A stretch of DNA of 64,000 nt from Thermodesulfobacteriota bacterium. GTDB taxonomy: Bacteria; Desulfobacterota; Desulfarculia; JACQYL01. The notes beneath the pieces are model-generated. The model saw nothing but the letters and a program-made list of their open reading frames with translations, did not search any database and had not been told where the DNA came from. The stretch's first letter is position 1. Every line of letters begins with the position of its first letter. The translations under genes and the position numbers were made by a program. Positions 1 to 64,000 of the stretch are shown in pieces. The DNA is taken from NCBI GenBank assembly GCA_963675595.2, contig CAXXLZ010000002.1, positions 3,808,001-3,872,000 of the forward strand, given 5' to 3'.

Positions 1-414
1 TCCCGGGGAATGTCTTTCGGGCCCGGAGTTTTCGTCCATCTAATGGGGACCGGAGAGCGGACCCCGCCGTTCTGGGTCCTGCAGAAATTTCCACAGTTGG
101 ATCAAAGACGGGGCGGCAAGTACACGTTTGCCCTCAAGTCTTTCCAGGAGGTTTATTATACCGGCCTTCAAGCGAACAGGGACCCGGGCGTGGCGCTTGT
201 CTATTTAGGGTTCATCCTGATGCTTATCGGATTTCCCGTCACTTTTTTCATGTCTCACCGCATGATTTGGCTCCAAGTGGGGAGCACGGGCAAGAATCTG
301 AAAGTGATTCTAGCGGGCACGGCCCATCGAAATCGGCTCGCTTTCTCCAAGTCGATGGACGGGCTTTGGGAGGAAATCTCGACCGCCCTTAATGAAGAGG
401 AACGACAGCCATGA
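1..414 (+). CDS. resB: Cytochrome c biogenesis protein ResB/CcsB, C-terminal part (5' truncated by window)
   Basis: YYTGLQANRDPGVALVYLGFILML...FFMSHRMIW is the typical ResB C-terminus; frame open from base 1; ATGA overlap with ccsA. Confidence 0.85.
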   Translation, partial: SRGMSFGPGVFVHLMGTGERTPPFWVLQKFPQLDQRRGGKYTFALKSFQEVYYTGLQANRDPGVALVYLGFILMLIGFPVTFFMSHRMIWLQVGSTGKNLKVILAGTAHRNRLAFSKSMDGLWEEISTALNEEERQP

Positions 415-1256
415 CGAGTTCTCTTGCTCTGAGCATCGTGACTTTCATCTACCTGGGGTCCTCGGTGCTTTACCTGTTTTACCTGGTGTTCCGCACGCGG
501 GTTGCGGCCACCATGGGTACGTGGGTCGCCCTGGGCGGATTCCTGTTGAACACCTACGGAATCATCATGCGCTGGATCGAATCCTACGATCTGGGCATCG
601 GGCATGCCCCGCTGTCGAATCTGTATGAATCCCTGGTCTTTTTCGCCTGGACGATCATCTTGTGCTATTTGATTCTGGAGCGGAAATACGGTCAGAAGAC
701 CGTGGGCGCGTTCGTGGTTCCTTTCGCCTTTTTCTCCATGGCCTACGCTTCTTTTTCGTCTTCCGTGGACAGCCGCATACAGCCTTTGATCCCGGCGCTC
801 AAGAGCAACTGGCTGATTGCCCACGTGGTCACCTGTTTTCTGGGGTACGCCGCCTTTGCGGTGGCTTGTGGGTTGAGCGTCATGTACCTGATCAAGAGCA
901 AAAAGCAGCGTGCCGGTTCGGACGGTCTGAAGTTCCTCCCGGATCCCCCGCTCATTGAGGACGTTTCCTACAAGATGATTCTGATCGGATTCGTGTTGCT
1001 TTCGGCGGGCATCATCACCGGGTCGGTCTGGGCGCATTCGGCTTGGGGCACCTACTGGAGCTGGGACCCCAAGGAGACCTGGTCGCTGATTACCTGGATC
1101 GTGTATGCGGTTCTTCTTCATGCCCGTTACATGAAGGGCTGGTCCGGGAACCGGATCGCGGTGATCTCCATCGTGGGGTTTTGCTGCGTCCTATTTACCT
1201 ATTTCGGGGTCAATTTCCTTCTCAGCGGACTGCACAGCTACGCCGCTTCCAGCTGA
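411..1256 (+). CDS. ccsA: Cytochrome c biogenesis protein CcsA/ResC (system II)
   Basis: WWD motif WAHSAWGTYWSWDPKETWSLITW, HAPLSNLYES, C-terminal GLHSYA; multiple TM segments. Confidence 0.95.
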   Translation: MTSSLALSIVTFIYLGSSVLYLFYLVFRTRVAATMGTWVALGGFLLNTYGIIMRWIESYDLGIGHAPLSNLYESLVFFAWTIILCYLILERKYGQKTVGAFVVPFAFFSMAYASFSSSVDSRIQPLIPALKSNWLIAHVVTCFLGYAAFAVACGLSVMYLIKSKKQRAGSDGLKFLPDPPLIEDVSYKMILIGFVLLSAGIITGSVWAHSAWGTYWSWDPKETWSLITWIVYAVLLHARYMKGWSGNRIAVISIVGFCCVLFTYFGVNFLLSGLHSYAASS

Positions 1257-1386
1257 AATACCGTGAGAGTCGTGAACCGGCGCGGGTATCGGGCCTTGAG
1301 CCGCCGCCTCGCCCGTTGCCGGTTCCCCTTCCATGTTGCGACCAGCCGGCAGACACTCCTTCATCCTCCGGCGGCGGACCGCGGTT

Positions 1387-1587
1387 TCACTCCGAAGGTC
1401 TGGAAATCTCCCGCTTTCGAAAATGGCATCTCGCCCGCTGACATACGGGGCAGGTCAAGGCTTCGGGCAGCTCCTCAAACGGGGTGCCCGGCGCGTATCC
1501 CCCACGGTCGTCCCCCCTTTCGGGTTCGTACCGATATCCGCATGGGCAGTCGTAGCACGTAACCTTTCGGTAGTCTGTCTCAGTCAT
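1387..1587 (-). CDS. Rubredoxin-like protein
   Basis: CPCGYRYEPERGD...PGTPFEELPE..TCPVC; ATG at 1587 preceded by GGGAG. Confidence 0.8.
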   Translation of the reverse strand: MTETDYRKVTCYDCPCGYRYEPERGDDRGGYAPGTPFEELPEALTCPVCQRARCHFRKREISRPSE

Positions 1588-1641
1588 GTTCGGTTCTCCC
1601 GTTTCCAAACGCGTTCTGTTCGACGGTCAAGAAAGATCGAT

Positions 1642-1688
1642 TCGCGGCATGCTTCAACATCGCGGCATGCTTCAACATCGCGGCATGC
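1642..1688. repeat. 18-bp tandem repeat (TCGCGGCATGCTTCAACA, 2 full copies plus a partial copy)
   Basis: Direct reading: 1642-1659, 1660-1677, partial 1678-1688. Confidence 0.9.
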
Positions 1689-1766
1689 CGGCGGCCGAAA
1701 ACCTTCGACGAGTACGTCTCCCGTCATTTCCCATGCGTCCGACGATCTTCAGCGCTTCTTTAAGGA

Positions 1767-2135
1767 TCAGTGAACCGACACGGCAGGTTCGATTTCGCGT
1801 TCCAACCAATTCCTTAGTTCGTCATCAAGGGCGTACACGCCTTTGTTATGTCCCACGGAGCGAAGAAATCGTTCCCTGAGGTGGTAGGGGACCTCGTCGG
1901 AGGCCACCTCAACGGCGCCTTCGGATGATCTACGGATGAGATAGATCATGGGCGGATCGCTCCAGGTATTGACGACGAAATAGTAAGAAACGTCGTCCCT
2001 GGATCGGACCATGCGTCCATGAGACCAGTTGTTGCCCCATTCGAGGTAGAGGGTGACCGCTTCTTCCGGGGTCATTTCCCAATCGACGTCGTTGACGATC
2101 TCGGGTTCCTGTCGTAGTTGGTTTAGGCGAAGCAT
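1767..2135 (-). CDS. DVU0772-family protein
   Basis: VDWEMTPEEAVTLYLEWGNNW signature; GGAG SD upstream. Confidence 0.8.
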   Translation of the reverse strand: MLRLNQLRQEPEIVNDVDWEMTPEEAVTLYLEWGNNWSHGRMVRSRDDVSYYFVVNTWSDPPMIYLIRRSSEGAVEVASDEVPYHLRERFLRSVGHNKGVYALDDELRNWLEREIEPAVSVH

Positions 2136-2150
2136 GGCGACTCCTCTCTT

Positions 2151-2182
2151 AATTGAATTAAAAGGACCTTTTTTATTCTATT
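2151..2182. promoter_or_regulatory. Imperfect AT-rich palindrome, candidate operator for the DVU0772-like gene
   Basis: AATTGAATTAAAAGG-A-CCTTTTTTATTCTATT just upstream of the SD. Confidence 0.3.
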
Positions 2183-2292
2183 TAACCATCTCTGAAAGCA
2201 TGTCAATCAAACGGACGGGGGCTGCGTCGGTTTCCGCAGATCGGGCGCAGCGGCTTCAAGGATGATGAATTCAATCGAAAGGATGGGCAAAA

Positions 2293-2946
2293 ATGGGCAC
2301 GCACAATACGGTCGCAGGGCGGCGTGATCGGCCTCGTCGTAAGTTATATGGTTGGGCTTTGGGGTTGTGGGCGGTGATCTTCGTCGTCTCGGGCTGTGCG
2401 TCCGATAACGGGCGAGTAAACGGCTTGAACGCCGATAGCGAAGTATCGCGCGGCGTGATCGTCGGCACGTTCACCCCTCGGCGGGTGGTGGGAATCCTTG
2501 GTTCCTTGGATGGATTCGGCGGGCATACACTGGAAATCCGAAGCGTCGCCGGGGGGAAAATCTTCGTCGTTCCAGGCGCGGGCTATTTTCAGCTCTCTTT
2601 GGAACCCGGTGCATACGAACTCCTGCGGATTCGTCTGGACGGTAAGGACCTGATTCCTCTTTCGGAACCGTTTCGCTTCCTGGTGACAGGAGGAGAAGTG
2701 AGCTACGTCGGCTCCATCGTGACCGAGCGGGATATCTCATCCGGAACAACGGCCGTGGGCAAGACCTACCTGTTGGTTCCCTCCAGAAGGAACGCCGAAC
2801 TTCGCAGAGACAGGGCACCTCAACGGGTCCGACCCGAGGAAGTGGTATTGTACGTAGTGAACGCTCAATCCGCGGTGGAGGAACTGTTCCGAGAGCGGAA
2901 CCCGGAACGGGCCGGTGTCCGACTGGTCTTTCGGCCGGCGAAATAG
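2293..2946 (+). CDS. Hypothetical lipoprotein
   Basis: Basic N-region, hydrophobic stretch and lipobox-like VSGC; no family recognised. Confidence 0.6.
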   Translation: MGTHNTVAGRRDRPRRKLYGWALGLWAVIFVVSGCASDNGRVNGLNADSEVSRGVIVGTFTPRRVVGILGSLDGFGGHTLEIRSVAGGKIFVVPGAGYFQLSLEPGAYELLRIRLDGKDLIPLSEPFRFLVTGGEVSYVGSIVTERDISSGTTAVGKTYLLVPSRRNAELRRDRAPQRVRPEEVVLYVVNAQSAVEELFRERNPERAGVRLVFRPAK

Positions 2947-3028
2947 AAGACGGGGAGGCTTGGTGGTGGGGGCTCGAATTTGCCGGACCACACAGGGCTC
3001 CGCAGAAAACCGGCTCCCCAAAGCCGAG

Positions 3029-3072
3029 AAGACCCCTTAAGCCCGCCGTCGGCGAGGCTTAAGGGGTCTTTT
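3029..3072. terminator. Intrinsic terminator between convergent genes
   Basis: AAGACCCCTTAAGCC...GGCTTAAGGGGTCTT followed by T run. Confidence 0.75.
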
Positions 3073-3112
3073 GCAGCAGCCGCTGCTTGAAGCGAAAGTG
3101 TGAAACTCGCGC

Positions 3113-4663
3113 CTAGAGCGGCAGGTTGTCGTGCCTCTTTTCGGGCATGCTGTCTTTCTTGGTCTGCAACGCTTGCAGCGCCGCAATCAGCTTCCTTCTG
3201 GTATCTTCCGGGAAAATCACCTCGTCCACGTATCCGAAAGACGCCGCTTGGTAAGGGTTGGCGAACTTGGTTCGGTAGGCTTCGACCATTTCGACTTCCT
3301 TGGCCGCCGGATCCTCGGCGTCTGCGATCTCTTTACGGAACACGATGTTCACCGCTCCGTCCGGTCCCATGACCGCGATCTCAGCCGTGGGATAGGCGAA
3401 ATTGACGTCCGCCCAGAGATGCTTGCTGCTCATGACGATGTAGGCGCCGCCGTAGGCCTTTCGGGTGATCACCGTGATCTTGGGCACGGTGGCTTCGCAG
3501 AAGGCGTAGATCAGCTTGGCTCCGTGCTTGATAATGCCGCCGTATTCCTGGACGGTTCCGGGAAGGAATCCGGGCACGTCGCAGAACGTGACCAAAGGAA
3601 TGTTGAAGGCGTCACAGAAACGCACGAACCGGGCGCCCTTGAGGGACGCGTTGATGTCCAAACAACCGGCCTGAGCGAACGGCTGGTTGGCGACGATGCC
3701 CACGGGGTGACCGTCCAGTCGAGCGAACCCCACCACGATGTTCGGTGCGTAATCTTTGTGTACTTCGAAGAAGTAGTTATTGTCCGCCACGGACTTGATG
3801 ATTTTCTTGATGTTGTAGACCTGTTTGGGACTGTCCGGGATCAGGTTGCGAAGGTCCATGTCGACGCGGTTCGGGTCGTCGGTGGGCTCGAGCCGGGGCG
3901 GCTTTTCGCGGAAGCTCTGGGGCAGGAAAGTGAGCAGTTCACGAACCTGTTCAATCACTGCCTGGTCGTTCTTGCCCTTGAAGTGAGCCACGCCGCTCTT
4001 GCTCGTATGAATCTTGGGACCGCCCAACGTCTCCGTGGAAACTTCCTCGTGGCACACGGTCTTCACCACGTTCGGTCCGGTAATGAACATGTAGGAACTC
4101 TGTTCCACCATGAAGATGAAGTCGGTCAGAGCGGGTGAGTAGACGGCTCCTCCGGCGCAGGGTCCCATGATGACGGATATCTGAGGCACGACGCCGGATG
4201 CCAGCACGTTGTTCATGAAGATGTTTCCATAGCCGCTCAGGCTCGTAACACCTTCCTGGATTCGCGCGCCGCCGGAATCACACAGGCCGATAACGGGGCA
4301 GTTGTTCTTCAGGCCCATTTCCATGACCTTGCAGATCTTTTGGGCGTGGGCGATTCCAAGGCTGCCGCCCAGCACGGTGAAATCCTGGGCGAAGGCGCAA
4401 GCCAAACGACCGTTGATTTTGCCGTACCCTACCACAACGCCGTCGCCGGGGAACCGTTTCTTGTCCATTCCGAAGTCCACGGCCGTGTGGTACACGAACT
4501 TGTCCATTTCCTGGAACGTGCCTTCATCGAACAGCAGAGCGATCCTTTCGCGGGCAGTGAGCTTTCCCTTCTTGTGCTGGTCGTCGATGCGGCCCTGGCC
4601 GCCTCCCATATCCGCTTCCGCAATCTTGTCTTCTAAGAGCTTGAACTTTTCTTCGTTTGCCAT
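3113..4663 (-). CDS. Acyl-CoA carboxylase carboxyltransferase (PccB / methylmalonyl-CoA decarboxylase alpha type)
   Basis: [44 protein letters not shown]-terminal KRHDNLPL. Confidence 0.92.
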
Positions 4664-5710
4664 TTTATCCTCCCGATCATTGTTGCGATTTCGAACAGAT
4701 CACTTCAATCTTTTTCATTTTGGAGGCATTTTATCTAAAAACGCCCATTCGGCTTTGGGAAACGCGATTCATGACCCACTTCAAGTGCCTAAAATCATTT
4801 GCCCCTCGGGGCTGGTAACCCCGAGTCGTCAGGTCCAAGATTCAAAGCTTCTTCCAGATGCCGACCTTTTCGGGGATCATCCCGAAGTGAAGGATCATAT
4901 AATGGATAACCCGGGCGTCGGAAAAATGTGAACGGGCGGGGGCGGGCCCCACCCTTCGGCGCTCGGATCCGGCGAAGCGGCGAAACGGCGGCGCTTTGCC
5001 GGACGAAACCGTCCCGGCCGTGACTTCCATCTTGAACGACGAGGGGTGAAATGGGAAGATCACAAGGCTCTGGGGAAAGAAGGCTGAAAAGGACCGGGAG
5101 CACTTCTGGGAACCGGCTGAGTTTGCGGTCCGCGCAAGGGACGAGCACATGGTCACAAATCATGAGTTTCCTGCATAACTTGAACAGTCAGAGTACATGA
5201 GCCTCTTACATGCCGGATTCGAGAAATGTCAAGTCAAAATAGGAAACCGGGAGCCCTCCGGACTCTTCCGCTAAACGGAAGTATCGCGGTAAAACCCGCA
5301 TGGAAGGCGGAAAAGAGTCAATGAGGAGGGAAGGTCGCCCTCACAATTTCTCTAAAAAGACTTGGAGGGTCATTATTGTGTGCGTTAATAAATCAGAGGC
5401 GACGATGAATTTCGTTTAAGAAATCGTATTCCAACTCTTATCGGGAAGCCGTGGACCCTTTCCTGTGATCATGTTGGTCTCCTTGCTGTTTGGGTGATGC
5501 TCTATCATAACGATCGAGCACCTGAGGCCAACATGGTATTTCGTGCTGCTCGGTTTCCGGTCGCACCTCGCGGGTTCGCGTTGCGTCGGCTGAGGGTGTG
5601 GTTAACATGGACTTTATGGGCCGACGGCCTGATAGCCGGCGGCTCACTTGTTCCGGGCAAGGGTCCATTGGACGTCGCCCGGGAAATCGAACTCTATCGT
5701 GGAGGTTTAC

Positions 5711-6667
5711 GTGAAATCATACGTTTTAAGTTTTGGCAGGCGGGGAGCGGAGATATTAAACAGACATCTTAAAGCCGGCGGGGACGTGACCTCGGTCGCT
5801 TTTGCGGACACCGATGCGGAGGATCTGGCCCTGCGGCCCGAATCCATGAGACTTCATCTGGGAGCCGGGATTCCTCCGGAAGACGTCGTGCGCAACGACA
5901 TTTCCTTTGCGGCGAAGGCTGCTCTCGGCGAACGAGAAGAGATCGAAAAGCGGATCGAGAAGGCCGCTGCTGTGATCCTTACGGCTGGATTGGGCGGAGG
6001 AACCGGAGCCGGTGCGGCCGAGGCGACCGCATCCATTTGCAGGGAAAAGGGCGTCTTTACCGCGGCCGTGGTAACCCGCCCCTTCGGTTTGGAAGGAGAA
6101 AAGCGGGTTCACCGGGCTGCGTCGGGTTTGCGTCGACTCGAAAAAGAAGTCGGATTCATGATTCCGCTTTTTCAGGATAGTCTACTGAGTTCGGCGGAGA
6201 AGGTCACCCGCGTGAGGGAACTCATGGGCGTGGCGGACGAATACGCGGCGAACGCGGTGGAAGGCCTTCTCGAGCTTCTGCAGAGTCCGCTCGCCGAGCA
6301 GTTCGCAAAAGACTTCGGTGGGTCTTCCGGTCGTGGGGTGTTCGGTTACGGCATGTCGGACCAAGCCGACGGTTTGATGGACGCGATCACAATCGCCTTG
6401 GAAAGTCCCTTCATTTCGGGGGTTTCACTAAGTCGTACCGAAAATTTGGCTTTGACCGTTCGGGCGCCGCAGCCCGTGGATGATCGGAGTATTGACGCGG
6501 CGGTTTCTCTGCTGCGTGAGAGAACCGGGGCGCAAGTCAACATTCTTGTGGCCCGGACCGTGGCCCAAAACGAATCTTCACTTCGGGTGTGCGTCTTCCC
6601 GCAGGGGGAATTCGGAGAACCCTCGGCATCGGGGGGGCATATCTTCACTCCGGTTTATCAGGGATGA
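5711..6667 (+). CDS. Divergent FtsZ/tubulin-family protein
   Basis: AGLGGGTGAGAA signature, DTDA, VVTRPFGLEGEKR, SPFI; GTG start at 5711 after GGAGG; T1, T3 and T7 loops degenerate. Confidence 0.8.
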   Translation: MKSYVLSFGRRGAEILNRHLKAGGDVTSVAFADTDAEDLALRPESMRLHLGAGIPPEDVVRNDISFAAKAALGEREEIEKRIEKAAAVILTAGLGGGTGAGAAEATASICREKGVFTAAVVTRPFGLEGEKRVHRAASGLRRLEKEVGFMIPLFQDSLLSSAEKVTRVRELMGVADEYAANAVEGLLELLQSPLAEQFAKDFGGSSGRGVFGYGMSDQADGLMDAITIALESPFISGVSLSRTENLALTVRAPQPVDDRSIDAAVSLLRERTGAQVNILVARTVAQNESSLRVCVFPQGEFGEPSASGGHIFTPVYQG

Positions 6668-6701
6668 AGCGGGAGCGAAATTCGGGAGAGCTGTTTTCAT
6701 G

Positions 6702-6746
6702 AAAAAAACACCCCGCGCTTTCATCGTGTGATGGAAGCGCGGGGTG
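6702..6746 (-). terminator. Intrinsic terminator downstream of the FmdB-like gene
   Basis: CACCCCGCGCTT...AAGCGCGGGGTG stem with an A7 run on + (U-tract on -). Confidence 0.75.
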
Positions 6747-6874
6747 AGGGGTGAGGGAGGAGATGGCGAAATGGAAACGCGGACATCATTTCGCAACATC
6801 CAGAGGATGCCTCTCCGGAGGAATGGAGTCCGCGTTCCCGAGTCAGGGGACGGGTCAGTACGGCGGAATCGCCA

Positions 6875-7102
6875 CTATCTTCCGCAGCAATGCTTGGGTT
6901 GGCTGCACGGAGTCGCCGAGCCGCAACAGGTGCCGCCGCCGTCTTGGAATCCTCCCGTCATGACGGGTGGTGCGGCGGCGCTCATAACCCGCTCCGCAGA
7001 TGCTCCGCAATGGGGGCAATCCGTTTGTCGCGGCGAGTCCAACGATTCAAGACGCTCAAAAGTCTTTCCGCATGCAGCGCAAGTATATTCGTAAATAGGC
7101 AT
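6875..7102 (-). CDS. FmdB-family zinc-ribbon protein
   Basis: MPIYEYTCAACGKTFE...CPHCG plus Cys-rich tail. Confidence 0.85.
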   Translation of the reverse strand: MPIYEYTCAACGKTFERLESLDSPRQTDCPHCGASAERVMSAAAPPVMTGGFQDGGGTCCGSATPCSQPKHCCGR

Positions 7103-7470
7103 ATTACACTCGTAGCAACAACCATGCCGCAATGCCTTGAAACGAGGACGGGCTTGAAAGAGGCGTGGGAGAAAGGTTCATTTCCAACGGGCGGGCTCCA
7201 TCATGGCCGGCGGATTGCGATACGCAAATAGAGGCCTCCGAAAAAGATGCAAAAAGCAATCCGATCCGATGACCATTCGGCTTCGAAATTGTCGCGTTGC
7301 GTCGTGGATGAGTCGCTTGTCTGCAGGAAAACATTTCAGCGGCCCGTCGAGCAGCTACCGCCGCCGGCCGGTGAGGAATCGCGGATACGGGAGCCGGTCG
7401 GGTTTCCGAGAATGGGGCGCACATGGGAAATAGACTGCGGAGCGCGTTGATTACGCACCCGTAAGGGGTG

Positions 7471-7532
7471 AAAAGCGAAACCCCGATCCCTTTGAGTTGG
7501 GGGAGGGTGATGAGACGGGATCGGAGTCTCGC
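7471..7532 (-). terminator. Possible terminator of the fad operon (large loop)
   Basis: GCGAAACCCCGATCCC / GGGATCGGAGTCTCGC stem, short U-tract on -. Confidence 0.4.
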
Positions 7533-7649
7533 GATTCGACTTTGAAAGGTTGATTCAAGCTCGCCGGTCGCGTGGGAGGATTGCGTCCGACGAGCTCGAA
7601 GGAGAGGCGGGGGAGTCCGTTTTTGGTTCTTCCCCTTGGAGGGTTACGA

Positions 7650-9443
7650 TTACTTGAGTTCGAAAGGATACTTTTCGGTTTCGATAATGCGCTGAGCCAG
7701 CTCTCGTCTCAGGCTCACCGCGTCCACGGGCTCGTAGCGGCAGAGTTTCTTGATGGCCATGAGCTGAGTGCGGAGGGTCTCCGCTTCTTCCACATGGGCC
7801 ATGGCCTTCTTTGCCCAGGTTTCGATCTTCAGCACGGCGTCGTCCACGTAGACTTTGACCGCCGCGATGTACGGTGCGGCCTTTTCCAGTCCGAATTTCT
7901 CGATGGCCCCGGCGGCGCGCAGCAGCCCGCTTTCCATGGCGAAAATCTCGATGATCATGTCGCTGATCAGGGCGATGACTTCCTGCTCTTCCTCGAGCTT
8001 GGCCATGTATTTCTGTGCGGCCACACCGGCGGTCATGAGCGCGGTTTTCTTCAGCATGCGGATCATGTGTTCCTGCATGGCCAGAGGCGTATCGGGCAGT
8101 TCCACGGCCAGCGGGTGGTATTCCATGATGTCGCTCGTCAGCTTCTGGAAGGCGGCCATCAGGGGCAATTCGCCTTTCATGGCCCGACGCATGATGGTGC
8201 CGGTGACCAGCAGCCGATTGATTTCGTTGGTTCCCTCGTAAATCCGATTGATGCGGGCGTCCCGGTAGGCCCTTTCGGCGGGGTATTCACTAACGTAGCC
8301 GTAGCCGCCCAAGGTCTGCACATACTCGTCCACGACGAAGGATAGGACTTCGGAGCAGTACACCTTGTTGATGGAACATTCCACCGCGTACTCACCGATG
8401 GCCTTGGCGTTTTCCTCGCCTTTCTTCTTTTTTTCTTCATCCAGGGTACCCAACTGGTCGTCGAACATGCCCGCCGTGCGGTAGATCATGGATTCGGCCA
8501 TGTAAGTCTTGATGGCCATGTCCGCCAGCTTTCCCCGGATCAGGCCGAAATTGCTGATGGGGGTTTTGAACTGGATGCGACCGTTGGCATACTTGGTGGC
8601 TTCAACGATGCACCTCTTGGCTCCTCCCACGGCGGCGGCGCCGAGTTTCCAGCGGCCGATGTTCAGCACGTTGAAGGCTACCTTGTGGCCTTGTCCGACC
8701 ACGTAAAGCACGTTTTCCACGGGCACCTTCACGTCTTCCAGAATCACGGTACGGGTGGAAGAGCCGTGGATGCCCATCTTCTTTTCTTCGGCGCCGGTGG
8801 ACACCCCGGGAAATTTACGTTCCACGATGAAGGAGGTGAACTGCTCTCCATCCACCTTGGCGTAAACGATAAAGGTGTCCGCCCATCCGGCGTTGGTGAT
8901 GAACATCTTTTCGCCGTTCAGGGTGTAGCAGGTGCCGTCGTCCGACAAGACCGCCTTGGTGCGGGCATTGAGCGCATCGGATCCGGCGCCGGCTTCGGTA
9001 AGGCAATAGGCGCCGCAAAGTTCGCCGGAGGCCAGGCCGGGAAGGTACTTGCTTTTCTGTTCATCGGTCCCGAAATACACGATGGGCAACGTTCCGATAC
9101 CGGTCTGAGCGCCGTGGGCCACCGCAAAGGAGCCTCCTCCTCCGATGGCTTCCGTAACCACCGTGGTGCTGACCTTATCGAGCCCCAGACCGCCGTATTC
9201 TTCCGGAACGTCGGTTCCGTTGAAGCCGAGTTCCCCGGCCTTGAGGAGAATGCCGCGCATGAATTCCGCATCTTTGGATTCGATTCTTTCCGTGTTGGCA
9301 ATGAGTTCGTTCTCCACGAAATCCCGAGCGGTGTCCAGGATCATGCGGTGCTCCTCGGAGAAATCCTCGGGAGTGAACACGTCCTCGGCGGACAGATCGG
9401 CGATTAGAAACTCAGCGCCCTTGAAAATCTTTCTTTCGGCCAT
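7650..9443 (-). CDS. fadE: Acyl-CoA dehydrogenase (FadE-like)
   Basis: YCLTEAGAGSDA, GEKMFITN, YRDARINRIYEGTNEINR; start MAERK after GGAG. Confidence 0.9.
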   Translation of the reverse strand: MAERKIFKGAEFLIADLSAEDVFTPEDFSEEHRMILDTARDFVENELIANTERIESKDAEFMRGILLKAGELGFNGTDVPEEYGGLGLDKVSTTVVTEAIGGGGSFAVAHGAQTGIGTLPIVYFGTDEQKSKYLPGLASGELCGAYCLTEAGAGSDALNARTKAVLSDDGTCYTLNGEKMFITNAGWADTFIVYAKVDGEQFTSFIVERKFPGVSTGAEEKKMGIHGSSTRTVILEDVKVPVENVLYVVGQGHKVAFNVLNIGRWKLGAAAVGGAKRCIVEATKYANGRIQFKTPISNFGLIRGKLADMAIKTYMAESMIYRTAGMFDDQLGTLDEEKKKKGEENAKAIGEYAVECSINKVYCSEVLSFVVDEYVQTLGGYGYVSEYPAERAYRDARINRIYEGTNEINRLLVTGTIMRRAMKGELPLMAAFQKLTSDIMEYHPLAVELPDTPLAMQEHMIRMLKKTALMTAGVAAQKYMAKLEEEQEVIALISDMIIEIFAMESGLLRAAGAIEKFGLEKAAPYIAAVKVYVDDAVLKIETWAKKAMAHVEEAETLRTQLMAIKKLCRYEPVDAVSLRRELAQRIIETEKYPFELK

Positions 9444-9644
9444 TTCCAGGTCTCCTTTTTGCCTCGGTTCAGAGGAAATAGGTTGTTTCAAAGCTTGATG
9501 GTCCGCCCGGGCTATCCTTGACAGCCTCCTGCGACAGGCTCGTTTCAATGGGCCGCCGACGGAGCGGCCGGTGATTGGATTGCCACAAGAAACTTACGGA
9601 CTTGTTGGAAGCGGCGACAGCCGAAGCGCCGGCCTCCGACACCA

Positions 9645-10826
9645 TTACTGCTCCAGTTCGAAGATGCCGGCGGCCCCCATGCCGAAACCGATGCACATGG
9701 AAACGAGTCCGTATCGGGCTTTTCTGGCCTGCATCTCATAGATGAGTTGGGTGGTGAGTTTGGCTCCGGTACAACCCAACGGGTGGCCCAAAGCAATGGC
9801 GCCACCGTTGACGTTGGTGATTTCCGGGTTGATGCCCAGTTCCCGCATGCAGTAGAGGGCCTGAGCGGCGAACGCCTCGTTGAGCTCGAAAAGATCGATC
9901 TGGTCCAAAGTCAGGCCGGCCAGCTTGAGAGCCTTGGGAATGGCGAACGCAGGTCCCACCCCCATATATTCGGGGGCCACACCCACCGCCGTGTAGGCGC
10001 GGAATACGGCCAGAGGCTTGAGGCCCAGCTCTTTGGCCTTTTCCCGGCTCATGAGCATGACCGCGGCCGCACCGTCGCTCATCTGAGAAGAATTCCCCGC
10101 GGTGACCGTACCCACGGCCTTGAAGGCCGGTTTGAGTTTGCCCAGAGATTGAGCGGTGGTTCCGGGGCGCATGCCTTCGTCAGTATCGAAAATCATCTCG
10201 GAGAACTCGAAATGACCGTTGGGTTTCGGCTTCTGCACGCGCACGGACAACGGTACGATCTGGGACTTGAATCTTCCTTCCTTGATGGCGCGCTCGGCCC
10301 TCTGTTGGCTTTCGGCTCCGAAGGCGTCCTGGTCTTCTCTCGAAATATTGAAACGTTCGGCCACGTTCTCCGCGGTAAGTCCCATGGGTTCGTACGAACC
10401 GGGCCTAACTTCCACCAAGGCCGGATGAGGCGACATGTTGCAGCCTCCCATGGGGATCAGACTCATGCTCTCCACTCCGCCGGCGATGACCACGTCGGCG
10501 AAACCGCACATGATTTTTTCCGCGCCGATGGCAATGGACTGCAGACCGGACGAGCAGAAACGGTTGACCGTCATGCCGGGGACGGAATCCGGAAGTCCCA
10601 ATGCGTTGACCAGCACTCTGCCCATGTTGAGGCCTTGCTGGGCTTCGGGAAAGCTGCACCCGATGATGACGTCTTCAATGTCTTCGGTGTTGAGCCCGGG
10701 GGTCCGTTGAATCAACTCCTTGAGTACGGTGACGCCCATGTGCTCGGGCCGGGTTTTGGACAGGACGCCCCTCGGGGCCTTACCGACCGCGGTTCTGCAC
10801 GCGGCGACGATGACAGCTTCTTTCAT
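9645..10826 (-). CDS. fadA: Acetyl-CoA C-acyltransferase (thiolase)
   Basis: [34 protein letters not shown]. Confidence 0.93.
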
Positions 10827-10928
10827 GGCTTGTTTCCTCCCATGGCTGGATCCAGGAGCGACGCCGTGCGCCTGAAGGGTCCGGATCCATGGCGTTGTGA
10901 TGTTGGCCTTCCGCGACCCTGCGCACCG

Positions 10929-13361
10929 TTAGTTTCTCAAGGGTTTACCCGTGGACAGCATGTGCTGGATTCTTGCCTGCGTCTTGGGATCGCCGCAAAG
11001 ACTCACAAAGGCTTCCCGTTCCAGGTCCAGCAGATATTGTTCTCCGACCAGGGTATCCGGGATGACGTTGCCTCCGCAGAGCACCCAGGCGACTTTCTTG
11101 GACACGGTGAGATCGTGGTCCGTAATGAATCCCGCTTTGTGCATGGTGTAGAGCGCGTAGTCGAAAACCGCGATGCCGTCGGTTCCCATAACTCGTATGG
11201 AATCCTTGCGCCCGGGAGGCGTATACCCCTCCAGGTTCATGGCCAGTACGGTCTGCTTGGCGTCGTAGATCAGATGATCGCGATTGATGGTGACCCGGTC
11301 GGTGGGACGCAGGTAGCCGATCTTTTGCGCTTCGGAACCGCTGGTGGCCACCTTGGCCATGGCGATGGTTTCAAAAGCCCGGGCGACAAAGGGAAGCAGA
11401 TCGATCTGTCGGTTGTAAACGCCTCCTTTGGCCACTTCGAACAGGTTTTCCGTGGCTCGGATGATCATTTCCTTGGAGCCTCCTCCTGCGGGAATGAGGC
11501 CGACGCCCACTTCCACCAAGCCCATGTAGGTTTCCGCCGCTGCGCGGACCCGGTCCGACGCCAGGCAGATTTCACATCCTCCGCCGAGAGTCAATCCCGC
11601 GGGAGCGGTCACCACGGGCTTATCCAGGTATTTGAGCTTCATGAGGGCGTTCTGCAGATAGGATACGCTCCAATGCAGATCGTCCCACTCTTCCTCCTGG
11701 GCGGCGAAGAGCACCATATAAAGGTTGGCTCCCGCCGAGAAATCGGTGCCGTGGTTGGCCACGACCAGACCGTCGAAATCGCGGCTCACAATGTCGGCGG
11801 ACTTATGGATCATGCCGATGATGTCCACGCCCAAGGCGTTCATTTTGGTGTGGAATTCCAGGCAGGCCACGCCGTCGCCGATGTCCACAAGGGAGGCTCC
11901 CTTGTTTCCCGCTACGAGTTTGTTCCGATCCTTGAGGGAGGGAAGCAGGATGATCTGAGGGGACGCTTCCACGGGGTGGTATGTTTTGCCGGCGGGATCG
12001 TAAAAAAGCCGGACGCCGTCTTCCTTTTTATAGAAGGAAGTGAATCCGGCTTCCATCATTTCCAGGATCCATAAGGGGAGCCGGTATCCCGCCTCGGACA
12101 TCTTCTTGCAGGATTTTTCGAGTCCCAGCACGTCCCACGCCTCGAAGGGGCCGAACTCCCGGGCGAAGCCCCATTTCATGGCGTTGTCCACGTTGACGAT
12201 GTCGTCGGCGATTTCAGGCACGCGATTGGCGGCGTAGATCAAGCCTTCGGACATGGTCTTGAAGGTGAATTGCCCGGCTTTGTCTTTGGCGTAGTAAAGC
12301 GCTTTGATCTTTTCCTCGGTGGTGCCGAGATTCTTGGCGGCTTCAAGGGATTCGAAACGGGCCTTTTTCTGCGGGGTGTATTCGAGGGTCTTGGGGTCCA
12401 AGGAAAGGACGACCTTCTTGCCTTTGTCGTCCGTGGACTTTTTGTAGAAACCCGCTCCGGATTTTTCCCCCAGGAGATTCTTGTCGATCATGGACTTGAG
12501 CAGATCGGGGACCTGAAACTCGTCGCGGCGTTCGTCTTGGGCGGCGTTGTCGTATACGTTGGAAGCCACGTGAGCCATGGTGTCCAGACCCACCAGGTCC
12601 GCGGTCCGGAAGGAGGCGCTTTTGGCGTTGCCGATGACGGGACCGGTGATGCCGTCCACGGCTTCGACGGGGAGTTCCATTTCCTGCATGGTCCGGATCA
12701 CGGAGAGCATGGAGAACATGCCGATGCGGTTGGCCACGAAGTTGGGAGTGTCTTTGGCGAACACGATGCCCTTGCCGAGGTTGCGTTCGGCGAAGGCGGC
12801 GATGCGTTGGACGACTTCCGGTTGCGTATCCGGCCCGGAAATGATTTCCAGGAGCTTCATGTATCGGGGCGGATTGAAAAAGTGCGTTCCCAGGAAATGC
12901 TTGCGGAAGTCTTCCGAGCGGCCTTCGCACATGGCGGCCACGGAAATGCCGGAAGTGTTGGAACTGATGATGGAGCCGGGCTTGCGGACGGATTCGATTT
13001 TTTCGAACACGGCCTGTTTGATGTCCAGGCGCTCCACCACCACCTCGATGATCCAGTCGGCGTCTTTGAGCAGTTCCAGGTCGTCTTCCAGGTTTCCGAC
13101 GGTCACGAGCTTGGCGTTTTCCGGAACGTAAAAAGCGGCCGGTTTGGCCTTCAAAGCGGTCTGAAGACCGCTCTCGGCGAATTTATTGCGGAATTTTGGG
13201 GAATCCGGAGTTAGTCCTTTGGCTTGGTCCTGGTCGGAGAATTTGGGCGGCACGATGTCCAGAAGGGTGGTGGGGACGTTCGCATTGGCGAGATGAGCCG
13301 CAATGGCGGCGCCCATCACCCCGGCTCCGATGACCGCGGCTTGGTGGATATTGGGTTTCAT
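10929..13361 (-). CDS. fadN: 3-hydroxyacyl-CoA dehydrogenase / enoyl-CoA hydratase (FadN type)
   Basis: N-terminal GAGVMG Rossmann, SNTSG, THFFNPPRYMKLLE; C-terminal crotonase LGGGCE..GLVE.GVGLIP; ends GKPLRN. Confidence 0.9.
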   Translation of the reverse strand: MKPNIHQAAVIGAGVMGAAIAAHLANANVPTTLLDIVPPKFSDQDQAKGLTPDSPKFRNKFAESGLQTALKAKPAAFYVPENAKLVTVGNLEDDLELLKDADWIIEVVVERLDIKQAVFEKIESVRKPGSIISSNTSGISVAAMCEGRSEDFRKHFLGTHFFNPPRYMKLLEIISGPDTQPEVVQRIAAFAERNLGKGIVFAKDTPNFVANRIGMFSMLSVIRTMQEMELPVEAVDGITGPVIGNAKSASFRTADLVGLDTMAHVASNVYDNAAQDERRDEFQVPDLLKSMIDKNLLGEKSGAGFYKKSTDDKGKKVVLSLDPKTLEYTPQKKARFESLEAAKNLGTTEEKIKALYYAKDKAGQFTFKTMSEGLIYAANRVPEIADDIVNVDNAMKWGFAREFGPFEAWDVLGLEKSCKKMSEAGYRLPLWILEMMEAGFTSFYKKEDGVRLFYDPAGKTYHPVEASPQIILLPSLKDRNKLVAGNKGASLVDIGDGVACLEFHTKMNALGVDIIGMIHKSADIVSRDFDGLVVANHGTDFSAGANLYMVLFAAQEEEWDDLHWSVSYLQNALMKLKYLDKPVVTAPAGLTLGGGCEICLASDRVRAAAETYMGLVEVGVGLIPAGGGSKEMIIRATENLFEVAKGGVYNRQIDLLPFVARAFETIAMAKVATSGSEAQKIGYLRPTDRVTINRDHLIYDAKQTVLAMNLEGYTPPGRKDSIRVMGTDGIAVFDYALYTMHKAGFITDHDLTVSKKVAWVLCGGNVIPDTLVGEQYLLDLEREAFVSLCGDPKTQARIQHMLSTGKPLRN

Positions 13362-13377
13362 GCCGTCCTCCTGAAAT

Positions 13378-13395
13378 TGAATGGTTCTTCATTCA
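13378..13395. promoter_or_regulatory. FadR(YsiA, TetR-family)-like operator 2
   Basis: TGAATGG-TTCT-TCATTCA just upstream of the fadN SD. Confidence 0.6.
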
Positions 13396-13442
13396 GTATG
13401 GGGTTCAAAAAACGAACTCGAAAGCCTGAGGAAAAATAATTA

Positions 13443-13460
13443 TGAATGAACTCTCATTCA
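13443..13460. promoter_or_regulatory. FadR(YsiA, TetR-family)-like operator 1
   Basis: Perfect TGAATGA-N4-TCATTCA palindrome, downstream of a minus-strand TTGACA (about 13492-13497). Confidence 0.7.
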
Positions 13461-13749
13461 CTGAGAATTCCTACCATGCCCTTTCCGGCGTTGTCAACCT
13501 TTTTCGTAAGGTGAGCGTTCCGCAGGTAAGCCTGTAATTCTTAGCACGTCGGACGGAGAGGCCGTCGGTGGACGACCAGGGCCGCGTTTCTTCCTAAATT
13601 CACGCCTTCCTCGGAATGCGTTCCCCTTCGCATCCCTGGACACCGCTGTTTGCTCGTCCTGGTAAGACCGGTGCCCAGGACCCCGGGGAACGCCGAGCCC
13701 CGGCTGGCCTCCGGTCCGCGTATCTCCACTTCCTTTACCACCCCAGTTG

Positions 13750-13920
13750 GGGCTCGAAGCCGAAGCAGGACAGGGCGTTCGGATTCACTCAGCTGTTTCG
13801 CCAGGCGTTTGACAAACCCAATTCCGTGGGATTCGCCATGGAATTGGGTATGCTGTCCGATCCTTCGGCAGATGATGTGATGCAACGCTCCCGCGCATCC
13901 ATGCGCGCTTTGCGCTGCAT
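13750..13920 (-). pseudogene. REP-associated tyrosine transposase (RAYT) N-terminal relic
   Basis: MQRKARMDA(frameshift)GALHHIICRRI...FVKRLAKQLSES resembles RAYT MPRKARIDAPGALHHIICRGIE; HUH region missing. Confidence 0.6.
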
Positions 13921-14191
13921 GACTGCTTGGTATCATGGAAGATGAAACGAAGAAACTCGTGAACTCAACATCGTGCCTCTCTTCTGCTGGAGCGCCTACG
14001 ACGTTTTGTCACGTTAATCAACAACGTGCCTCTACTCTCCCGCTGTCTGTTATCAATTCACGCAACAGGCGAAGGCCATGCAGAAGATTACCATCGAAAA
14101 ATCGGAGACCGACGGTCCCGGCTGATTTGCCCGCCACCGCCTTGGCGACCGGCAAATCAGGTTTCGGGAATGATCCTATTTATGACATTGC

Positions 14192-16204
14192 TCACAGAGG
14201 CGGAAACTTCGCTTGTAACACGCTTATCATTTCAGGACTCAACTGTTTAAATAGTTCGGCATTGTAGGATGCATTGTACGGAACGCTGTTTTCCGGCAGG
14301 TTGGATAGGTCCACGAACCGGATACTCGGGTCGGTAAACGGGTTGTCGTCGGTCGGAGTGCCTTGGGGTCGGGTCGGATCCATACTCGGCACGGGAATAG
14401 CGCCGCCGGCCATGGAAACGTTGGCGTTATTCAGGGTTAATTCGGTTTGGATGATTTGTTGAGTCGCAATCGCATATTTGCGTGATGTGGCCGCAGGCGT
14501 ACCTTCTGCGACCGCCGTATCTACGTTGGTCGTAACGATTGAAATGGTGTAGTCGTTGTTGAGATATATTTCAAACGTACGAAACTGTTGGGGAAAATCC
14601 CTCAACGACGAAGTCTCGACTTGCCAGAATCCTTGTTCGGGATGATTGGAGTCGGGTGAGATAAACGCCTTAACGGTGTTCAGGTGACGATGCCCAGCTA
14701 TCCACATAAGGAGATTGGGAGTGCTCTGCAGCTTCTGAACCAGTTCAGCCAGGGTTACCGCATTCCTGTTCTCCTGCGAGGTCGTGGACTCTCCCAACCA
14801 CCATTCCGTTTCAGAGCCGATGGCTGAAACCGCGATCGGAACATGCGCTGCAATGATCATGAGTTGATTGGCGGCCTGTCCGGCGGCGAGTTCGGCTTGA
14901 AGCCATTCCCATCGTTCAGCGTCAAGATAGCCGTGCCCGTGTATATCGTTGGAGCCGTCGTTTTCCGACTGCGTATCGTCGAGTACGATCACTTTGAGAG
15001 GTATGTCTGATTTGGGCAAAAAGCTGTAGCAGGCAAATCCGCTGGTTTGGTTTGGGTCAACCAGATTAAGACCATGGCCCACGGGATAGGATGACGTGTT
15101 AAAGAATTCCTGTATCCATTCCGTCCTTGAGAGGGAGCGACGGTTTGGGTCCGCTGCAACGGATGGGGCGCCTTCATTGAATTCTTCGTTCGTGACCGCG
15201 CCGGCTTTGATAATAGCCCCGTAAGGAGTTGATCCGTCAATGACGCCCATGTAGTACTTCGGCGTATCCGGAATATTTTGCATGTTGAACAAGACAGGGA
15301 ATGTCGTAAGGTCGGGAACGAGAATATCCGATACGGCCCACACGGTATCGTTGATGTAAGACTCACGGAGACCAAGAGCAGGGTCGGCGTCCACTGGGAA
15401 TGAGCCTATAAGAAAGTGATCATGGTTGCCGAGTGTTTGATACCATGGGATCGATTTATCGAGCCCGGCAGCCTTGAAGGGCCTCTGATAGTCGATATCG
15501 TCGGCTCCGGCATGACTGCCGGAGCTGGGAGTAATGATCCGGCCGTCGATCACATCAATATACCATCTGAGCTCATTGTATGAAGTGCTGTTGCAGGTGT
15601 CTCCCAGTGAAATGGCGAAATCAAACGGATTCTGTTTGTTCAAAGCGTTTGCCGTCTGCATGGCGGCATCGAGGACTTGAGTTGTGTACATCATGACGGG
15701 GGAGTAGATTGAAGTGTTCACTCCGGCGTTGGGGCCGTCGAATTGCTGAAGATAAATCAGCTGGTTCGGCGCTTCCTCGTCCGTAATATGAATATCGCTT
15801 ATCGTAAAAAAATTCAGAAACTTGGCGTTTCTGACCGGCGTTGGGTTGGTATAACCGGCCGGCATCACATCCGTCCGTTGTTTTGAGGGAAGCGGTGCGC
15901 CAAAAGTCCAACCGCCATAGCCCAGTGCGTCGTATTCCGAAACCCGGCAAAGCTCGGTGGGAGCGAGTCCCGGACCGCCGTTGGGGCTATTGGGGGTAGC
16001 TGGGGCCAAACCGGCGGCCTCGGTCGACGTGGGCCATGGAAAAGACAGCATCCGCTCGGCGGTAGTGACAACCGTGGAATCAATCGGGTATCCCCGGACC
16101 GAACCGTTATCGTCTCCGCATCCGGATAGGGAGAGGATGACCAAGCCCGTCAAGAACAACAAGGTAAGTTTCCTGTTTTCAAAGCATCGTTTCATGGAGT
16201 TCAT
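14192..16204 (-). CDS. Exported metallophosphoesterase lipoprotein (TIGR03768-like)
   Basis: Lipobox LSGC; DIH, GD, GNHDH, GHRH calcineurin-like motifs. Confidence 0.8.
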   Translation of the reverse strand: MNSMKRCFENRKLTLLFLTGLVILSLSGCGDDNGSVRGYPIDSTVVTTAERMLSFPWPTSTEAAGLAPATPNSPNGGPGLAPTELCRVSEYDALGYGGWTFGAPLPSKQRTDVMPAGYTNPTPVRNAKFLNFFTISDIHITDEEAPNQLIYLQQFDGPNAGVNTSIYSPVMMYTTQVLDAAMQTANALNKQNPFDFAISLGDTCNSTSYNELRWYIDVIDGRIITPSSGSHAGADDIDYQRPFKAAGLDKSIPWYQTLGNHDHFLIGSFPVDADPALGLRESYINDTVWAVSDILVPDLTTFPVLFNMQNIPDTPKYYMGVIDGSTPYGAIIKAGAVTNEEFNEGAPSVAADPNRRSLSRTEWIQEFFNTSSYPVGHGLNLVDPNQTSGFACYSFLPKSDIPLKVIVLDDTQSENDGSNDIHGHGYLDAERWEWLQAELAAGQAANQLMIIAAHVPIAVSAIGSETEWWLGESTTSQENRNAVTLAELVQKLQSTPNLLMWIAGHRHLNTVKAFISPDSNHPEQGFWQVETSSLRDFPQQFRTFEIYLNNDYTISIVTTNVDTAVAEGTPAATSRKYAIATQQIIQTELTLNNANVSMAGGAIPVPSMDPTRPQGTPTDDNPFTDPSIRFVDLSNLPENSVPYNASYNAELFKQLSPEMISVLQAKFPPL

Positions 16205-16398
16205 TCTCCGTATGCAATTAAATATGGGTGTGGGGTTTGGGGTGAGTTTTTACAAGAGGGGAACCCTTGAATCCCACAGAAGCGGGACCCTCTCCCTGCC
16301 GATGGGACGCCTCGCAATATTTTCATTCACCTCCATGGGCGAAGATGCCCGTCCGCTTCGCATTGCCGCAAAATGCCGCTTCATGCGTAAGCATTGAC

Positions 16399-16480
16399 GG
16401 GGGAGGACTTTCGGGAAAGTCCTCCCCCGCCCCCCTTTTCAAAGCACTTTAAGAGTGCCTCGCCGCCTTCGGCGGAGAGG
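16399..16480. repeat. Structured REP/MITE-like repeat, copy A
   Basis: GGGGGAGGACTTTC-GG-GAAAGTCCTCCCCC plus two further hairpins; homologous to 36771-36850. Confidence 0.7.
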
Positions 16481-17051
16481 CTGAGGAAGCCATGGGTTTC
16501 CTCGCTGATTTCCAACGTTCCTTACATTTGCTGAATCGGCAAAGACGCCGGCAACTTCTGCTTCGTCCCGAACGGGACGGAGCCCCCCTCCGCTGTACTC
16601 CCCGCGCCGATGTCCCGGTCACCCTGTGAATACGAACCTTCATGCATCGGCACGGTCGGCGCCAAAGCTTAATTCCTCTGAGGGTGAGACCGGTAATGGA
16701 AAAGTCGTTCCTCTAAGGCCACCGTCTTTGCACACATATAGAATTTTTATTATAGCACCGACTCTGCTGAATAACACGTCATGGATTCCGGCCTATTCGT
16801 CCTTTTTCGACTATGTCTTCCGGGTTCAACCACCTTTGGCCGGCATAGCGGCACATTATCTCAACTTCCGGATCAGAAGCTCAATGATTCGTAATGTGGG
16901 AACAACGAGAATATCGTATGGTCGTCGGGCCAACTCGTGAGCAGCCTCTGCATCATCATGAAAAAATCAAACAGGAGTTTCAGAGATTGTTCAGGAAACA
17001 GTTCTGAATCAGCTGAAATCAAGGGATAAATCAGCTTTGGAGTTGTAGAAC

Positions 17052-17933
17052 CTAACCGTCCTTTATTGTATATCCAAGAGCGGTGAGCACCTTGGTCCGG
17101 ATATCGTTGGGTTGCTCGATTTGAACGGAAGGTTGTGTGGCGCCCTTTTGCCAACTGAAGACGGAGTTGAGGCTTGCCATTTCTTCCATATGTGTTTTTG
17201 CGGTTTCGGGCCCGCCGACCTTAAGTTCCAGGAGCCTCAGGCATGAGAGGGCGATGATACAAGTCAAAAGATGACGGCGGATCTTGCTGTCGGTCCAGTG
17301 AAACATCGGGTTGATCCTGACGTGGCGTGGGGCCCTGCTCACCCGAAACTGCTGCTCGATGAGGAATCTGTCAAGGGAAGCCTGGATGATGGCCTCGATA
17401 ACCCAATCGTGATCGTCGGCGACGATGAGATTCTTCCCCATGACGGCCTTCGCCGCCTCGATCTCCGCATCGTCCCTTCGGAAGCTCATGGCCTCTACCG
17501 TGAAAGCCGGGCGATGGAATTTGTGGCTGATTTGAAGCTGTTCACAGACCTTGTGATAACGGGTGGTAATGGTTTTAGGCTTTCGCCATTGAGGTTCCCG
17601 GTCGCTGAACTTTTGCCGGAATAGGAGGAGCTCCGTCTTCAGTTGATCCGGTTTCCGGCTTATATCGTGAAGCTTTTTGCGTTTTGTAACCGGGTTGAAG
17701 GTGACCACCACGGTGCGCTCCAGACCCAAAAGGGTCAGCTTGGTCCGGTAAGCGGTGAGTCCGTCGTCGGGGCGTTTTTCCGCTTCGAGCCGATGGTTTT
17801 TGGGGATATCAAGAATGAGGAAGCGCTCGGGATTCAGGGCGGCCGGATGGTCGGCAAAACAGGTGGGATAGGTCGTAATGAAATAGGTTCGGCTTTGGGC
17901 ATTGATGCGGGCCATGTTTTCTTTTGAATTCAT
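17052..17933 (-). pseudogene. IS1634 transposase C-terminal fragment
   Basis: Paralogous to 18003-19727 (DKGMNS, FITTY, HWTDSKIR); N-terminus deleted, interrupted by the inner IS, premature stop KDG*VLQ. Confidence 0.85.
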
Positions 17934-17945
17934 GCCCTTGTCAGA

Positions 17946-19902
17946 CAGGAGTTTAAGAGTTACCTGGGCAGAATAGTCTATAAGGGCTGTAAAAGCAGTA
18001 AGTTACGTTCTGAAAGTTTGTAAGACCCCACCGTCGTTCATCTGGAAACCGAAGGCGTGCAGGATTTGGGCCTGGATGTCGTTCGGTTGTTCGATCATGC
18101 GGAGGGGTTTTCGTTTTGCCGGACTGAAGCAGAGGCAGGAGTGGAGTCTTTGCATCTGCTGCATGACGGTTGAGGCTGTGAGATTCAGTCCGGCGCGCCG
18201 CACTCGGAGTTCAATAATTCGAAGGTAGGTGAGCGCGACAACGCAGGTCAGGATATGGCACCGGATTTTTCCATCCGTCCAATGACGGATCGGAAAGAGG
18301 GAAACCAGGTCGTGGTCCTTGGTTTGCCGAAATGCTTTTTCTACTATGTATCGATCCAGGCAGGCCCGTACAATTTCATCCGTACTCCAATCCCCGTTAT
18401 CCGTTACGATGATGTTCTTTCCGAATCGGTTAATGTATCTTCCGATCCGATAGAAGTTCTTGCGGAAACCCATGCGGGTCCGCCCTTGATCCATTTCGAA
18501 AGTCAAATCGTAGAGGTCGTCGGGGAGATGCAATTCCTTGCAGCGATCCATGTAGCGTTCCCGGACTTGCTTGGGATTTTTCCAGTGGGGCGCCTGCTCC
18601 CTGACCTTAACCCGCATGAGATAGAGTTCCTCTTGGATCTGGAGCATCTTTCTTTCGAAGGAGTACCTATGCTTGGCGGCGGTTCTCGGATTATGAGTCA
18701 CCACGACGGTTCGCAGTCGTCCCCAAAGTTCTCCCGTAGTTCGCCAGGCCGTCAGAATATCTTCCTCCCGGCCCAGTTTCTTCAGCTCTTGATTCTTAGC
18801 GGTCTCCACCGGTTCAAACCGGGACCGATCAACCTGGGCAAGGTCCTCTGCGAAGTAGGTGGAATAGGTGGTAATGAAATGGAGGTTCTCATGGGCGTCG
18901 ATGCGGGCGATATTGGCTTCGGAGTTCATTCCCTTGTCGAAAACGAGGGTCAGGTGAGCACCGGTCCCTTTTGTACTTTGCATGCAAGCCCGGATTTCCT
19001 CCAGGGTCCGGTGAAACACTTTGGAGTCGTGACGGTTGCCTTCGTACGCTTTGTAGAAAAGCGGCATCTGGGTATCTCTTGACACCAGAAGGGCGATGCC
19101 GACTTGACGTAGCCAGTCGCGGCCGTCCTTGCTTTTTCCTCGCCGGGCCAGTTCGGATGGGGTATCGCTGCTCATGAAGGTGTAGTAGTTGGTGGTATCG
19201 AACAGAAAGCAATCCGAATCCGCGGGCTCGATCTCCTGAACCTTCCGGAAGAACCGGGCCGCGATCTCCTCGATGTGCTCCGGTGTTACCCGATCCCACT
19301 TTTCCCAAAATCGCTGGGAGGTGAGTTCCCCCACGTCCACAGGTCGGATCGCCTGGATGGCCGTGTCTTTAAACCACGATTCCAAAGCCCGCTTGGAGCG
19401 GGAATCGATCATTCGATTGAAAACCGCATACAAGAAATACTCGCCGACGGAAGGTCCGTCCTCTCTTCTTCCTTCGGGAACCACCGAGTCCACGATATCC
19501 GCGAAGCAGGCTTCCCGGTCGATGAGTTCGGCCAACCATAACGCCCCGAATTCCTGAGCTTGAATTTTGCTTAATCCGGCCCCGCCTCCCGCCGCCATTT
19601 CCAGAATCCGCTCAGGGCTACCCAAATAGACTTGGTTGACGACCTTGGGTTTGCCTTCGACCCGAGCCATCTCTCGAATGTAGTAGTAGGGTCGTCCCTT
19701 TTTCATCTTCTTATGCAAATGAGCCATGCACAAATAATAGCAGTAGGGTCGTACGATGTCAAGAAAACAATGTAACTACTGGAATTTTATAGACGATAAT
19801 GGTCGGAGACGAATAGTAGAGGGGTCTTACAGTGGGACTGCTATAATGCACTGAATTTACAATAAAATTCGCAATTATGGCTGGCTATCTCTTAAACTCC
19901 TG
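17946..19902 (-). mobile_element. Intact IS1634-family element (inner, 1957 bp)
   Basis: IRs CAGGAGTTTAAGAG / CTCTTAAACTCCTG; 5-bp TSD TCAGA (17941-17945, 19903-19907). Confidence 0.92.
18003..19727 (-). CDS. IS1634-family transposase
   Basis: MAHLHKKMKKGRPYYY, LFDTTN, VFDKG, VEKAFRQTK, HWTDGKIRCH. Confidence 0.9.
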   Translation of the reverse strand: MAHLHKKMKKGRPYYYIREMARVEGKPKVVNQVYLGSPERILEMAAGGGAGLSKIQAQEFGALWLAELIDREACFADIVDSVVPEGRREDGPSVGEYFLYAVFNRMIDSRSKRALESWFKDTAIQAIRPVDVGELTSQRFWEKWDRVTPEHIEEIAARFFRKVQEIEPADSDCFLFDTTNYYTFMSSDTPSELARRGKSKDGRDWLRQVGIALLVSRDTQMPLFYKAYEGNRHDSKVFHRTLEEIRACMQSTKGTGAHLTLVFDKGMNSEANIARIDAHENLHFITTYSTYFAEDLAQVDRSRFEPVETAKNQELKKLGREEDILTAWRTTGELWGRLRTVVVTHNPRTAAKHRYSFERKMLQIQEELYLMRVKVREQAPHWKNPKQVRERYMDRCKELHLPDDLYDLTFEMDQGRTRMGFRKNFYRIGRYINRFGKNIIVTDNGDWSTDEIVRACLDRYIVEKAFRQTKDHDLVSLFPIRHWTDGKIRCHILTCVVALTYLRIIELRVRRAGLNLTASTVMQQMQRLHSCLCFSPAKRKPLRMIEQPNDIQAQILHAFGFQMNDGGVLQTFRT

Positions 19903-20031
19903 TCAGAGAACAAAGTAAGGGTTTTGTTTTTGTCCGCAAAGCCCGGGAGCTTGTCTCTGAAATTCCTGTCAAAGAAATTCTCAGGTTTTGTCGTACTGAA
20001 AGTGGCCCCCAAGGTTGGAGGCTCAGCATTG

Positions 20032-20919
20032 CTAAAACCTGTAAGACAGTTTCAGGATGCCGCCTACGGCATTATCTAAATCGAATTTGTCCTCCTCGTT
20101 GCCGTCGTCATTATAAAGTGTCCACTCCCTGCCTAAGGCATATTCTGCTCCCACAGAGACACTGAAATTCGGGACGGGGTTGAATTCTAAGTAAACGCCC
20201 GGAATGAACTCTTCCATTTCAACATATCCTTCCGCCTGTACGGGATTGTCGTCCGCCAGCCTGTAGGTTCTATGATCGAAATGAATGCCGATTTTTGCAG
20301 CCCAAGCGGATGAGAAACGATAACGAACCGATGTTTCCGGTATTCCGAGAAAAATGCCCAACCCTTTTTGAGGGTCGGGAAGCCAAACCAAACGGACTAA
20401 AGGGAATACGTCGGTTCGGGTGTAATCTCCAAAGAAGGCGGCTCCTACACCCATCTTGAATGAAGTCGAAAACACATATTCAAGGCCCCCGTCCACAGCG
20501 CCGCCCCAGGACTGATCCAATTGCTCTTCGAATGAGGAAAAAAACCGGGCGCCCAGGAAGAAGCGCCACGGTCCTGAGATACTCCGGTCATATCGGGCGC
20601 GCAAACCGATTACGTGAAGATGCTGCCAAGGATCTTCCAAGCCGTTTCCGAACGGCAGCGCGTCGGCCTTTTCCCAAAAAAAGGAACGGTTTTCGTAGAA
20701 TACGGCGAAGTGGGAGAAGTAAACAGAGGCGCCTGACTTGAGGACCGAGACGCGCCCGGGTCCTCCTTCTACGTCGGCATCAGCTTGGTAGTTTCCCTCG
20801 ACTTTAATTTTAAATGGATACGCCTCTTCAGGAGGCTGTGCTTGAACTAAATAAGCTTGGCAGAGCAAAATCAGTATGCAAATGAGGGATAAATAAACAG
20901 GGTTACGATGCCATGTCAT
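20032..20919 (-). CDS. Outer-membrane beta-barrel protein (DUF6268-like)
   Basis: Signal peptide, amphipathic strands, C-terminal LSYRF; start MTWHR after GGAG. Confidence 0.65.
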   Translation of the reverse strand: MTWHRNPVYLSLICILILLCQAYLVQAQPPEEAYPFKIKVEGNYQADADVEGGPGRVSVLKSGASVYFSHFAVFYENRSFFWEKADALPFGNGLEDPWQHLHVIGLRARYDRSISGPWRFFLGARFFSSFEEQLDQSWGGAVDGGLEYVFSTSFKMGVGAAFFGDYTRTDVFPLVRLVWLPDPQKGLGIFLGIPETSVRYRFSSAWAAKIGIHFDHRTYRLADDNPVQAEGYVEMEEFIPGVYLEFNPVPNFSVSVGAEYALGREWTLYNDDGNEEDKFDLDNAVGGILKLSYRF

Positions 20920-20973
20920 GTCTATGACTCCCTTCCAATAATAATTTGGATCACTATTCTGATGAGACGCAAT

Positions 20974-21048
20974 GCATTTCAAAAATAGTATTATTTATGA
21001 AATGCTATACATTGGGGTTCATCCGGCAAAATGCCATAGCATTTTGCC
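20974..21048. promoter_or_regulatory. Two inverted repeats upstream of the beta-barrel gene
   Basis: GCATTTCAAAAATA-N4-TATTTATGAAATGC (20974-21005) and perfect GGCAAAATGC-N4-GCATTTTGCC (21025-21048). Confidence 0.4.
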
Positions 21049-21219
21049 TTAATTGGCGATATATACAAAATATACTTTAATTGTTGGCTTCAAAAGCTTG
21101 ACTAAGTTATTATTATGCAACTTATAAAACGCTATATTAAAAGTGGCTGGGCAGATTAGCGGTAATCCATTATTGAATACCTATTTATAGAATGAAATCG
21201 TATATGACAATTATTCATA

Positions 21220-21370
21220 AATGTTAGATAGTTATCGGAAATATGTTTCATTCTTCGTCGGTTTACCCCAAAATCGTAGTAACCAGTTCGTGAAGCAGAC
21301 CTGAAATGAACGACCTCATGTTCATCATCAAGGAAAAAGTCCACATCGTCCACGAATCGTCTCTTCAAAA
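21220..21370 (-). pseudogene. DUF1499-family C-terminal fragment
   Basis: RFVDDVDF...VHFRSASRTGYYDFGVNRRRM; no N-terminus; limits approximate. Confidence 0.7.
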
Positions 21371-21379
21371 AACGATTAT

Positions 21380-21582
21380 GAAAATCACCCCGGCCAATCC
21401 ACCAATATGCTTTTCCCAAACACCACATCTTCTGGGATGCAGTCCTTTTGCGTATACTGAAAAAGATGACGATGTTACTCCTCCAAATACGTATGTCGGT
21501 GCTTGCCGGGGACGGTCATGCAGTTGATGTAGCGATCAAGGTAATTGTCAGGGTCACAACGACCGTTTTCATTGAGTAATTC
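21380..21582 (-). pseudogene. ADP-ribosylglycohydrolase-family pseudogene, downstream part
   Basis: Reading continues across the IS TSD: LNENGRCDPDNYLDRYINCMTVPGKHRHTYLEE*, then frameshifted KHIGGLAG. Confidence 0.6.
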
Positions 21583-21675
21583 CCTGAATCAGTGAACTAG
21601 TGTCTGTCCATAAAGGCCCAATTCCCGACTTATAATGGGGGTCGGGATCGGTGTTTTCCGGCCACATAGAGTATT

Positions 21676-23342
21676 CCTGAATCAGTGAACTAATTTCGCT
21701 GTGAGCTGTTTGCACAGTTCTGAGCGCATTTTTTCGGATGATTGCCCCGGTCTGATGGGCGCTCAAGAACGTATTGATGCCGTCATCATGCCTTCAGCTG
21801 CCGATTGTGGCCAAACGAGCAGTTTTTCAGCGGGTCAGGACATGGCTATCCTTTCAAGCCCCAGTTTCGGCCACGGAACGGGTCATCAGGACCCGGATTA
21901 TCCGGGAGACAGCCGCGAATGCACATCCACAAACGCCTCATAGGCAGGACAATGGCGACCCAGGCGCAGGATCAGCCGACGTCCCGTCCTGATGAATCGA
22001 CCCGCAATCGTCATGAGCTCCTGAATGACGGTGCGGATGCGGCGGCGTTTGGCCGGATGCCGCACCGGAGAACGGTCGCCGAGCAGTCCAAACTGACCGA
22101 TAATACGCAGGATATTGTAGACCATGCCTGCGCACGTCAACACCAGGGCGTTGGTGGCGAACTTGCCCGACGGCAGCCGTTCCATATCCAGATCGGTCTT
22201 GATTTCGCTGTGAAACTGCTCGCTCGTCCCATGCTTCTCGTACAACCGGATGATCCGTTCCTCGGGCAGAACCAGGTTGGTCCACCATCCTTCCAACGTA
22301 ACCTCCGGCAGCAACAGCCGTTGCCCGTGCCGATCCACGGTGCGCTCCGTCACCCGCATCACCCGCATGAATCGCATCTTCTTCCCTTGGACCTCATACG
22401 TCTCATGCACCGTCATCACGGCCACCTTCTTGCCCGGTCGCGGCACACTCACTTTGCCTTCGGCGAAGATTCGGTCCCGCCAAGCCAGAGGGTCCTCTTT
22501 CCGGGGATTCCACTTGACCACGAAGAAGACCTTCCTGTGTTGACGGAGCGCCGCCAAGGTCTCCAACGCGCAGTGGGCGGCATCGAGGCGCACCAAAAGG
22601 CTTTTTCCCGTCAACTCCCGCGCCCGTCGAATCACCCGAGCCAAGAAGGGAAGAAATCCTTTCTGACTATGTTGGCTGCCTTCACGAAGCTCAAGACCGA
22701 TGCACCAACCTTCTTCGCCAAGGTACGCCGCTATGGGCGCATACCCGTCATAGCCCTGGTAGGTTCGGGAAACCCCTTCTTTCTTGGTCTCCGAGTTGTC
22801 CATGGGAAACACGTCGATATCGAGAGGAACATGTCCCATAGATCCGGCGGTAACCGGCGCCTTCACCGCTTTGAGCATCTCGATGGAACTCCCGTTGACG
22901 AGTTCCTTAAGCACCGCAGCGTTCTTGTCCAAACGCTGCCGCAAGGTCTCTTTGGACGGCACCTTCCGGATATCCAACGCCGTTTTGAACCAATCATTGC
23001 TCCGCATCCCGGCCACCGCCTCGAAATCGCTTTTGCCGATGCAAAGCAATCCCAGGTAGCTCTTCAACACATCCGAATGAGACACGCTCGGCATGCCGGG
23101 TACGGCCAAATCCGCCTTCCGACACAACTCCGTGTGGTGGTTGATCAAGAGTCCAGCCAGGGACAGTCCGGAATGCGCCGTATAGAACTCGGTCTCCGAC
23201 CTTTCGATGGTAATCTTCCGCATAGCCTTCACCTGTTGAGTGAATCGATAACAGGCAACACTATTACAGAAATAACTCATTTTATCAAATAGTTATGTGG
23301 GCAACCATGTTAACCTCATAGTTTCCCATTCACGGATTCAGG
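21676..23342 (-). mobile_element. IS1380-family element (inner, 1667 bp, apparently identical to the outer)
   Basis: Same ends as the outer copy; 5-bp TSD GTATT (21671-21675, 23343-23347). Confidence 0.92.
21898..23223 (-). CDS. IS1380-family transposase
   Basis: TAHSGL, LDIDV, GYAP, VRLDAA, HGTSEQFHSEIK, RLPSGKFATN; probable start MRKITIE. Confidence 0.9.
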   Translation of the reverse strand: MRKITIERSETEFYTAHSGLSLAGLLINHHTELCRKADLAVPGMPSVSHSDVLKSYLGLLCIGKSDFEAVAGMRSNDWFKTALDIRKVPSKETLRQRLDKNAAVLKELVNGSSIEMLKAVKAPVTAGSMGHVPLDIDVFPMDNSETKKEGVSRTYQGYDGYAPIAAYLGEEGWCIGLELREGSQHSQKGFLPFLARVIRRARELTGKSLLVRLDAAHCALETLAALRQHRKVFFVVKWNPRKEDPLAWRDRIFAEGKVSVPRPGKKVAVMTVHETYEVQGKKMRFMRVMRVTERTVDRHGQRLLLPEVTLEGWWTNLVLPEERIIRLYEKHGTSEQFHSEIKTDLDMERLPSGKFATNALVLTCAGMVYNILRIIGQFGLLGDRSPVRHPAKRRRIRTVIQELMTIAGRFIRTGRRLILRLGRHCPAYEAFVDVHSRLSPG

Positions 23343-23459
23343 GTATTCTATTGGGTGCGCGGATACTTTCCGGCTTTATTTGTCGATATTTGTGATTATG
23401 AAGACACACGCATTCCGGGGACGCTCCTGCATGAGCAATAGCCATGTTTCTCCTGCGGG

Positions 23460-24827
23460 TTATTCCGCGGTACTTGGCCTGGCAAGCGTGAGCAGGTTGG
23501 CCGAAACGATCGACGCCCACACGTAGCTCTGGAAGGAGCGCCACCCTTGCCAATTGCAGCGGTCCAACCCAAAACAGCGTTTGAGGCGGGATATTCCAGA
23601 CTCGATACCCGCTCGAAAATTCCTGAGACGTTGGTGCACATAGAGACTCCGGCACATGTCCGTCACCTTGATTCCGCGTCTTTTGGCAAAGCAGATGTCC
23701 TTGACACCAAGCTCTTTGGCCTTCTTCACATTGTCTTTGGAAGCAAAGCCGCCGTCCAGAGCCGCTTTGAGCGGAGGGCGACCCCAGATGTCTGCCTGGC
23801 GTTCAAGCATGGTTTGCGACAACTCGCTGTCCGCCGGATTGCCCTTGAGCACCACGCAATCGAGGATCAGGTTGGAACCCCCGCCGGTGAGGCAGATTTT
23901 ATGACCGAAATGCGTATCACGCCGATCTTTGATGATGATGTCCGTATGAGGTTCGAAGATGGAAACCAGTTTTTCGGATGCAGGAACGCTTTCCCCGTTG
24001 ATCACCCGCCTTCTTGCCTGGGAGATCACCTGACAGGACAGAGGCAGATAGTGTTGAATGTCATCAAAAATACGCGCCTGTTCCAGCAGTTCCTCCAAAG
24101 AGTCGGGCTTATACGCATCTATACAGGGCAGAGCCCTCTCGGCGTAGCCCGTCACTTTTTCCGCGACTTTGAGCAAATCCGCATAAAGCTTCTTGCGGGC
24201 CTTTTCTCTTTTGGCGTTCAGGATGCCCAGCATTCGGCGTTTGGCGCGGAGACTGTGGTCTTGAAAACACAACCCCTTGACTCCCAGTTCCCCGGCGGCG
24301 ATGAGAAGACGAGTGAGGACGCGGACAACATCCCACAGCAAAGTCGAATCCGTCGGGTGATGGATGTTGCTTTCCACCACGGTACAATCGATCCGGACTT
24401 CTCTTCCCGTCTCGACCTTATCGTCCTTGGCATGGCCTATAATGACCCGATTCACCTGCTCCCACGTCTCAGCGGACAGGGACTTGATGTTCTGCTGCAG
24501 GGCCGACTTCTTGAACCCTTTGCCGAATCCGATGCGGCAAAAGGCTCGCAAGCAATCGGAGTCTACTATATGAAAGGCCAACCGCCGGTACGAATACCCG
24601 AACAGAACCTTGACTATAGCCGCCCTCAAAACCTGCTCCGCGCTCATACCCCCGGCTCCGGTATTTTTCTTGTCAGGGGCACACGGGCAAAGGTCTTGAA
24701 AGACCATGTCATAGATGGCAGGATCCCGGTCAAGAATCCCGCTGATTGCCTCCAACTCCTTGGCTTGATCGAAATCTTTATGGAAAGGCGGCGACAGCGG
24801 CATCTGTTTTTGTCTTTTATCGCGCAT
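23460..24827 (-). CDS. ISNCY-type DDE transposase
   Basis: GMSAEQVLR, RIDCTVVESNIHHPTDS, ALDGGF, FRAGIESGISRLKR. Confidence 0.85.
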   Translation of the reverse strand: MRDKRQKQMPLSPPFHKDFDQAKELEAISGILDRDPAIYDMVFQDLCPCAPDKKNTGAGGMSAEQVLRAAIVKVLFGYSYRRLAFHIVDSDCLRAFCRIGFGKGFKKSALQQNIKSLSAETWEQVNRVIIGHAKDDKVETGREVRIDCTVVESNIHHPTDSTLLWDVVRVLTRLLIAAGELGVKGLCFQDHSLRAKRRMLGILNAKREKARKKLYADLLKVAEKVTGYAERALPCIDAYKPDSLEELLEQARIFDDIQHYLPLSCQVISQARRRVINGESVPASEKLVSIFEPHTDIIIKDRRDTHFGHKICLTGGGSNLILDCVVLKGNPADSELSQTMLERQADIWGRPPLKAALDGGFASKDNVKKAKELGVKDICFAKRRGIKVTDMCRSLYVHQRLRNFRAGIESGISRLKRCFGLDRCNWQGWRSFQSYVWASIVSANLLTLARPSTAE

Positions 24828-25179
24828 GTTGGGCGTGGCCTCTTTCTTGTTGGTGCAATTATATCAATTGGTTGGCACCTTTTTGATACCATGCGGGGCA
24901 AGAATTTTCCACCCTAATCTGCGCGATTTTCTTTTTATTATAATAACTTAGCTGTCCTGGACAGACACGAACTAATTTCGCTGTGAGCTGTTTGCACAGT
25001 TCTGAGCGCATTTTTTCGGATGATTGCCCCGGTCTGATGGGCGCTCAAGAACGTATTGATGCCGTCATCATGCCTTCAGCTGCCGATTGTGGCCAAACGA
25101 GCAGTTTTTCAGCGGGTCAGGACATGGCTATCCTTTCAAGCCCCAGTTTCGGCCACGGAACGGGTCATCAGGACCCGGA

Positions 25180-26505
25180 TTATCCGGGAGACAGCCGCGA
25201 ATGCACATCCACAAACGCCTCATAGGCAGGACAATGGCGACCCAGGCGCAGGATCAGCCGACGTCCCGTCCTGATGAATCGACCCGCAATCGTCATGAGC
25301 TCCTGAATGACGGTGCGGATGCGGCGGCGTTTGGCCGGATGCCGCACCGGAGAACGGTCGCCGAGCAGTCCAAACTGACCGATAATACGCAGGATATTGT
25401 AGACCATGCCTGCGCACGTCAACACCAGGGCGTTGGTGGCGAACTTGCCCGACGGCAGCCGTTCCATATCCAGATCGGTCTTGATTTCGCTGTGAAACTG
25501 CTCGCTCGTCCCATGCTTCTCGTACAACCGGATGATCCGTTCCTCGGGCAGAACCAGGTTGGTCCACCATCCTTCCAACGTAACCTCCGGCAGCAACAGC
25601 CGTTGCCCGTGCCGATCCACGGTGCGCTCCGTCACCCGCATCACCCGCATGAATCGCATCTTCTTCCCTTGGACCTCATACGTCTCATGCACCGTCATCA
25701 CGGCCACCTTCTTGCCCGGTCGCGGCACACTCACTTTGCCTTCGGCGAAGATTCGGTCCCGCCAAGCCAGAGGGTCCTCTTTCCGGGGATTCCACTTGAC
25801 CACGAAGAAGACCTTCCTGTGTTGACGGAGCGCCGCCAAGGTCTCCAACGCGCAGTGGGCGGCATCGAGGCGCACCAAAAGGCTTTTTCCCGTCAACTCC
25901 CGCGCCCGTCGAATCACCCGAGCCAAGAAGGGAAGAAATCCTTTCTGACTATGTTGGCTGCCTTCACGAAGCTCAAGACCGATGCACCAACCTTCTTCGC
26001 CAAGGTACGCCGCTATGGGCGCATACCCGTCATAGCCCTGGTAGGTTCGGGAAACCCCTTCTTTCTTGGTCTCCGAGTTGTCCATGGGAAACACGTCGAT
26101 ATCGAGAGGAACATGTCCCATAGATCCGGCGGTAACCGGCGCCTTCACCGCTTTGAGCATCTCGATGGAACTCCCGTTGACGAGTTCCTTAAGCACCGCA
26201 GCGTTCTTGTCCAAACGCTGCCGCAAGGTCTCTTTGGACGGCACCTTCCGGATATCCAACGCCGTTTTGAACCAATCATTGCTCCGCATCCCGGCCACCG
26301 CCTCGAAATCGCTTTTGCCGATGCAAAGCAATCCCAGGTAGCTCTTCAACACATCCGAATGAGACACGCTCGGCATGCCGGGTACGGCCAAATCCGCCTT
26401 CCGACACAACTCCGTGTGGTGGTTGATCAAGAGTCCAGCCAGGGACAGTCCGGAATGCGCCGTATAGAACTCGGTCTCCGACCTTTCGATGGTAATCTTC
26501 CGCAT
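25180..26505 (-). CDS. IS1380-family transposase (second copy)
   Basis: Translation identical to 21898-23223 (offset 3282 bp). Confidence 0.9.
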   Translation of the reverse strand: MRKITIERSETEFYTAHSGLSLAGLLINHHTELCRKADLAVPGMPSVSHSDVLKSYLGLLCIGKSDFEAVAGMRSNDWFKTALDIRKVPSKETLRQRLDKNAAVLKELVNGSSIEMLKAVKAPVTAGSMGHVPLDIDVFPMDNSETKKEGVSRTYQGYDGYAPIAAYLGEEGWCIGLELREGSQHSQKGFLPFLARVIRRARELTGKSLLVRLDAAHCALETLAALRQHRKVFFVVKWNPRKEDPLAWRDRIFAEGKVSVPRPGKKVAVMTVHETYEVQGKKMRFMRVMRVTERTVDRHGQRLLLPEVTLEGWWTNLVLPEERIIRLYEKHGTSEQFHSEIKTDLDMERLPSGKFATNALVLTCAGMVYNILRIIGQFGLLGDRSPVRHPAKRRRIRTVIQELMTIAGRFIRTGRRLILRLGRHCPAYEAFVDVHSRLSPG

Positions 26506-26630
26506 AGCCTTCACCTGTTGAGTGAATCGATAACAGGCAACACTATTACAGAAATAACTCATTTTATCAAATAGTTATGTGGGCAACCATGTTAACCTCA
26601 TAGTTTCCCATTCACGGATTCAGGTAATTC

Positions 26631-26951
26631 TATCAGCAGAGCGCACAGTTTCAAGTTCGGCGTGTTTTCTCCAGTCTCGAAAAACTGATGGCAATGGACG
26701 CCGCATTGCCCGCAGTATTGCGCTTGTTCGGGGAGGATATCCCCTTTTTCGTTGATCGCCTTGTACGACGATCGCTGAAGAATCCAGTCCGGATGGGGAT
26801 TCCTCGTTGGAAGATAGTCACGTACTTGGCCATAATCTCGCCGTAGCGCGAGCCGATCATAATACCGGTGAACCGGCATGGCAAGGGCGTCGGCAATGGA
26901 AAGGCCATGGATACAACCGCGTTTCCTACCCTCCACCGATCCTTGGGACAT
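26631..26951 (-). pseudogene. ADP-ribosylglycohydrolase-family pseudogene, upstream part
   Basis: GCIHGLSIADALAMPVHRYYD...GENTPNLKLC resembles the ARH GDAL motif region; cut by the IS stack. Confidence 0.65.
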
Positions 26952-27176
26952 GTTTGTATATGGTTCTATGGGCGCACCCCCCGGTATTCCGCTCCGAGAA
27001 GCGCGGGTTGTTGGAACAAGGCCACCTGATTTTGTCAGGTCCAATTTTTCGGTTATCCACATCCAGGCGGAAAGGGGTACCGTGCCCCGGGAGATCAAGC
27101 GCTCCTTAAGGGACAGCGGTGCCAGCTCGGCTTCGATGCTCTTGAGGAACCGTCTCGCCTCAGTTCTACTCTCAGG

Positions 27177-27300
27177 TGTCGCCACCGGAATTAAATGTCA
27201 TGTAAACGCCGGAATGAAATGTCCTCCCAGATGAGCGAAAGGTATTACCTTCAGCGCAACGAGAAAGAGCTGGAGGTGGCCGATGCTCAAGTACCCCTTG
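27177..27300 (+). mobile_element. IS21-family left-end relic
   Basis: TG-starting tandem 24-mers TGTCGCCACCGGAATTAAATGTCA / TGTAAACGCCGGAATGAAATGTCC, then GGAGG..ATGCTC with no transposase. Confidence 0.5.
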
Positions 27301-27411
27301 AATCAGGTTTCAAGCACGCGCACGATGGAAGGTCCCAATTATATGATAGGTTCTAAAGGGCGGCCAAAAAAATCGCGGGATACCTGGCAAATCCTGACTT
27401 TGCAGTTTAAA

Positions 27412-27891
27412 ATGAATCCAACCCACTCAGAGGAGAGCGACTTGGCGGAGAGACGTGTGAAGGATGAGATTCGGAGGCTCTTCGATTCTCAAAGTTTGGG
27501 TGTCTTGGCAACGCATTCCGAGGCAGGCCCCTACACGAGCCTGGTGGCTTTTGCAGCCGACGAAGATCTCAAGAATATCTATTTTGTCACAAGCCGTTTT
27601 ACCAGGAAGTACGCGAACATCGAAGCCGATCATAAGGTTGCCATACTGATGGACAATCGTTCGGATGACCGGGGTGACTTTCGGACGGCCACGGCAGTGA
27701 CCGCGGTGGGAGAAGCTTCGGAGATTTCGGACCAAGAGAAGGAGAAGGTGCTGAAGCGCTACCTGATCAGGCACGGACATTTACGTGACTTTGTCGCATC
27801 GCCCACTTGCGCTCTGCTTCGCATGCGGGTGCGGACCTACTTCTGTGTCACACGTTTTCAGGAAGTTGTGGAACTGCATATAACGAAATGA
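27412..27891 (+). CDS. Pyridoxamine 5'-phosphate oxidase-like split-barrel protein
   Basis: LGVLAT..GPYTSLVAF...FVTSRFTRKYANI..DHKVAILMD; start uncertain. Confidence 0.85.
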   Translation: MNPTHSEESDLAERRVKDEIRRLFDSQSLGVLATHSEAGPYTSLVAFAADEDLKNIYFVTSRFTRKYANIEADHKVAILMDNRSDDRGDFRTATAVTAVGEASEISDQEKEKVLKRYLIRHGHLRDFVASPTCALLRMRVRTYFCVTRFQEVVELHITK

Positions 27892-30065
27892 CCTTTCTAC
27901 TCGAACTCAAAGATATCGGCAAAGCAGACCGAAGAGTCGTTGGCGGCAAGGCTTTTGCATTATCTCGGATGGTGCAGGCAGGCATGCGGGTGCCCCGCGC
28001 CGTATGCATTACCACCAGGGCCTATGACGCTTATATGGCCGCTACCCGCCTGAGCGATCATGTCGCATTTGAACTCTTCCGTAAGTCTCTGGATGAGATG
28101 CGCTGGGAAGAAGTATGGGACACCGCCCTAAGGATTCGTAGCCTTTTTCTCAAAGCGCCGATTCCCGCGGATCTTCGAGATATCCTCCTACCCTACCTCT
28201 CTAACCGTTTCGGCGAAACAGAGGTGTCGGTGAGATCATCGGCACCCGGTGAGGATTCAGCCCGAAAATCCTTCGCCGGCCTTCATGATTCGTTCCTGAA
28301 TGTGCGAGGTGCGTCTGCGATCCTGGAGCATGTACATCTTGTGTGGGCCTCCCTCTGGTCGGATCGGTCCATACTCTATCGCAAGGAACTGGAGTTGGAT
28401 GCCAGGAAGAGCCGCATGGCCGTAGTCATCCAGGAAATGGTTTTCGGTGAGCGAGCCGGAGTGGCTTTCGGTCGAAACCCCATGGATCCGAAAGAGGCAA
28501 TAGTGGAGGCGGTATATGGCTTGAACCAAGGCCTTGTGGATGGAACCGTGGAGCCGGACCGGTGGGTGATCAAAAGGGACACGGAGGAGATCGTTTCACA
28601 CGTCGCTGTCTTGAGGAAGGAGTCGGTCAAGCCGTTAAAGGAAGGTGTAAGTCTCGTCCCCCTTGCTTCTGAACTCAGGGAGCAGCCGCCACTTAGCACG
28701 GACGAAGTCCTGGAAGTCTATGCTCTGACTAAACAGGCGGAATCTCTTTTCAGAACTTCACAAGATGTTGAGTGGACCTACCGGGGAAATGTTTTGTTTG
28801 CACTCCAATCGCGCCCTATCACTACGCTCCGGAATAAGACCGGCGACATACGCCACTGGTACCTGAGTCTTCATCGAAGTCTCGAAAATCTCAAAGCTCT
28901 TAGAGGGAAAATCGAAACGGAACTTCTTCCGGACATGGACCGAAACGCGGTCGAAATGGCGGCTAAAGATCTGACGATGCTTTCTGAGTTGGAACTGGCG
29001 AAAGAGATTGAGCACAGGAAGGATATCTTCGATCATTGGCAACAGATTTACAGGGAATTCTGCATACCCTTTGCACACGGAATGCGTCTTTTCGGTCAGG
29101 TATATAATGATCGAGTCAAACCGGAAGACCCCTACGAATTCATGGCTTTGCTCAAAGGGGCGGACATGGTGAGCGTACATCGCAATAATGCTCTTCGCAA
29201 CTTGGCGGATTGGATCGAAAGATATCCGGATATTGCGTCCAAATTGAGAGAGGGACGCCTGGATGACTGCGACGAGCATTTTGTTCGAGCCTTCCGCCAA
29301 ATGATGCTGCGATTTGGGGGTCTGACCTGGGGCGGGCAGCAATTTGGAGCAAATCAGGCGCAAGTAATTGCTTTGTTACTTGAAATGGTGGGAGGCCATC
29401 GCAAGACTGTTTTTTCGGAGGCGGAAAAGCGTGCCGAACTGGAGCATGTTTATCTTTCGAAGTTCAGCAAAGCAGAGAAAACTTTCGCCCGTGAATTGCT
29501 GGATGTGGCGCGTGCCAGCTATCAACTTCGGGACGATGACAATACCTATATCGGTAAAATCGAGGGAGAATTGCTGGCGGCGGTGCGGGAGGGAGCAAGA
29601 CGTAAGAAAATGCAATTCGGCGATAAGATGGTGATGGAGGATACGGGGCGAGTTACCGCAGCCCTGAAAGGGGTTGCGATGCCGCCATCAAACAAAACGA
29701 ATGTGGGAATGCTTGAAGAAGGAGATTTCCTTCTTCGTCCCAGGCAGTTGATCGGCCAGCCGGCCGGTCCCGGCGTGGCATCCGGCATTGCCAGAGTAAT
29801 CCGGAATCCCTCCGATTTGTTCAATTTCAAATCAGGCGAGATTCTGGTTTGCGATGCCGTGGACCCCAACATGACCTTCGTGATTCCCATGGCTGCGGGA
29901 GTTGTGGAAAGAAGGGGAGGAATGTTGATTCACGGCGCCATCATTGCCCGTGAGTACGGTCTCCCTTGTGTCACTGGTGTAAGGAATGCGGCGAGTCAAA
30001 TCAACACGGGGGACGCCATTACGGTGGACGGATTTCTCGGCATTGTGGTTGTCGGCGAGAGGTAG
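27888..30065 (+). CDS. PEP-utilizing enzyme with rifampicin-phosphotransferase-like architecture
   Basis: N-terminal ATP-grasp (VGGKA, VRSSAPGED, SFAG, QDVEW, LQSRPITT), C-terminal swivel domain GGMLIHGAIIAREYGLP; ATGA overlap with the upstream gene. Confidence 0.85.
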   Translation: MTFLLELKDIGKADRRVVGGKAFALSRMVQAGMRVPRAVCITTRAYDAYMAATRLSDHVAFELFRKSLDEMRWEEVWDTALRIRSLFLKAPIPADLRDILLPYLSNRFGETEVSVRSSAPGEDSARKSFAGLHDSFLNVRGASAILEHVHLVWASLWSDRSILYRKELELDARKSRMAVVIQEMVFGERAGVAFGRNPMDPKEAIVEAVYGLNQGLVDGTVEPDRWVIKRDTEEIVSHVAVLRKESVKPLKEGVSLVPLASELREQPPLSTDEVLEVYALTKQAESLFRTSQDVEWTYRGNVLFALQSRPITTLRNKTGDIRHWYLSLHRSLENLKALRGKIETELLPDMDRNAVEMAAKDLTMLSELELAKEIEHRKDIFDHWQQIYREFCIPFAHGMRLFGQVYNDRVKPEDPYEFMALLKGADMVSVHRNNALRNLADWIERYPDIASKLREGRLDDCDEHFVRAFRQMMLRFGGLTWGGQQFGANQAQVIALLLEMVGGHRKTVFSEAEKRAELEHVYLSKFSKAEKTFARELLDVARASYQLRDDDNTYIGKIEGELLAAVREGARRKKMQFGDKMVMEDTGRVTAALKGVAMPPSNKTNVGMLEEGDFLLRPRQLIGQPAGPGVASGIARVIRNPSDLFNFKSGEILVCDAVDPNMTFVIPMAAGVVERRGGMLIHGAIIAREYGLPCVTGVRNAASQINTGDAITVDGFLGIVVVGER

Positions 30066-30098
30066 AAACACTTCCAATGTGTAGAACCGGTCATCTCT

Positions 30099-30620
30099 AT
30101 GATAAAACAGCCGAAAGTCTATTCCATGCGTCCTACTTATAATCTTAAATTTTTCGTAGCCCTTGCTATGGCGGTTCAGATCATCCTCACCTTCCACGGC
30201 TGCTATCCTAAAAAGGTGGGCCCCGTGACTGCGGAGGGGGATCGCTTAGCGTGGATTGAGATGAGCTTCGAACAAAGAAAGGCACACATGAGGAAGGCGG
30301 TTCTTCCGCGTGCGGCCGCCATATTGCAGGCTTGGCGGCCCGAGCGATTCGCTCGGATTAACTGCACCCTCTGTCATGGAGAAGGTTTGAATACAGGAAG
30401 CTTTCAAATGCCCACAGCATATCTTCCGAGGCTCAGCGGATATCTGTTGCTGGGACCTGAGTTCAAGAAGCATCCGGAAACCACTCGATTGAAACTGAAT
30501 CGTCTGGTGCCTGAGATCGCCGACGCCTTAGGACTGAAGACTTTTAGTATCGTGACTCGTAACGGCTTTGGCTGCTACTCCTGCCACCTCGGACCAACCG
30601 GTCCCATGTTCGGAAACTAA
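30099..30620 (+). CDS. Diheme c-type cytochrome lipoprotein
   Basis: CTLCH and CYSCH motifs; lipobox-like FHGC; start uncertain. Confidence 0.7.
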   Translation: MIKQPKVYSMRPTYNLKFFVALAMAVQIILTFHGCYPKKVGPVTAEGDRLAWIEMSFEQRKAHMRKAVLPRAAAILQAWRPERFARINCTLCHGEGLNTGSFQMPTAYLPRLSGYLLLGPEFKKHPETTRLKLNRLVPEIADALGLKTFSIVTRNGFGCYSCHLGPTGPMFGN

Positions 30621-30712
30621 AAGGACATCCTTCCTCGATGAGTTTATATGCACTTTTTGCCAATCCATGAAAAAGACCAATTTAGAGCAGTTAGATTGAG
30701 TGAGGATAGGAA

Positions 30713-31351
30713 ATGAACATCAAAAAACTTATGACTCTGTGCTGCTTATTTGTTGCCGCTGTCTTTCCCGAAATGGCGGCAAAGCCTGCCTTCGCACTGG
30801 AGAAAACGCAGTATAACGTGATTGAAAAACAAGAAAACTTCGAATTGCGGGAATATCCTTCTTTTGTTGTTGCAGAAACCTATATGGAAGGCGATTTCGA
30901 GACAGTCGGTAATGGCGGGTTTCGACGTCTGGCCGCATACATCGGCGGTGAAAACGTCAAAAATCAATCCATCTCTATGACCTCGCCGGTTACGCAGGAA
31001 GCCCAGTCCGAGAAAATTGCCATGACCGCTCCGGTAACGCAAGAGAAGAAGGGCAATTTATGGCGGATCACTTTCATGATGCCTTCCAAATACACCATGG
31101 ATGGCTTGCCCCGCCCCAATGACGACCGAGTCAATTTGACGTTGGAACCGCCCAAATTGGTTGCGGCCGTTCGTTATTCCGGAACATGGGCGCGGGAGCG
31201 ATATGAGGAGAACGAGGCAAAACTCTTGAGTTGGATAAATGTCAACGGATGGAAAGTGACAGGCCAAGCAATTTGGGCCCGTTACGATCCACCTTTTATG
31301 CCGTGGTTTCTGAGAAGAAACGAGATAATGCTCCCTGTAGAAATAGAATAG
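30713..31351 (+). CDS. SOUL heme-binding family protein (exported)
   Basis: FELREYP, GFRRLAAYIGGEN, IAMTAPV, ARYDPPF..WFLRRNEI; signal peptide. Confidence 0.9.
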   Translation: MNIKKLMTLCCLFVAAVFPEMAAKPAFALEKTQYNVIEKQENFELREYPSFVVAETYMEGDFETVGNGGFRRLAAYIGGENVKNQSISMTSPVTQEAQSEKIAMTAPVTQEKKGNLWRITFMMPSKYTMDGLPRPNDDRVNLTLEPPKLVAAVRYSGTWARERYEENEAKLLSWINVNGWKVTGQAIWARYDPPFMPWFLRRNEIMLPVEIE

Positions 31352-31674
31352 TTTCCACTTCCATCGATCCCCAGGGACAGATAGCTGAATAACATGGATC
31401 CTGCATCAGGACGTATCAATTCGTCATATGGTTGATATCGGATTATCTGATCCGGCTAACTAATTTGAGGCATCCTAAAATGGGCTTTGGCCGGGGGTGT
31501 TTATTTACATCCAGGCATGTACTGCTGGACATCCTGCGGTGGGCTTTTTGTGGGGACCGGACTCGTTTAGACGGTACCGGCGAAGCAATAAAAGCGGGGA
31601 TTCTACAAAAAAGAGAGGACTTATCCTTTTCCGGCACGGCCTCCATATCGAAGATCACGTTCCTGTTAAGACGG

Positions 31675-32766
31675 TTATCCCATGTGTGAATCTCCTGTTT
31701 CACGTTCCACTCTGTCGAACTCCCCCTCCAGTTCAAGAAAGGCGGATACTACTTTGGGATCGAACTGTGTCCCGCTGCCGCGTTCAATAATCTCCCTGCT
31801 TTGTTCACGTGAAAGCGGAGGTTTGTAACAACGTCTGGAACGAAGGGCGTCATACACGTCGGCTACGGCCATAATGCGAGCGGCAAGGGGGATATCCTCT
31901 CCTTTCAGCCCATTAGGATAACCCTCACCGTCCCAGCGTTCGTGGTGACTAAGGGCTATGGCTATCCCCACGTTGATGAAATCATTGTTGGGGTATCTTT
32001 CCCGAACCGCTTCCAGGGTGGCCGCACCCAAACTACAATGTTTTGTCATGATCTCAAATTCTTCAGGGGCAAGTTTGCCGGGCTTAAGCAGGACACTGTC
32101 GGGAATGGCGACCTTACCGATATCATGAAGAGGACTGGCAATAACCATGTTGTTAATGAAAGAGGCGTCAATGTGGCTGTTGCGCAGAGCTTCCTCACCA
32201 AGCTTCACCGCCAGCATCTGACAATAGGTCTGCACGCGCTCCAAATGTTTTCCCGTATCCGGGTCCCGTGATTCGGCAAGCTTGGCCAGAGCGAAAATTG
32301 TCGAGAATTGTGCGGCGGAGATTTCAGCCACCTGCTCTTTGACAAGTTCCTCGAGATGCTTCTGGTACTTACGTAGCTTGAGATGGGTTTCCACCCTGGC
32401 CTTGACTTCCTCGAACTGGAACGGTTTTGTTACGTAATCGACCCCACCGCTACGGAAAGCCTTGACCTTGTCCAGCGTTTCGGACAGGGCGCTGATGAAA
32501 ATCACGGGAATATCCCGGAACCTCGTGTTTTGCTTTAGTTGTGCGCAAACCTCAAAGCCGTCCATTTCAGGCATGTTGATATCAAGCAGAATCAGGTCGG
32601 GAGGATCGCGTTCAACGGCTTTGAGCGCCAGCTTGCCGCTGGGCACCGGTCTCACATGGTAACCATTCTCCTTCAGCATATCGGTGAGTAGGGTCAAGTT
32701 GGCCGGCAGGTCGTCTACAACCAGGATACTATCTCGTACCAGCCCTTCAGTGCTTGCATTCATCAT
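31675..32766 (-). CDS. Response regulator with HD-GYP c-di-GMP phosphodiesterase domain (RpfG-like)
   Basis: REC (VVDD, LLDINMP, KPF); HDIGK, HHERWDGEGYP. Confidence 0.92.
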   Translation of the reverse strand: MMNASTEGLVRDSILVVDDLPANLTLLTDMLKENGYHVRPVPSGKLALKAVERDPPDLILLDINMPEMDGFEVCAQLKQNTRFRDIPVIFISALSETLDKVKAFRSGGVDYVTKPFQFEEVKARVETHLKLRKYQKHLEELVKEQVAEISAAQFSTIFALAKLAESRDPDTGKHLERVQTYCQMLAVKLGEEALRNSHIDASFINNMVIASPLHDIGKVAIPDSVLLKPGKLAPEEFEIMTKHCSLGAATLEAVRERYPNNDFINVGIAIALSHHERWDGEGYPNGLKGEDIPLAARIMAVADVYDALRSRRCYKPPLSREQSREIIERGSGTQFDPKVVSAFLELEGEFDRVERETGDSHMG

Positions 32767-35654
32767 GAATCTTTCTCCTGGTTAAAAAGACCGATCAAAG
32801 TTTCATATTCATAATTTGCAGCCATTTCCCTGGTCCGTCGGGCCAACGCCGGTTGATCGTCGGCCCATTCACCCACAAGCTCGTTCAGTTGTTCAATGTC
32901 GGCACTCTCCACAGCCTCCATCATGTGCTTAACCAGCTCGGGCGGTAAGGTGGCTACCCACTGATACAGCACGGAAAGTTCGGCTGCTTTGTCCGGCTCG
33001 CTTTCGTTGACGTCTTCATCTTCATAAAGGTATTGCACTGCGGTCAAGCGACCGACCTTGTCAAAGAGTTCCTCGGCCTTGAACGGTTTCAACAAATAAT
33101 CGTCGGCCCCGGAGGCAAAGACCCTTTGTTTGTCCTCTGCGAAGGCGCTGGCGGTGACGGCAAGGATTTTGGTGTCCTTCATTTCCGGAGAAGCTTTGAT
33201 TATACGGATGGCATCATAGCCGTCCATCACGGGCATGGCCATGTCCATAAGAACCAAATGCGGTCGCCATTTCCTAACCACTTGAACGGCTGATTCGCCG
33301 TTTACCGCCTCTCTTGTGGCAAAGCCGACCGCACCAAGCAACTGCGACAGCAGTTGGCGATTCGTGTCCCTGTCATCCGCGATGAGGACTCGAATTTCTT
33401 CCCGGCCGGGCTTCAGCCGAAGAACATTCTTGCTTTTCCCCACCAGGGGTGCGTCTTCCGCTCTGCCTTTCCGCACGGGAATGCCGAACCGAAACAGCGA
33501 ACCTTTGCCGATGGCGCTTGTGACCGAGATGGTCCCTCCCATGATCTGGATGAATCCACGGCTCAGCGCAAGTCCCAATCCCGTTCCGCCGCTCTTGATG
33601 CCGGCACTGGTCTGCTCGAACACCTGGAAAAGGCGACCCAATTCCTCGTCGGTCATGCCGGGGCCGGTGTCCTCAACCTCGAACTGGAGATCAACAGCGT
33701 CCGCACTCTCGTTGGATTGAGTCCGGAGTCGTAGGGCGATGCCTCCCTTCTCCGTAAATTTGACCGCATTACCCAAAAGATTAATTATTACCTGCCGGAG
33801 TTTCCCTTCGTCCGTGATCGCCCAACGAGGAACTTGGCCGACAATTTCCGTCAATAAATTAAGGCCTTTTCCTTCCGCTCGGATCCGGAACATCCGTTCG
33901 ATATCTTCGATAAGGGCATGCAAATCAAAGGTGCTCGGAATCAAGGTAGTCCGACCGGCTTCTATTTTGGACATCTCGAGGATATCGTTGATGAGAGACA
34001 GCAAATGTTCTCCGCTTCGATTTATGATTCCGAGGTAATTCCGAGACTGTGACGAGATATCCGTATCCCGCTCCATGAGTTGGGTAAAGCCCAATATGGC
34101 GTTCATAGGCGTTCGAATTTCGTGGGACATGTTCGCTAGAAACGCACTCTTGGATCGGTTTGCTTCGTCGGCCGCATCCTTTGCTTTCTTGAGTTGGGCT
34201 TCCACATTCCGTATTTCAGTCATGTCCTGGATGGATTCAATCGCCCCGATGACTTTCCCGCTTTCATCGTAAAGAGCGCTTGCGAACCCGACTAGTATTA
34301 TTCCGTTTTCACCCAGATTAGGAATAAACGCTTCGGCCGACAGAATGTCTCCTTCACGATGAATATTCGAATATTTTCCCGATAGCTCCTTTCCCGAAAG
34401 GAGGACGTAGTCGATCAGAATCGGTCTTTTCTCTCCATAAAACGGAAGCGCATACTCATAATTCCCTTTTCCTATGATATCCCGGCTCTTGACTCCGGTT
34501 AAATTCTCCATCGCTCGATTCCAGGCCGTAACCGTGCCATTGTGATCGATCACCATGGTGGCGACGGGAAGAAAGTTGATAATGTATGTCAATCGTTGCT
34601 CGGATTCTCGAAGCTTCTGCTCGACAAGTTTCCGTTCCGTAATATCCTCAAGTGTGCCGTCCAGAAACAGTGGCCGGCCTGCTTCATCCCGGACGATCCG
34701 GGCATGAATCCGAGCGGGAAATGATTGCCCCGAGCTTCTTCGGAACATTAGTTCGTAACCTGTTACCGGCCCTTGGAGCACATCCTGGATCAGCCGAGAC
34801 CGATCCTCCGGATTGCAGTATAGGTTGAGCAAACCGAATTGGTCGGCCTCCTTCACGGACTCAAACCCGAAGATTTCAAGAATCGCCGGATTGGTTTCTA
34901 TGATGGCGCCGTCCATGGATACACTGAAGAAGCCGATCGGTACGCCGGTGACAAAGTCCCGAAAACGCTCTTCGGATACGCGCAGTTTTTCGCTTGCCTC
35001 TGTAGCTGCTTGCGCGGCTTGAACGATCTGCAAACGGGATAGGTATTCTCGACGTTGAAGTTGATTCCGGTTGCGTACGACGAAGAAACCGAGGAGGTTG
35101 AAAAGAATCGCGAAAATAGCCATCCAGATTAGATCAGGTAATGGCCGGCCGACCAGCCAAAGGCCGACCAAGGGGGAAAACATCATAAGGGTGCACACAA
35201 GCGCTGTCAGGAGGAGGCGATTCGGCACAAGAAAATAGAAAATCAGGATCATGAAGAGGAAGCCTTCCGGAAGATTCGTCGGCATTAGAATGATCCGAAA
35301 GGTTGTGGAAGTAGTGATTACAAGTTCCGTGATTAAGATGCTCGCCGCCAAGGCGGAGGCACGCCGCACGTTGGATGAGAGGAGGAAGACGACCATGGCG
35401 CCCAAAAGCTCCAGGGTTCGGAACATCGCCATAATCCAAAACCCTTGGCGCAATCCCAATATCATGTAATCCCCAATGCCCGCCAAGAAGTATGCCGGGC
35501 CCAGAATTATCATGGCGGTTCGCAGTTGTCGTCGCCTATCATCCCATCCGGCTTGAAGAAACTTCAATTCGGTCGCCTTGTCGACAAACTCGCCACTGAA
35601 GCGAGATAAGGCGGCCTCTTTCCGTGACCATATCAAGTTGTCTTTGTCCACCAT
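32763..35654 (-). CDS. Membrane-bound hybrid sensor histidine kinase (TM-PAS-PAS-HisKA-HATPase-REC)
   Basis: FLANMSHEIRTPMN, NLLGNAVKFT, DTGPG, GTGLGL, REC LMDMAMP; probable start at 35654. Confidence 0.9.
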   Translation of the reverse strand: MVDKDNLIWSRKEAALSRFSGEFVDKATELKFLQAGWDDRRRQLRTAMIILGPAYFLAGIGDYMILGLRQGFWIMAMFRTLELLGAMVVFLLSSNVRRASALAASILITELVITTSTTFRIILMPTNLPEGFLFMILIFYFLVPNRLLLTALVCTLMMFSPLVGLWLVGRPLPDLIWMAIFAILFNLLGFFVVRNRNQLQRREYLSRLQIVQAAQAATEASEKLRVSEERFRDFVTGVPIGFFSVSMDGAIIETNPAILEIFGFESVKEADQFGLLNLYCNPEDRSRLIQDVLQGPVTGYELMFRRSSGQSFPARIHARIVRDEAGRPLFLDGTLEDITERKLVEQKLRESEQRLTYIINFLPVATMVIDHNGTVTAWNRAMENLTGVKSRDIIGKGNYEYALPFYGEKRPILIDYVLLSGKELSGKYSNIHREGDILSAEAFIPNLGENGIILVGFASALYDESGKVIGAIESIQDMTEIRNVEAQLKKAKDAADEANRSKSAFLANMSHEIRTPMNAILGFTQLMERDTDISSQSRNYLGIINRSGEHLLSLINDILEMSKIEAGRTTLIPSTFDLHALIEDIERMFRIRAEGKGLNLLTEIVGQVPRWAITDEGKLRQVIINLLGNAVKFTEKGGIALRLRTQSNESADAVDLQFEVEDTGPGMTDEELGRLFQVFEQTSAGIKSGGTGLGLALSRGFIQIMGGTISVTSAIGKGSLFRFGIPVRKGRAEDAPLVGKSKNVLRLKPGREEIRVLIADDRDTNRQLLSQLLGAVGFATREAVNGESAVQVVRKWRPHLVLMDMAMPVMDGYDAIRIIKASPEMKDTKILAVTASAFAEDKQRVFASGADDYLLKPFKAEELFDKVGRLTAVQYLYEDEDVNESEPDKAAELSVLYQWVATLPPELVKHMMEAVESADIEQLNELVGEWADDQPALARRTREMAANYEYETLIGLFNQEKDS

Positions 35655-36129
35655 CACCCCCGTACAAGCGAAGATCATAGTGCATGGAATTATGCGCCGA
35701 ATCTCTAATTCAAAAGCTCCATAGGCCTTTATTACCGACCTTCCAGGCACTTATTTGCCTATAGGGCTGAAAGGTCCGTGTATCTGCACAAAAGCGCACC
35801 TAAGCCATACTCAAACCGGCTTGGGGCTTTTCCTCAACGATGCTCGAAAATACCTCTCCTGTCTCATTTTCACAACTACCGTTACAAGGCTGCACCCTTA
35901 TTGCCGCCGACCGAATATCGCCCGATAGCGGCGTCTCAACGGGAAAGCGAAAGCAACGCGCACGTGCCGACTCCCGGCAAGGTGGGTCATCCCCGCTCCC
36001 GCTTGAATCAAGCACGGAATCGACCGCGCCATAGGGCGCTTCACTGCCTCTTCCCAAACGCAGACCTGATAGGTCCTCAGGAGGATGTTGTTTCTGCTCG
36101 TTGGGAATCTCCGGTCGCTGAAGGCCAGC

Positions 36130-36290
36130 TTAGAAACGACGACATGCGGTTCGCGCAGATCCCGGAAAGTTCACATGGGGTACGTCGCAGTAATGAACAC
36201 GTCGCCGAGGGCCCCGGTTTCCATGGATTGTTACATGAAAATCGCCATGGGGAAGAGATGAAGCGTAGACAGAAGAGCGTCGCTGAAGGG
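36130..36290 (-). pseudogene. Possible second RAYT N-terminal relic
   Basis: PHGDFHVTIHGNRG...ACRRF weakly resembles RAYT PGAVYHVTSRGN...CERF. Confidence 0.3.
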
Positions 36291-36337
36291 AATTAAGAAG
36301 GCTGCCGAATTTCGGCATATTATATGTTAATGTCGTC

Positions 36338-36691
36338 TTATTGTTTTCCGTTTCCTGCAATGATAAATAATATTCCTACGATCATTGGAGCAAACATGGG
36401 TCCCGGTAACCCTTCTTTTCGGATTATCAACCCGATTATGGAGGCTGTCAGAATTGGAAATACCACAAGGTATCCTCCCAGCTTCTCATACTTCCATCCA
36501 ATAGCCAGTCCGATGAACATCAACGGAAAAGTTGTAAGCCAAATATTGTCAAGAAGGCTGTTATCAGGATTGGTAAAGGGAAGGGGATTGCCGTATCCGA
36601 AATAGAACGGCAACCCGAGCAATAAGATTGCCGAAGCCATAATTCTTGCAAGCCACCGGATGCCTGTTGTTTGTTTTTTGCTCAGTCTCAT
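36338..36691 (-). CDS. Small integral membrane protein
   Basis: About four hydrophobic segments, GLAIGWKYEKLGG; AT-richer than its surroundings. Confidence 0.7.
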   Translation of the reverse strand: MRLSKKQTTGIRWLARIMASAILLLGLPFYFGYGNPLPFTNPDNSLLDNIWLTTFPLMFIGLAIGWKYEKLGGYLVVFPILTASIIGLIIRKEGLPGPMFAPMIVGILFIIAGNGKQ

Positions 36692-36770
36692 AGCAGCCCG
36701 TAAAAGCCGGTTGCCACAGGCCGCGTATTATAATGGCCTGATAGGACAACCTGATTTGGCATTGCTTCGC

Positions 36771-36850
36771 TTGGGGAGACTTTCGAGAAAGTCTCCCCAA
36801 GTTCCCCTTCAAGGCAATTCAAGAATGCCTCACCGCCTTCTTCGGAGAGG
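36771..36850. repeat. Structured REP/MITE-like repeat, copy B
   Basis: TTGGGGAGACTTTC-GA-GAAAGTCTCCCCAA...TGCCTCACCGCCTTCTTCGGAGAGG; homologous to 16399-16480. Confidence 0.7.
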
Positions 36851-37047
36851 AGAAAAAGAAATATAGCTTGCTGGGCAAAACATTGAAACCACTTGTTGCA
36901 GGCCGGCAAGAACGAGGAAGCGTGTCGCGTCTTTCAGCCGAATCATTCACGGGAGGAACTGGTCTATAAAAGGGGGGGCAGGCCGCGGTGCCCGTCCAAA
37001 AGGCGGCCGAAGGCTCACCTTCGGACAAGGCGAGAACATTGCCTGGG

Positions 37048-40000
37048 CTACCTCTGCTTTCGCATCACGCCGGAAGCGAACAGGGCGATCATGGCAAGCA
37101 CCAGCAGGGACGCGAACCACTGGACGCCCGAGGAGGTCGGTTTGGAGGTGTCTTCTTCCGAGTTGATCTTTTCCATCTTGAATCCTTCCACCTGCTCCGC
37201 CTGGTCCCCTTTGACGGGTTTCGCTTCCGGCCTTTTTTCCACCGGATCGCCGGTTGTCTTCGAATCTTCCGCGCTCGCCTTCTTCCGAAGGCCGGCCAGG
37301 AGTTCCTGCTGGACCTTGACCCGCGTTTTCACTTGTTCGGACAGCTCCTTGCCCGCGGCCTTTTCCACGGCGAGTTTGAACTTCTCGAGGAACTCCGGTG
37401 ATACAAGCCCGGGAACGGACAGAAGGTTGACCACCATTTGATTCATCAGCGGATTGTTACAGGTGTGATCGCAGCACGCGACCCCCTTTTCCACCACGTT
37501 TCCGGCATATTCCAGAGCCAGCTTACGTTTGATCTCTTCCTTCGCCTTCCAATACTCGTGGCGTGTGGATTCGAGCATCCGCGCGGTCATGGACTGGTAG
37601 GCCCAGGGATTGACTTGATTGAAAAACTCCTTGAGATTCATGTCGTACTTGTCTTCTATGTAAACCTCATAGGTCTGTTGCCAGCGGGCCTCGTCCACGG
37701 AGGAAGACACGGTGACCTGCCAGCCCCACATGTTCTCCAGGAACTGAGACATCTCCCTCGCTCCCGCGTAATCTTCCTTTTTCATCCCCTCGATCCACTT
37801 GGGGTTGAGATACCGGGCCCGCAGTTCCTCCCCCACGGTGCGGGCGGCGTCCTCCACTACGACCTCGTCGGGGGTCCTCTGGAGGGTGATGAGGGTGTCG
37901 GGCGCTTCCCCCCGTTCCTTTTCCACGGCCAGGGAAAGCCCTCCGAGATATTGGAACAGGTCGTCGTTGTCCATGGTGCCGTATATGCCTGAAGAGATGG
38001 AATGAACCGCCACGTCCACTCCCTTCAGGTTTCGGCGGAACAGGTCCTCCGCTTTCACTCCCCAGGAACCCGACCCGAAAGCGAAGCCCACCCGGTTTCT
38101 GTACACCGCGGCGATTTCATCATTACTCGTCCACGTGCCCGATGCGCCCGACATCTCGGAGACTCCGGTGCCGTAGCCGCCGGGAGCTTCGGAGAATATG
38201 CGGATTTGGGAAAGTCGTTGTGCTTCTTCCTCGGTCAGGCCTTGGGCGACGAGTTGTTCTTTTATGGAATCCGAATTTCTGCGCAGCAGGTTTTCGATGT
38301 CGGTCTGAACCAGGGCTTTCCGAATGGCTTCGTCGAGGAACAGCACCAATTGGGGGAACAAATCCCGATAGAGTCCCGAAGGATTGACAACCACGTCGAT
38401 GCGCGGGCGCTTGAGCTCGCGCCCGGGGATGACTTCGATTCCGGTGACCCGGCCCACTCGGCTCCAGATGGGGCGAAGTCCCAGAAGATGCAGGATGGTG
38501 CTTTCGTTGATTCCCTCGTTTCGGATGGTCTCCGTGGCGAAAAGTACGACGGCGGCCTTTTCCGGGTAACGCCCCTTTTTGAGGAGACTGCTCGAGATGA
38601 TGTCTTCAGCCGCTTGACGCCCCAATTCGTAGGCCGCCTGAGAAGGAATTTTCGCCGGATCGAAGCCGAAGAAGTTCTTTCCCGTGGGCACGGCTTCGGG
38701 GTTGCGTACCGGGTCGTTGCCCTCGCCGGGGGGGATGTATCCGCCTTCCAGGGCGTGGAGGAGTCTTTGGATTTCAAGGGGACCGGAGTCTTCGAGTCGT
38801 TTTCGCACTTCCGCCGACTTGGATTCCGGGTTGCTTTCGATGATGCTTTTCGTGGTTTCTTCGAGAGCCTCCCCTTCGGGAGAGCGGCCGAACGTGTGCA
38901 GACCGTAGGGCATGGAGTCCGATTGAAGCTTGCCCAAGTAATGCTCCACCGTTGTGAGAAGCTCTACGGTGTTCTCGTCGGATAGGGAAATCCCCACGTC
39001 CCGATCGAGACCGAGTCGTCCGATCAGGCGTTTGATTTCCCGCAGTTCCGCTTCGGAAGTAGACGCTCCTTGCGCCTCAAGCCGATTGAAGCGCCCGATC
39101 ATCTCATAGAGATTCGCATATTCGCCGTACAGCCCGGCTTTCTTCAACGCCGGCGTAAGATGGTCGATGATTACGCCCCGACCCCTGCGCTTGGCTTGAA
39201 TGCCTTCCCCCACGTCGTCCACGATGTAGGGGTAGATGTTGGGGATGTCCGTGATCAGCACTTCGGGGGGGCAATCGGTCGTGAGGCCGGCCTGCTTGCC
39301 GGGCAACCACTCGTGGGTGGCGTGGGTGCCGAGATGGATCATGGCATCGGCGTGAAATGCATGTTTGAGCCAAAGATAGGCCGCAATGTACTGGTGGTGG
39401 GGGTAGAGCGTCGAGGAGTGGTAGAGCTTCATGGGATCGTCTTCCCAGCCTCGGGCGGGTTCCGGAAGAATGACCACGTTGCCCAGGTCCACCATGGGAA
39501 GGATCAGGTCGCCGTCCGCCTTCATGATTTCCGACGATTCCGGAGTTCCCCACTGGGCTTCCACGCGAGATCGGAAAGCGGCCGGAAGCGCCGCATACCA
39601 TTCTCTATAGGTTTTCACCGGCAGACGAACCACCTTGCCGGTCTGCAGCATTTCCTCCAGTTCGCCGGGAGCCCAGCTTCCGATGTTTCTGCCGTATTTA
39701 AGCACCAACTCGCGGATCGTTTCGCGGGTCAGGTCTCGTCGTTCCCGGAAACGGTAACTTCGGGCGTTCATGGAAGCCAGAATGACCTCGAGGCTGCCGA
39801 AGACATTGAGGTAGCTGGCGCCGATGTTCTGTTTTCCCCGGCTGTGGTTGTAGTAGATGACGGCCACCCGCTTGTCCGTGTTGGGCTTCTTGCGGAGCGC
39901 CACCCACTTGTTCAGGCGGGGGAGCAGCAAGGCAAGATTGTCTTCCACCAAGCGATGGACGAAAAAATACCTGCCGGTATCGGGGTCTTTTACCTTGACC

Positions 40001-40995
40001 TTACCGCCCAGAACCGACGGCTCGATCAGTCCCGATACTTCGGGGTTGGTCATGGTCCAAACCACCTCGGTCGGCTCAATCCCCATAGGGGAGTTTCGCC
40101 ATTCATCGAGTGTTCCCAGGTATAACTGCACCGCGCTGATCACCGGTACGTCCAGTCCGCGCAGGGCGGTCAACAGCGAAGGCTCGAGGGCCGAGTGGAA
40201 CTTGAGGCTGAAAGCGAGCAGGATATCCACTCTGGGGCGTTCTTTTGCATCGAGCATGATCTCCTCGATGACCGGAATATCCTTCCCGTAGGCGGCCAGC
40301 ACGTTCCAACCCCCGGCTTCAAGCTTTTCCACCAGCGACCGGACCCGGTGGGACTGCCCCTCCACCAGGGAGGACGAGTACAACATCACTCCTATCCACG
40401 GGCGTGTCGCGGAGTAACCGGGTCGTGTTTCATACCAACGGAGATAGCTCGGGAAGTCTTTGAAAGGTTCCTTTGCGGCGGGATGATACACGCCGGTTTC
40501 CGGTAGTTCCTTCACCGGACCGTACTCCATGCTCGGATCGAACTCCGCATGAATTACCCGTCGAATCATGTTTTGGACGTTCTCGAGAGAGAGATGATCG
40601 AAATAGGCTTTGACGTTCGTGTCGAACAGAAAGCCCCGGGCTTTTAGACGATCGTCGTCCCCCGAAGTTCGCAGGGCATAGACGCGCTTTTCCGAAATGG
40701 GGACGTTTTCGAGAAGATAGTCCGTTAGTTCGGAAATCATTACGTCCACCACCACGACTTTGGATTCCGAGACCTGTTGCGAGGCGGAAGGATCGTTCAG
40801 AAGGTCTTCCGGCGAGAGGACACGGACCTCGGGCTTCGTGAGGCTCAGTTCCCGAACCGCCTTGTGGGCGAGAAACAGGTCCGACTCGGACACCAGGAGT
40901 GCCAGGTCCGCCGCACAGGAAGAGCGGACGGGCGTCCCGGCCGCGAAACACAGGCACAGGGCTCCGATCATGAGTACAAAGGAGGTGCGTCGCAT
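37048..40995 (-). CDS. CobN/Mg-chelatase H-family protein with signal peptide and C-terminal TM anchor
   Basis: HLGTHATHEWLPGK, PNIYPYIVDDVGEGIQAKRRG, RPRIDVV, NPKWIEGM, CCDHTC; hydrophobic N- and C-termini. Confidence 0.9.
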   Translation of the reverse strand: MRRTSFVLMIGALCLCFAAGTPVRSSCAADLALLVSESDLFLAHKAVRELSLTKPEVRVLSPEDLLNDPSASQQVSESKVVVVDVMISELTDYLLENVPISEKRVYALRTSGDDDRLKARGFLFDTNVKAYFDHLSLENVQNMIRRVIHAEFDPSMEYGPVKELPETGVYHPAAKEPFKDFPSYLRWYETRPGYSATRPWIGVMLYSSSLVEGQSHRVRSLVEKLEAGGWNVLAAYGKDIPVIEEIMLDAKERPRVDILLAFSLKFHSALEPSLLTALRGLDVPVISAVQLYLGTLDEWRNSPMGIEPTEVVWTMTNPEVSGLIEPSVLGGKVKVKDPDTGRYFFVHRLVEDNLALLLPRLNKWVALRKKPNTDKRVAVIYYNHSRGKQNIGASYLNVFGSLEVILASMNARSYRFRERRDLTRETIRELVLKYGRNIGSWAPGELEEMLQTGKVVRLPVKTYREWYAALPAAFRSRVEAQWGTPESSEIMKADGDLILPMVDLGNVVILPEPARGWEDDPMKLYHSSTLYPHHQYIAAYLWLKHAFHADAMIHLGTHATHEWLPGKQAGLTTDCPPEVLITDIPNIYPYIVDDVGEGIQAKRRGRGVIIDHLTPALKKAGLYGEYANLYEMIGRFNRLEAQGASTSEAELREIKRLIGRLGLDRDVGISLSDENTVELLTTVEHYLGKLQSDSMPYGLHTFGRSPEGEALEETTKSIIESNPESKSAEVRKRLEDSGPLEIQRLLHALEGGYIPPGEGNDPVRNPEAVPTGKNFFGFDPAKIPSQAAYELGRQAAEDIISSSLLKKGRYPEKAAVVLFATETIRNEGINESTILHLLGLRPIWSRVGRVTGIEVIPGRELKRPRIDVVVNPSGLYRDLFPQLVLFLDEAIRKALVQTDIENLLRRNSDSIKEQLVAQGLTEEEAQRLSQIRIFSEAPGGYGTGVSEMSGASGTWTSNDEIAAVYRNRVGFAFGSGSWGVKAEDLFRRNLKGVDVAVHSISSGIYGTMDNDDLFQYLGGLSLAVEKERGEAPDTLITLQRTPDEVVVEDAARTVGEELRARYLNPKWIEGMKKEDYAGAREMSQFLENMWGWQVTVSSSVDEARWQQTYEVYIEDKYDMNLKEFFNQVNPWAYQSMTARMLESTRHEYWKAKEEIKRKLALEYAGNVVEKGVACCDHTCNNPLMNQMVVNLLSVPGLVSPEFLEKFKLAVEKAAGKELSEQVKTRVKVQQELLAGLRKKASAEDSKTTGDPVEKRPEAKPVKGDQAEQVEGFKMEKINSEEDTSKPTSSGVQWFASLLVLAMIALFASGVMRKQR

Positions 40996-41030
40996 GGTTT
41001 GCTTTCCCGGATCGACTCTTTAGACCGCGT

Positions 41031-43061
41031 TCAGGGACGATCGGGACCCGAGGCGTCGATTCCGTTGAGCAATCCGTTGATCGCGATGCCCAGCACGGGC
41101 GGAATCTTGGTGGAGGTTATGAGTTGATGCCAGTCGTCGATTTTTTCTCCGGAGATTTCTTCCGCCACGCTGTGGCTCCATAGTTCGAAAGCTCCCAAGT
41201 CCACGGCAAGTCCCCGCTCGCGGGCGTCGCTGATTGCCAATGCGGACTCCACAAATGCGGCGTACCTGGGATGGAGCAGAATTTCCTGGAGCTTTGCCAG
41301 GCGCGGCAGAGGATCGACTTCGGCGGCACAAGTAGTGGGCGAAAGAAGGCCGTAAAGGTCGATGTGCCTTTCCTGAATTCTTTGAAACACGTTTCGTGAG
41401 GCGAATAGGCCGTTTTGACGTCCAACGGCCTCGGTGACCGCTTCATAAACGGCTTTGGCGATGAGTTCGCCGAGTTTGCTGTGGCCGCCCGTATTGTCCA
41501 CCGGAACGCCTCGGCCTTCGACCACCAGGACCTCGTCGGTGCCCGTTCCCGTAGCTTGCCATTGAGCGGGATTGTAGGTGCTGCGAATGTCCATATCCTG
41601 GAGTGCCGCGGTCTTGGCCTCCGTGACGGTGATGACGGCTCGCGTCATGGCCCTGGGAGAAAGCTTCAGGTTGGTGAGAACGAGTATGTTGATGGTGCCG
41701 GGCTCATAGAAAAGCCCTTCGTCCATGGACGTGCGCACCGCGTTGGATTGAACTCCGGCGGTGGCGAGGACGTAGACGGTCATGTCCTTGTAAGCGGCCT
41801 TGCGGACCGAGAGGTTCTTCATGTCCGCCCCGGTGAACAGAAGAGAGGTGTCCTCGGGTGATCTTCCGAGGTTCTTGAAGACTTCATCCTTCCAGGAATC
41901 GAAACCGAGACGATGGCTGATGCTCCAGGCGGGAGGGGGGTAGGAATGGTTTCCCGCATACGTGATCCCCTCGCGCGCCCCTTCAAGGGTGGACACCACA
42001 CGCATGGGTTCGGTGAATTCGATCAACAGGGTCTTGGAAACGAAATCAAACATTCTCGCGTGCTCCACGCGAGCGGAACGAACATAAGGGAGAGGTATGT
42101 CCAAAGGCCTTTCTTCCAGCTTTCGCTCTTCCAGTACGAGCTCGGATTTCGATGCGAAATCCTCATCATAAACGACGGAAGCGAGCCACGCGGCGAACTT
42201 GCCCACATTTACCGAGGCCCGACAGGTCAGTTCGCAAGGGAAGTAGTACACATTTCCGGTACGCACGGCTTCCACGTCCTTCCACCCGGGGAGCCTGGAG
42301 ATCATCTCCTCGACCGCTCTATCGCCCCCGCAGCCGTAAACAACCTGAGGGTCGAATTGTTTCCATTCCTCATAGGTCATTTCAGTGATGTTGCCGTTCC
42401 TTCCGAGTTGCGGGGGAATTCCTCCGGCGGCGCGAATGAGATCGTTTTGAAAGGAATCGTCACCTGGAGTCATGACGCGTTCCCGGCCCATCAGACGCAT
42501 GACCCTTTTTCTCCTGTCCTTGGGGATTTTTGCGACTTTCTTCGAGACCAAGTCCAGTTCGCCCCGGATGTTGCCACAGAGCGTTTCCGCCTCCGATTCC
42601 TTCGAAAACATTCGGCCCAGAAGCTGCAGTTGGTCGAAGACATTGGAGAGGTCCCGGGGGTCCAGTTGGATCATGACGACGTTTCGGTTTGCGAAGTGCT
42701 CCCTCACTCGGGAATGAAGCGAGGACAGGAAGATCACGTCCGGGTCCGCCGCTTCGATGGCGGAAATGGAAGGGCCGAAGAACCCGCCCACGAACCGCAC
42801 CGGGCAATTCCCCACGAGGCGGGCGTCATGGAAGGTTGCTCCGCAAACGGCATCGGCGGCGCCCAGGGCGAAAATCATTTCGGTGATGGTGGGAACCAGC
42901 GAGACCACTCGAGTCGGTGGTGCCGACAGGGAGATTAGATTGCCGCGGGAATCGACGAATTCGATGCTCGATCCCAAAACGGTATGGACGGTTCCGACCT
43001 GACAGATCAAAAAGACGATCAGGAATAGACAGGGGACGAGGGTTTTCGAGAGTCTCTTCAT
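41031..43061 (-). CDS. Fusion of BtuF-type substrate-binding domain and adenosylcobinamide amidohydrolase (CbiZ)
   Basis: RVVSLVPTITEMIFALG, EAVRTGNVY; CbiZ GTINI, AVITVTEAKTAAL, ATGTGTD; signal peptide; start after GGAGG. Confidence 0.82.
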   Translation of the reverse strand: MKRLSKTLVPCLFLIVFLICQVGTVHTVLGSSIEFVDSRGNLISLSAPPTRVVSLVPTITEMIFALGAADAVCGATFHDARLVGNCPVRFVGGFFGPSISAIEAADPDVIFLSSLHSRVREHFANRNVVMIQLDPRDLSNVFDQLQLLGRMFSKESEAETLCGNIRGELDLVSKKVAKIPKDRRKRVMRLMGRERVMTPGDDSFQNDLIRAAGGIPPQLGRNGNITEMTYEEWKQFDPQVVYGCGGDRAVEEMISRLPGWKDVEAVRTGNVYYFPCELTCRASVNVGKFAAWLASVVYDEDFASKSELVLEERKLEERPLDIPLPYVRSARVEHARMFDFVSKTLLIEFTEPMRVVSTLEGAREGITYAGNHSYPPPAWSISHRLGFDSWKDEVFKNLGRSPEDTSLLFTGADMKNLSVRKAAYKDMTVYVLATAGVQSNAVRTSMDEGLFYEPGTINILVLTNLKLSPRAMTRAVITVTEAKTAALQDMDIRSTYNPAQWQATGTGTDEVLVVEGRGVPVDNTGGHSKLGELIAKAVYEAVTEAVGRQNGLFASRNVFQRIQERHIDLYGLLSPTTCAAEVDPLPRLAKLQEILLHPRYAAFVESALAISDARERGLAVDLGAFELWSHSVAEEISGEKIDDWHQLITSTKIPPVLGIAINGLLNGIDASGPDRP

Positions 43062-43190
43062 AGGGAGGCCTCCTGCACAACGATTGGAAATGATATAGAT
43101 ATTCTTCACGGATTCCGTTCGAACGGTATACCGAGACGGATGTGAAACGCAACGGGGGAACCGCACGCGGGGGGAAGGTGTGCGTCTTTT

Positions 43191-43541
43191 CTATCTGCTT
43201 TCTTCCGGAACGTATACCATACTGCCGTCTTCGAGCCGGTACGCGGTTCCAAGCCTTTCTCCCCGTCCTTCCGCTTGGGTCCGCGTGACCTTTACCGCAT
43301 CCAGTTTCTTGCCCTTTTTGGTGATGATTTCCAGCTCCCCTTGGGCGTTTTGCTTCATGAGCGTGAATTCGGATTTTTCGGACAACAGGTCGGTCAGGCG
43401 GTACGCGCTGAAAAGCATGACCAGAATGCCCACGATGAACACGAGGCCCAGATCGAAAAGGTTCGCCACGCCGCTCATGGGGTCATTGTCTTCTAAATCA
43501 TACTCGCGCAGGTTTCGTTTCCGGGGCGCCATTGGATGCAC
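43191..43541 (-). CDS. DUF2149-family single-TM protein
   Basis: DPMSGVANLFDLGLVF...GERLGTAYRLEDGSMVYVP. Confidence 0.85.
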   Translation of the reverse strand: MHPMAPRKRNLREYDLEDNDPMSGVANLFDLGLVFIVGILVMLFSAYRLTDLLSEKSEFTLMKQNAQGELEIITKKGKKLDAVKVTRTQAEGRGERLGTAYRLEDGSMVYVPEESR

Positions 43542-44139
43542 TCTCTTCCGCGGTTGTGGCTGATACCATGAACTCCATGGTCCCGATGTCCTTCTGAATC
43601 CATCTCTTTTTGAGCGTAAAGAAAAGATACGCGCAGAGCCCCTGGGCCAGTCCCACCACCGTGGTGGTAAACGCGATGACGAGGTCCGAAGAGAGCCGAG
43701 TGACGTCTCCCTGGGCCAGAGCCGCCAAACCGGTCCCCATGGGGATCAGGGTTCCCATGAGCCCGAGTCCCGGTCCGATGCGGATCATCATCTTGATTCC
43801 GTCCAAGGTCTTCCAAAGTCCGTCGGCGGCTTCCTGAAACGTCAACTCAATGAGTGATTCCCGAAGGGCGCCCGGCTGTTCTCTGAGTGAATTCAGCCTT
43901 CGAGCAAAATCGACGACGTAATGGGAGTGACGCTTCTCGGCGTGCCCCGTCTCGGCCATGTGTATCAGGTCTTGCGGAGTGCAGGGTTTGAGCCGGGTCC
44001 GCTCGATCCATTCCGAGAATACCGATCCGCCCCGGTAAAGAATCCATAAGGTCAGGAGGGACAGGAGAATCAGGACGGGATAGAGAAGCGACTGGGCGAT
44101 GAGGTAGATGAACGAGCTCAGCAACGCGCCTATTTGCAT
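43498..44139 (-). CDS. MotA/TolQ/ExbB proton-channel family protein
   Basis: RIGPGLGLMGTLIPMGTGLAAL..GD...LVIAFTTTVVG; probable start MQIG. Confidence 0.88.
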   Translation of the reverse strand: MQIGALLSSFIYLIAQSLLYPVLILLSLLTLWILYRGGSVFSEWIERTRLKPCTPQDLIHMAETGHAEKRHSHYVVDFARRLNSLREQPGALRESLIELTFQEAADGLWKTLDGIKMMIRIGPGLGLMGTLIPMGTGLAALAQGDVTRLSSDLVIAFTTTVVGLAQGLCAYLFFTLKKRWIQKDIGTMEFMVSATTAEESASNGAPETKPARV

Positions 44140-44141
44140 GC

Positions 44142-44885
44142 TTATGATCTCCCCATCCGGAAGCGTTTGATAATCCCTCCTGATACGAAGAATACCGCCG
44201 CCAGGGAAGCGGCGAGAGCGGGTTTGGCGACGGATTGCGTTTCCGGGTTCCCATAGCGGACGGCGAGGCGATAGACGCGGTCCAGGTTTTGATAATGGGG
44301 CATTACACAGGCCGTGACGAGGAAATAGGCCGAAGCGATCAGCATGGCTGTTCCAAGGACGGATGCCGGTCGAACACCCGTAATTCGGGACCATAGTGTC
44401 AAGGTGGCGGAGGAAAGGAGGCTGAGTCCCAGAAAGGCCGCGTATGAGATAGCCAACACTCGGACGGATGCCTCGGGAAAATAGGAAAGCAGAAAAGAAA
44501 TCGACACAAATAGGACGATGAGGCACATGGGACACGGCAAAGCCAAACCGAGCCATGCATGGCTGTGTTCTCCGGAGCGCGAATCGCCCTTCAACAAGTA
44601 GATGCCCCAGACCGTCAGTCCGACGGCGATGATGATGTGGATCAGGTGGCCGGAGCGGAGAAAGAGCGTGAACGTCTCGAAATGCCTCATGAGGTTCCAT
44701 TCCTTCAGCACGACCCCGGATCCGGCAAAAAGGATCAAGTAGGTCAGCGCATACAAAGAAGTTACCACGGTCTTGCGAGCAAAGCCCGACTCGCGCTGGA
44801 GTCTGTAAAAGAGCCCGGCCCCTCCTTTGACGGCGAACACGCCAAAGGAAAACAGTAGACCAAGAAAGATGCTTTCGAGTTCCAT
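44142..44885 (-). CDS. DUF2162-like multi-TM putative transporter
   Basis: LGLLFSFGVFAVKGGAGL, LALPCPMC; several TM segments; start MELES. Confidence 0.75.
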   Translation of the reverse strand: MELESIFLGLLFSFGVFAVKGGAGLFYRLQRESGFARKTVVTSLYALTYLILFAGSGVVLKEWNLMRHFETFTLFLRSGHLIHIIIAVGLTVWGIYLLKGDSRSGEHSHAWLGLALPCPMCLIVLFVSISFLLSYFPEASVRVLAISYAAFLGLSLLSSATLTLWSRITGVRPASVLGTAMLIASAYFLVTACVMPHYQNLDRVYRLAVRYGNPETQSVAKPALAASLAAVFFVSGGIIKRFRMGRS

Positions 44886-44923
44886 GTCTTGTTCTCTTTC
44901 CCCTACCAAGAGGAACAATACTT

Positions 44924-46799
44924 GATGCCGTCGTAAGAACCCCCCTTTACGAACAGGGCTGTTTTTTGGAGCATTGGAAGTTCAAGCGGCCATTGCAACA
45001 CTGCCAAGGTTACTGTCATCGTGACATAGGCTACAAAGACGACGGAAATTATCGTTGCTGCCTCCCTCTATCGAGTTGGAAAGGGCCTTCTTGGCCTTAT
45101 CAAGGCGGCTCTGGACGAACCTCTTGATGTTGATGGCCAGGGCCTTCATGAAAACAGATAAGGTGACCCGTTTTTTGCCTCGGGTCCACGATCGTTTCAA
45201 TCCCGTGACCCGATCCGCTTCGGAGATGGTGGCCTCGATGCCGGACCGGATTTTGTAGCGTTCTTTGAAATCATGGCTTTCCTGCTGTAGTCTGCGCTTG
45301 GAGGTCGCCATGTCCTTGCGCTTGTACTTCAGTCGATAATTTCCGCCCTTGATCCGTTTTACCGGACAGATGGGGAGAAATTCGCATAGGAGACAGTGCT
45401 CGCGGGAAAACACGGCTTCCACCGCTTTGCCGCGGTCAACGATCTTGCATTCAAGTGGCGCGTGCCCCCGGATACAGTAAACGACCTGGGTGCAGTCCTC
45501 GTTCGTTTCAAAGTCACTCAACTGCATCTTATTGAGATCCGGCGCTTTTCCGCAAGTCACCGGAGCGGTAAGCTCGACTCCGTGCTCGTGAGCTTGAAGG
45601 ATGTTCTCGCCGCTGCCGTAGCCTGCGTCGGCGAACAACTCTTCGGGTTTGCGGCCCGTTTCCTCCAGGCGTTCGATAACGGGCATCACGTCTTTCTGGT
45701 CGCTGTCATAGGAAGGGGCCACGTCCACATCGGTGATCACCTGGAAGGGATTTTCCTTCACGCAGGTCTCCGTGAGGGAAGCCTTATATCCTTTGCCCTT
45801 GCGCCCATAGGTGGCGTCGGGATCCGAAGGATTCTGCAGGGAGTCCGCAGGGATTTCCTTGGGCTTCTCGAGTTCTGTTTTGTCGGGATCTCCCTCGGTG
45901 AAACGGCATTGCTCCGACAGTAGTCGGGCCATCAGCCGGTATTCTTTCATTCGGCTGATTTCCGGATGACCTCGGAAGCGGTCCACCAGGTCGGCGAGAT
46001 GGCGGGCGGACTTGTCCAGACGACGCTTGGCCCGCGATGATTTTGCATCGGCAAAATAGCCTGCGCGCTTCAAGTAGGCCTTGTCGTAAAGTCGGGGCAG
46101 TTTCTCATACAACTTGGGATGTTTCTTATGGAGCCGTTTCAAGAACGCCTCGATGGTGCGCGTAAAGAGCCCCAGACGGCTCAGATGAGCCATGTTGGAA
46201 GTGATCTGTGTGGAGTCCAACCGCTGTTTGTCCGTGCTAAGGGCCGCCGTCTCGATGATGGCGTCCGTGATTCCGGTAAAGAGGCTCCGCGCTTGCTTGT
46301 TGTCGGTAATCAAGGTCCGGAAATTGTGCAGGGTCTTCTGGCAGACGTGAGATTCAAAGGCGTTGATGTTGAAGGCATATTGCCAACGCAGATCGAAGTC
46401 CAGAGCGCCCAAGACTTCCGCATCGGTCAGGCTGTTCATTTCCTTCAAAACACACGCTCCGACAAGGATGGCCACGGGTCTGTTGGGCCTGCCGTTGTCC
46501 TCACAGTAGAAAGGCCGGAAAGACTCCTCATCGATCATGGGAAGCACCAGGCGCCGGAACGGACCGGCCCACGTCTTCTCCAACGCCTCGATCCTGTCTG
46601 CGGGAAGGCAAATATCGTGGTCGAAAATGGTCTTTTGCGTTCTCTTAGGCCGAAACAAAACAACCCCCCTAAGGACCATATTATTAATCAAGTCAGATAC
46701 TTATCATACAGGACCCAAAAGAAAGGTCAACCCATAAATGCCATTTTTATTCATATTTTCAACTAGATACCTTTACGGAGAGGTTTTTACGAACTCATC
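44924..46799 (-). mobile_element. IS1182-like element, copy 1 (1876 bp)
   Basis: IRs GATGCCGTCGTAAGAACC / GGTTTTTACGAACTCATC; flanked by AATACTT. Confidence 0.88.
44982..46691 (-). CDS. DDE transposase (IS1182-like)
   Basis: GRPNRP, QRLDST, SLQNPSDPDATY, ADAGY, RSGIEATISE; Cys-rich insert; true start may be TTG at 46658. Confidence 0.85.
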   Translation of the reverse strand: MINNMVLRGVVLFRPKRTQKTIFDHDICLPADRIEALEKTWAGPFRRLVLPMIDEESFRPFYCEDNGRPNRPVAILVGACVLKEMNSLTDAEVLGALDFDLRWQYAFNINAFESHVCQKTLHNFRTLITDNKQARSLFTGITDAIIETAALSTDKQRLDSTQITSNMAHLSRLGLFTRTIEAFLKRLHKKHPKLYEKLPRLYDKAYLKRAGYFADAKSSRAKRRLDKSARHLADLVDRFRGHPEISRMKEYRLMARLLSEQCRFTEGDPDKTELEKPKEIPADSLQNPSDPDATYGRKGKGYKASLTETCVKENPFQVITDVDVAPSYDSDQKDVMPVIERLEETGRKPEELFADAGYGSGENILQAHEHGVELTAPVTCGKAPDLNKMQLSDFETNEDCTQVVYCIRGHAPLECKIVDRGKAVEAVFSREHCLLCEFLPICPVKRIKGGNYRLKYKRKDMATSKRRLQQESHDFKERYKIRSGIEATISEADRVTGLKRSWTRGKKRVTLSVFMKALAINIKRFVQSRLDKAKKALSNSIEGGSNDNFRRLCSLCHDDSNLGSVAMAA

Positions 46800-46806
46800 A
46801 ATACTT

Positions 46807-48682
46807 GATGCCGTCGTAAGAACCCCCCTTTACGAACAGGGCTGTTTTTTGGAGCATTGGAAGTTCAAGCGGCCATTGCAACACTGCCAAGGTTACTGTC
46901 ATCGTGACATAGGCTACAAAGACGACGGAAATTATCGTTGCTGCCTCCCTCTATCGAGTTGGAAAGGGCCTTCTTGGCCTTATCAAGGCGGCTCTGGACG
47001 AACCTCTTGATGTTGATGGCCAGGGCCTTCATGAAAACAGATAAGGTGACCCGTTTTTTGCCTCGGGTCCACGATCGTTTCAATCCCGTGACCCGATCCG
47101 CTTCGGAGATGGTGGCCTCGATGCCGGACCGGATTTTGTAGCGTTCTTTGAAATCATGGCTTTCCTGCTGTAGTCTGCGCTTGGAGGTCGCCATGTCCTT
47201 GCGCTTGTACTTCAGTCGATAATTTCCGCCCTTGATCCGTTTTACCGGACAGATGGGGAGAAATTCGCATAGGAGACAGTGCTCGCGGGAAAACACGGCT
47301 TCCACCGCTTTGCCGCGGTCAACGATCTTGCATTCAAGTGGCGCGTGCCCCCGGATACAGTAAACGACCTGGGTGCAGTCCTCGTTCGTTTCAAAGTCAC
47401 TCAACTGCATCTTATTGAGATCCGGCGCTTTTCCGCAAGTCACCGGAGCGGTAAGCTCGACTCCGTGCTCGTGAGCTTGAAGGATGTTCTCGCCGCTGCC
47501 GTAGCCTGCGTCGGCGAACAACTCTTCGGGTTTGCGGCCCGTTTCCTCCAGGCGTTCGATAACGGGCATCACGTCTTTCTGGTCGCTGTCATAGGAAGGG
47601 GCCACGTCCACATCGGTGATCACCTGGAAGGGATTTTCCTTCACGCAGGTCTCCGTGAGGGAAGCCTTATATCCTTTGCCCTTGCGCCCATAGGTGGCGT
47701 CGGGATCCGAAGGATTCTGCAGGGAGTCCGCAGGGATTTCCTTGGGCTTCTCGAGTTCTGTTTTGTCGGGATCTCCCTCGGTGAAACGGCATTGCTCCGA
47801 CAGTAGTCGGGCCATCAGCCGGTATTCTTTCATTCGGCTGATTTCCGGATGACCTCGGAAGCGGTCCACCAGGTCGGCGAGATGGCGGGCGGACTTGTCC
47901 AGACGACGCTTGGCCCGCGATGATTTTGCATCGGCAAAATAGCCTGCGCGCTTCAAGTAGGCCTTGTCGTAAAGTCGGGGCAGTTTCTCATACAACTTGG
48001 GATGTTTCTTATGGAGCCGTTTCAAGAACGCCTCGATGGTGCGCGTAAAGAGCCCCAGACGGCTCAGATGAGCCATGTTGGAAGTGATCTGTGTGGAGTC
48101 CAACCGCTGTTTGTCCGTGCTAAGGGCCGCCGTCTCGATGATGGCGTCCGTGATTCCGGTAAAGAGGCTCCGCGCTTGCTTGTTGTCGGTAATCAAGGTC
48201 CGGAAATTGTGCAGGGTCTTCTGGCAGACGTGAGATTCAAAGGCGTTGATGTTGAAGGCATATTGCCAACGCAGATCGAAGTCCAGAGCGCCCAAGACTT
48301 CCGCATCGGTCAGGCTGTTCATTTCCTTCAAAACACACGCTCCGACAAGGATGGCCACGGGTCTGTTGGGCCTGCCGTTGTCCTCACAGTAGAAAGGCCG
48401 GAAAGACTCCTCATCGATCATGGGAAGCACCAGGCGCCGGAACGGACCGGCCCACGTCTTCTCCAACGCCTCGATCCTGTCTGCGGGAAGGCAAATATCG
48501 TGGTCGAAAATGGTCTTTTGCGTTCTCTTAGGCCGAAACAAAACAACCCCCCTAAGGACCATATTATTAATCAAGTCAGATACTTATCATACAGGACCCA
48601 AAAGAAAGGTCAACCCATAAATGCCATTTTTATTCATATTTTCAACTAGATACCTTTACGGAGAGGTTTTTACGAACTCATC
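46807..48682 (-). mobile_element. IS1182-like element, copy 2 (tandem)
   Basis: Same sequence offset by 1883 bp; AATACTT at 46800-46806 and 48683-48689. Confidence 0.88.
46865..48574 (-). CDS. DDE transposase (IS1182-like), second copy
   Basis: Translation identical to 44982-46691. Confidence 0.85.
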   Translation of the reverse strand: MINNMVLRGVVLFRPKRTQKTIFDHDICLPADRIEALEKTWAGPFRRLVLPMIDEESFRPFYCEDNGRPNRPVAILVGACVLKEMNSLTDAEVLGALDFDLRWQYAFNINAFESHVCQKTLHNFRTLITDNKQARSLFTGITDAIIETAALSTDKQRLDSTQITSNMAHLSRLGLFTRTIEAFLKRLHKKHPKLYEKLPRLYDKAYLKRAGYFADAKSSRAKRRLDKSARHLADLVDRFRGHPEISRMKEYRLMARLLSEQCRFTEGDPDKTELEKPKEIPADSLQNPSDPDATYGRKGKGYKASLTETCVKENPFQVITDVDVAPSYDSDQKDVMPVIERLEETGRKPEELFADAGYGSGENILQAHEHGVELTAPVTCGKAPDLNKMQLSDFETNEDCTQVVYCIRGHAPLECKIVDRGKAVEAVFSREHCLLCEFLPICPVKRIKGGNYRLKYKRKDMATSKRRLQQESHDFKERYKIRSGIEATISEADRVTGLKRSWTRGKKRVTLSVFMKALAINIKRFVQSRLDKAKKALSNSIEGGSNDNFRRLCSLCHDDSNLGSVAMAA

Positions 48683-48937
48683 AATACTTAATTAAAAAAG
48701 AAAACCGCGCCGTATGTTATGTGAGTATATGAAGTGATCAGTTACTTGTATCGGCCATTATACTACCTAATCAAATAGGATTGAGGTAGTTATGGGGCGA
48801 AGGCGATATCGTCATCCGGTTTGTTTGTCACGGAACATATCGATGGATAGAATTTGTCCGGATGACGGCCAACGCAACAGCATGTCGTATGGAATTAGAT
48901 ATGTGTTAACTGATAGAATCCACAGCGAAAACCTATT

Positions 48938-48952
48938 TGTCAATTATTATCA
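48938..48952 (-). promoter_or_regulatory. Fur-box-like site overlapping a TTGACA -35 oriented towards the CobN operon
   Basis: Minus strand TGATAATAATTGACA versus the 7-1-7 consensus TGATAATnATTATCA; GATTCT 17 bp downstream. Confidence 0.35.
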
Positions 48953-49237
48953 TACTCCCTTAAATATTTTGTTTGGACTACCGGTTTGCTTGGGAACTTA
49001 TGGAAATAAGGCAACAAGATACGAGGTACTAATACATGGGAGGAGTATGGACCATGCAAGGGTAGGGGTATCGCGCCGGTCTTCATCGGCGTGATAAACT
49101 CTGATCCGTGTGTTCGGAGCACTGAACGGTTCTTGACGTAGAGGAGGCCGTATGAGGTGGATGCGCCGGGAGGCGCTTAAAGAAGTCTCCTCGTGGCGAC
49201 GGTTGGGCCCGGGGTGGAATCTCGTATCCGGGTGGCT

Positions 49238-50248
49238 TCAGTGGCGGGCGGATCCTAATTTATGTGCGAGCTTGAGCAGGTTTTCCTTGAGTCCCATGGC
49301 GATGAGGGTGTCCCCTACTTCGATGACGGCATCGAAACGAGGATTATACAACATCTTACCGGTCTTCTTCATGATGGCCACGATAATCAGGTCCAGTTCC
49401 TGGCGGATGCCCGAATCCTTGAGCGTGACGTCATGCAATTGGGATTCGGCGCCCACCTGAAGCTCTTCCAGGTTCAGTTCCATGGCCCCTTCCTGGAACA
49501 CGATCTCGACGAAGTTGGTGATGGCCGGACGGAGCAGTTCCTGGGCCATCTTCCTCGCTCCCATGTAATGAGGACTGACCACGCGACTTGCGCCGGCACG
49601 CAGAAGGCGTTTGGATGCGTCCGGTTCACCGGCTCTGGAAAGGATGAATATGTCGGGTCTGATTTCCCTGGCCGTCAGGCAGATGTAGACGTTGTCGGCA
49701 TCTTTGAGAAGGCAGGACACAAGACCGCGAGCTCGCTCGACGCCGGCTTCGCGCAGTGTCTTCTCTTCGGTGGCGTCCCCGATGATGTAGGGAACTTTCA
49801 GCTCTTCGATCTTAGGGAGAAAACTCTCCTCTTTTTCAATGACCACCAAGGGGCGTCCTTCATTCTTGATTTCCCGGCAGATGATTTTTCCGACGCGACC
49901 GAAGCCGCACACAATATAGTGATCTTTTAAGTTTCGGATTTCCTTTTCCAATCTTCTCCTCCCCAGGAGGGCCTGAATCCGGCCTTCCAGCGTAATCTGC
50001 CAGACGGTGCCGAAAATGGAGAGAATGATCCCCACACCCAGCATGATAAAAATGATATTGAAGATTCGCGCCTCGGGGGACAGGGGACGAACTTCGAAGT
50101 AACCCACGGTCGTTACCGTAATCACGGTCATATAGAGGGCGTCGAGAAAGCTCCAACCCTCGAGGGTCATGAATCCTACGATGCCTATGACGAGGACGAC
50201 CAAGGTGAGCAGTCCGACGAACAGGACTTTCTTCATCGGGTTCATCAT
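49238..50248 (-). CDS. Potassium channel with RCK (TrkA-N/C) domains
   Basis: ALYMTVITVTTVGY pore, CGFGRVG, GDATEE. Confidence 0.9.
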   Translation of the reverse strand: MMNPMKKVLFVGLLTLVVLVIGIVGFMTLEGWSFLDALYMTVITVTTVGYFEVRPLSPEARIFNIIFIMLGVGIILSIFGTVWQITLEGRIQALLGRRRLEKEIRNLKDHYIVCGFGRVGKIICREIKNEGRPLVVIEKEESFLPKIEELKVPYIIGDATEEKTLREAGVERARGLVSCLLKDADNVYICLTAREIRPDIFILSRAGEPDASKRLLRAGASRVVSPHYMGARKMAQELLRPAITNFVEIVFQEGAMELNLEELQVGAESQLHDVTLKDSGIRQELDLIIVAIMKKTGKMLYNPRFDAVIEVGDTLIAMGLKENLLKLAHKLGSARH

Positions 50249-50279
50249 GGCTTCGGACTGACTTTCGGGGGTTCGGCGT

Positions 50280-51047
50280 TCAACGGGGGACCGGCTCTGA
50301 AGATACGGCCTTCACCGTATACTCGGAGAGGTTTTCCGGAAAATCGGAGAAAACCAAGCTGAATGGAATGGAATCACCGGAATTGACATATTCGTCCGAG
50401 CGCTCCTTGCCGGACCGATTGTTCATCAATGCCTCGATTTGCTGAATGGAGAGGGCTTGGATTTCCTGTTCGCTGATGGGATTTCCGGCAAAAGCGGTAA
50501 CTTTCCTTACGTTTTGTTCCGTATCGGTGTGCAGACTTCCTTCCAGTCGAATGAATCGCACGGGATTGGGGTAATCGTTTTGTACGATTCCACTGATTAC
50601 GAAGAGCCTATCAAGACTGTCCGATTCAAAGAAGTCGCCTTCGACCTGATAGAGGGAAAGACGTAGATTACCGGGATCTTGAGGGGCCATCGTTTCCTGC
50701 GGCCCGGAGGTGAAGGTGGGAACCATGTAACCTTTCATCCAGGCGAAGATACCGAAGCCCAACACGGAAAGAGAAATCAGGATGGCTAAGAGTCGCTTGT
50801 AGGATCCGAGTTTGGAGCTCAAGGACTCCCCGGAATTCTTACCCTTCGCGGATTGTCCGAGGTTGAGTTTGGACATGAACGCCTGCGATCGCGGAGCGCC
50901 GGCGCCGCCTGAGGCGGAGGAAGCGCCGGGCTTCTTCACTTCGAAGATGTGCCGACACCTGGAGCAACGGACTTTAGTGGCCGCGCCTTTTATTTTGTCG
51001 GTATCGAGTTTGAACTTGGTGGAGCACTTGGGGCATTCGACGACCAT
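50280..51047 (-). CDS. Zinc-ribbon (MJ0042-like) membrane protein, DUF3426-like
   Basis: MVVECPKCSTKF...VRCSRCRHIF, one TM, Ig-like C-terminal domain. Confidence 0.75.
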   Translation of the reverse strand: MVVECPKCSTKFKLDTDKIKGAATKVRCSRCRHIFEVKKPGASSASGGAGAPRSQAFMSKLNLGQSAKGKNSGESLSSKLGSYKRLLAILISLSVLGFGIFAWMKGYMVPTFTSGPQETMAPQDPGNLRLSLYQVEGDFFESDSLDRLFVISGIVQNDYPNPVRFIRLEGSLHTDTEQNVRKVTAFAGNPISEQEIQALSIQQIEALMNNRSGKERSDEYVNSGDSIPFSLVFSDFPENLSEYTVKAVSSEPVPR

Positions 51048-51067
51048 GGCGCTCTCCGGTCCTCGGT

Positions 51068-51589
51068 TCAGACCTCAAGGTGGTATATGTCGTTCAATAA
51101 CCGGTGGTCTTCATTGTAGTCCAGTCCATAACCCACCAGAAAGCCTTCCTCAACGGTAAATCCCACATAGTCGAGGCGAGTCTCGTGGGTTCTGCGTTCG
51201 GTCTTGTCGATGAGTACGCAGGTCTTGACGTCGGCCGCGCCGCGTTCTTCGAGCTTCTTCAAGAACCATTGGAGCGTGTATCCGCTGTCTACAATGTCTT
51301 CCACTACCAACACATGACGGCCCTTGATGTCGAATTCCACGTCTTTGACCAGTTGAATGGAACCCGATGAAGTGCTGCCGGAGTAGCTCCGTAATCGTAC
51401 GAAGTCGACCTGGGCCGGAATGGTGAGATAACGGGTGAGGTCTCCCATGAAACGAAAGACCCCGTTCAGGACTCCGATCAGAAGCGGGTACTTGTCGCTG
51501 TAATCGATATCCAGGCGTGCCGCCATTTCACCGACGCGTTCGAGAATGCGGGATTCAGGGAGTACGAGACTTTTGGAATACTCAGGCAT
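51068..51589 (-). CDS. hpt: Hypoxanthine phosphoribosyltransferase
   Basis: LIGVLNG, VLVVEDIVDSGYTL, FLVGYGLDY. Confidence 0.92.
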   Translation of the reverse strand: MPEYSKSLVLPESRILERVGEMAARLDIDYSDKYPLLIGVLNGVFRFMGDLTRYLTIPAQVDFVRLRSYSGSTSSGSIQLVKDVEFDIKGRHVLVVEDIVDSGYTLQWFLKKLEERGAADVKTCVLIDKTERRTHETRLDYVGFTVEEGFLVGYGLDYNEDHRLLNDIYHLEV

Positions 51590-51863
51590 GATGATGGCAT
51601 CCAGTCGGAAGTTTGGTTTCCTTTAAACCAATCCACGGATAAAGTCAATATCGTCGGGGCGTTCTGAAGCTTCGGATGGAAATTATGGGTAAGAGGAATC
51701 CGAATGGAGCGCCGGTCGGTCGAGCCTCGACGAGGCGACGTCGGGTTCGGCTCCATGTTGCGTCGAAGGAGTGGGGCGGAGTGCCGGACCGGGGAATTTC
51801 CTTGCAGGAAGCGGATCGAAGCTGTTACAAACCTATTTTTTTGTTGAAAAAATAGGGGATTGA

Positions 51864-53003
<1,140 letters not shown>

Positions 53004-53469
53004 CGGCGACTCGCCTCACCTCTTCACCTCGACTTCGCACGAGCTCACCCGGAGGATCGGCATGCCGGAAACTCAGCGACGGTTCGTTCATGCGTGACCG
53101 TCGGCGGTCGCAAGCTCGGTGCGAAATCCCGACGGTCCGGCTCGCGAAGGAGAGACTCTTTGTTCCGTCGGATCCCGCCATCGACACCCGTCATGGCGTT
53201 CGAACGCGGATGCGGTTCAACCCTCCTCCACGAAGCAACCAATGATTCCGGCCTGATGGTTTGGGGGAAGTGCAGGAGTCTTCCCGCCGAGTTCCCTCCA
53301 TTTTGATGCTCACAGCGCTTGGTTCGGCACGATCAGAGCACCGGAGAACCCCTGCGGACACTCCGGTCGCAGCCGGAGTTCCTCTTGAATTTCATGGGGA
53401 TCAGTGACATGATTCAAAAGATATGATCCGATCCGCCTACTTTTTCCCGTCACCGCCGGGGGTTGCTTT

Positions 53470-54324
53470 CTGAAGCGCAGAATCATTATCAGTCTGGTTT
53501 TCGTAATCTGCATGGTGGCCGCCGGGATCGTCATGTCGCCGAGAAACCGCTACGGGGACTTTGATCTGGTCCAGAGACTCACTGTGGAGGCCGTTGCTCC
53601 CGTGCAGGAAGGATTCGACTTTATCACCCGATCTCTGGTTTCGGTGTGGGAGTCTTATGTGGATTTACTGGACACCCAACGGGAGAACCGTGAATTGCGG
53701 AGTTTGGCCGCGGAGCTGGAATACGAGTTGAATCTTCTACGTGAAGACCGTGCGGAGAATCTGCGATTGCGAAAGCTTCTCGAATTCAAGAGGAAAGAAG
53801 CCAAGGTCATGATTCCCGCCCAAGTCGTGGCATGGGACCCGTCCAAATGGGTCCAGACCATCATGATCGACAAAGGAGAAGAAGCCGGGGTTGGAAAGAA
53901 CATGGCCGTAGTCTCTTACTCGGGCATTGTAGGCCGGGTCATCGCCGTTTCTTCCCATTACGCCAAAGTGCTGCTCATCCTGGACCAGAATAGTGCGGTG
54001 AACTCGATCCTTCAAACGAGTCGTTCGAGAGCCGTCTTGGGAGGGATGGGAGGTTCTCTCTGTGAATTGAAATACGTCCCCCCTTCCGAATATGTGGCCG
54101 TGGGAGAGGCGGTCGTAACTTCAGGCCTGAGCGGTTTCTTTCCAAAGGGCATACTGCTGGGGTATGTCAAGTCGGCGGAGCAGAATCCCGGTGAGCTGTT
54201 TCAGTCCATCCTCGTTGTTCCGGCGGTGGATTTCTCCACTCTGGAAGAAGTGATGGTGATATTAGACCGACCCGGGCGGTTCATCCCTCAAGCCACGGAG
54301 CCCGAGCCGGATGAGGATAGCTGA
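53470..54324 (+). CDS. mreC: Rod shape-determining protein MreC
   Basis: ENLRLRKLL, IDKG, VVTSGL.GFFPKGI, PAVDFSTLEEV; start ambiguous (CTG 53470 or ATG 53512). Confidence 0.9.
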   Translation: MKRRIIISLVFVICMVAAGIVMSPRNRYGDFDLVQRLTVEAVAPVQEGFDFITRSLVSVWESYVDLLDTQRENRELRSLAAELEYELNLLREDRAENLRLRKLLEFKRKEAKVMIPAQVVAWDPSKWVQTIMIDKGEEAGVGKNMAVVSYSGIVGRVIAVSSHYAKVLLILDQNSAVNSILQTSRSRAVLGGMGGSLCELKYVPPSEYVAVGEAVVTSGLSGFFPKGILLGYVKSAEQNPGELFQSILVVPAVDFSTLEEVMVILDRPGRFIPQATEPEPDEDS

Positions 54325-54820
54325 AACCCTTCTGTTTTTGGGCTGGGCGCTGGTGCTGTTTGTCCTGCATACCGCTTGGCTGGGTCAAGTATCCGCTCTG
54401 TACGCCTGCCATTGTTTTCTCGTTCTCATCGTGTATCTGGGGCTCACGCGGCATCCGGCAGTGGGCGGTTGGGTCACCGTGTTCGTGGGACTGTTGGTGG
54501 ATACGTACTCGGGCGGCATTTTCGGTGCTCATATCCTGTTGTATGTCTTGATATTCGTAGTGACCTGTATTGCGGGGAGAAGCGTCAATCTCGCCCTGGG
54601 ATTGTATCGGATGGGCGTGGTTCTGGTGCTTGACCTGTTCTTCCGCTTCTCGATTTTGGCCATGCTCGCGGCTCTCCTGGATTTTCGGTTCGACTCGGCC
54701 CGTCCGGTTCTGTGGTACGCCATTGTCACCGCGCTGGTCAGTCCTCTGCTTTTTCGTGCTTTCGACGGCACCAGGATGTGGGTACAAGAGGCTACCCTGG
54801 AATGGAAATACAAAAAGTAA
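54311..54820 (+). CDS. mreD: Rod shape-determining protein MreD
   Basis: Hydrophobic, GLLVDTYSGGIFG; lies between mreC and mrdA. Confidence 0.8.
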   Translation: MRIAETLLFLGWALVLFVLHTAWLGQVSALYACHCFLVLIVYLGLTRHPAVGGWVTVFVGLLVDTYSGGIFGAHILLYVLIFVVTCIAGRSVNLALGLYRMGVVLVLDLFFRFSILAMLAALLDFRFDSARPVLWYAIVTALVSPLLFRAFDGTRMWVQEATLEWKYKK

Positions 54821-56700
54821 AACGGGGATTCACTCCCGTAAGCCTGCACGAAACACCGGATCTGGACAGGCGATTCATTATATTCGCCCTGGCCGCGACG
54901 GTCGTGGTGGGCGTGCTTACCCTGAGGCTGTGGTATTTGCAGCTTTACAAGGGCGACGAGTACCATAACCTGTCCATACACAACCGCATTCGTTTAAGGC
55001 ATCTCATGCCCATGCGCGGCCTGATCTTGGACCGCAAAGGGCGAGTGCTGGTGAGCAACCGACCGTCCTTCAGCGTCTACATGGACATGGATCAGGCCGA
55101 CGTCGACGGGCGGGTCGCGCAACGTCTCGGTGCGATTCTCGGATTCTCCAAAGACGAATTCTCCACAGTCTTTCGGCAGGGGAAGAAGGATGTATTTACC
55201 AATAGGGTGCTGGTCAAATCCAACATCTCCTGGGCTGAATTGTCGAGGGTGGAAACCCTGAAATACGAACTCCCCGGCGTCACCATCCAGGCGGAGCCGA
55301 AACGCCACTACGTTTACCCCGGTCTCGCGTGCCACTTGGTGGGGTATTTAGGCGAGGTGAGCAACACCGAGCTGGAAAGGAAAGAGTTTACAGGGGCGCT
55401 CGTGGGTGAGTACGTGGGAAAAAGCGGTATCGAGCGTGCCAAGCAGCAGTTCCTGCGCGGACTTAAAGGGGGACGTCATGTCGAAGTGGACGCTGCGGGA
55501 CGGGAAATCAAGACACTGAACCGCGTTGACGCGCTGCCCGGCGACAATGTGTACCTGACCTTGGACATGGAGCTTCAGTCCGTGGTGGAAGCCGAGCTCC
55601 GGGACAAGGTGGGCGCCATCGTCGCCATGGATCCGCGAACCGGTGAAATATTGGCCCTGGCGTCGAGTCCCGGATACGATCAGAATCTTTTCGTGGAGGG
55701 TATCTCTCTGGAAGCCTGGAAGGATATCCGAGACAATCCGCTGAATCCACTTCAGAACCGTGCTACACAGGGACAGTACCCGCCGGGATCCACCTTCAAG
55801 ATCGTAACGGCCTTGGCGGGACTTGCGGAAGGGGTTGTCACTCCGGAGACTGCGTTCGATTGTCATGGTGCGTACAGCCTGGGAAACCGGATCTACCATT
55901 GCTGGAAAAGCTGGGGGCATGGTCGGGTGGATATTACGAGGGCCATAGCCGAATCGTGCGACGTGTACTTCTACCAATTGGGGCAGCGCTTGGGTGTGGA
56001 CGTGATCGCCCGGTACGCGGCGAAGTTGGGATTTTCCGAAAGCACGGGCATCATCCTGGAATCGGAGCGGGCCGGCCTGATCCCCACGTCCGCCTGGAAA
56101 CTTAGACGGTTCCGGGTACCGTGGCAGAAAGGCGAAACCCTGTCTATGGCCATTGGGCAAAGCTTCAATTTGGTGACACCGCTGCAGTGTGCGGTGGCCT
56201 TTTCCGCTCTGGCCAACGGCGGGCATGTCATGGTGCCCGCCGCCGTTCGAAGGGTCGAGACGTCGGATGGAAGCCTGATCCAGTCTTTCACCCCCAAAGT
56301 CAGGAAAGAAACGGGGGTGGCGCCGGAGCAACTCAATGTTTTGGTGGAGGCCCTTCGCCAGGCTGTGGAGGGCTCCGCGGGAACGGGGCGAAAGGCCGCG
56401 GTCGAAGGATTATCCGTGGCGGGAAAAACGGGTACCGTCCAAGTGGTGTCTTTGCGGGATCCGAAAAACAGAAAAGATGTGGAAGAGACGCCGTACAAGT
56501 TTCGCGACCACGCTTGGTTTGTCTGTTTCGCTCCGGCGGAAAAACCTAGGATCGCTCTCGCGGTGCTGATTGAGCATGCGGGGCATGGAGGATCGGTGGC
56601 CGCCCCCGTGGCCGGCAACGTGCTCAAGGCTTGGGTGGCGCTCCAGAATGCGGAACAGCCGGAGCTGGAGGTATCTCAAGGGCTCGAAAGCGGCAGGTAG
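54802..56700 (+). CDS. mrdA: Penicillin-binding protein 2
   Basis: RLWYLQ, PMRGLILDR, YPPGSTFK, SCD, AGKTGT. Confidence 0.93.
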   Translation: MEIQKVKRGFTPVSLHETPDLDRRFIIFALAATVVVGVLTLRLWYLQLYKGDEYHNLSIHNRIRLRHLMPMRGLILDRKGRVLVSNRPSFSVYMDMDQADVDGRVAQRLGAILGFSKDEFSTVFRQGKKDVFTNRVLVKSNISWAELSRVETLKYELPGVTIQAEPKRHYVYPGLACHLVGYLGEVSNTELERKEFTGALVGEYVGKSGIERAKQQFLRGLKGGRHVEVDAAGREIKTLNRVDALPGDNVYLTLDMELQSVVEAELRDKVGAIVAMDPRTGEILALASSPGYDQNLFVEGISLEAWKDIRDNPLNPLQNRATQGQYPPGSTFKIVTALAGLAEGVVTPETAFDCHGAYSLGNRIYHCWKSWGHGRVDITRAIAESCDVYFYQLGQRLGVDVIARYAAKLGFSESTGIILESERAGLIPTSAWKLRRFRVPWQKGETLSMAIGQSFNLVTPLQCAVAFSALANGGHVMVPAAVRRVETSDGSLIQSFTPKVRKETGVAPEQLNVLVEALRQAVEGSAGTGRKAAVEGLSVAGKTGTVQVVSLRDPKNRKDVEETPYKFRDHAWFVCFAPAEKPRIALAVLIEHAGHGGSVAAPVAGNVLKAWVALQNAEQPELEVSQGLESGR

Positions 56701-56711
56701 GAGGAGACGGG

Positions 56712-57806
56712 TTGTTCGACAGAAGGCTCGTAAAGCATTTTGACTGGTTTTTGTTGTGTCTGATCCTGATGATCTGCGGAGTGGGGCTGGCCAATCTTTA
56801 CAGCGCCACCGTGCGCACCGAGGGGCAGTTGGTTTTCTATCGGCAATCCCTGTGGGTTTGCATCGGATTGGGGTTGGTGCTGGTAAGCCTGTTTTTCAAT
56901 TACCATCTGCTGGAGAGGGTGGCGGTACCGTTGTATGTCTTTACTTTGATACTACTGGTTCTGCCTTTGGTGCTCGGTCCGGTGGTCGGCGGCTCGAAGC
57001 GTTGGATCATCTTGGGGCCGCTTTCCTTCCAGCCCTCGGAGCTGGCCAAACCGGTCATGGTGGTCATGATGGCGAGGATCTTCTACCGGAAGAACCTGAA
57101 CCGGAGCCTCGGGCTGCGAGACCTGCTGCTTCCCTTTCTGGTGATGGCGCTTCCGGCGGTTCTGATTCTCAAAGAACCCGATTTGGGCACGGCGATTCTG
57201 TGTGTGCTCATCGGATTGTCGATTTTGTTGTTCATCCGGGTCCGATGGCAAGTGACGGCGGCGAGCATAAGCGGTGTGATTTTATCGTTGCCTTTTCTTT
57301 GGAAGGTGCTTAAGGACTATCAGAAGAAGCGGATTCTGACCTTTTTCAATCCGGAATGGGACCCGCTTGGGGCCGGCTACCACGTCACTCAGTCCAAGAT
57401 TGCCGTGGGATCGGGGCGCCTGGCGGGAAAAGGGTATCTCTCCAGCACTCAGAGCCATCTGAACTTTCTGCCGGAGCATCACACGGATTTCGCCTTTTCC
57501 GTACTTGCGGAGGAGTGGGGCTTCGTTGGATCGATCATCGTGATGGCGCTGTTTCTGACCTTGGTGCTCTGGGGCTTGAACATTGGGAGGAGGTCCAAGG
57601 ACCTGTACGGATCGTTGCTGGCGGTGGGGCTTGTGGCCATGTTGTTTTGGCCCCTGGTCATCAACGTGGGGATGGTGACCGGGATTCTGCCGGTGGTGGG
57701 AATTCCTTTGCCTCTGATCTCCTATGGAGGCTCCAACGCACTGAGCACCCTGTTCGCTGCGGGCCTGCTGATGAACATCAGCATGCGGCGATTCATGTTC
57801 AAGTGA
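56712..57806 (+). CDS. rodA: Rod shape-determining protein RodA
   Basis: FQPSELAK, EPDLGT, YHVTQSKIAVGSG, LPEHHTDFAF, PLPLISYGGS; TTG start after GGAGGAG. Confidence 0.93.
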   Translation: MFDRRLVKHFDWFLLCLILMICGVGLANLYSATVRTEGQLVFYRQSLWVCIGLGLVLVSLFFNYHLLERVAVPLYVFTLILLVLPLVLGPVVGGSKRWIILGPLSFQPSELAKPVMVVMMARIFYRKNLNRSLGLRDLLLPFLVMALPAVLILKEPDLGTAILCVLIGLSILLFIRVRWQVTAASISGVILSLPFLWKVLKDYQKKRILTFFNPEWDPLGAGYHVTQSKIAVGSGRLAGKGYLSSTQSHLNFLPEHHTDFAFSVLAEEWGFVGSIIVMALFLTLVLWGLNIGRRSKDLYGSLLAVGLVAMLFWPLVINVGMVTGILPVVGIPLPLISYGGSNALSTLFAAGLLMNISMRRFMFK

Positions 57807-57858
57807 AAATGGGGAAAGGCGGGCTTTTCTGAAAGGATTTCTTTTCGCAAAAAATCCT

Positions 57859-57887
57859 TTGACAACCCTCCCTGAATCATGTAATAA
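57859..57887 (+). promoter_or_regulatory. Sigma70-type promoter of the atp operon
   Basis: TTGACA-17 bp-TAATAA; an inverted repeat AAAGGATTT/AAATCCTTT (57832-57860) overlaps the -35. Confidence 0.55.
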
Positions 57888-57903
57888 CCTGCATCGTTCC
57901 AGC

Positions 57904-57921
57904 ACGTACTTTATTTCACAT
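57904..57921. promoter_or_regulatory. Rex-like operator
   Basis: ACGTACTTTATTTCACAT versus TTGTGAA-N4-TTCACAA. Confidence 0.4.
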
Positions 57922-57943
57922 TCTTAAGGGGAGTCGTGTCTGC

Positions 57944-58372
57944 ATGGTCAAAATTGATAACTCCTTGTTTTTTCAGATATTCAACTTCCTGGTTCTGCTC
58001 TGGATCCTCAATCTGATTCTCTATAAGCCGATTCGAAGGATTCTTGCCGAAAGAAAACAGCGGATTGAGGGGTATTTGAAAGATATCAAGGAATTGGGGA
58101 AGCAGATCGACGAAGAACAGGAAGAAATTACCCGGCTTTCCAATGAAGCGCGTCGTATGGGATTCGAGGAAAAGGAAGCCTTGAAGCAACAGGCTCGAAA
58201 AGAAGAAGAGCGCATCCTATCCGAAATGTCGACGCAGATGGAAGTCAGGATCGGGGCAATGAAGGAACAGATCGCCGGAGACGTGGCGGAAGCGCGCAAG
58301 GCCCTGAAAGGGCAGTTGGATACGTTCGCCCGCGAACTGGCCGTCAAGATTTTGGGGAGGCAAGTCGGATGA
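57944..58372 (+). CDS. atpF: ATP synthase Fo subunit b'
   Basis: QIFNFLVLLWILNLILYKPI..ILAERK followed by coiled coil. Confidence 0.88.
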   Translation: MVKIDNSLFFQIFNFLVLLWILNLILYKPIRRILAERKQRIEGYLKDIKELGKQIDEEQEEITRLSNEARRMGFEEKEALKQQARKEEERILSEMSTQMEVRIGAMKEQIAGDVAEARKALKGQLDTFARELAVKILGRQVG

Positions 58373-59031
58373 TCGTGGACAGGCGAAAAATCGGTGTGGG
58401 ATTGATGTTGATCGCGGTCCTGTTGGCGGCCTTCCTTTGCGTGAACGTAACTTCGGGGGGGCTGGGCGCCCCGGCGTACGCGTCGGAAGCAACGACCCAC
58501 GGAGAAGAGGGGCATGGCGGTGAAACGGCGGCCCACGGAGGCGACTCCTCGGCCAAGCTGATGGACCTGTTATATCGGACGATCTGTTTCGGCGTGGTCT
58601 TCTTGGGTCTGTTCTTCCTCCTCCGCAAAGTCATTCCTCAGTTTCTCTCCAACCGACGTGAATCCATCAAGCAGGAACTGGATGAGCTTGAAAAGAAGAA
58701 GAAAGACACGGAAGCCATGTTGGGCGACTTCCGTAAGAAGCTTAAAGAGATCGAGTCGGAGCGCGAAAGCATCATCGCTGAGTATGTGAAGGAAGGTGAA
58801 GCGGAAAAGGAAAAAATCATCGAGCAGGCGAAGATCATGGGAGAACGGATCGAGGAGCAGGCTCGATGGACTATCGACCAAGAGGTGAAGCGGGCCAAGA
58901 CGGACTTGCGTTCGGAGATCGCTGAACTCGCGGCTGCCATGGCTGAAGAGGTAATTCGTAAGAACATCGGTGAAGAAGACGAAAAAAGATTAGTTGACGA
59001 ATACTTAGAAAAGGTGGTGGAAACGGCGTGA
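58369..59031 (+). CDS. atpF: ATP synthase Fo subunit b with N-terminal extension
   Basis: Signal-like stretch, His/Gly-rich linker, TM, coiled coil. Confidence 0.88.
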   Translation: MIVDRRKIGVGLMLIAVLLAAFLCVNVTSGGLGAPAYASEATTHGEEGHGGETAAHGGDSSAKLMDLLYRTICFGVVFLGLFFLLRKVIPQFLSNRRESIKQELDELEKKKKDTEAMLGDFRKKLKEIESERESIIAEYVKEGEAEKEKIIEQAKIMGERIEEQARWTIDQEVKRAKTDLRSEIAELAAAMAEEVIRKNIGEEDEKRLVDEYLEKVVETA

Positions 59032-59573
59032 GCAGCAAGATTTTAGCAAGACGGTACGCCAACGCCCTATTGGCGGTTGGGAAGGAGGACGGCCAGTTTC
59101 TCCAATATGGAGAAGAACTGAATGAGTTTGCCGGCCTGCTCAAAGAGAACAAACAACTCCTGGATGCTCTATCAAACCCCTTGTACAAGGTGAAGAGCCG
59201 GAAGGCGGTGCTCTCGTTCCTTCTCGACCGGAGCAAGTACTCGCCGATGGTGACCAATTTCATCAACCTTTTGATGGAAAAAGGCCGCATCCGATTCGTC
59301 GCGGGGATCACGGAGCGCTATGGCGAGCTTACGGACTCTATCCAGAATATCGCCCGCGCGACACTGGTTTCGGCGGTGAAGCTACCAGAGGACACCGTTG
59401 ACCGGGTCAAGGAAGCGGTTGAGAAGATAACCAAGAAAACCATCAGGCTCCAGAGCGAGGTGGATCCGGCGCTGATTGGTGGAATCGTCACCAGAGTAGG
59501 TGATTTGATTTTCGACGGCAGTGTTCGGAGTCAGTTGGAGAGTCTGAAGAAATCATTGAAGAGGGGTGACTAG
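59028..59573 (+). CDS. atpH: ATP synthase delta
   Basis: [24 protein letters not shown]. Confidence 0.95.
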
Positions 59574-59578
59574 GCTCT

Positions 59579-61093
<1,515 letters not shown>

Positions 61094-61111
61094 AAGGAAA
61101 CGGGAACTCCC

Positions 61112-61999
61112 ATGGCATCACTTAGAGACGTTAAACGAAAGATCGGGGCGGTCAAAAAGACCAAGCAGATCACCAAGGCCATGAACATGGTCTCGGCTGC
61201 GAAGCTTCGCGGCGCCCAGAACCGGATGGAGCAGTTCAAACCATACGCGGCGAAGTTTGGTGAAGTGTTGGAAAACCTGTCGCTCAGGTGCGACCCGGAC
61301 ATACATCCTTTGTTGGTGCAACGGGAAGAGGTGAAAAACGTCGAGCTCATCCTCGTTACCTCCGACCGCGGGCTGTGCGGGAGCTACAACACGAACCTCA
61401 ACAACACCGCGTTCAGGTGGTTTCAAGAGCAGAAGCGCCTTGGACGAAACCCTCTTTTGACGGTTATCGGTCGGAAGGGCCGGGACTTCTTTCGAAGAAG
61501 AAGGTTCGATTTTCGGGGATCCTACACGGACTATTATGGTAGCTACGACTACTCCGTTGCTCACGAAATCGCCCAGAAGAGCATTGACGGCTACCTGTTC
61601 GGAGAGGTGGACGAGGTCCACGTGCTCTACGCTGAGTTTATCAACGTGGGGATTCAGAGACCGAGGCTCTTCAAACTGATTCCCATTGCCCCGACGGTCT
61701 GCGCGGCCGACGAGGGGGAAGAGCAGCCCGCCCAACTATCCGAATATCTTTGCGAGCCTTCGGCGGAAGAACTTCTGATTGAACTGCTGCCGAAAAACAT
61801 AGACGTGCAGGTGACGAGCATTCTGCTTGAAGCGGTCGCCGCGGAACACGCCGCCCGTATGACCGCCATGGACAATGCCCAATCGAACTGTAACGATATG
61901 CTTGAACGGCTGACGCTGATCTACAACAAAGCTCGGCAAGCTTCGATCACAACGGAGCTCATGGACATTGTCGGTGGCTCGGAAGCCTTGAAAGGTTAA
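61112..61999 (+). CDS. atpG: ATP synthase gamma
   Basis: QITKAMNMVSAAK, SDRGLCG, ARQASITTEL. Confidence 0.97.
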   Translation: MASLRDVKRKIGAVKKTKQITKAMNMVSAAKLRGAQNRMEQFKPYAAKFGEVLENLSLRCDPDIHPLLVQREEVKNVELILVTSDRGLCGSYNTNLNNTAFRWFQEQKRLGRNPLLTVIGRKGRDFFRRRRFDFRGSYTDYYGSYDYSVAHEIAQKSIDGYLFGEVDEVHVLYAEFINVGIQRPRLFKLIPIAPTVCAADEGEEQPAQLSEYLCEPSAEELLIELLPKNIDVQVTSILLEAVAAEHAARMTAMDNAQSNCNDMLERLTLIYNKARQASITTELMDIVGGSEALKG

Positions 62000-62003
62000 C
62001 TAA

Positions 62004-63431
<1,428 letters not shown>

Positions 63432-63440
63432 ACCGCGACC

Positions 63441-63866
63441 ATGGCTGACAAGGACAAGATCCTCCTTGAGGTGGTAACACCGGAAAAGGTTCTGGCCCAG
63501 GTTAAGGCGGACATCGTCGTTGCTCCCGGATACGAGGGTGAGTTTGGTGTGCTTCCCGGCCACTTGCCCTTTCTCACTTCCCTCCAGACCGGTGAGATGT
63601 ACTATAAGGACGGTGGAGAGACGCACTACTTGGCCATTAACGGCGGGTACGCGGAGGTTCTTCCTGACAAGGTCACGGTATTGGCCGAGGAGGCGGAATC
63701 CGCCAGAGACATAGACGTCGATCGTGCCAAGCGTGCCAGGGAACGTGCCGAGGAACGCATTAAGAAAGCAAAATCGGAAGGTTTGGACTACATCCAGGCG
63801 GAGGCCGAGCTTCGGCGAGCCATGGTGTGGCTGAAAGTTGCCGAAAGGCGGCTCAGCGTACAATAA
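63441..63866 (+). CDS. atpC: ATP synthase epsilon
   Basis: LEVVTPE, GEFGVLPGH, GGYAEV. Confidence 0.96.
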   Translation: MADKDKILLEVVTPEKVLAQVKADIVVAPGYEGEFGVLPGHLPFLTSLQTGEMYYKDGGETHYLAINGGYAEVLPDKVTVLAEEAESARDIDVDRAKRARERAEERIKKAKSEGLDYIQAEAELRRAMVWLKVAERRLSVQ

Positions 63867-63893
63867 GAGTTCAAAAATATTCGAGACGAATTG

Positions 63894-63923
63894 GGGGGCG
63901 GCTTAGGTCGCCCCCTCTTTTTT
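63894..63923 (+). terminator. Intrinsic terminator of the atp operon
   Basis: GGGGGCGGC-TTAG-GTCGCCCCC followed by TCTTTTTT. Confidence 0.85.
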
Positions 63924-64000
63924 GGGATGATGGAGAAAGATCGTTTGCCGGGCGTGCTTGCGTAGTGGTAAGGTGGCTCGCTGTTGAGGAGGTTTGACTT

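Follow-up and report, generated by a model that had tools for sequence, protein, structure and literature searches.

A probable B12-linked variant of the hmuRSTUV-type envelope module, with a CobN-like protein predicted to be exported, in a Desulfobacterota genome

The locus described here, at positions 37048 to 44885 of a 64,000-nt stretch of genomic DNA (the window), raises the question of what a CobN-like protein with a predicted export signal does beside a MotA/ExbB-type proton-channel subunit, with no AAA+ partner nearby, and why a corrinoid-remodelling domain is encoded in the same operon.

The operon and its displaced upstream region

The operon consists of five ORFs, all intact and co-oriented on the minus strand. 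From the upstream end, they encode a polytopic membrane protein of the DUF2162 family (44142..44885, 247 aa; Pfam PF09930, 2.7e-34), a MotA/ExbB/TolQ-type proton-channel subunit (43498..44139, 213 aa; PF01618, 1.2e-10, 41.7 bits against a cut-off of 22.9), a DUF2149 protein (43191..43541, 116 aa; PF09919, 2.2e-31), a fusion of a BtuF-like binder with a CbiZ domain (41031..43061, 676 aa; PF01497, 7.4e-19, and PF01955, 2.6e-55) and a CobN-like protein of the BtuS/HmuS type (37048..40995, 1315 aa; PF02514, 1048 bits). The five families and their positions, which an earlier note on this DNA had proposed from the sequence, were confirmed by the ORF calls and the Pfam searches. The Pfam scan of the window covered 41 of its 82 ORFs of at least 150 aa, non-overlapped ones being chosen, and detected no ChlI/ChlD, CobS/T, TonB-dependent receptor or FecCD permease among them; neither HmuY nor TonB was found in the window. 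All genome-wide matches to PF00593, PF01032, PF01078 and TIGR02030 lie outside C2:3808001-3872000. The two kinds of search together confirmed the absence of cobS/cobT, chlI/chlD, a TonB receptor and an ABC permease from the window, as the same note had claimed. A gene for a SOUL heme-binding protein is located 6 kb from the operon.

Upstream of the operon are two identical IS1182-family copies, overlooked in the earlier note and both on the minus strand, at 44916..46798 (transposase at 44982-46691, with Pfam and NCBIfam transposase matches) and 46799..48689 (transposase at 46865-48574). They form an exact tandem repeat with a period of 1883 and the common 8-nt CAATACTT, and a 400-nt probe from the element matches exactly at 20 places in the genome. 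A gap of 31-39 nt separates copy 1 from the DUF2162 start codon, and the pair has pushed the intergenic sequence that natively precedes the operon out to 48690..49237 on the minus strand, as the contigs of sequencing runs X3 and X4 show. In these contigs, which come from two other studies, the elements are missing and position 44923 is joined directly to the native upstream sequence; the insertion is therefore recent. The displaced region was searched for a cobalamin riboswitch, and Rfam gave nothing at E <= 1, while a purpose-built model run with its filters off reached 6.1 bits at best. The window is without riboswitch and without receptor natively as well as after the insertion. With two IS copies lying between the operon and the upstream sequence that belongs to it, expression of the genes is uncertain in this genome and the insertion may have silenced them; the transposase genes are co-directional with the operon, so that read-through is possible. 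In a comparison between strains, 27 of 33 coding differences (among the 40 of 361 rows listed) fall in third codon positions, which argues that the operon genes are still under selection.

The CobN-like protein and its relation to HmuS and BtuS

Kyte-Doolittle hydropathy analysis of the CobN-like protein predicted a signal-like segment at residues 5-23 and a C-terminal helix at residues 1293-1311. Both hydrophobic ends are kept in 56 of 60 CobN-family rows; of the other four, two are the cytoplasmic paralogues and two are cut ORFs. These predictions support the signal peptide and C-terminal transmembrane helix described in the earlier note, and the topology check that it had suggested, carried out by hydropathy, likewise predicts an exported and not a cytoplasmic protein. 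We therefore regard the CobN-like protein as a predicted exported protein, held at the inner membrane through its conserved C-terminal tail and helix.

It belongs to the PF02514 fold family of CobNST and ChlHID and has the invariant active-site His of these enzymes, but it differs from them in its predicted export and anchoring, in the lack of an AAA+ neighbour and in its separate branch. It scored below the cut-off of all nine CobN/BchH equivalogs of NCBIfam (best 982 bits against 1619), and its PDB matches were ChlH (462 bits), HmuS (462 bits) and CobN (435 bits). The phylogenetic analysis, another of the proposed checks, placed it within a clade linked to the BtuF-CbiZ fusion and apart from the cytoplasmic CobN paralogues: it groups with eight relatives (support 100), seven of which are BtuF-CbiZ-linked, the fusion gene precedes the CobN-like gene in 8 of the 9 rows of the clade, the row of the window among them, and the paralogues branch separately (support 100). 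The branch of the window protein is long, 0.55 against a median of 0.14.

[quoted passage not shown] The catalytic His-538 of HmuS, in its HFG(T/A)HG motif, corresponds to H558 in the HLGTHA motif of the window protein, a residue shared without exception by the 58 exported homologues and by the two paralogues. A C-terminal Cys-x4-Cys-x-N stretch is also common to the window protein and HmuS; the alignments with ChlH and CobN stop short of it. In other respects the two differ. Where HmuS has LSLDHxxEFMGG, the window protein has MDNDDLFQYLGG, with Asp-1012 in place of His-1209 (Asp in 57 of 58 rows) and Gln-1015 in place of Glu-1212, and it possesses an extra invariant histidine, His-561. The Met-rich insertion is missing: HmuS residues 691-890 have no counterpart in the HMMER alignment (query 712 to 700), and the sole match to this stretch scores -3.7 bits. 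His-267 aligns at His-254 of HmuS in the HMMER alignment, outside which the Met-79 region falls, but among the 58 homologues this column is mostly Ser (45), with His in just 3. The window protein retains the superfamily's catalytic His together with densely clustered invariant residues in its cavity, which argues for chemistry rather than mere binding. The juxtamembrane tail motifs have conservation values of 0.67 and 0.62, compared with 0.71-0.77 for the catalytic core and 0.36 for the preceding linker.

The gene order of hmuSTUV is CobN-like, hypothetical, MotA/ExbB and DUF2149 (PMC10434189, PMC11681262). The operon of the window has the same elements, namely a predicted exported two-helix CobN-like protein without AAA+ partner, an adjacent MotA/ExbB-type protein (as HmuU), a DUF2149 protein (as HmuV) and a polytopic protein at the HmuT position, and related loci have the order receptor, CobN-like gene, membrane trio. 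The layout likened to hmuSTUV in the earlier note is thus that of a homologous module. The differences are that the window has no HmuY and no receptor, with the BtuF-CbiZ fusion present instead, and that the related operons stand under cobalamin riboswitches and not under iron control. The class of CobN-like proteins termed BtuS was reportedly named by Rodionov et al. in 2003. According to PMC6460266, BtuS proteins are predicted to be periplasmic and membrane-anchored, occur in btu-type clusters and were proposed to act in metalloporphyrin salvage. The only members known to have been tested, BtuS1/2 of B. fragilis, were tied to heme-iron. The window protein resembles this class in being related to CobN yet distinct from CobN and ChlH; it differs in lacking the B12 element and the receptor, which its relatives have (43 loci and 43 of 67 loci, respectively). 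The earlier idea of a poorly described system has consequently to be given up, given the homology to hmuRSTUV and the BtuS class (PMC12583661, PMC6460266).

Partner proteins, related loci and the link to corrinoids

The fusion protein has a hydrophobic N-terminal segment by Kyte-Doolittle hydropathy, and a signal peptide is present in all 7 complete homologous fusions, by which it is predicted to be exported. Both domains were found in each of the best 120 database relatives. The CbiZ domain is full-length (PF01955, 187.8 bits, profile positions 1-191 of 191); no solved CbiZ structure was matched in the PDB search. As far as is known, characterised CbiZ enzymes are cytoplasmic and have adenosylated substrates; the CbiZ domain of the window, fused to a binder and predicted to be exported, would do its work in the periplasm, with neither ATP nor a preceding adenosylation step. 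In the salvage of cobinamide and the remodelling of cobamides by CbiZ/BtuFCD in archaea and Rhodobacter sphaeroides (PMC8620254), CbiZ is likewise linked with a BtuF-type binder, but the fusion and the predicted export are features of the window protein. The binding domain scores 33.7 bits with the BtuF equivalog NF002894 (cut-off 234) and 46.1 bits with IsdE, its best NCBIfam match (cut-off 298.65), and its PDB matches are a mixture of iron, siderophore and B12 binders. The binder and the receptors of the relatives score alike with heme-type and B12-type models, below the cut-off in each case, a point that speaks against a corrinoid reading.

Among the membrane proteins, DUF2162 carries a PCPMC motif within the membrane, of which P117 and C121 never vary, and C118 hardly does, across 19 aligned homologues; the invariant positions of the alignment are K20, H83, P117, C121, M181 and Y187. 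The PCPxC/His signature is of the soft-metal type, and the protein is a candidate permease. Its AlphaFold2 model is all-helical (pLDDT 82.8) and gave no convincing match in fold searches (Foldseek best E 0.29, VIA best Z 8.3). The MotA-like protein has the helices GPxLGLxGTxIPM and AFTTTVVGL conserved in 18 homologues. DUF2149, encoded by a single copy in the genome, has one membrane helix and a small periplasmic domain (model pLDDT 67 overall, the periplasmic domain being of low confidence), and its Asp D30, within the predicted helix 21-53, is invariant in 16 of 16 sequences. A PF01618 subunit with a single-pass partner bearing an invariant membrane-helix Asp is the design of the ExbB-ExbD-TonB, TolQ-TolR and MotA-MotB systems. 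The pair differs from these in that no homology of DUF2149 to ExbD was detectable: against the four ordinary ExbD proteins of the genome, all encoded elsewhere than in the operon, there was no profile similarity (hhalign probability 0.9%), and the best blastp E-value was 0.01. In the control archaeon Methanosarcina acetivorans, DUF2149 and DUF2162 were found and the family searches gave no receptor or ExbD match; the genome of B. thetaiotaomicron, also used as a control, gave no DUF2162 match.

To place the operon among its relatives, 67 related loci were compared. MotA and/or DUF2149 are present in 53 of them, and the remaining 14 are short or cut; we regard the pair as a constant companion of the CobN-like protein and the recurrence of the gene set as no coincidence. 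The purpose-built model placed a cobalamin riboswitch ahead of the operon, on its strand, in 43 loci, and of the loci for which 2.9 kb or more of upstream DNA is available just 3 are without one; Rfam RF00174 was found in 11 of the 13 loci submitted. A TonB-dependent receptor is encoded within the operon in 43 of the 67 loci and TonB in 6. DUF2162, the usual companion of the CobN-like gene in Desulfobacterota, occurs in 31 of the 67 and is absent from most anammox loci. Neighbouring genes include corrinoid adenosyltransferases (CobA/BtuR, PduO-type), CbiK and cobamide-biosynthesis genes. Because riboswitch and receptor are normal among the 67 loci, the family is tied to the corrinoid and cobalt economy and not to heme, and we concluded that in Desulfobacterota and anammox bacteria the module belongs to the vitamin-B12 regulon. 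The lack of a receptor in the operon is, by this comparison, a peculiarity of the window lineage. The window having neither riboswitch nor receptor, its own corrinoid link is drawn from the CbiZ domain and the relatives; with CbiZ fused to a predicted exported binder and riboswitches leading 43 related loci, the link claimed in the earlier note holds. DUF2149 was found in only 4 of 30 relatives searched, and in 0 of 4 of the same family or order; the operon, missing from the other 26, is therefore dispensable.

Elsewhere in the genome, ChlI/ChlD genes are located about 540 kb from the operon, beside cytoplasmic CobN paralogue 1; two ordinary PF02514 members, both without the two hydrophobic ends, adjoin ChlI/ChlD in a separate, riboswitch-controlled B12 cluster. 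The suggested genome search for chlI/chlD thus did find these genes, but with the cytoplasmic paralogues and none near the operon. A separate cytoplasmic CbiZ is encoded beside BtuFCD-like genes, also under riboswitches. As CbiC, CbiD, CobQ and CbiK are encoded, the organism probably makes cobamides and needs cobalt.

Proposed role of the module

Taking these results together, we lean, with modest confidence, towards regarding the operon as a lineage-specific, stripped-down, B12-linked variant of a widespread envelope module that is homologous to hmuRSTUV and of the BtuS class. In such a module, periplasmic corrinoid, which would enter here through a receptor encoded elsewhere, would be caught by the BtuF-like domain, and the fused CbiZ domain would remove its aminopropanol/nucleotide loop. 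The CobN-like protein would receive the trimmed corrinoid in its central cavity, where His-558, His-561 and Asp-1009/1011/1012 are located, and would act on it without ATP, as HmuS does on heme, either releasing cobalt or passing the ring to the membrane. DUF2162 would move the product, most likely a metal ion, across the inner membrane, and the MotA-like/DUF2149 pair would use the proton gradient for a conformational step transmitted by the conserved tail of the CobN-like protein. Of the periplasm-facing machine imagined earlier, the predicted exported and anchored CobN-like protein, the MotA/DUF2149 pair alongside and the lack of a nearby AAA+ partner have stood, but its coupling to the proton motive force in place of an ATPase we can only infer. 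Soluble, anchor-free HmuS turns over heme (PMC12583661), so that the motor is not strictly needed for the chemistry.

Whether cobalt is in fact removed from the corrinoid is a further step, and to our knowledge no enzyme that removes cobalt from a corrin has been described. We put forward tentatively that the module is a periplasmic cobalt de-chelatase, assisted by the proton motive force, of foreign corrinoids trimmed by CbiZ. Cobalt would be extracted in the His/Asp-rich cavity, a MotA-like/DUF2149 stator would do, through the C-terminal tail, the job of the cytoplasmic AAA+ proteins ChlI/D or CobS/T, and the freed Co2+ would enter through the putative PCPxC permease DUF2162.

It is also conceivable, if unlikely, that the operon encodes a proton-driven corrinoid importer without metal removal, in which DUF2162, energised by MotA/DUF2149, replaces BtuCD and the CobN-like protein merely receives or unloads the trimmed corrinoid. 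The absence of an ABC permease from operon and window, the adenosyltransferase genes in or beside related operons, which are expected if the intact ring enters, and the want of precedent for cobalt removal fit such an importer. However, the catalytic His and the invariant cavity residues are kept, BtuFCD-like genes are already present in the B12 cluster of the genome, and DUF2162 is small (247 aa), bears the soft-metal signature and is absent from most anammox loci.

The receptor found in the operon of 43 of 67 relatives (6 of the 67 hold TonB) means that the MotA/DUF2149 pair could serve the receptor and not the chelatase. The pair would then be an ExbB/ExbD-type energiser of a TonB-dependent receptor, uncoupled from the CobN-like protein and left over in the window; its stator-like design with a membrane-helix Asp agrees with this, and a figure legend in PMC12583661 draws HmuU/HmuV as energisers of HmuR. 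We consider this rather improbable, because the pair stays with the CobN-like gene in receptor-less operons (the window, L019, L028, L037, L047, L061 and L076), L041 has a canonical TonB-ExbB-ExbD set in addition, four ordinary ExbD proteins are encoded outside the operon, M. acetivorans has DUF2149 and DUF2162 without a receptor or ExbD match, and the juxtamembrane tail is nearly as conserved as the core, all of which ties the motor to the chelatase. The missing profile similarity to ExbD and the third-position bias, which indicates genes still under selection, also argue against this reading.

There is little to recommend a heme-iron de-chelatase like HmuS, with the binder taking heme, the CobN-like protein stripping iron and DUF2162 or another carrier importing it. 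HmuS, alone among exported CobN-like enzymes in having been characterised, matches as well as ChlH and has the topology and the C-terminal Cys motif in common with the window protein; IsdE is the best NCBIfam match of the binder, the receptors of relatives do slightly better with the TonB-hemin model (207 bits against 186 with TonB-B12 for that of L021, both below cut-off), the window has no B12 riboswitch, and the SOUL gene is 6 kb off. But the heme-type scores are all far below cut-off, a full-length CbiZ is fused to the binder, cobalamin riboswitches head 43 related operons, HmuY and the Met-rich insertion are absent, and at the HmuS positions His-1209 and Glu-1212 stand Asp (57 of 58 rows) and Gln, with Ser at the His-254 position in 45 of 58. 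Least likely of all is that the operon is a remnant in this genome, silenced or in decay, which the IS insertions have severed from its promoter and which is devoid of receptor and riboswitch. This would fit the IS DNA next to the first start codon, the long CobN-like branch and the absence from 26 of 30 relatives, but the five ORFs are intact, the invariant residues are kept, the insertion is recent, given the IS-free arrangement in two other studies, and read-through from the transposase genes is possible.

If the tentative de-chelatase reading is true, cobamide-producing anaerobes in sulfidic habitats could mine cobalt from the cofactors of others.

The five-gene operon and the insertion sequences upstream of it

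Five closely packed ORFs, all intact, lie on the minus strand of the window and encode a DUF2162 protein (44142-44885, 247 aa), a MotA/ExbB-type protein (43498-44139, 213 aa), a DUF2149 protein (43191-43541, 116 aa), a fusion of Peripla_BP_2 and CbiZ domains, here called BtuF-CbiZ (41031-43061, 676 aa), and a CobN/Mg-chelatase family protein (37048-40995, 1315 aa). The earlier note had placed the five genes in exactly this stretch (37048-44885), and their Pfam assignments far exceed the cut-offs. The CobN-like protein reached none of the nine NCBIfam CobN/BchH equivalogs, the best score being 982 bits against a cut-off of 1619. By hydropathy analysis, the CobN-like protein begins with a signal-like segment and has a single helix at its C-terminus, in agreement with the signal peptide and C-terminal membrane segment previously proposed for it; the fusion has a hydrophobic segment at its N-terminus, DUF2149 one helix and DUF2162 several. 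The PCPMC motif of DUF2162 and the Asp of DUF2149, both claimed in the same note, were found and are conserved. A scan for promoters and terminators gave nothing beyond the level of shuffled sequences. On the same strand as the CobN-like gene, 356 nt past its stop codon, comes a gene for a small DUF7670 membrane protein (36338-36691, minus strand), and a SOUL heme-binding protein gene (30713-31351, plus strand; PF04832, 1.5e-46) is located about 6 kb from the operon, with a two-component system in between.

Directly upstream of the DUF2162 gene, two identical IS1182-family copies are arranged head-to-tail (44916-48689) with a period of 1883 nt and the 8-nt CAATACTT at each junction. With 20 exact genomic copies of a 400-nt probe from it, the element seems to have been active recently. 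The contigs of X3 and X4, runs of two other studies, continue at 44923 directly with the sequence that lies beyond the second IS copy of the window, and the insertion is therefore recent and simple. We considered whether the IS pair had caused the loss of a riboswitch and a receptor; this was ruled out, since X3 and X4 reveal a plain insertion and the upstream region never held either. No riboswitch was detected in the native upstream region (48690-49237), neither by Rfam (nothing at E <= 1) nor by our own covariance model with filters off (best 6.1 bits), and the receptor type found in related operons has no close orthologue in the genome (best match 24-32% identical). It follows that this lineage has a receptor-less, riboswitch-less form of the module. 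In the 40 of 361 strain differences that were listed, 27 of the 33 coding ones fall at third codon positions, which indicates that the genes are under purifying selection. The window is unusually rich in insertion sequences: the ORFs at 21898-23280 and 25180-26562 are of equal length (460 aa) with identical DDE_Tnp_1_4 transposase matches, a third transposase (23460-24827) lies between them, and another is found at 18003-19733.

Related loci and the separate B12 cluster of the genome

A scan of species-representative genomes yielded 67 related loci, mostly from Desulfobacterota and anammox Planctomycetota, with 37-61% identity. Counted on the CobN strand only, MotA-like and/or DUF2149 genes are present in 53 of the 67 loci, a TonB-dependent receptor in 43, DUF2162 in 31, CbiK in 18, the BtuF-CbiZ fusion in 10 and TonB in 6; the 14 loci without MotA-like or DUF2149 genes are short or cut on the side expected to hold them. 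Receptors, TonB, CbiK, corrinoid adenosyltransferases and cobamide-biosynthesis neighbours were confirmed by Pfam in the loci checked. Rfam identified cobalamin riboswitches in 11 of 13 loci submitted, and a covariance model that we built from 16 Rfam matches hit 81 times, in 45 of the 67 loci, and nowhere in the window. The riboswitch stands upstream of the cluster on the same strand in 43 loci; three (L021, L061 and L076) have none despite at least 2.9 kb of upstream DNA, and the remaining loci are cut too near the cluster for a call. Behind the riboswitch, three layouts are common: receptor, CobN-like, (DUF2162), MotA-like, DUF2149; DUF2162, MotA-like, DUF2149, receptor, CobN-like; and receptor, DUF2162, MotA-like, DUF2149, BtuF-CbiZ, CobN-like.

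In a FastTree phylogeny of 60 CobN-family proteins, the two cytoplasmic paralogues of the genome included, the window CobN-like protein belongs to a clade of nine with support 100, and in eight of the nine rows, that of the window among them, the CobN-like gene is preceded by the fusion. Both domains occur in all 120 best database relatives of the fusion, and all seven homologous fusions with a complete N-terminus carry a signal peptide. A search of 30 relatives detected DUF2149 in only four; the four that share the family or order gave no match, and its distribution is patchy.

Some loci show further arrangements. In L024, a Thermodesulfobacteriota MAG locus, two full BtuF-CbiZ plus CobN-like pairs stand in tandem around a single DUF2162/MotA-like/DUF2149 set, followed by a riboswitch-led cobamide lower-ligand/biosynthesis operon. 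Next to the operons in L035, L038, L039, L041, L055, L058 and L059 are CbiK-family chelatases that begin with a signal peptide and contain an AHGEKK-type stretch, and by this signal peptide a class II chelatase would be periplasmic too; other loci have a cytoplasmic CbiK in their place. Database and ORF calls put a CobN-like protein and a TonB-dependent receptor in a single frame in P0057 and at L055:9776-15133; read-through or an overlooked stop probably explains this better than a genuine fusion. Masked letters account for the DUF2149-BtuF-CbiZ fusion that L027 seems to carry.

The earlier note had reported that the window lacks AAA+ partners, a TonB receptor and an ABC permease. This was upheld, as a Pfam search of the non-overlapped ORFs among those of 150 aa or more (41 of 82) detected in the window neither an AAA+ chelatase subunit nor a TonB-dependent receptor nor a FecCD permease, and genome-wide family searches placed all such genes outside it. 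The note erred in reading the absence of the receptor as a trait of the family, 43 of the 67 related loci having one. Its picture was right in outline; it overstated the novelty, took a lineage-specific loss for a family trait and overlooked the IS insertion.

The genome (6.79 Mb in 3 contigs) contains three CobN-family genes, two of which lie in a separate cluster (C2:3276001-3312000; loci L096 and L097) together with three RF00174 cobalamin riboswitches, a cytoplasmic CbiZ, BtuF-, BtuC- and BtuD-like genes, a radical SAM gene and a TonB-dependent receptor. The genome search for chlID that had been proposed did find ChlI- and ChlD-like genes, yet these stand immediately upstream of one of the two CobN paralogues, cytoplasmic proteins without hydrophobic ends, and not beside the window operon. 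With this cluster, the organism possesses a CobN system linked to AAA+ proteins in addition to the anaerobic CbiK route, and since a cytoplasmic AAA+-linked chelatase set is thus present elsewhere, the CobN-like protein of the window is something else. A further IS1182 copy is situated at the edge of the cluster, beside a BtuF-like gene (L097:1-1588). The genome also encodes CbiC, CbiD, CobQ and CbiK, 10 receptor matches and four ordinary ExbD genes; DUF2149 and DUF2162 are confined to the window.

Comparison with HmuS and the membrane partners

Before HmuS was described, class I chelatases were taken to be cytoplasmic enzymes that use ATP to insert metals. HmuS from B. thetaiotaomicron is a heme de-chelatase that is bound to the membrane and faces the periplasm; it has N- and C-terminal helices, carries out the reverse reaction and does not need ATP (PMC12583661). 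In the hmu operon, HmuY and the receptor are followed by genes for the CobN-like protein, a hypothetical membrane protein, a MotA/ExbB-type protein and DUF2149 (PMC10434189, PMC11681262), and the roles of HmuT, HmuU and HmuV are given as unknown (PMC12094164, PMC13227078). Over its full length the window CobN-like protein matched ChlH and HmuS with the same score of 462 bits and CobN with 435 bits, whereas over the C-terminal quarter HmuS was clearly better (63 bits against 33). This quarter shares with HmuS a Cys-x4-Cys-x-N motif past the end of the ChlH and CobN alignments, both Cys being invariant in all 58 exported homologues. Unlike HmuS, the window protein has no Met-rich insertion; the cavity His-1209 of HmuS (LSLDHxxEFMGG) is replaced by Asp-1012 in an invariant DNDD motif, and Glu-1212 by Gln. 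At the His-254 position the window protein aligns His-267, a column that is Ser in 45 of the 58 homologues and His in three. The exported clade has an invariant His-561 (GTHxTHEW) of its own. Judged from sequence, the window protein is of HmuS type by design, yet strictly speaking it is no member of the HmuS family. As a name, the BtuS class described by Rocha et al. (PMC6460266), who cite Rodionov et al., comes nearest, and its subfamily may already have been placed in Dataset EV4 and Appendix Figs S11-S13 of PMC12583661. DUF2162 was not mentioned in any of the papers listed by a literature search, and the passages of PMC8620254 on CbiZ and BtuF contain no account of an exported fusion.

The MotA-like protein keeps the conserved channel helices of its family, and DUF2149 carries an invariant Asp in its single helix. 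No profile similarity was found between DUF2149 and the ExbD proteins of the genome (hhalign probability 0.9%; best blastp E-value 0.01). The DUF2149 model is confident for the helix only (periplasmic part pLDDT 50-69), a search for longer DUF2149 proteins gave two matches, neither informative, and a protein atlas search returned DUF2149 clusters only. For DUF2162 (model pLDDT 82.8), the fold searches stayed below a meaningful level for helical bundles (Foldseek best E-value 0.29; VIA best Z 8.3, half-MFS bundles). An invariant His and the PCPxC motif, both located in helices, point to a candidate soft-metal site.

Several observations favour the CobN-like protein over a receptor as the client of the MotA-like/DUF2149 pair. 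The pair is kept beside the CobN-like gene in the receptor-less operons of the window, L019, L028, L037, L047, L061 and L076; locus L041 carries a canonical TonB-ExbB-ExbD set as well; and the control archaeon Methanosarcina acetivorans has matches for CobN, DUF2149 and DUF2162 and none for receptors or ExbD. The persistence of the pair with DUF2162 in the window without a TonB-dependent receptor argues likewise for all three. In addition, the tail of the CobN-like protein bears two conserved islands, EG(Y/F/L)(K/E)ME and SSGVQW (residues 1268-1293, window about 37120-37195), bordering the C-terminal membrane helix, with conservation of 0.67 and 0.62, close to the 0.71-0.77 of the catalytic core, against 0.36 in the preceding linker. 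A membrane partner may dock at these islands.

Proposed role of the operon

On balance, we lean towards the operon being a BtuS/Hmu-type module that processes corrinoids in the periplasm independently of ATP. In such a module, BtuF-CbiZ would capture the corrinoid and remove its loop, the CobN-like protein would then act on the trimmed ring, DUF2162 would serve for passage of the product, and the proton-channel pair would assist. That the ring loses its cobalt in this process is a tentative proposal, which we regard as rather unlikely, and its import as a whole is slightly less likely again. NCBIfam and PDB searches of the binding protein and of the relatives' receptors left heme-type and B12-type unseparated; for the riboswitch-less window copy a heme-iron role like that of HmuS, with which it shares the C-terminal Cys motif and from which it differs in the cavity, seems improbable.

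The operon belongs to a B12-linked branch that is widespread in sulfate reducers and anammox bacteria, in which the membrane partners of the HmuS system are kept, the cavity differs and a corrinoid-trimming enzyme is fused. The branch offers a second, independent system for asking what purpose the proton-channel pair has, and the window, as a receptor-less and riboswitch-less variant, is a natural test case. If the branch does remove cobalt from corrinoids, the reaction would be chemically new and would provide a novel way to acquire cobalt in sulfidic environments.
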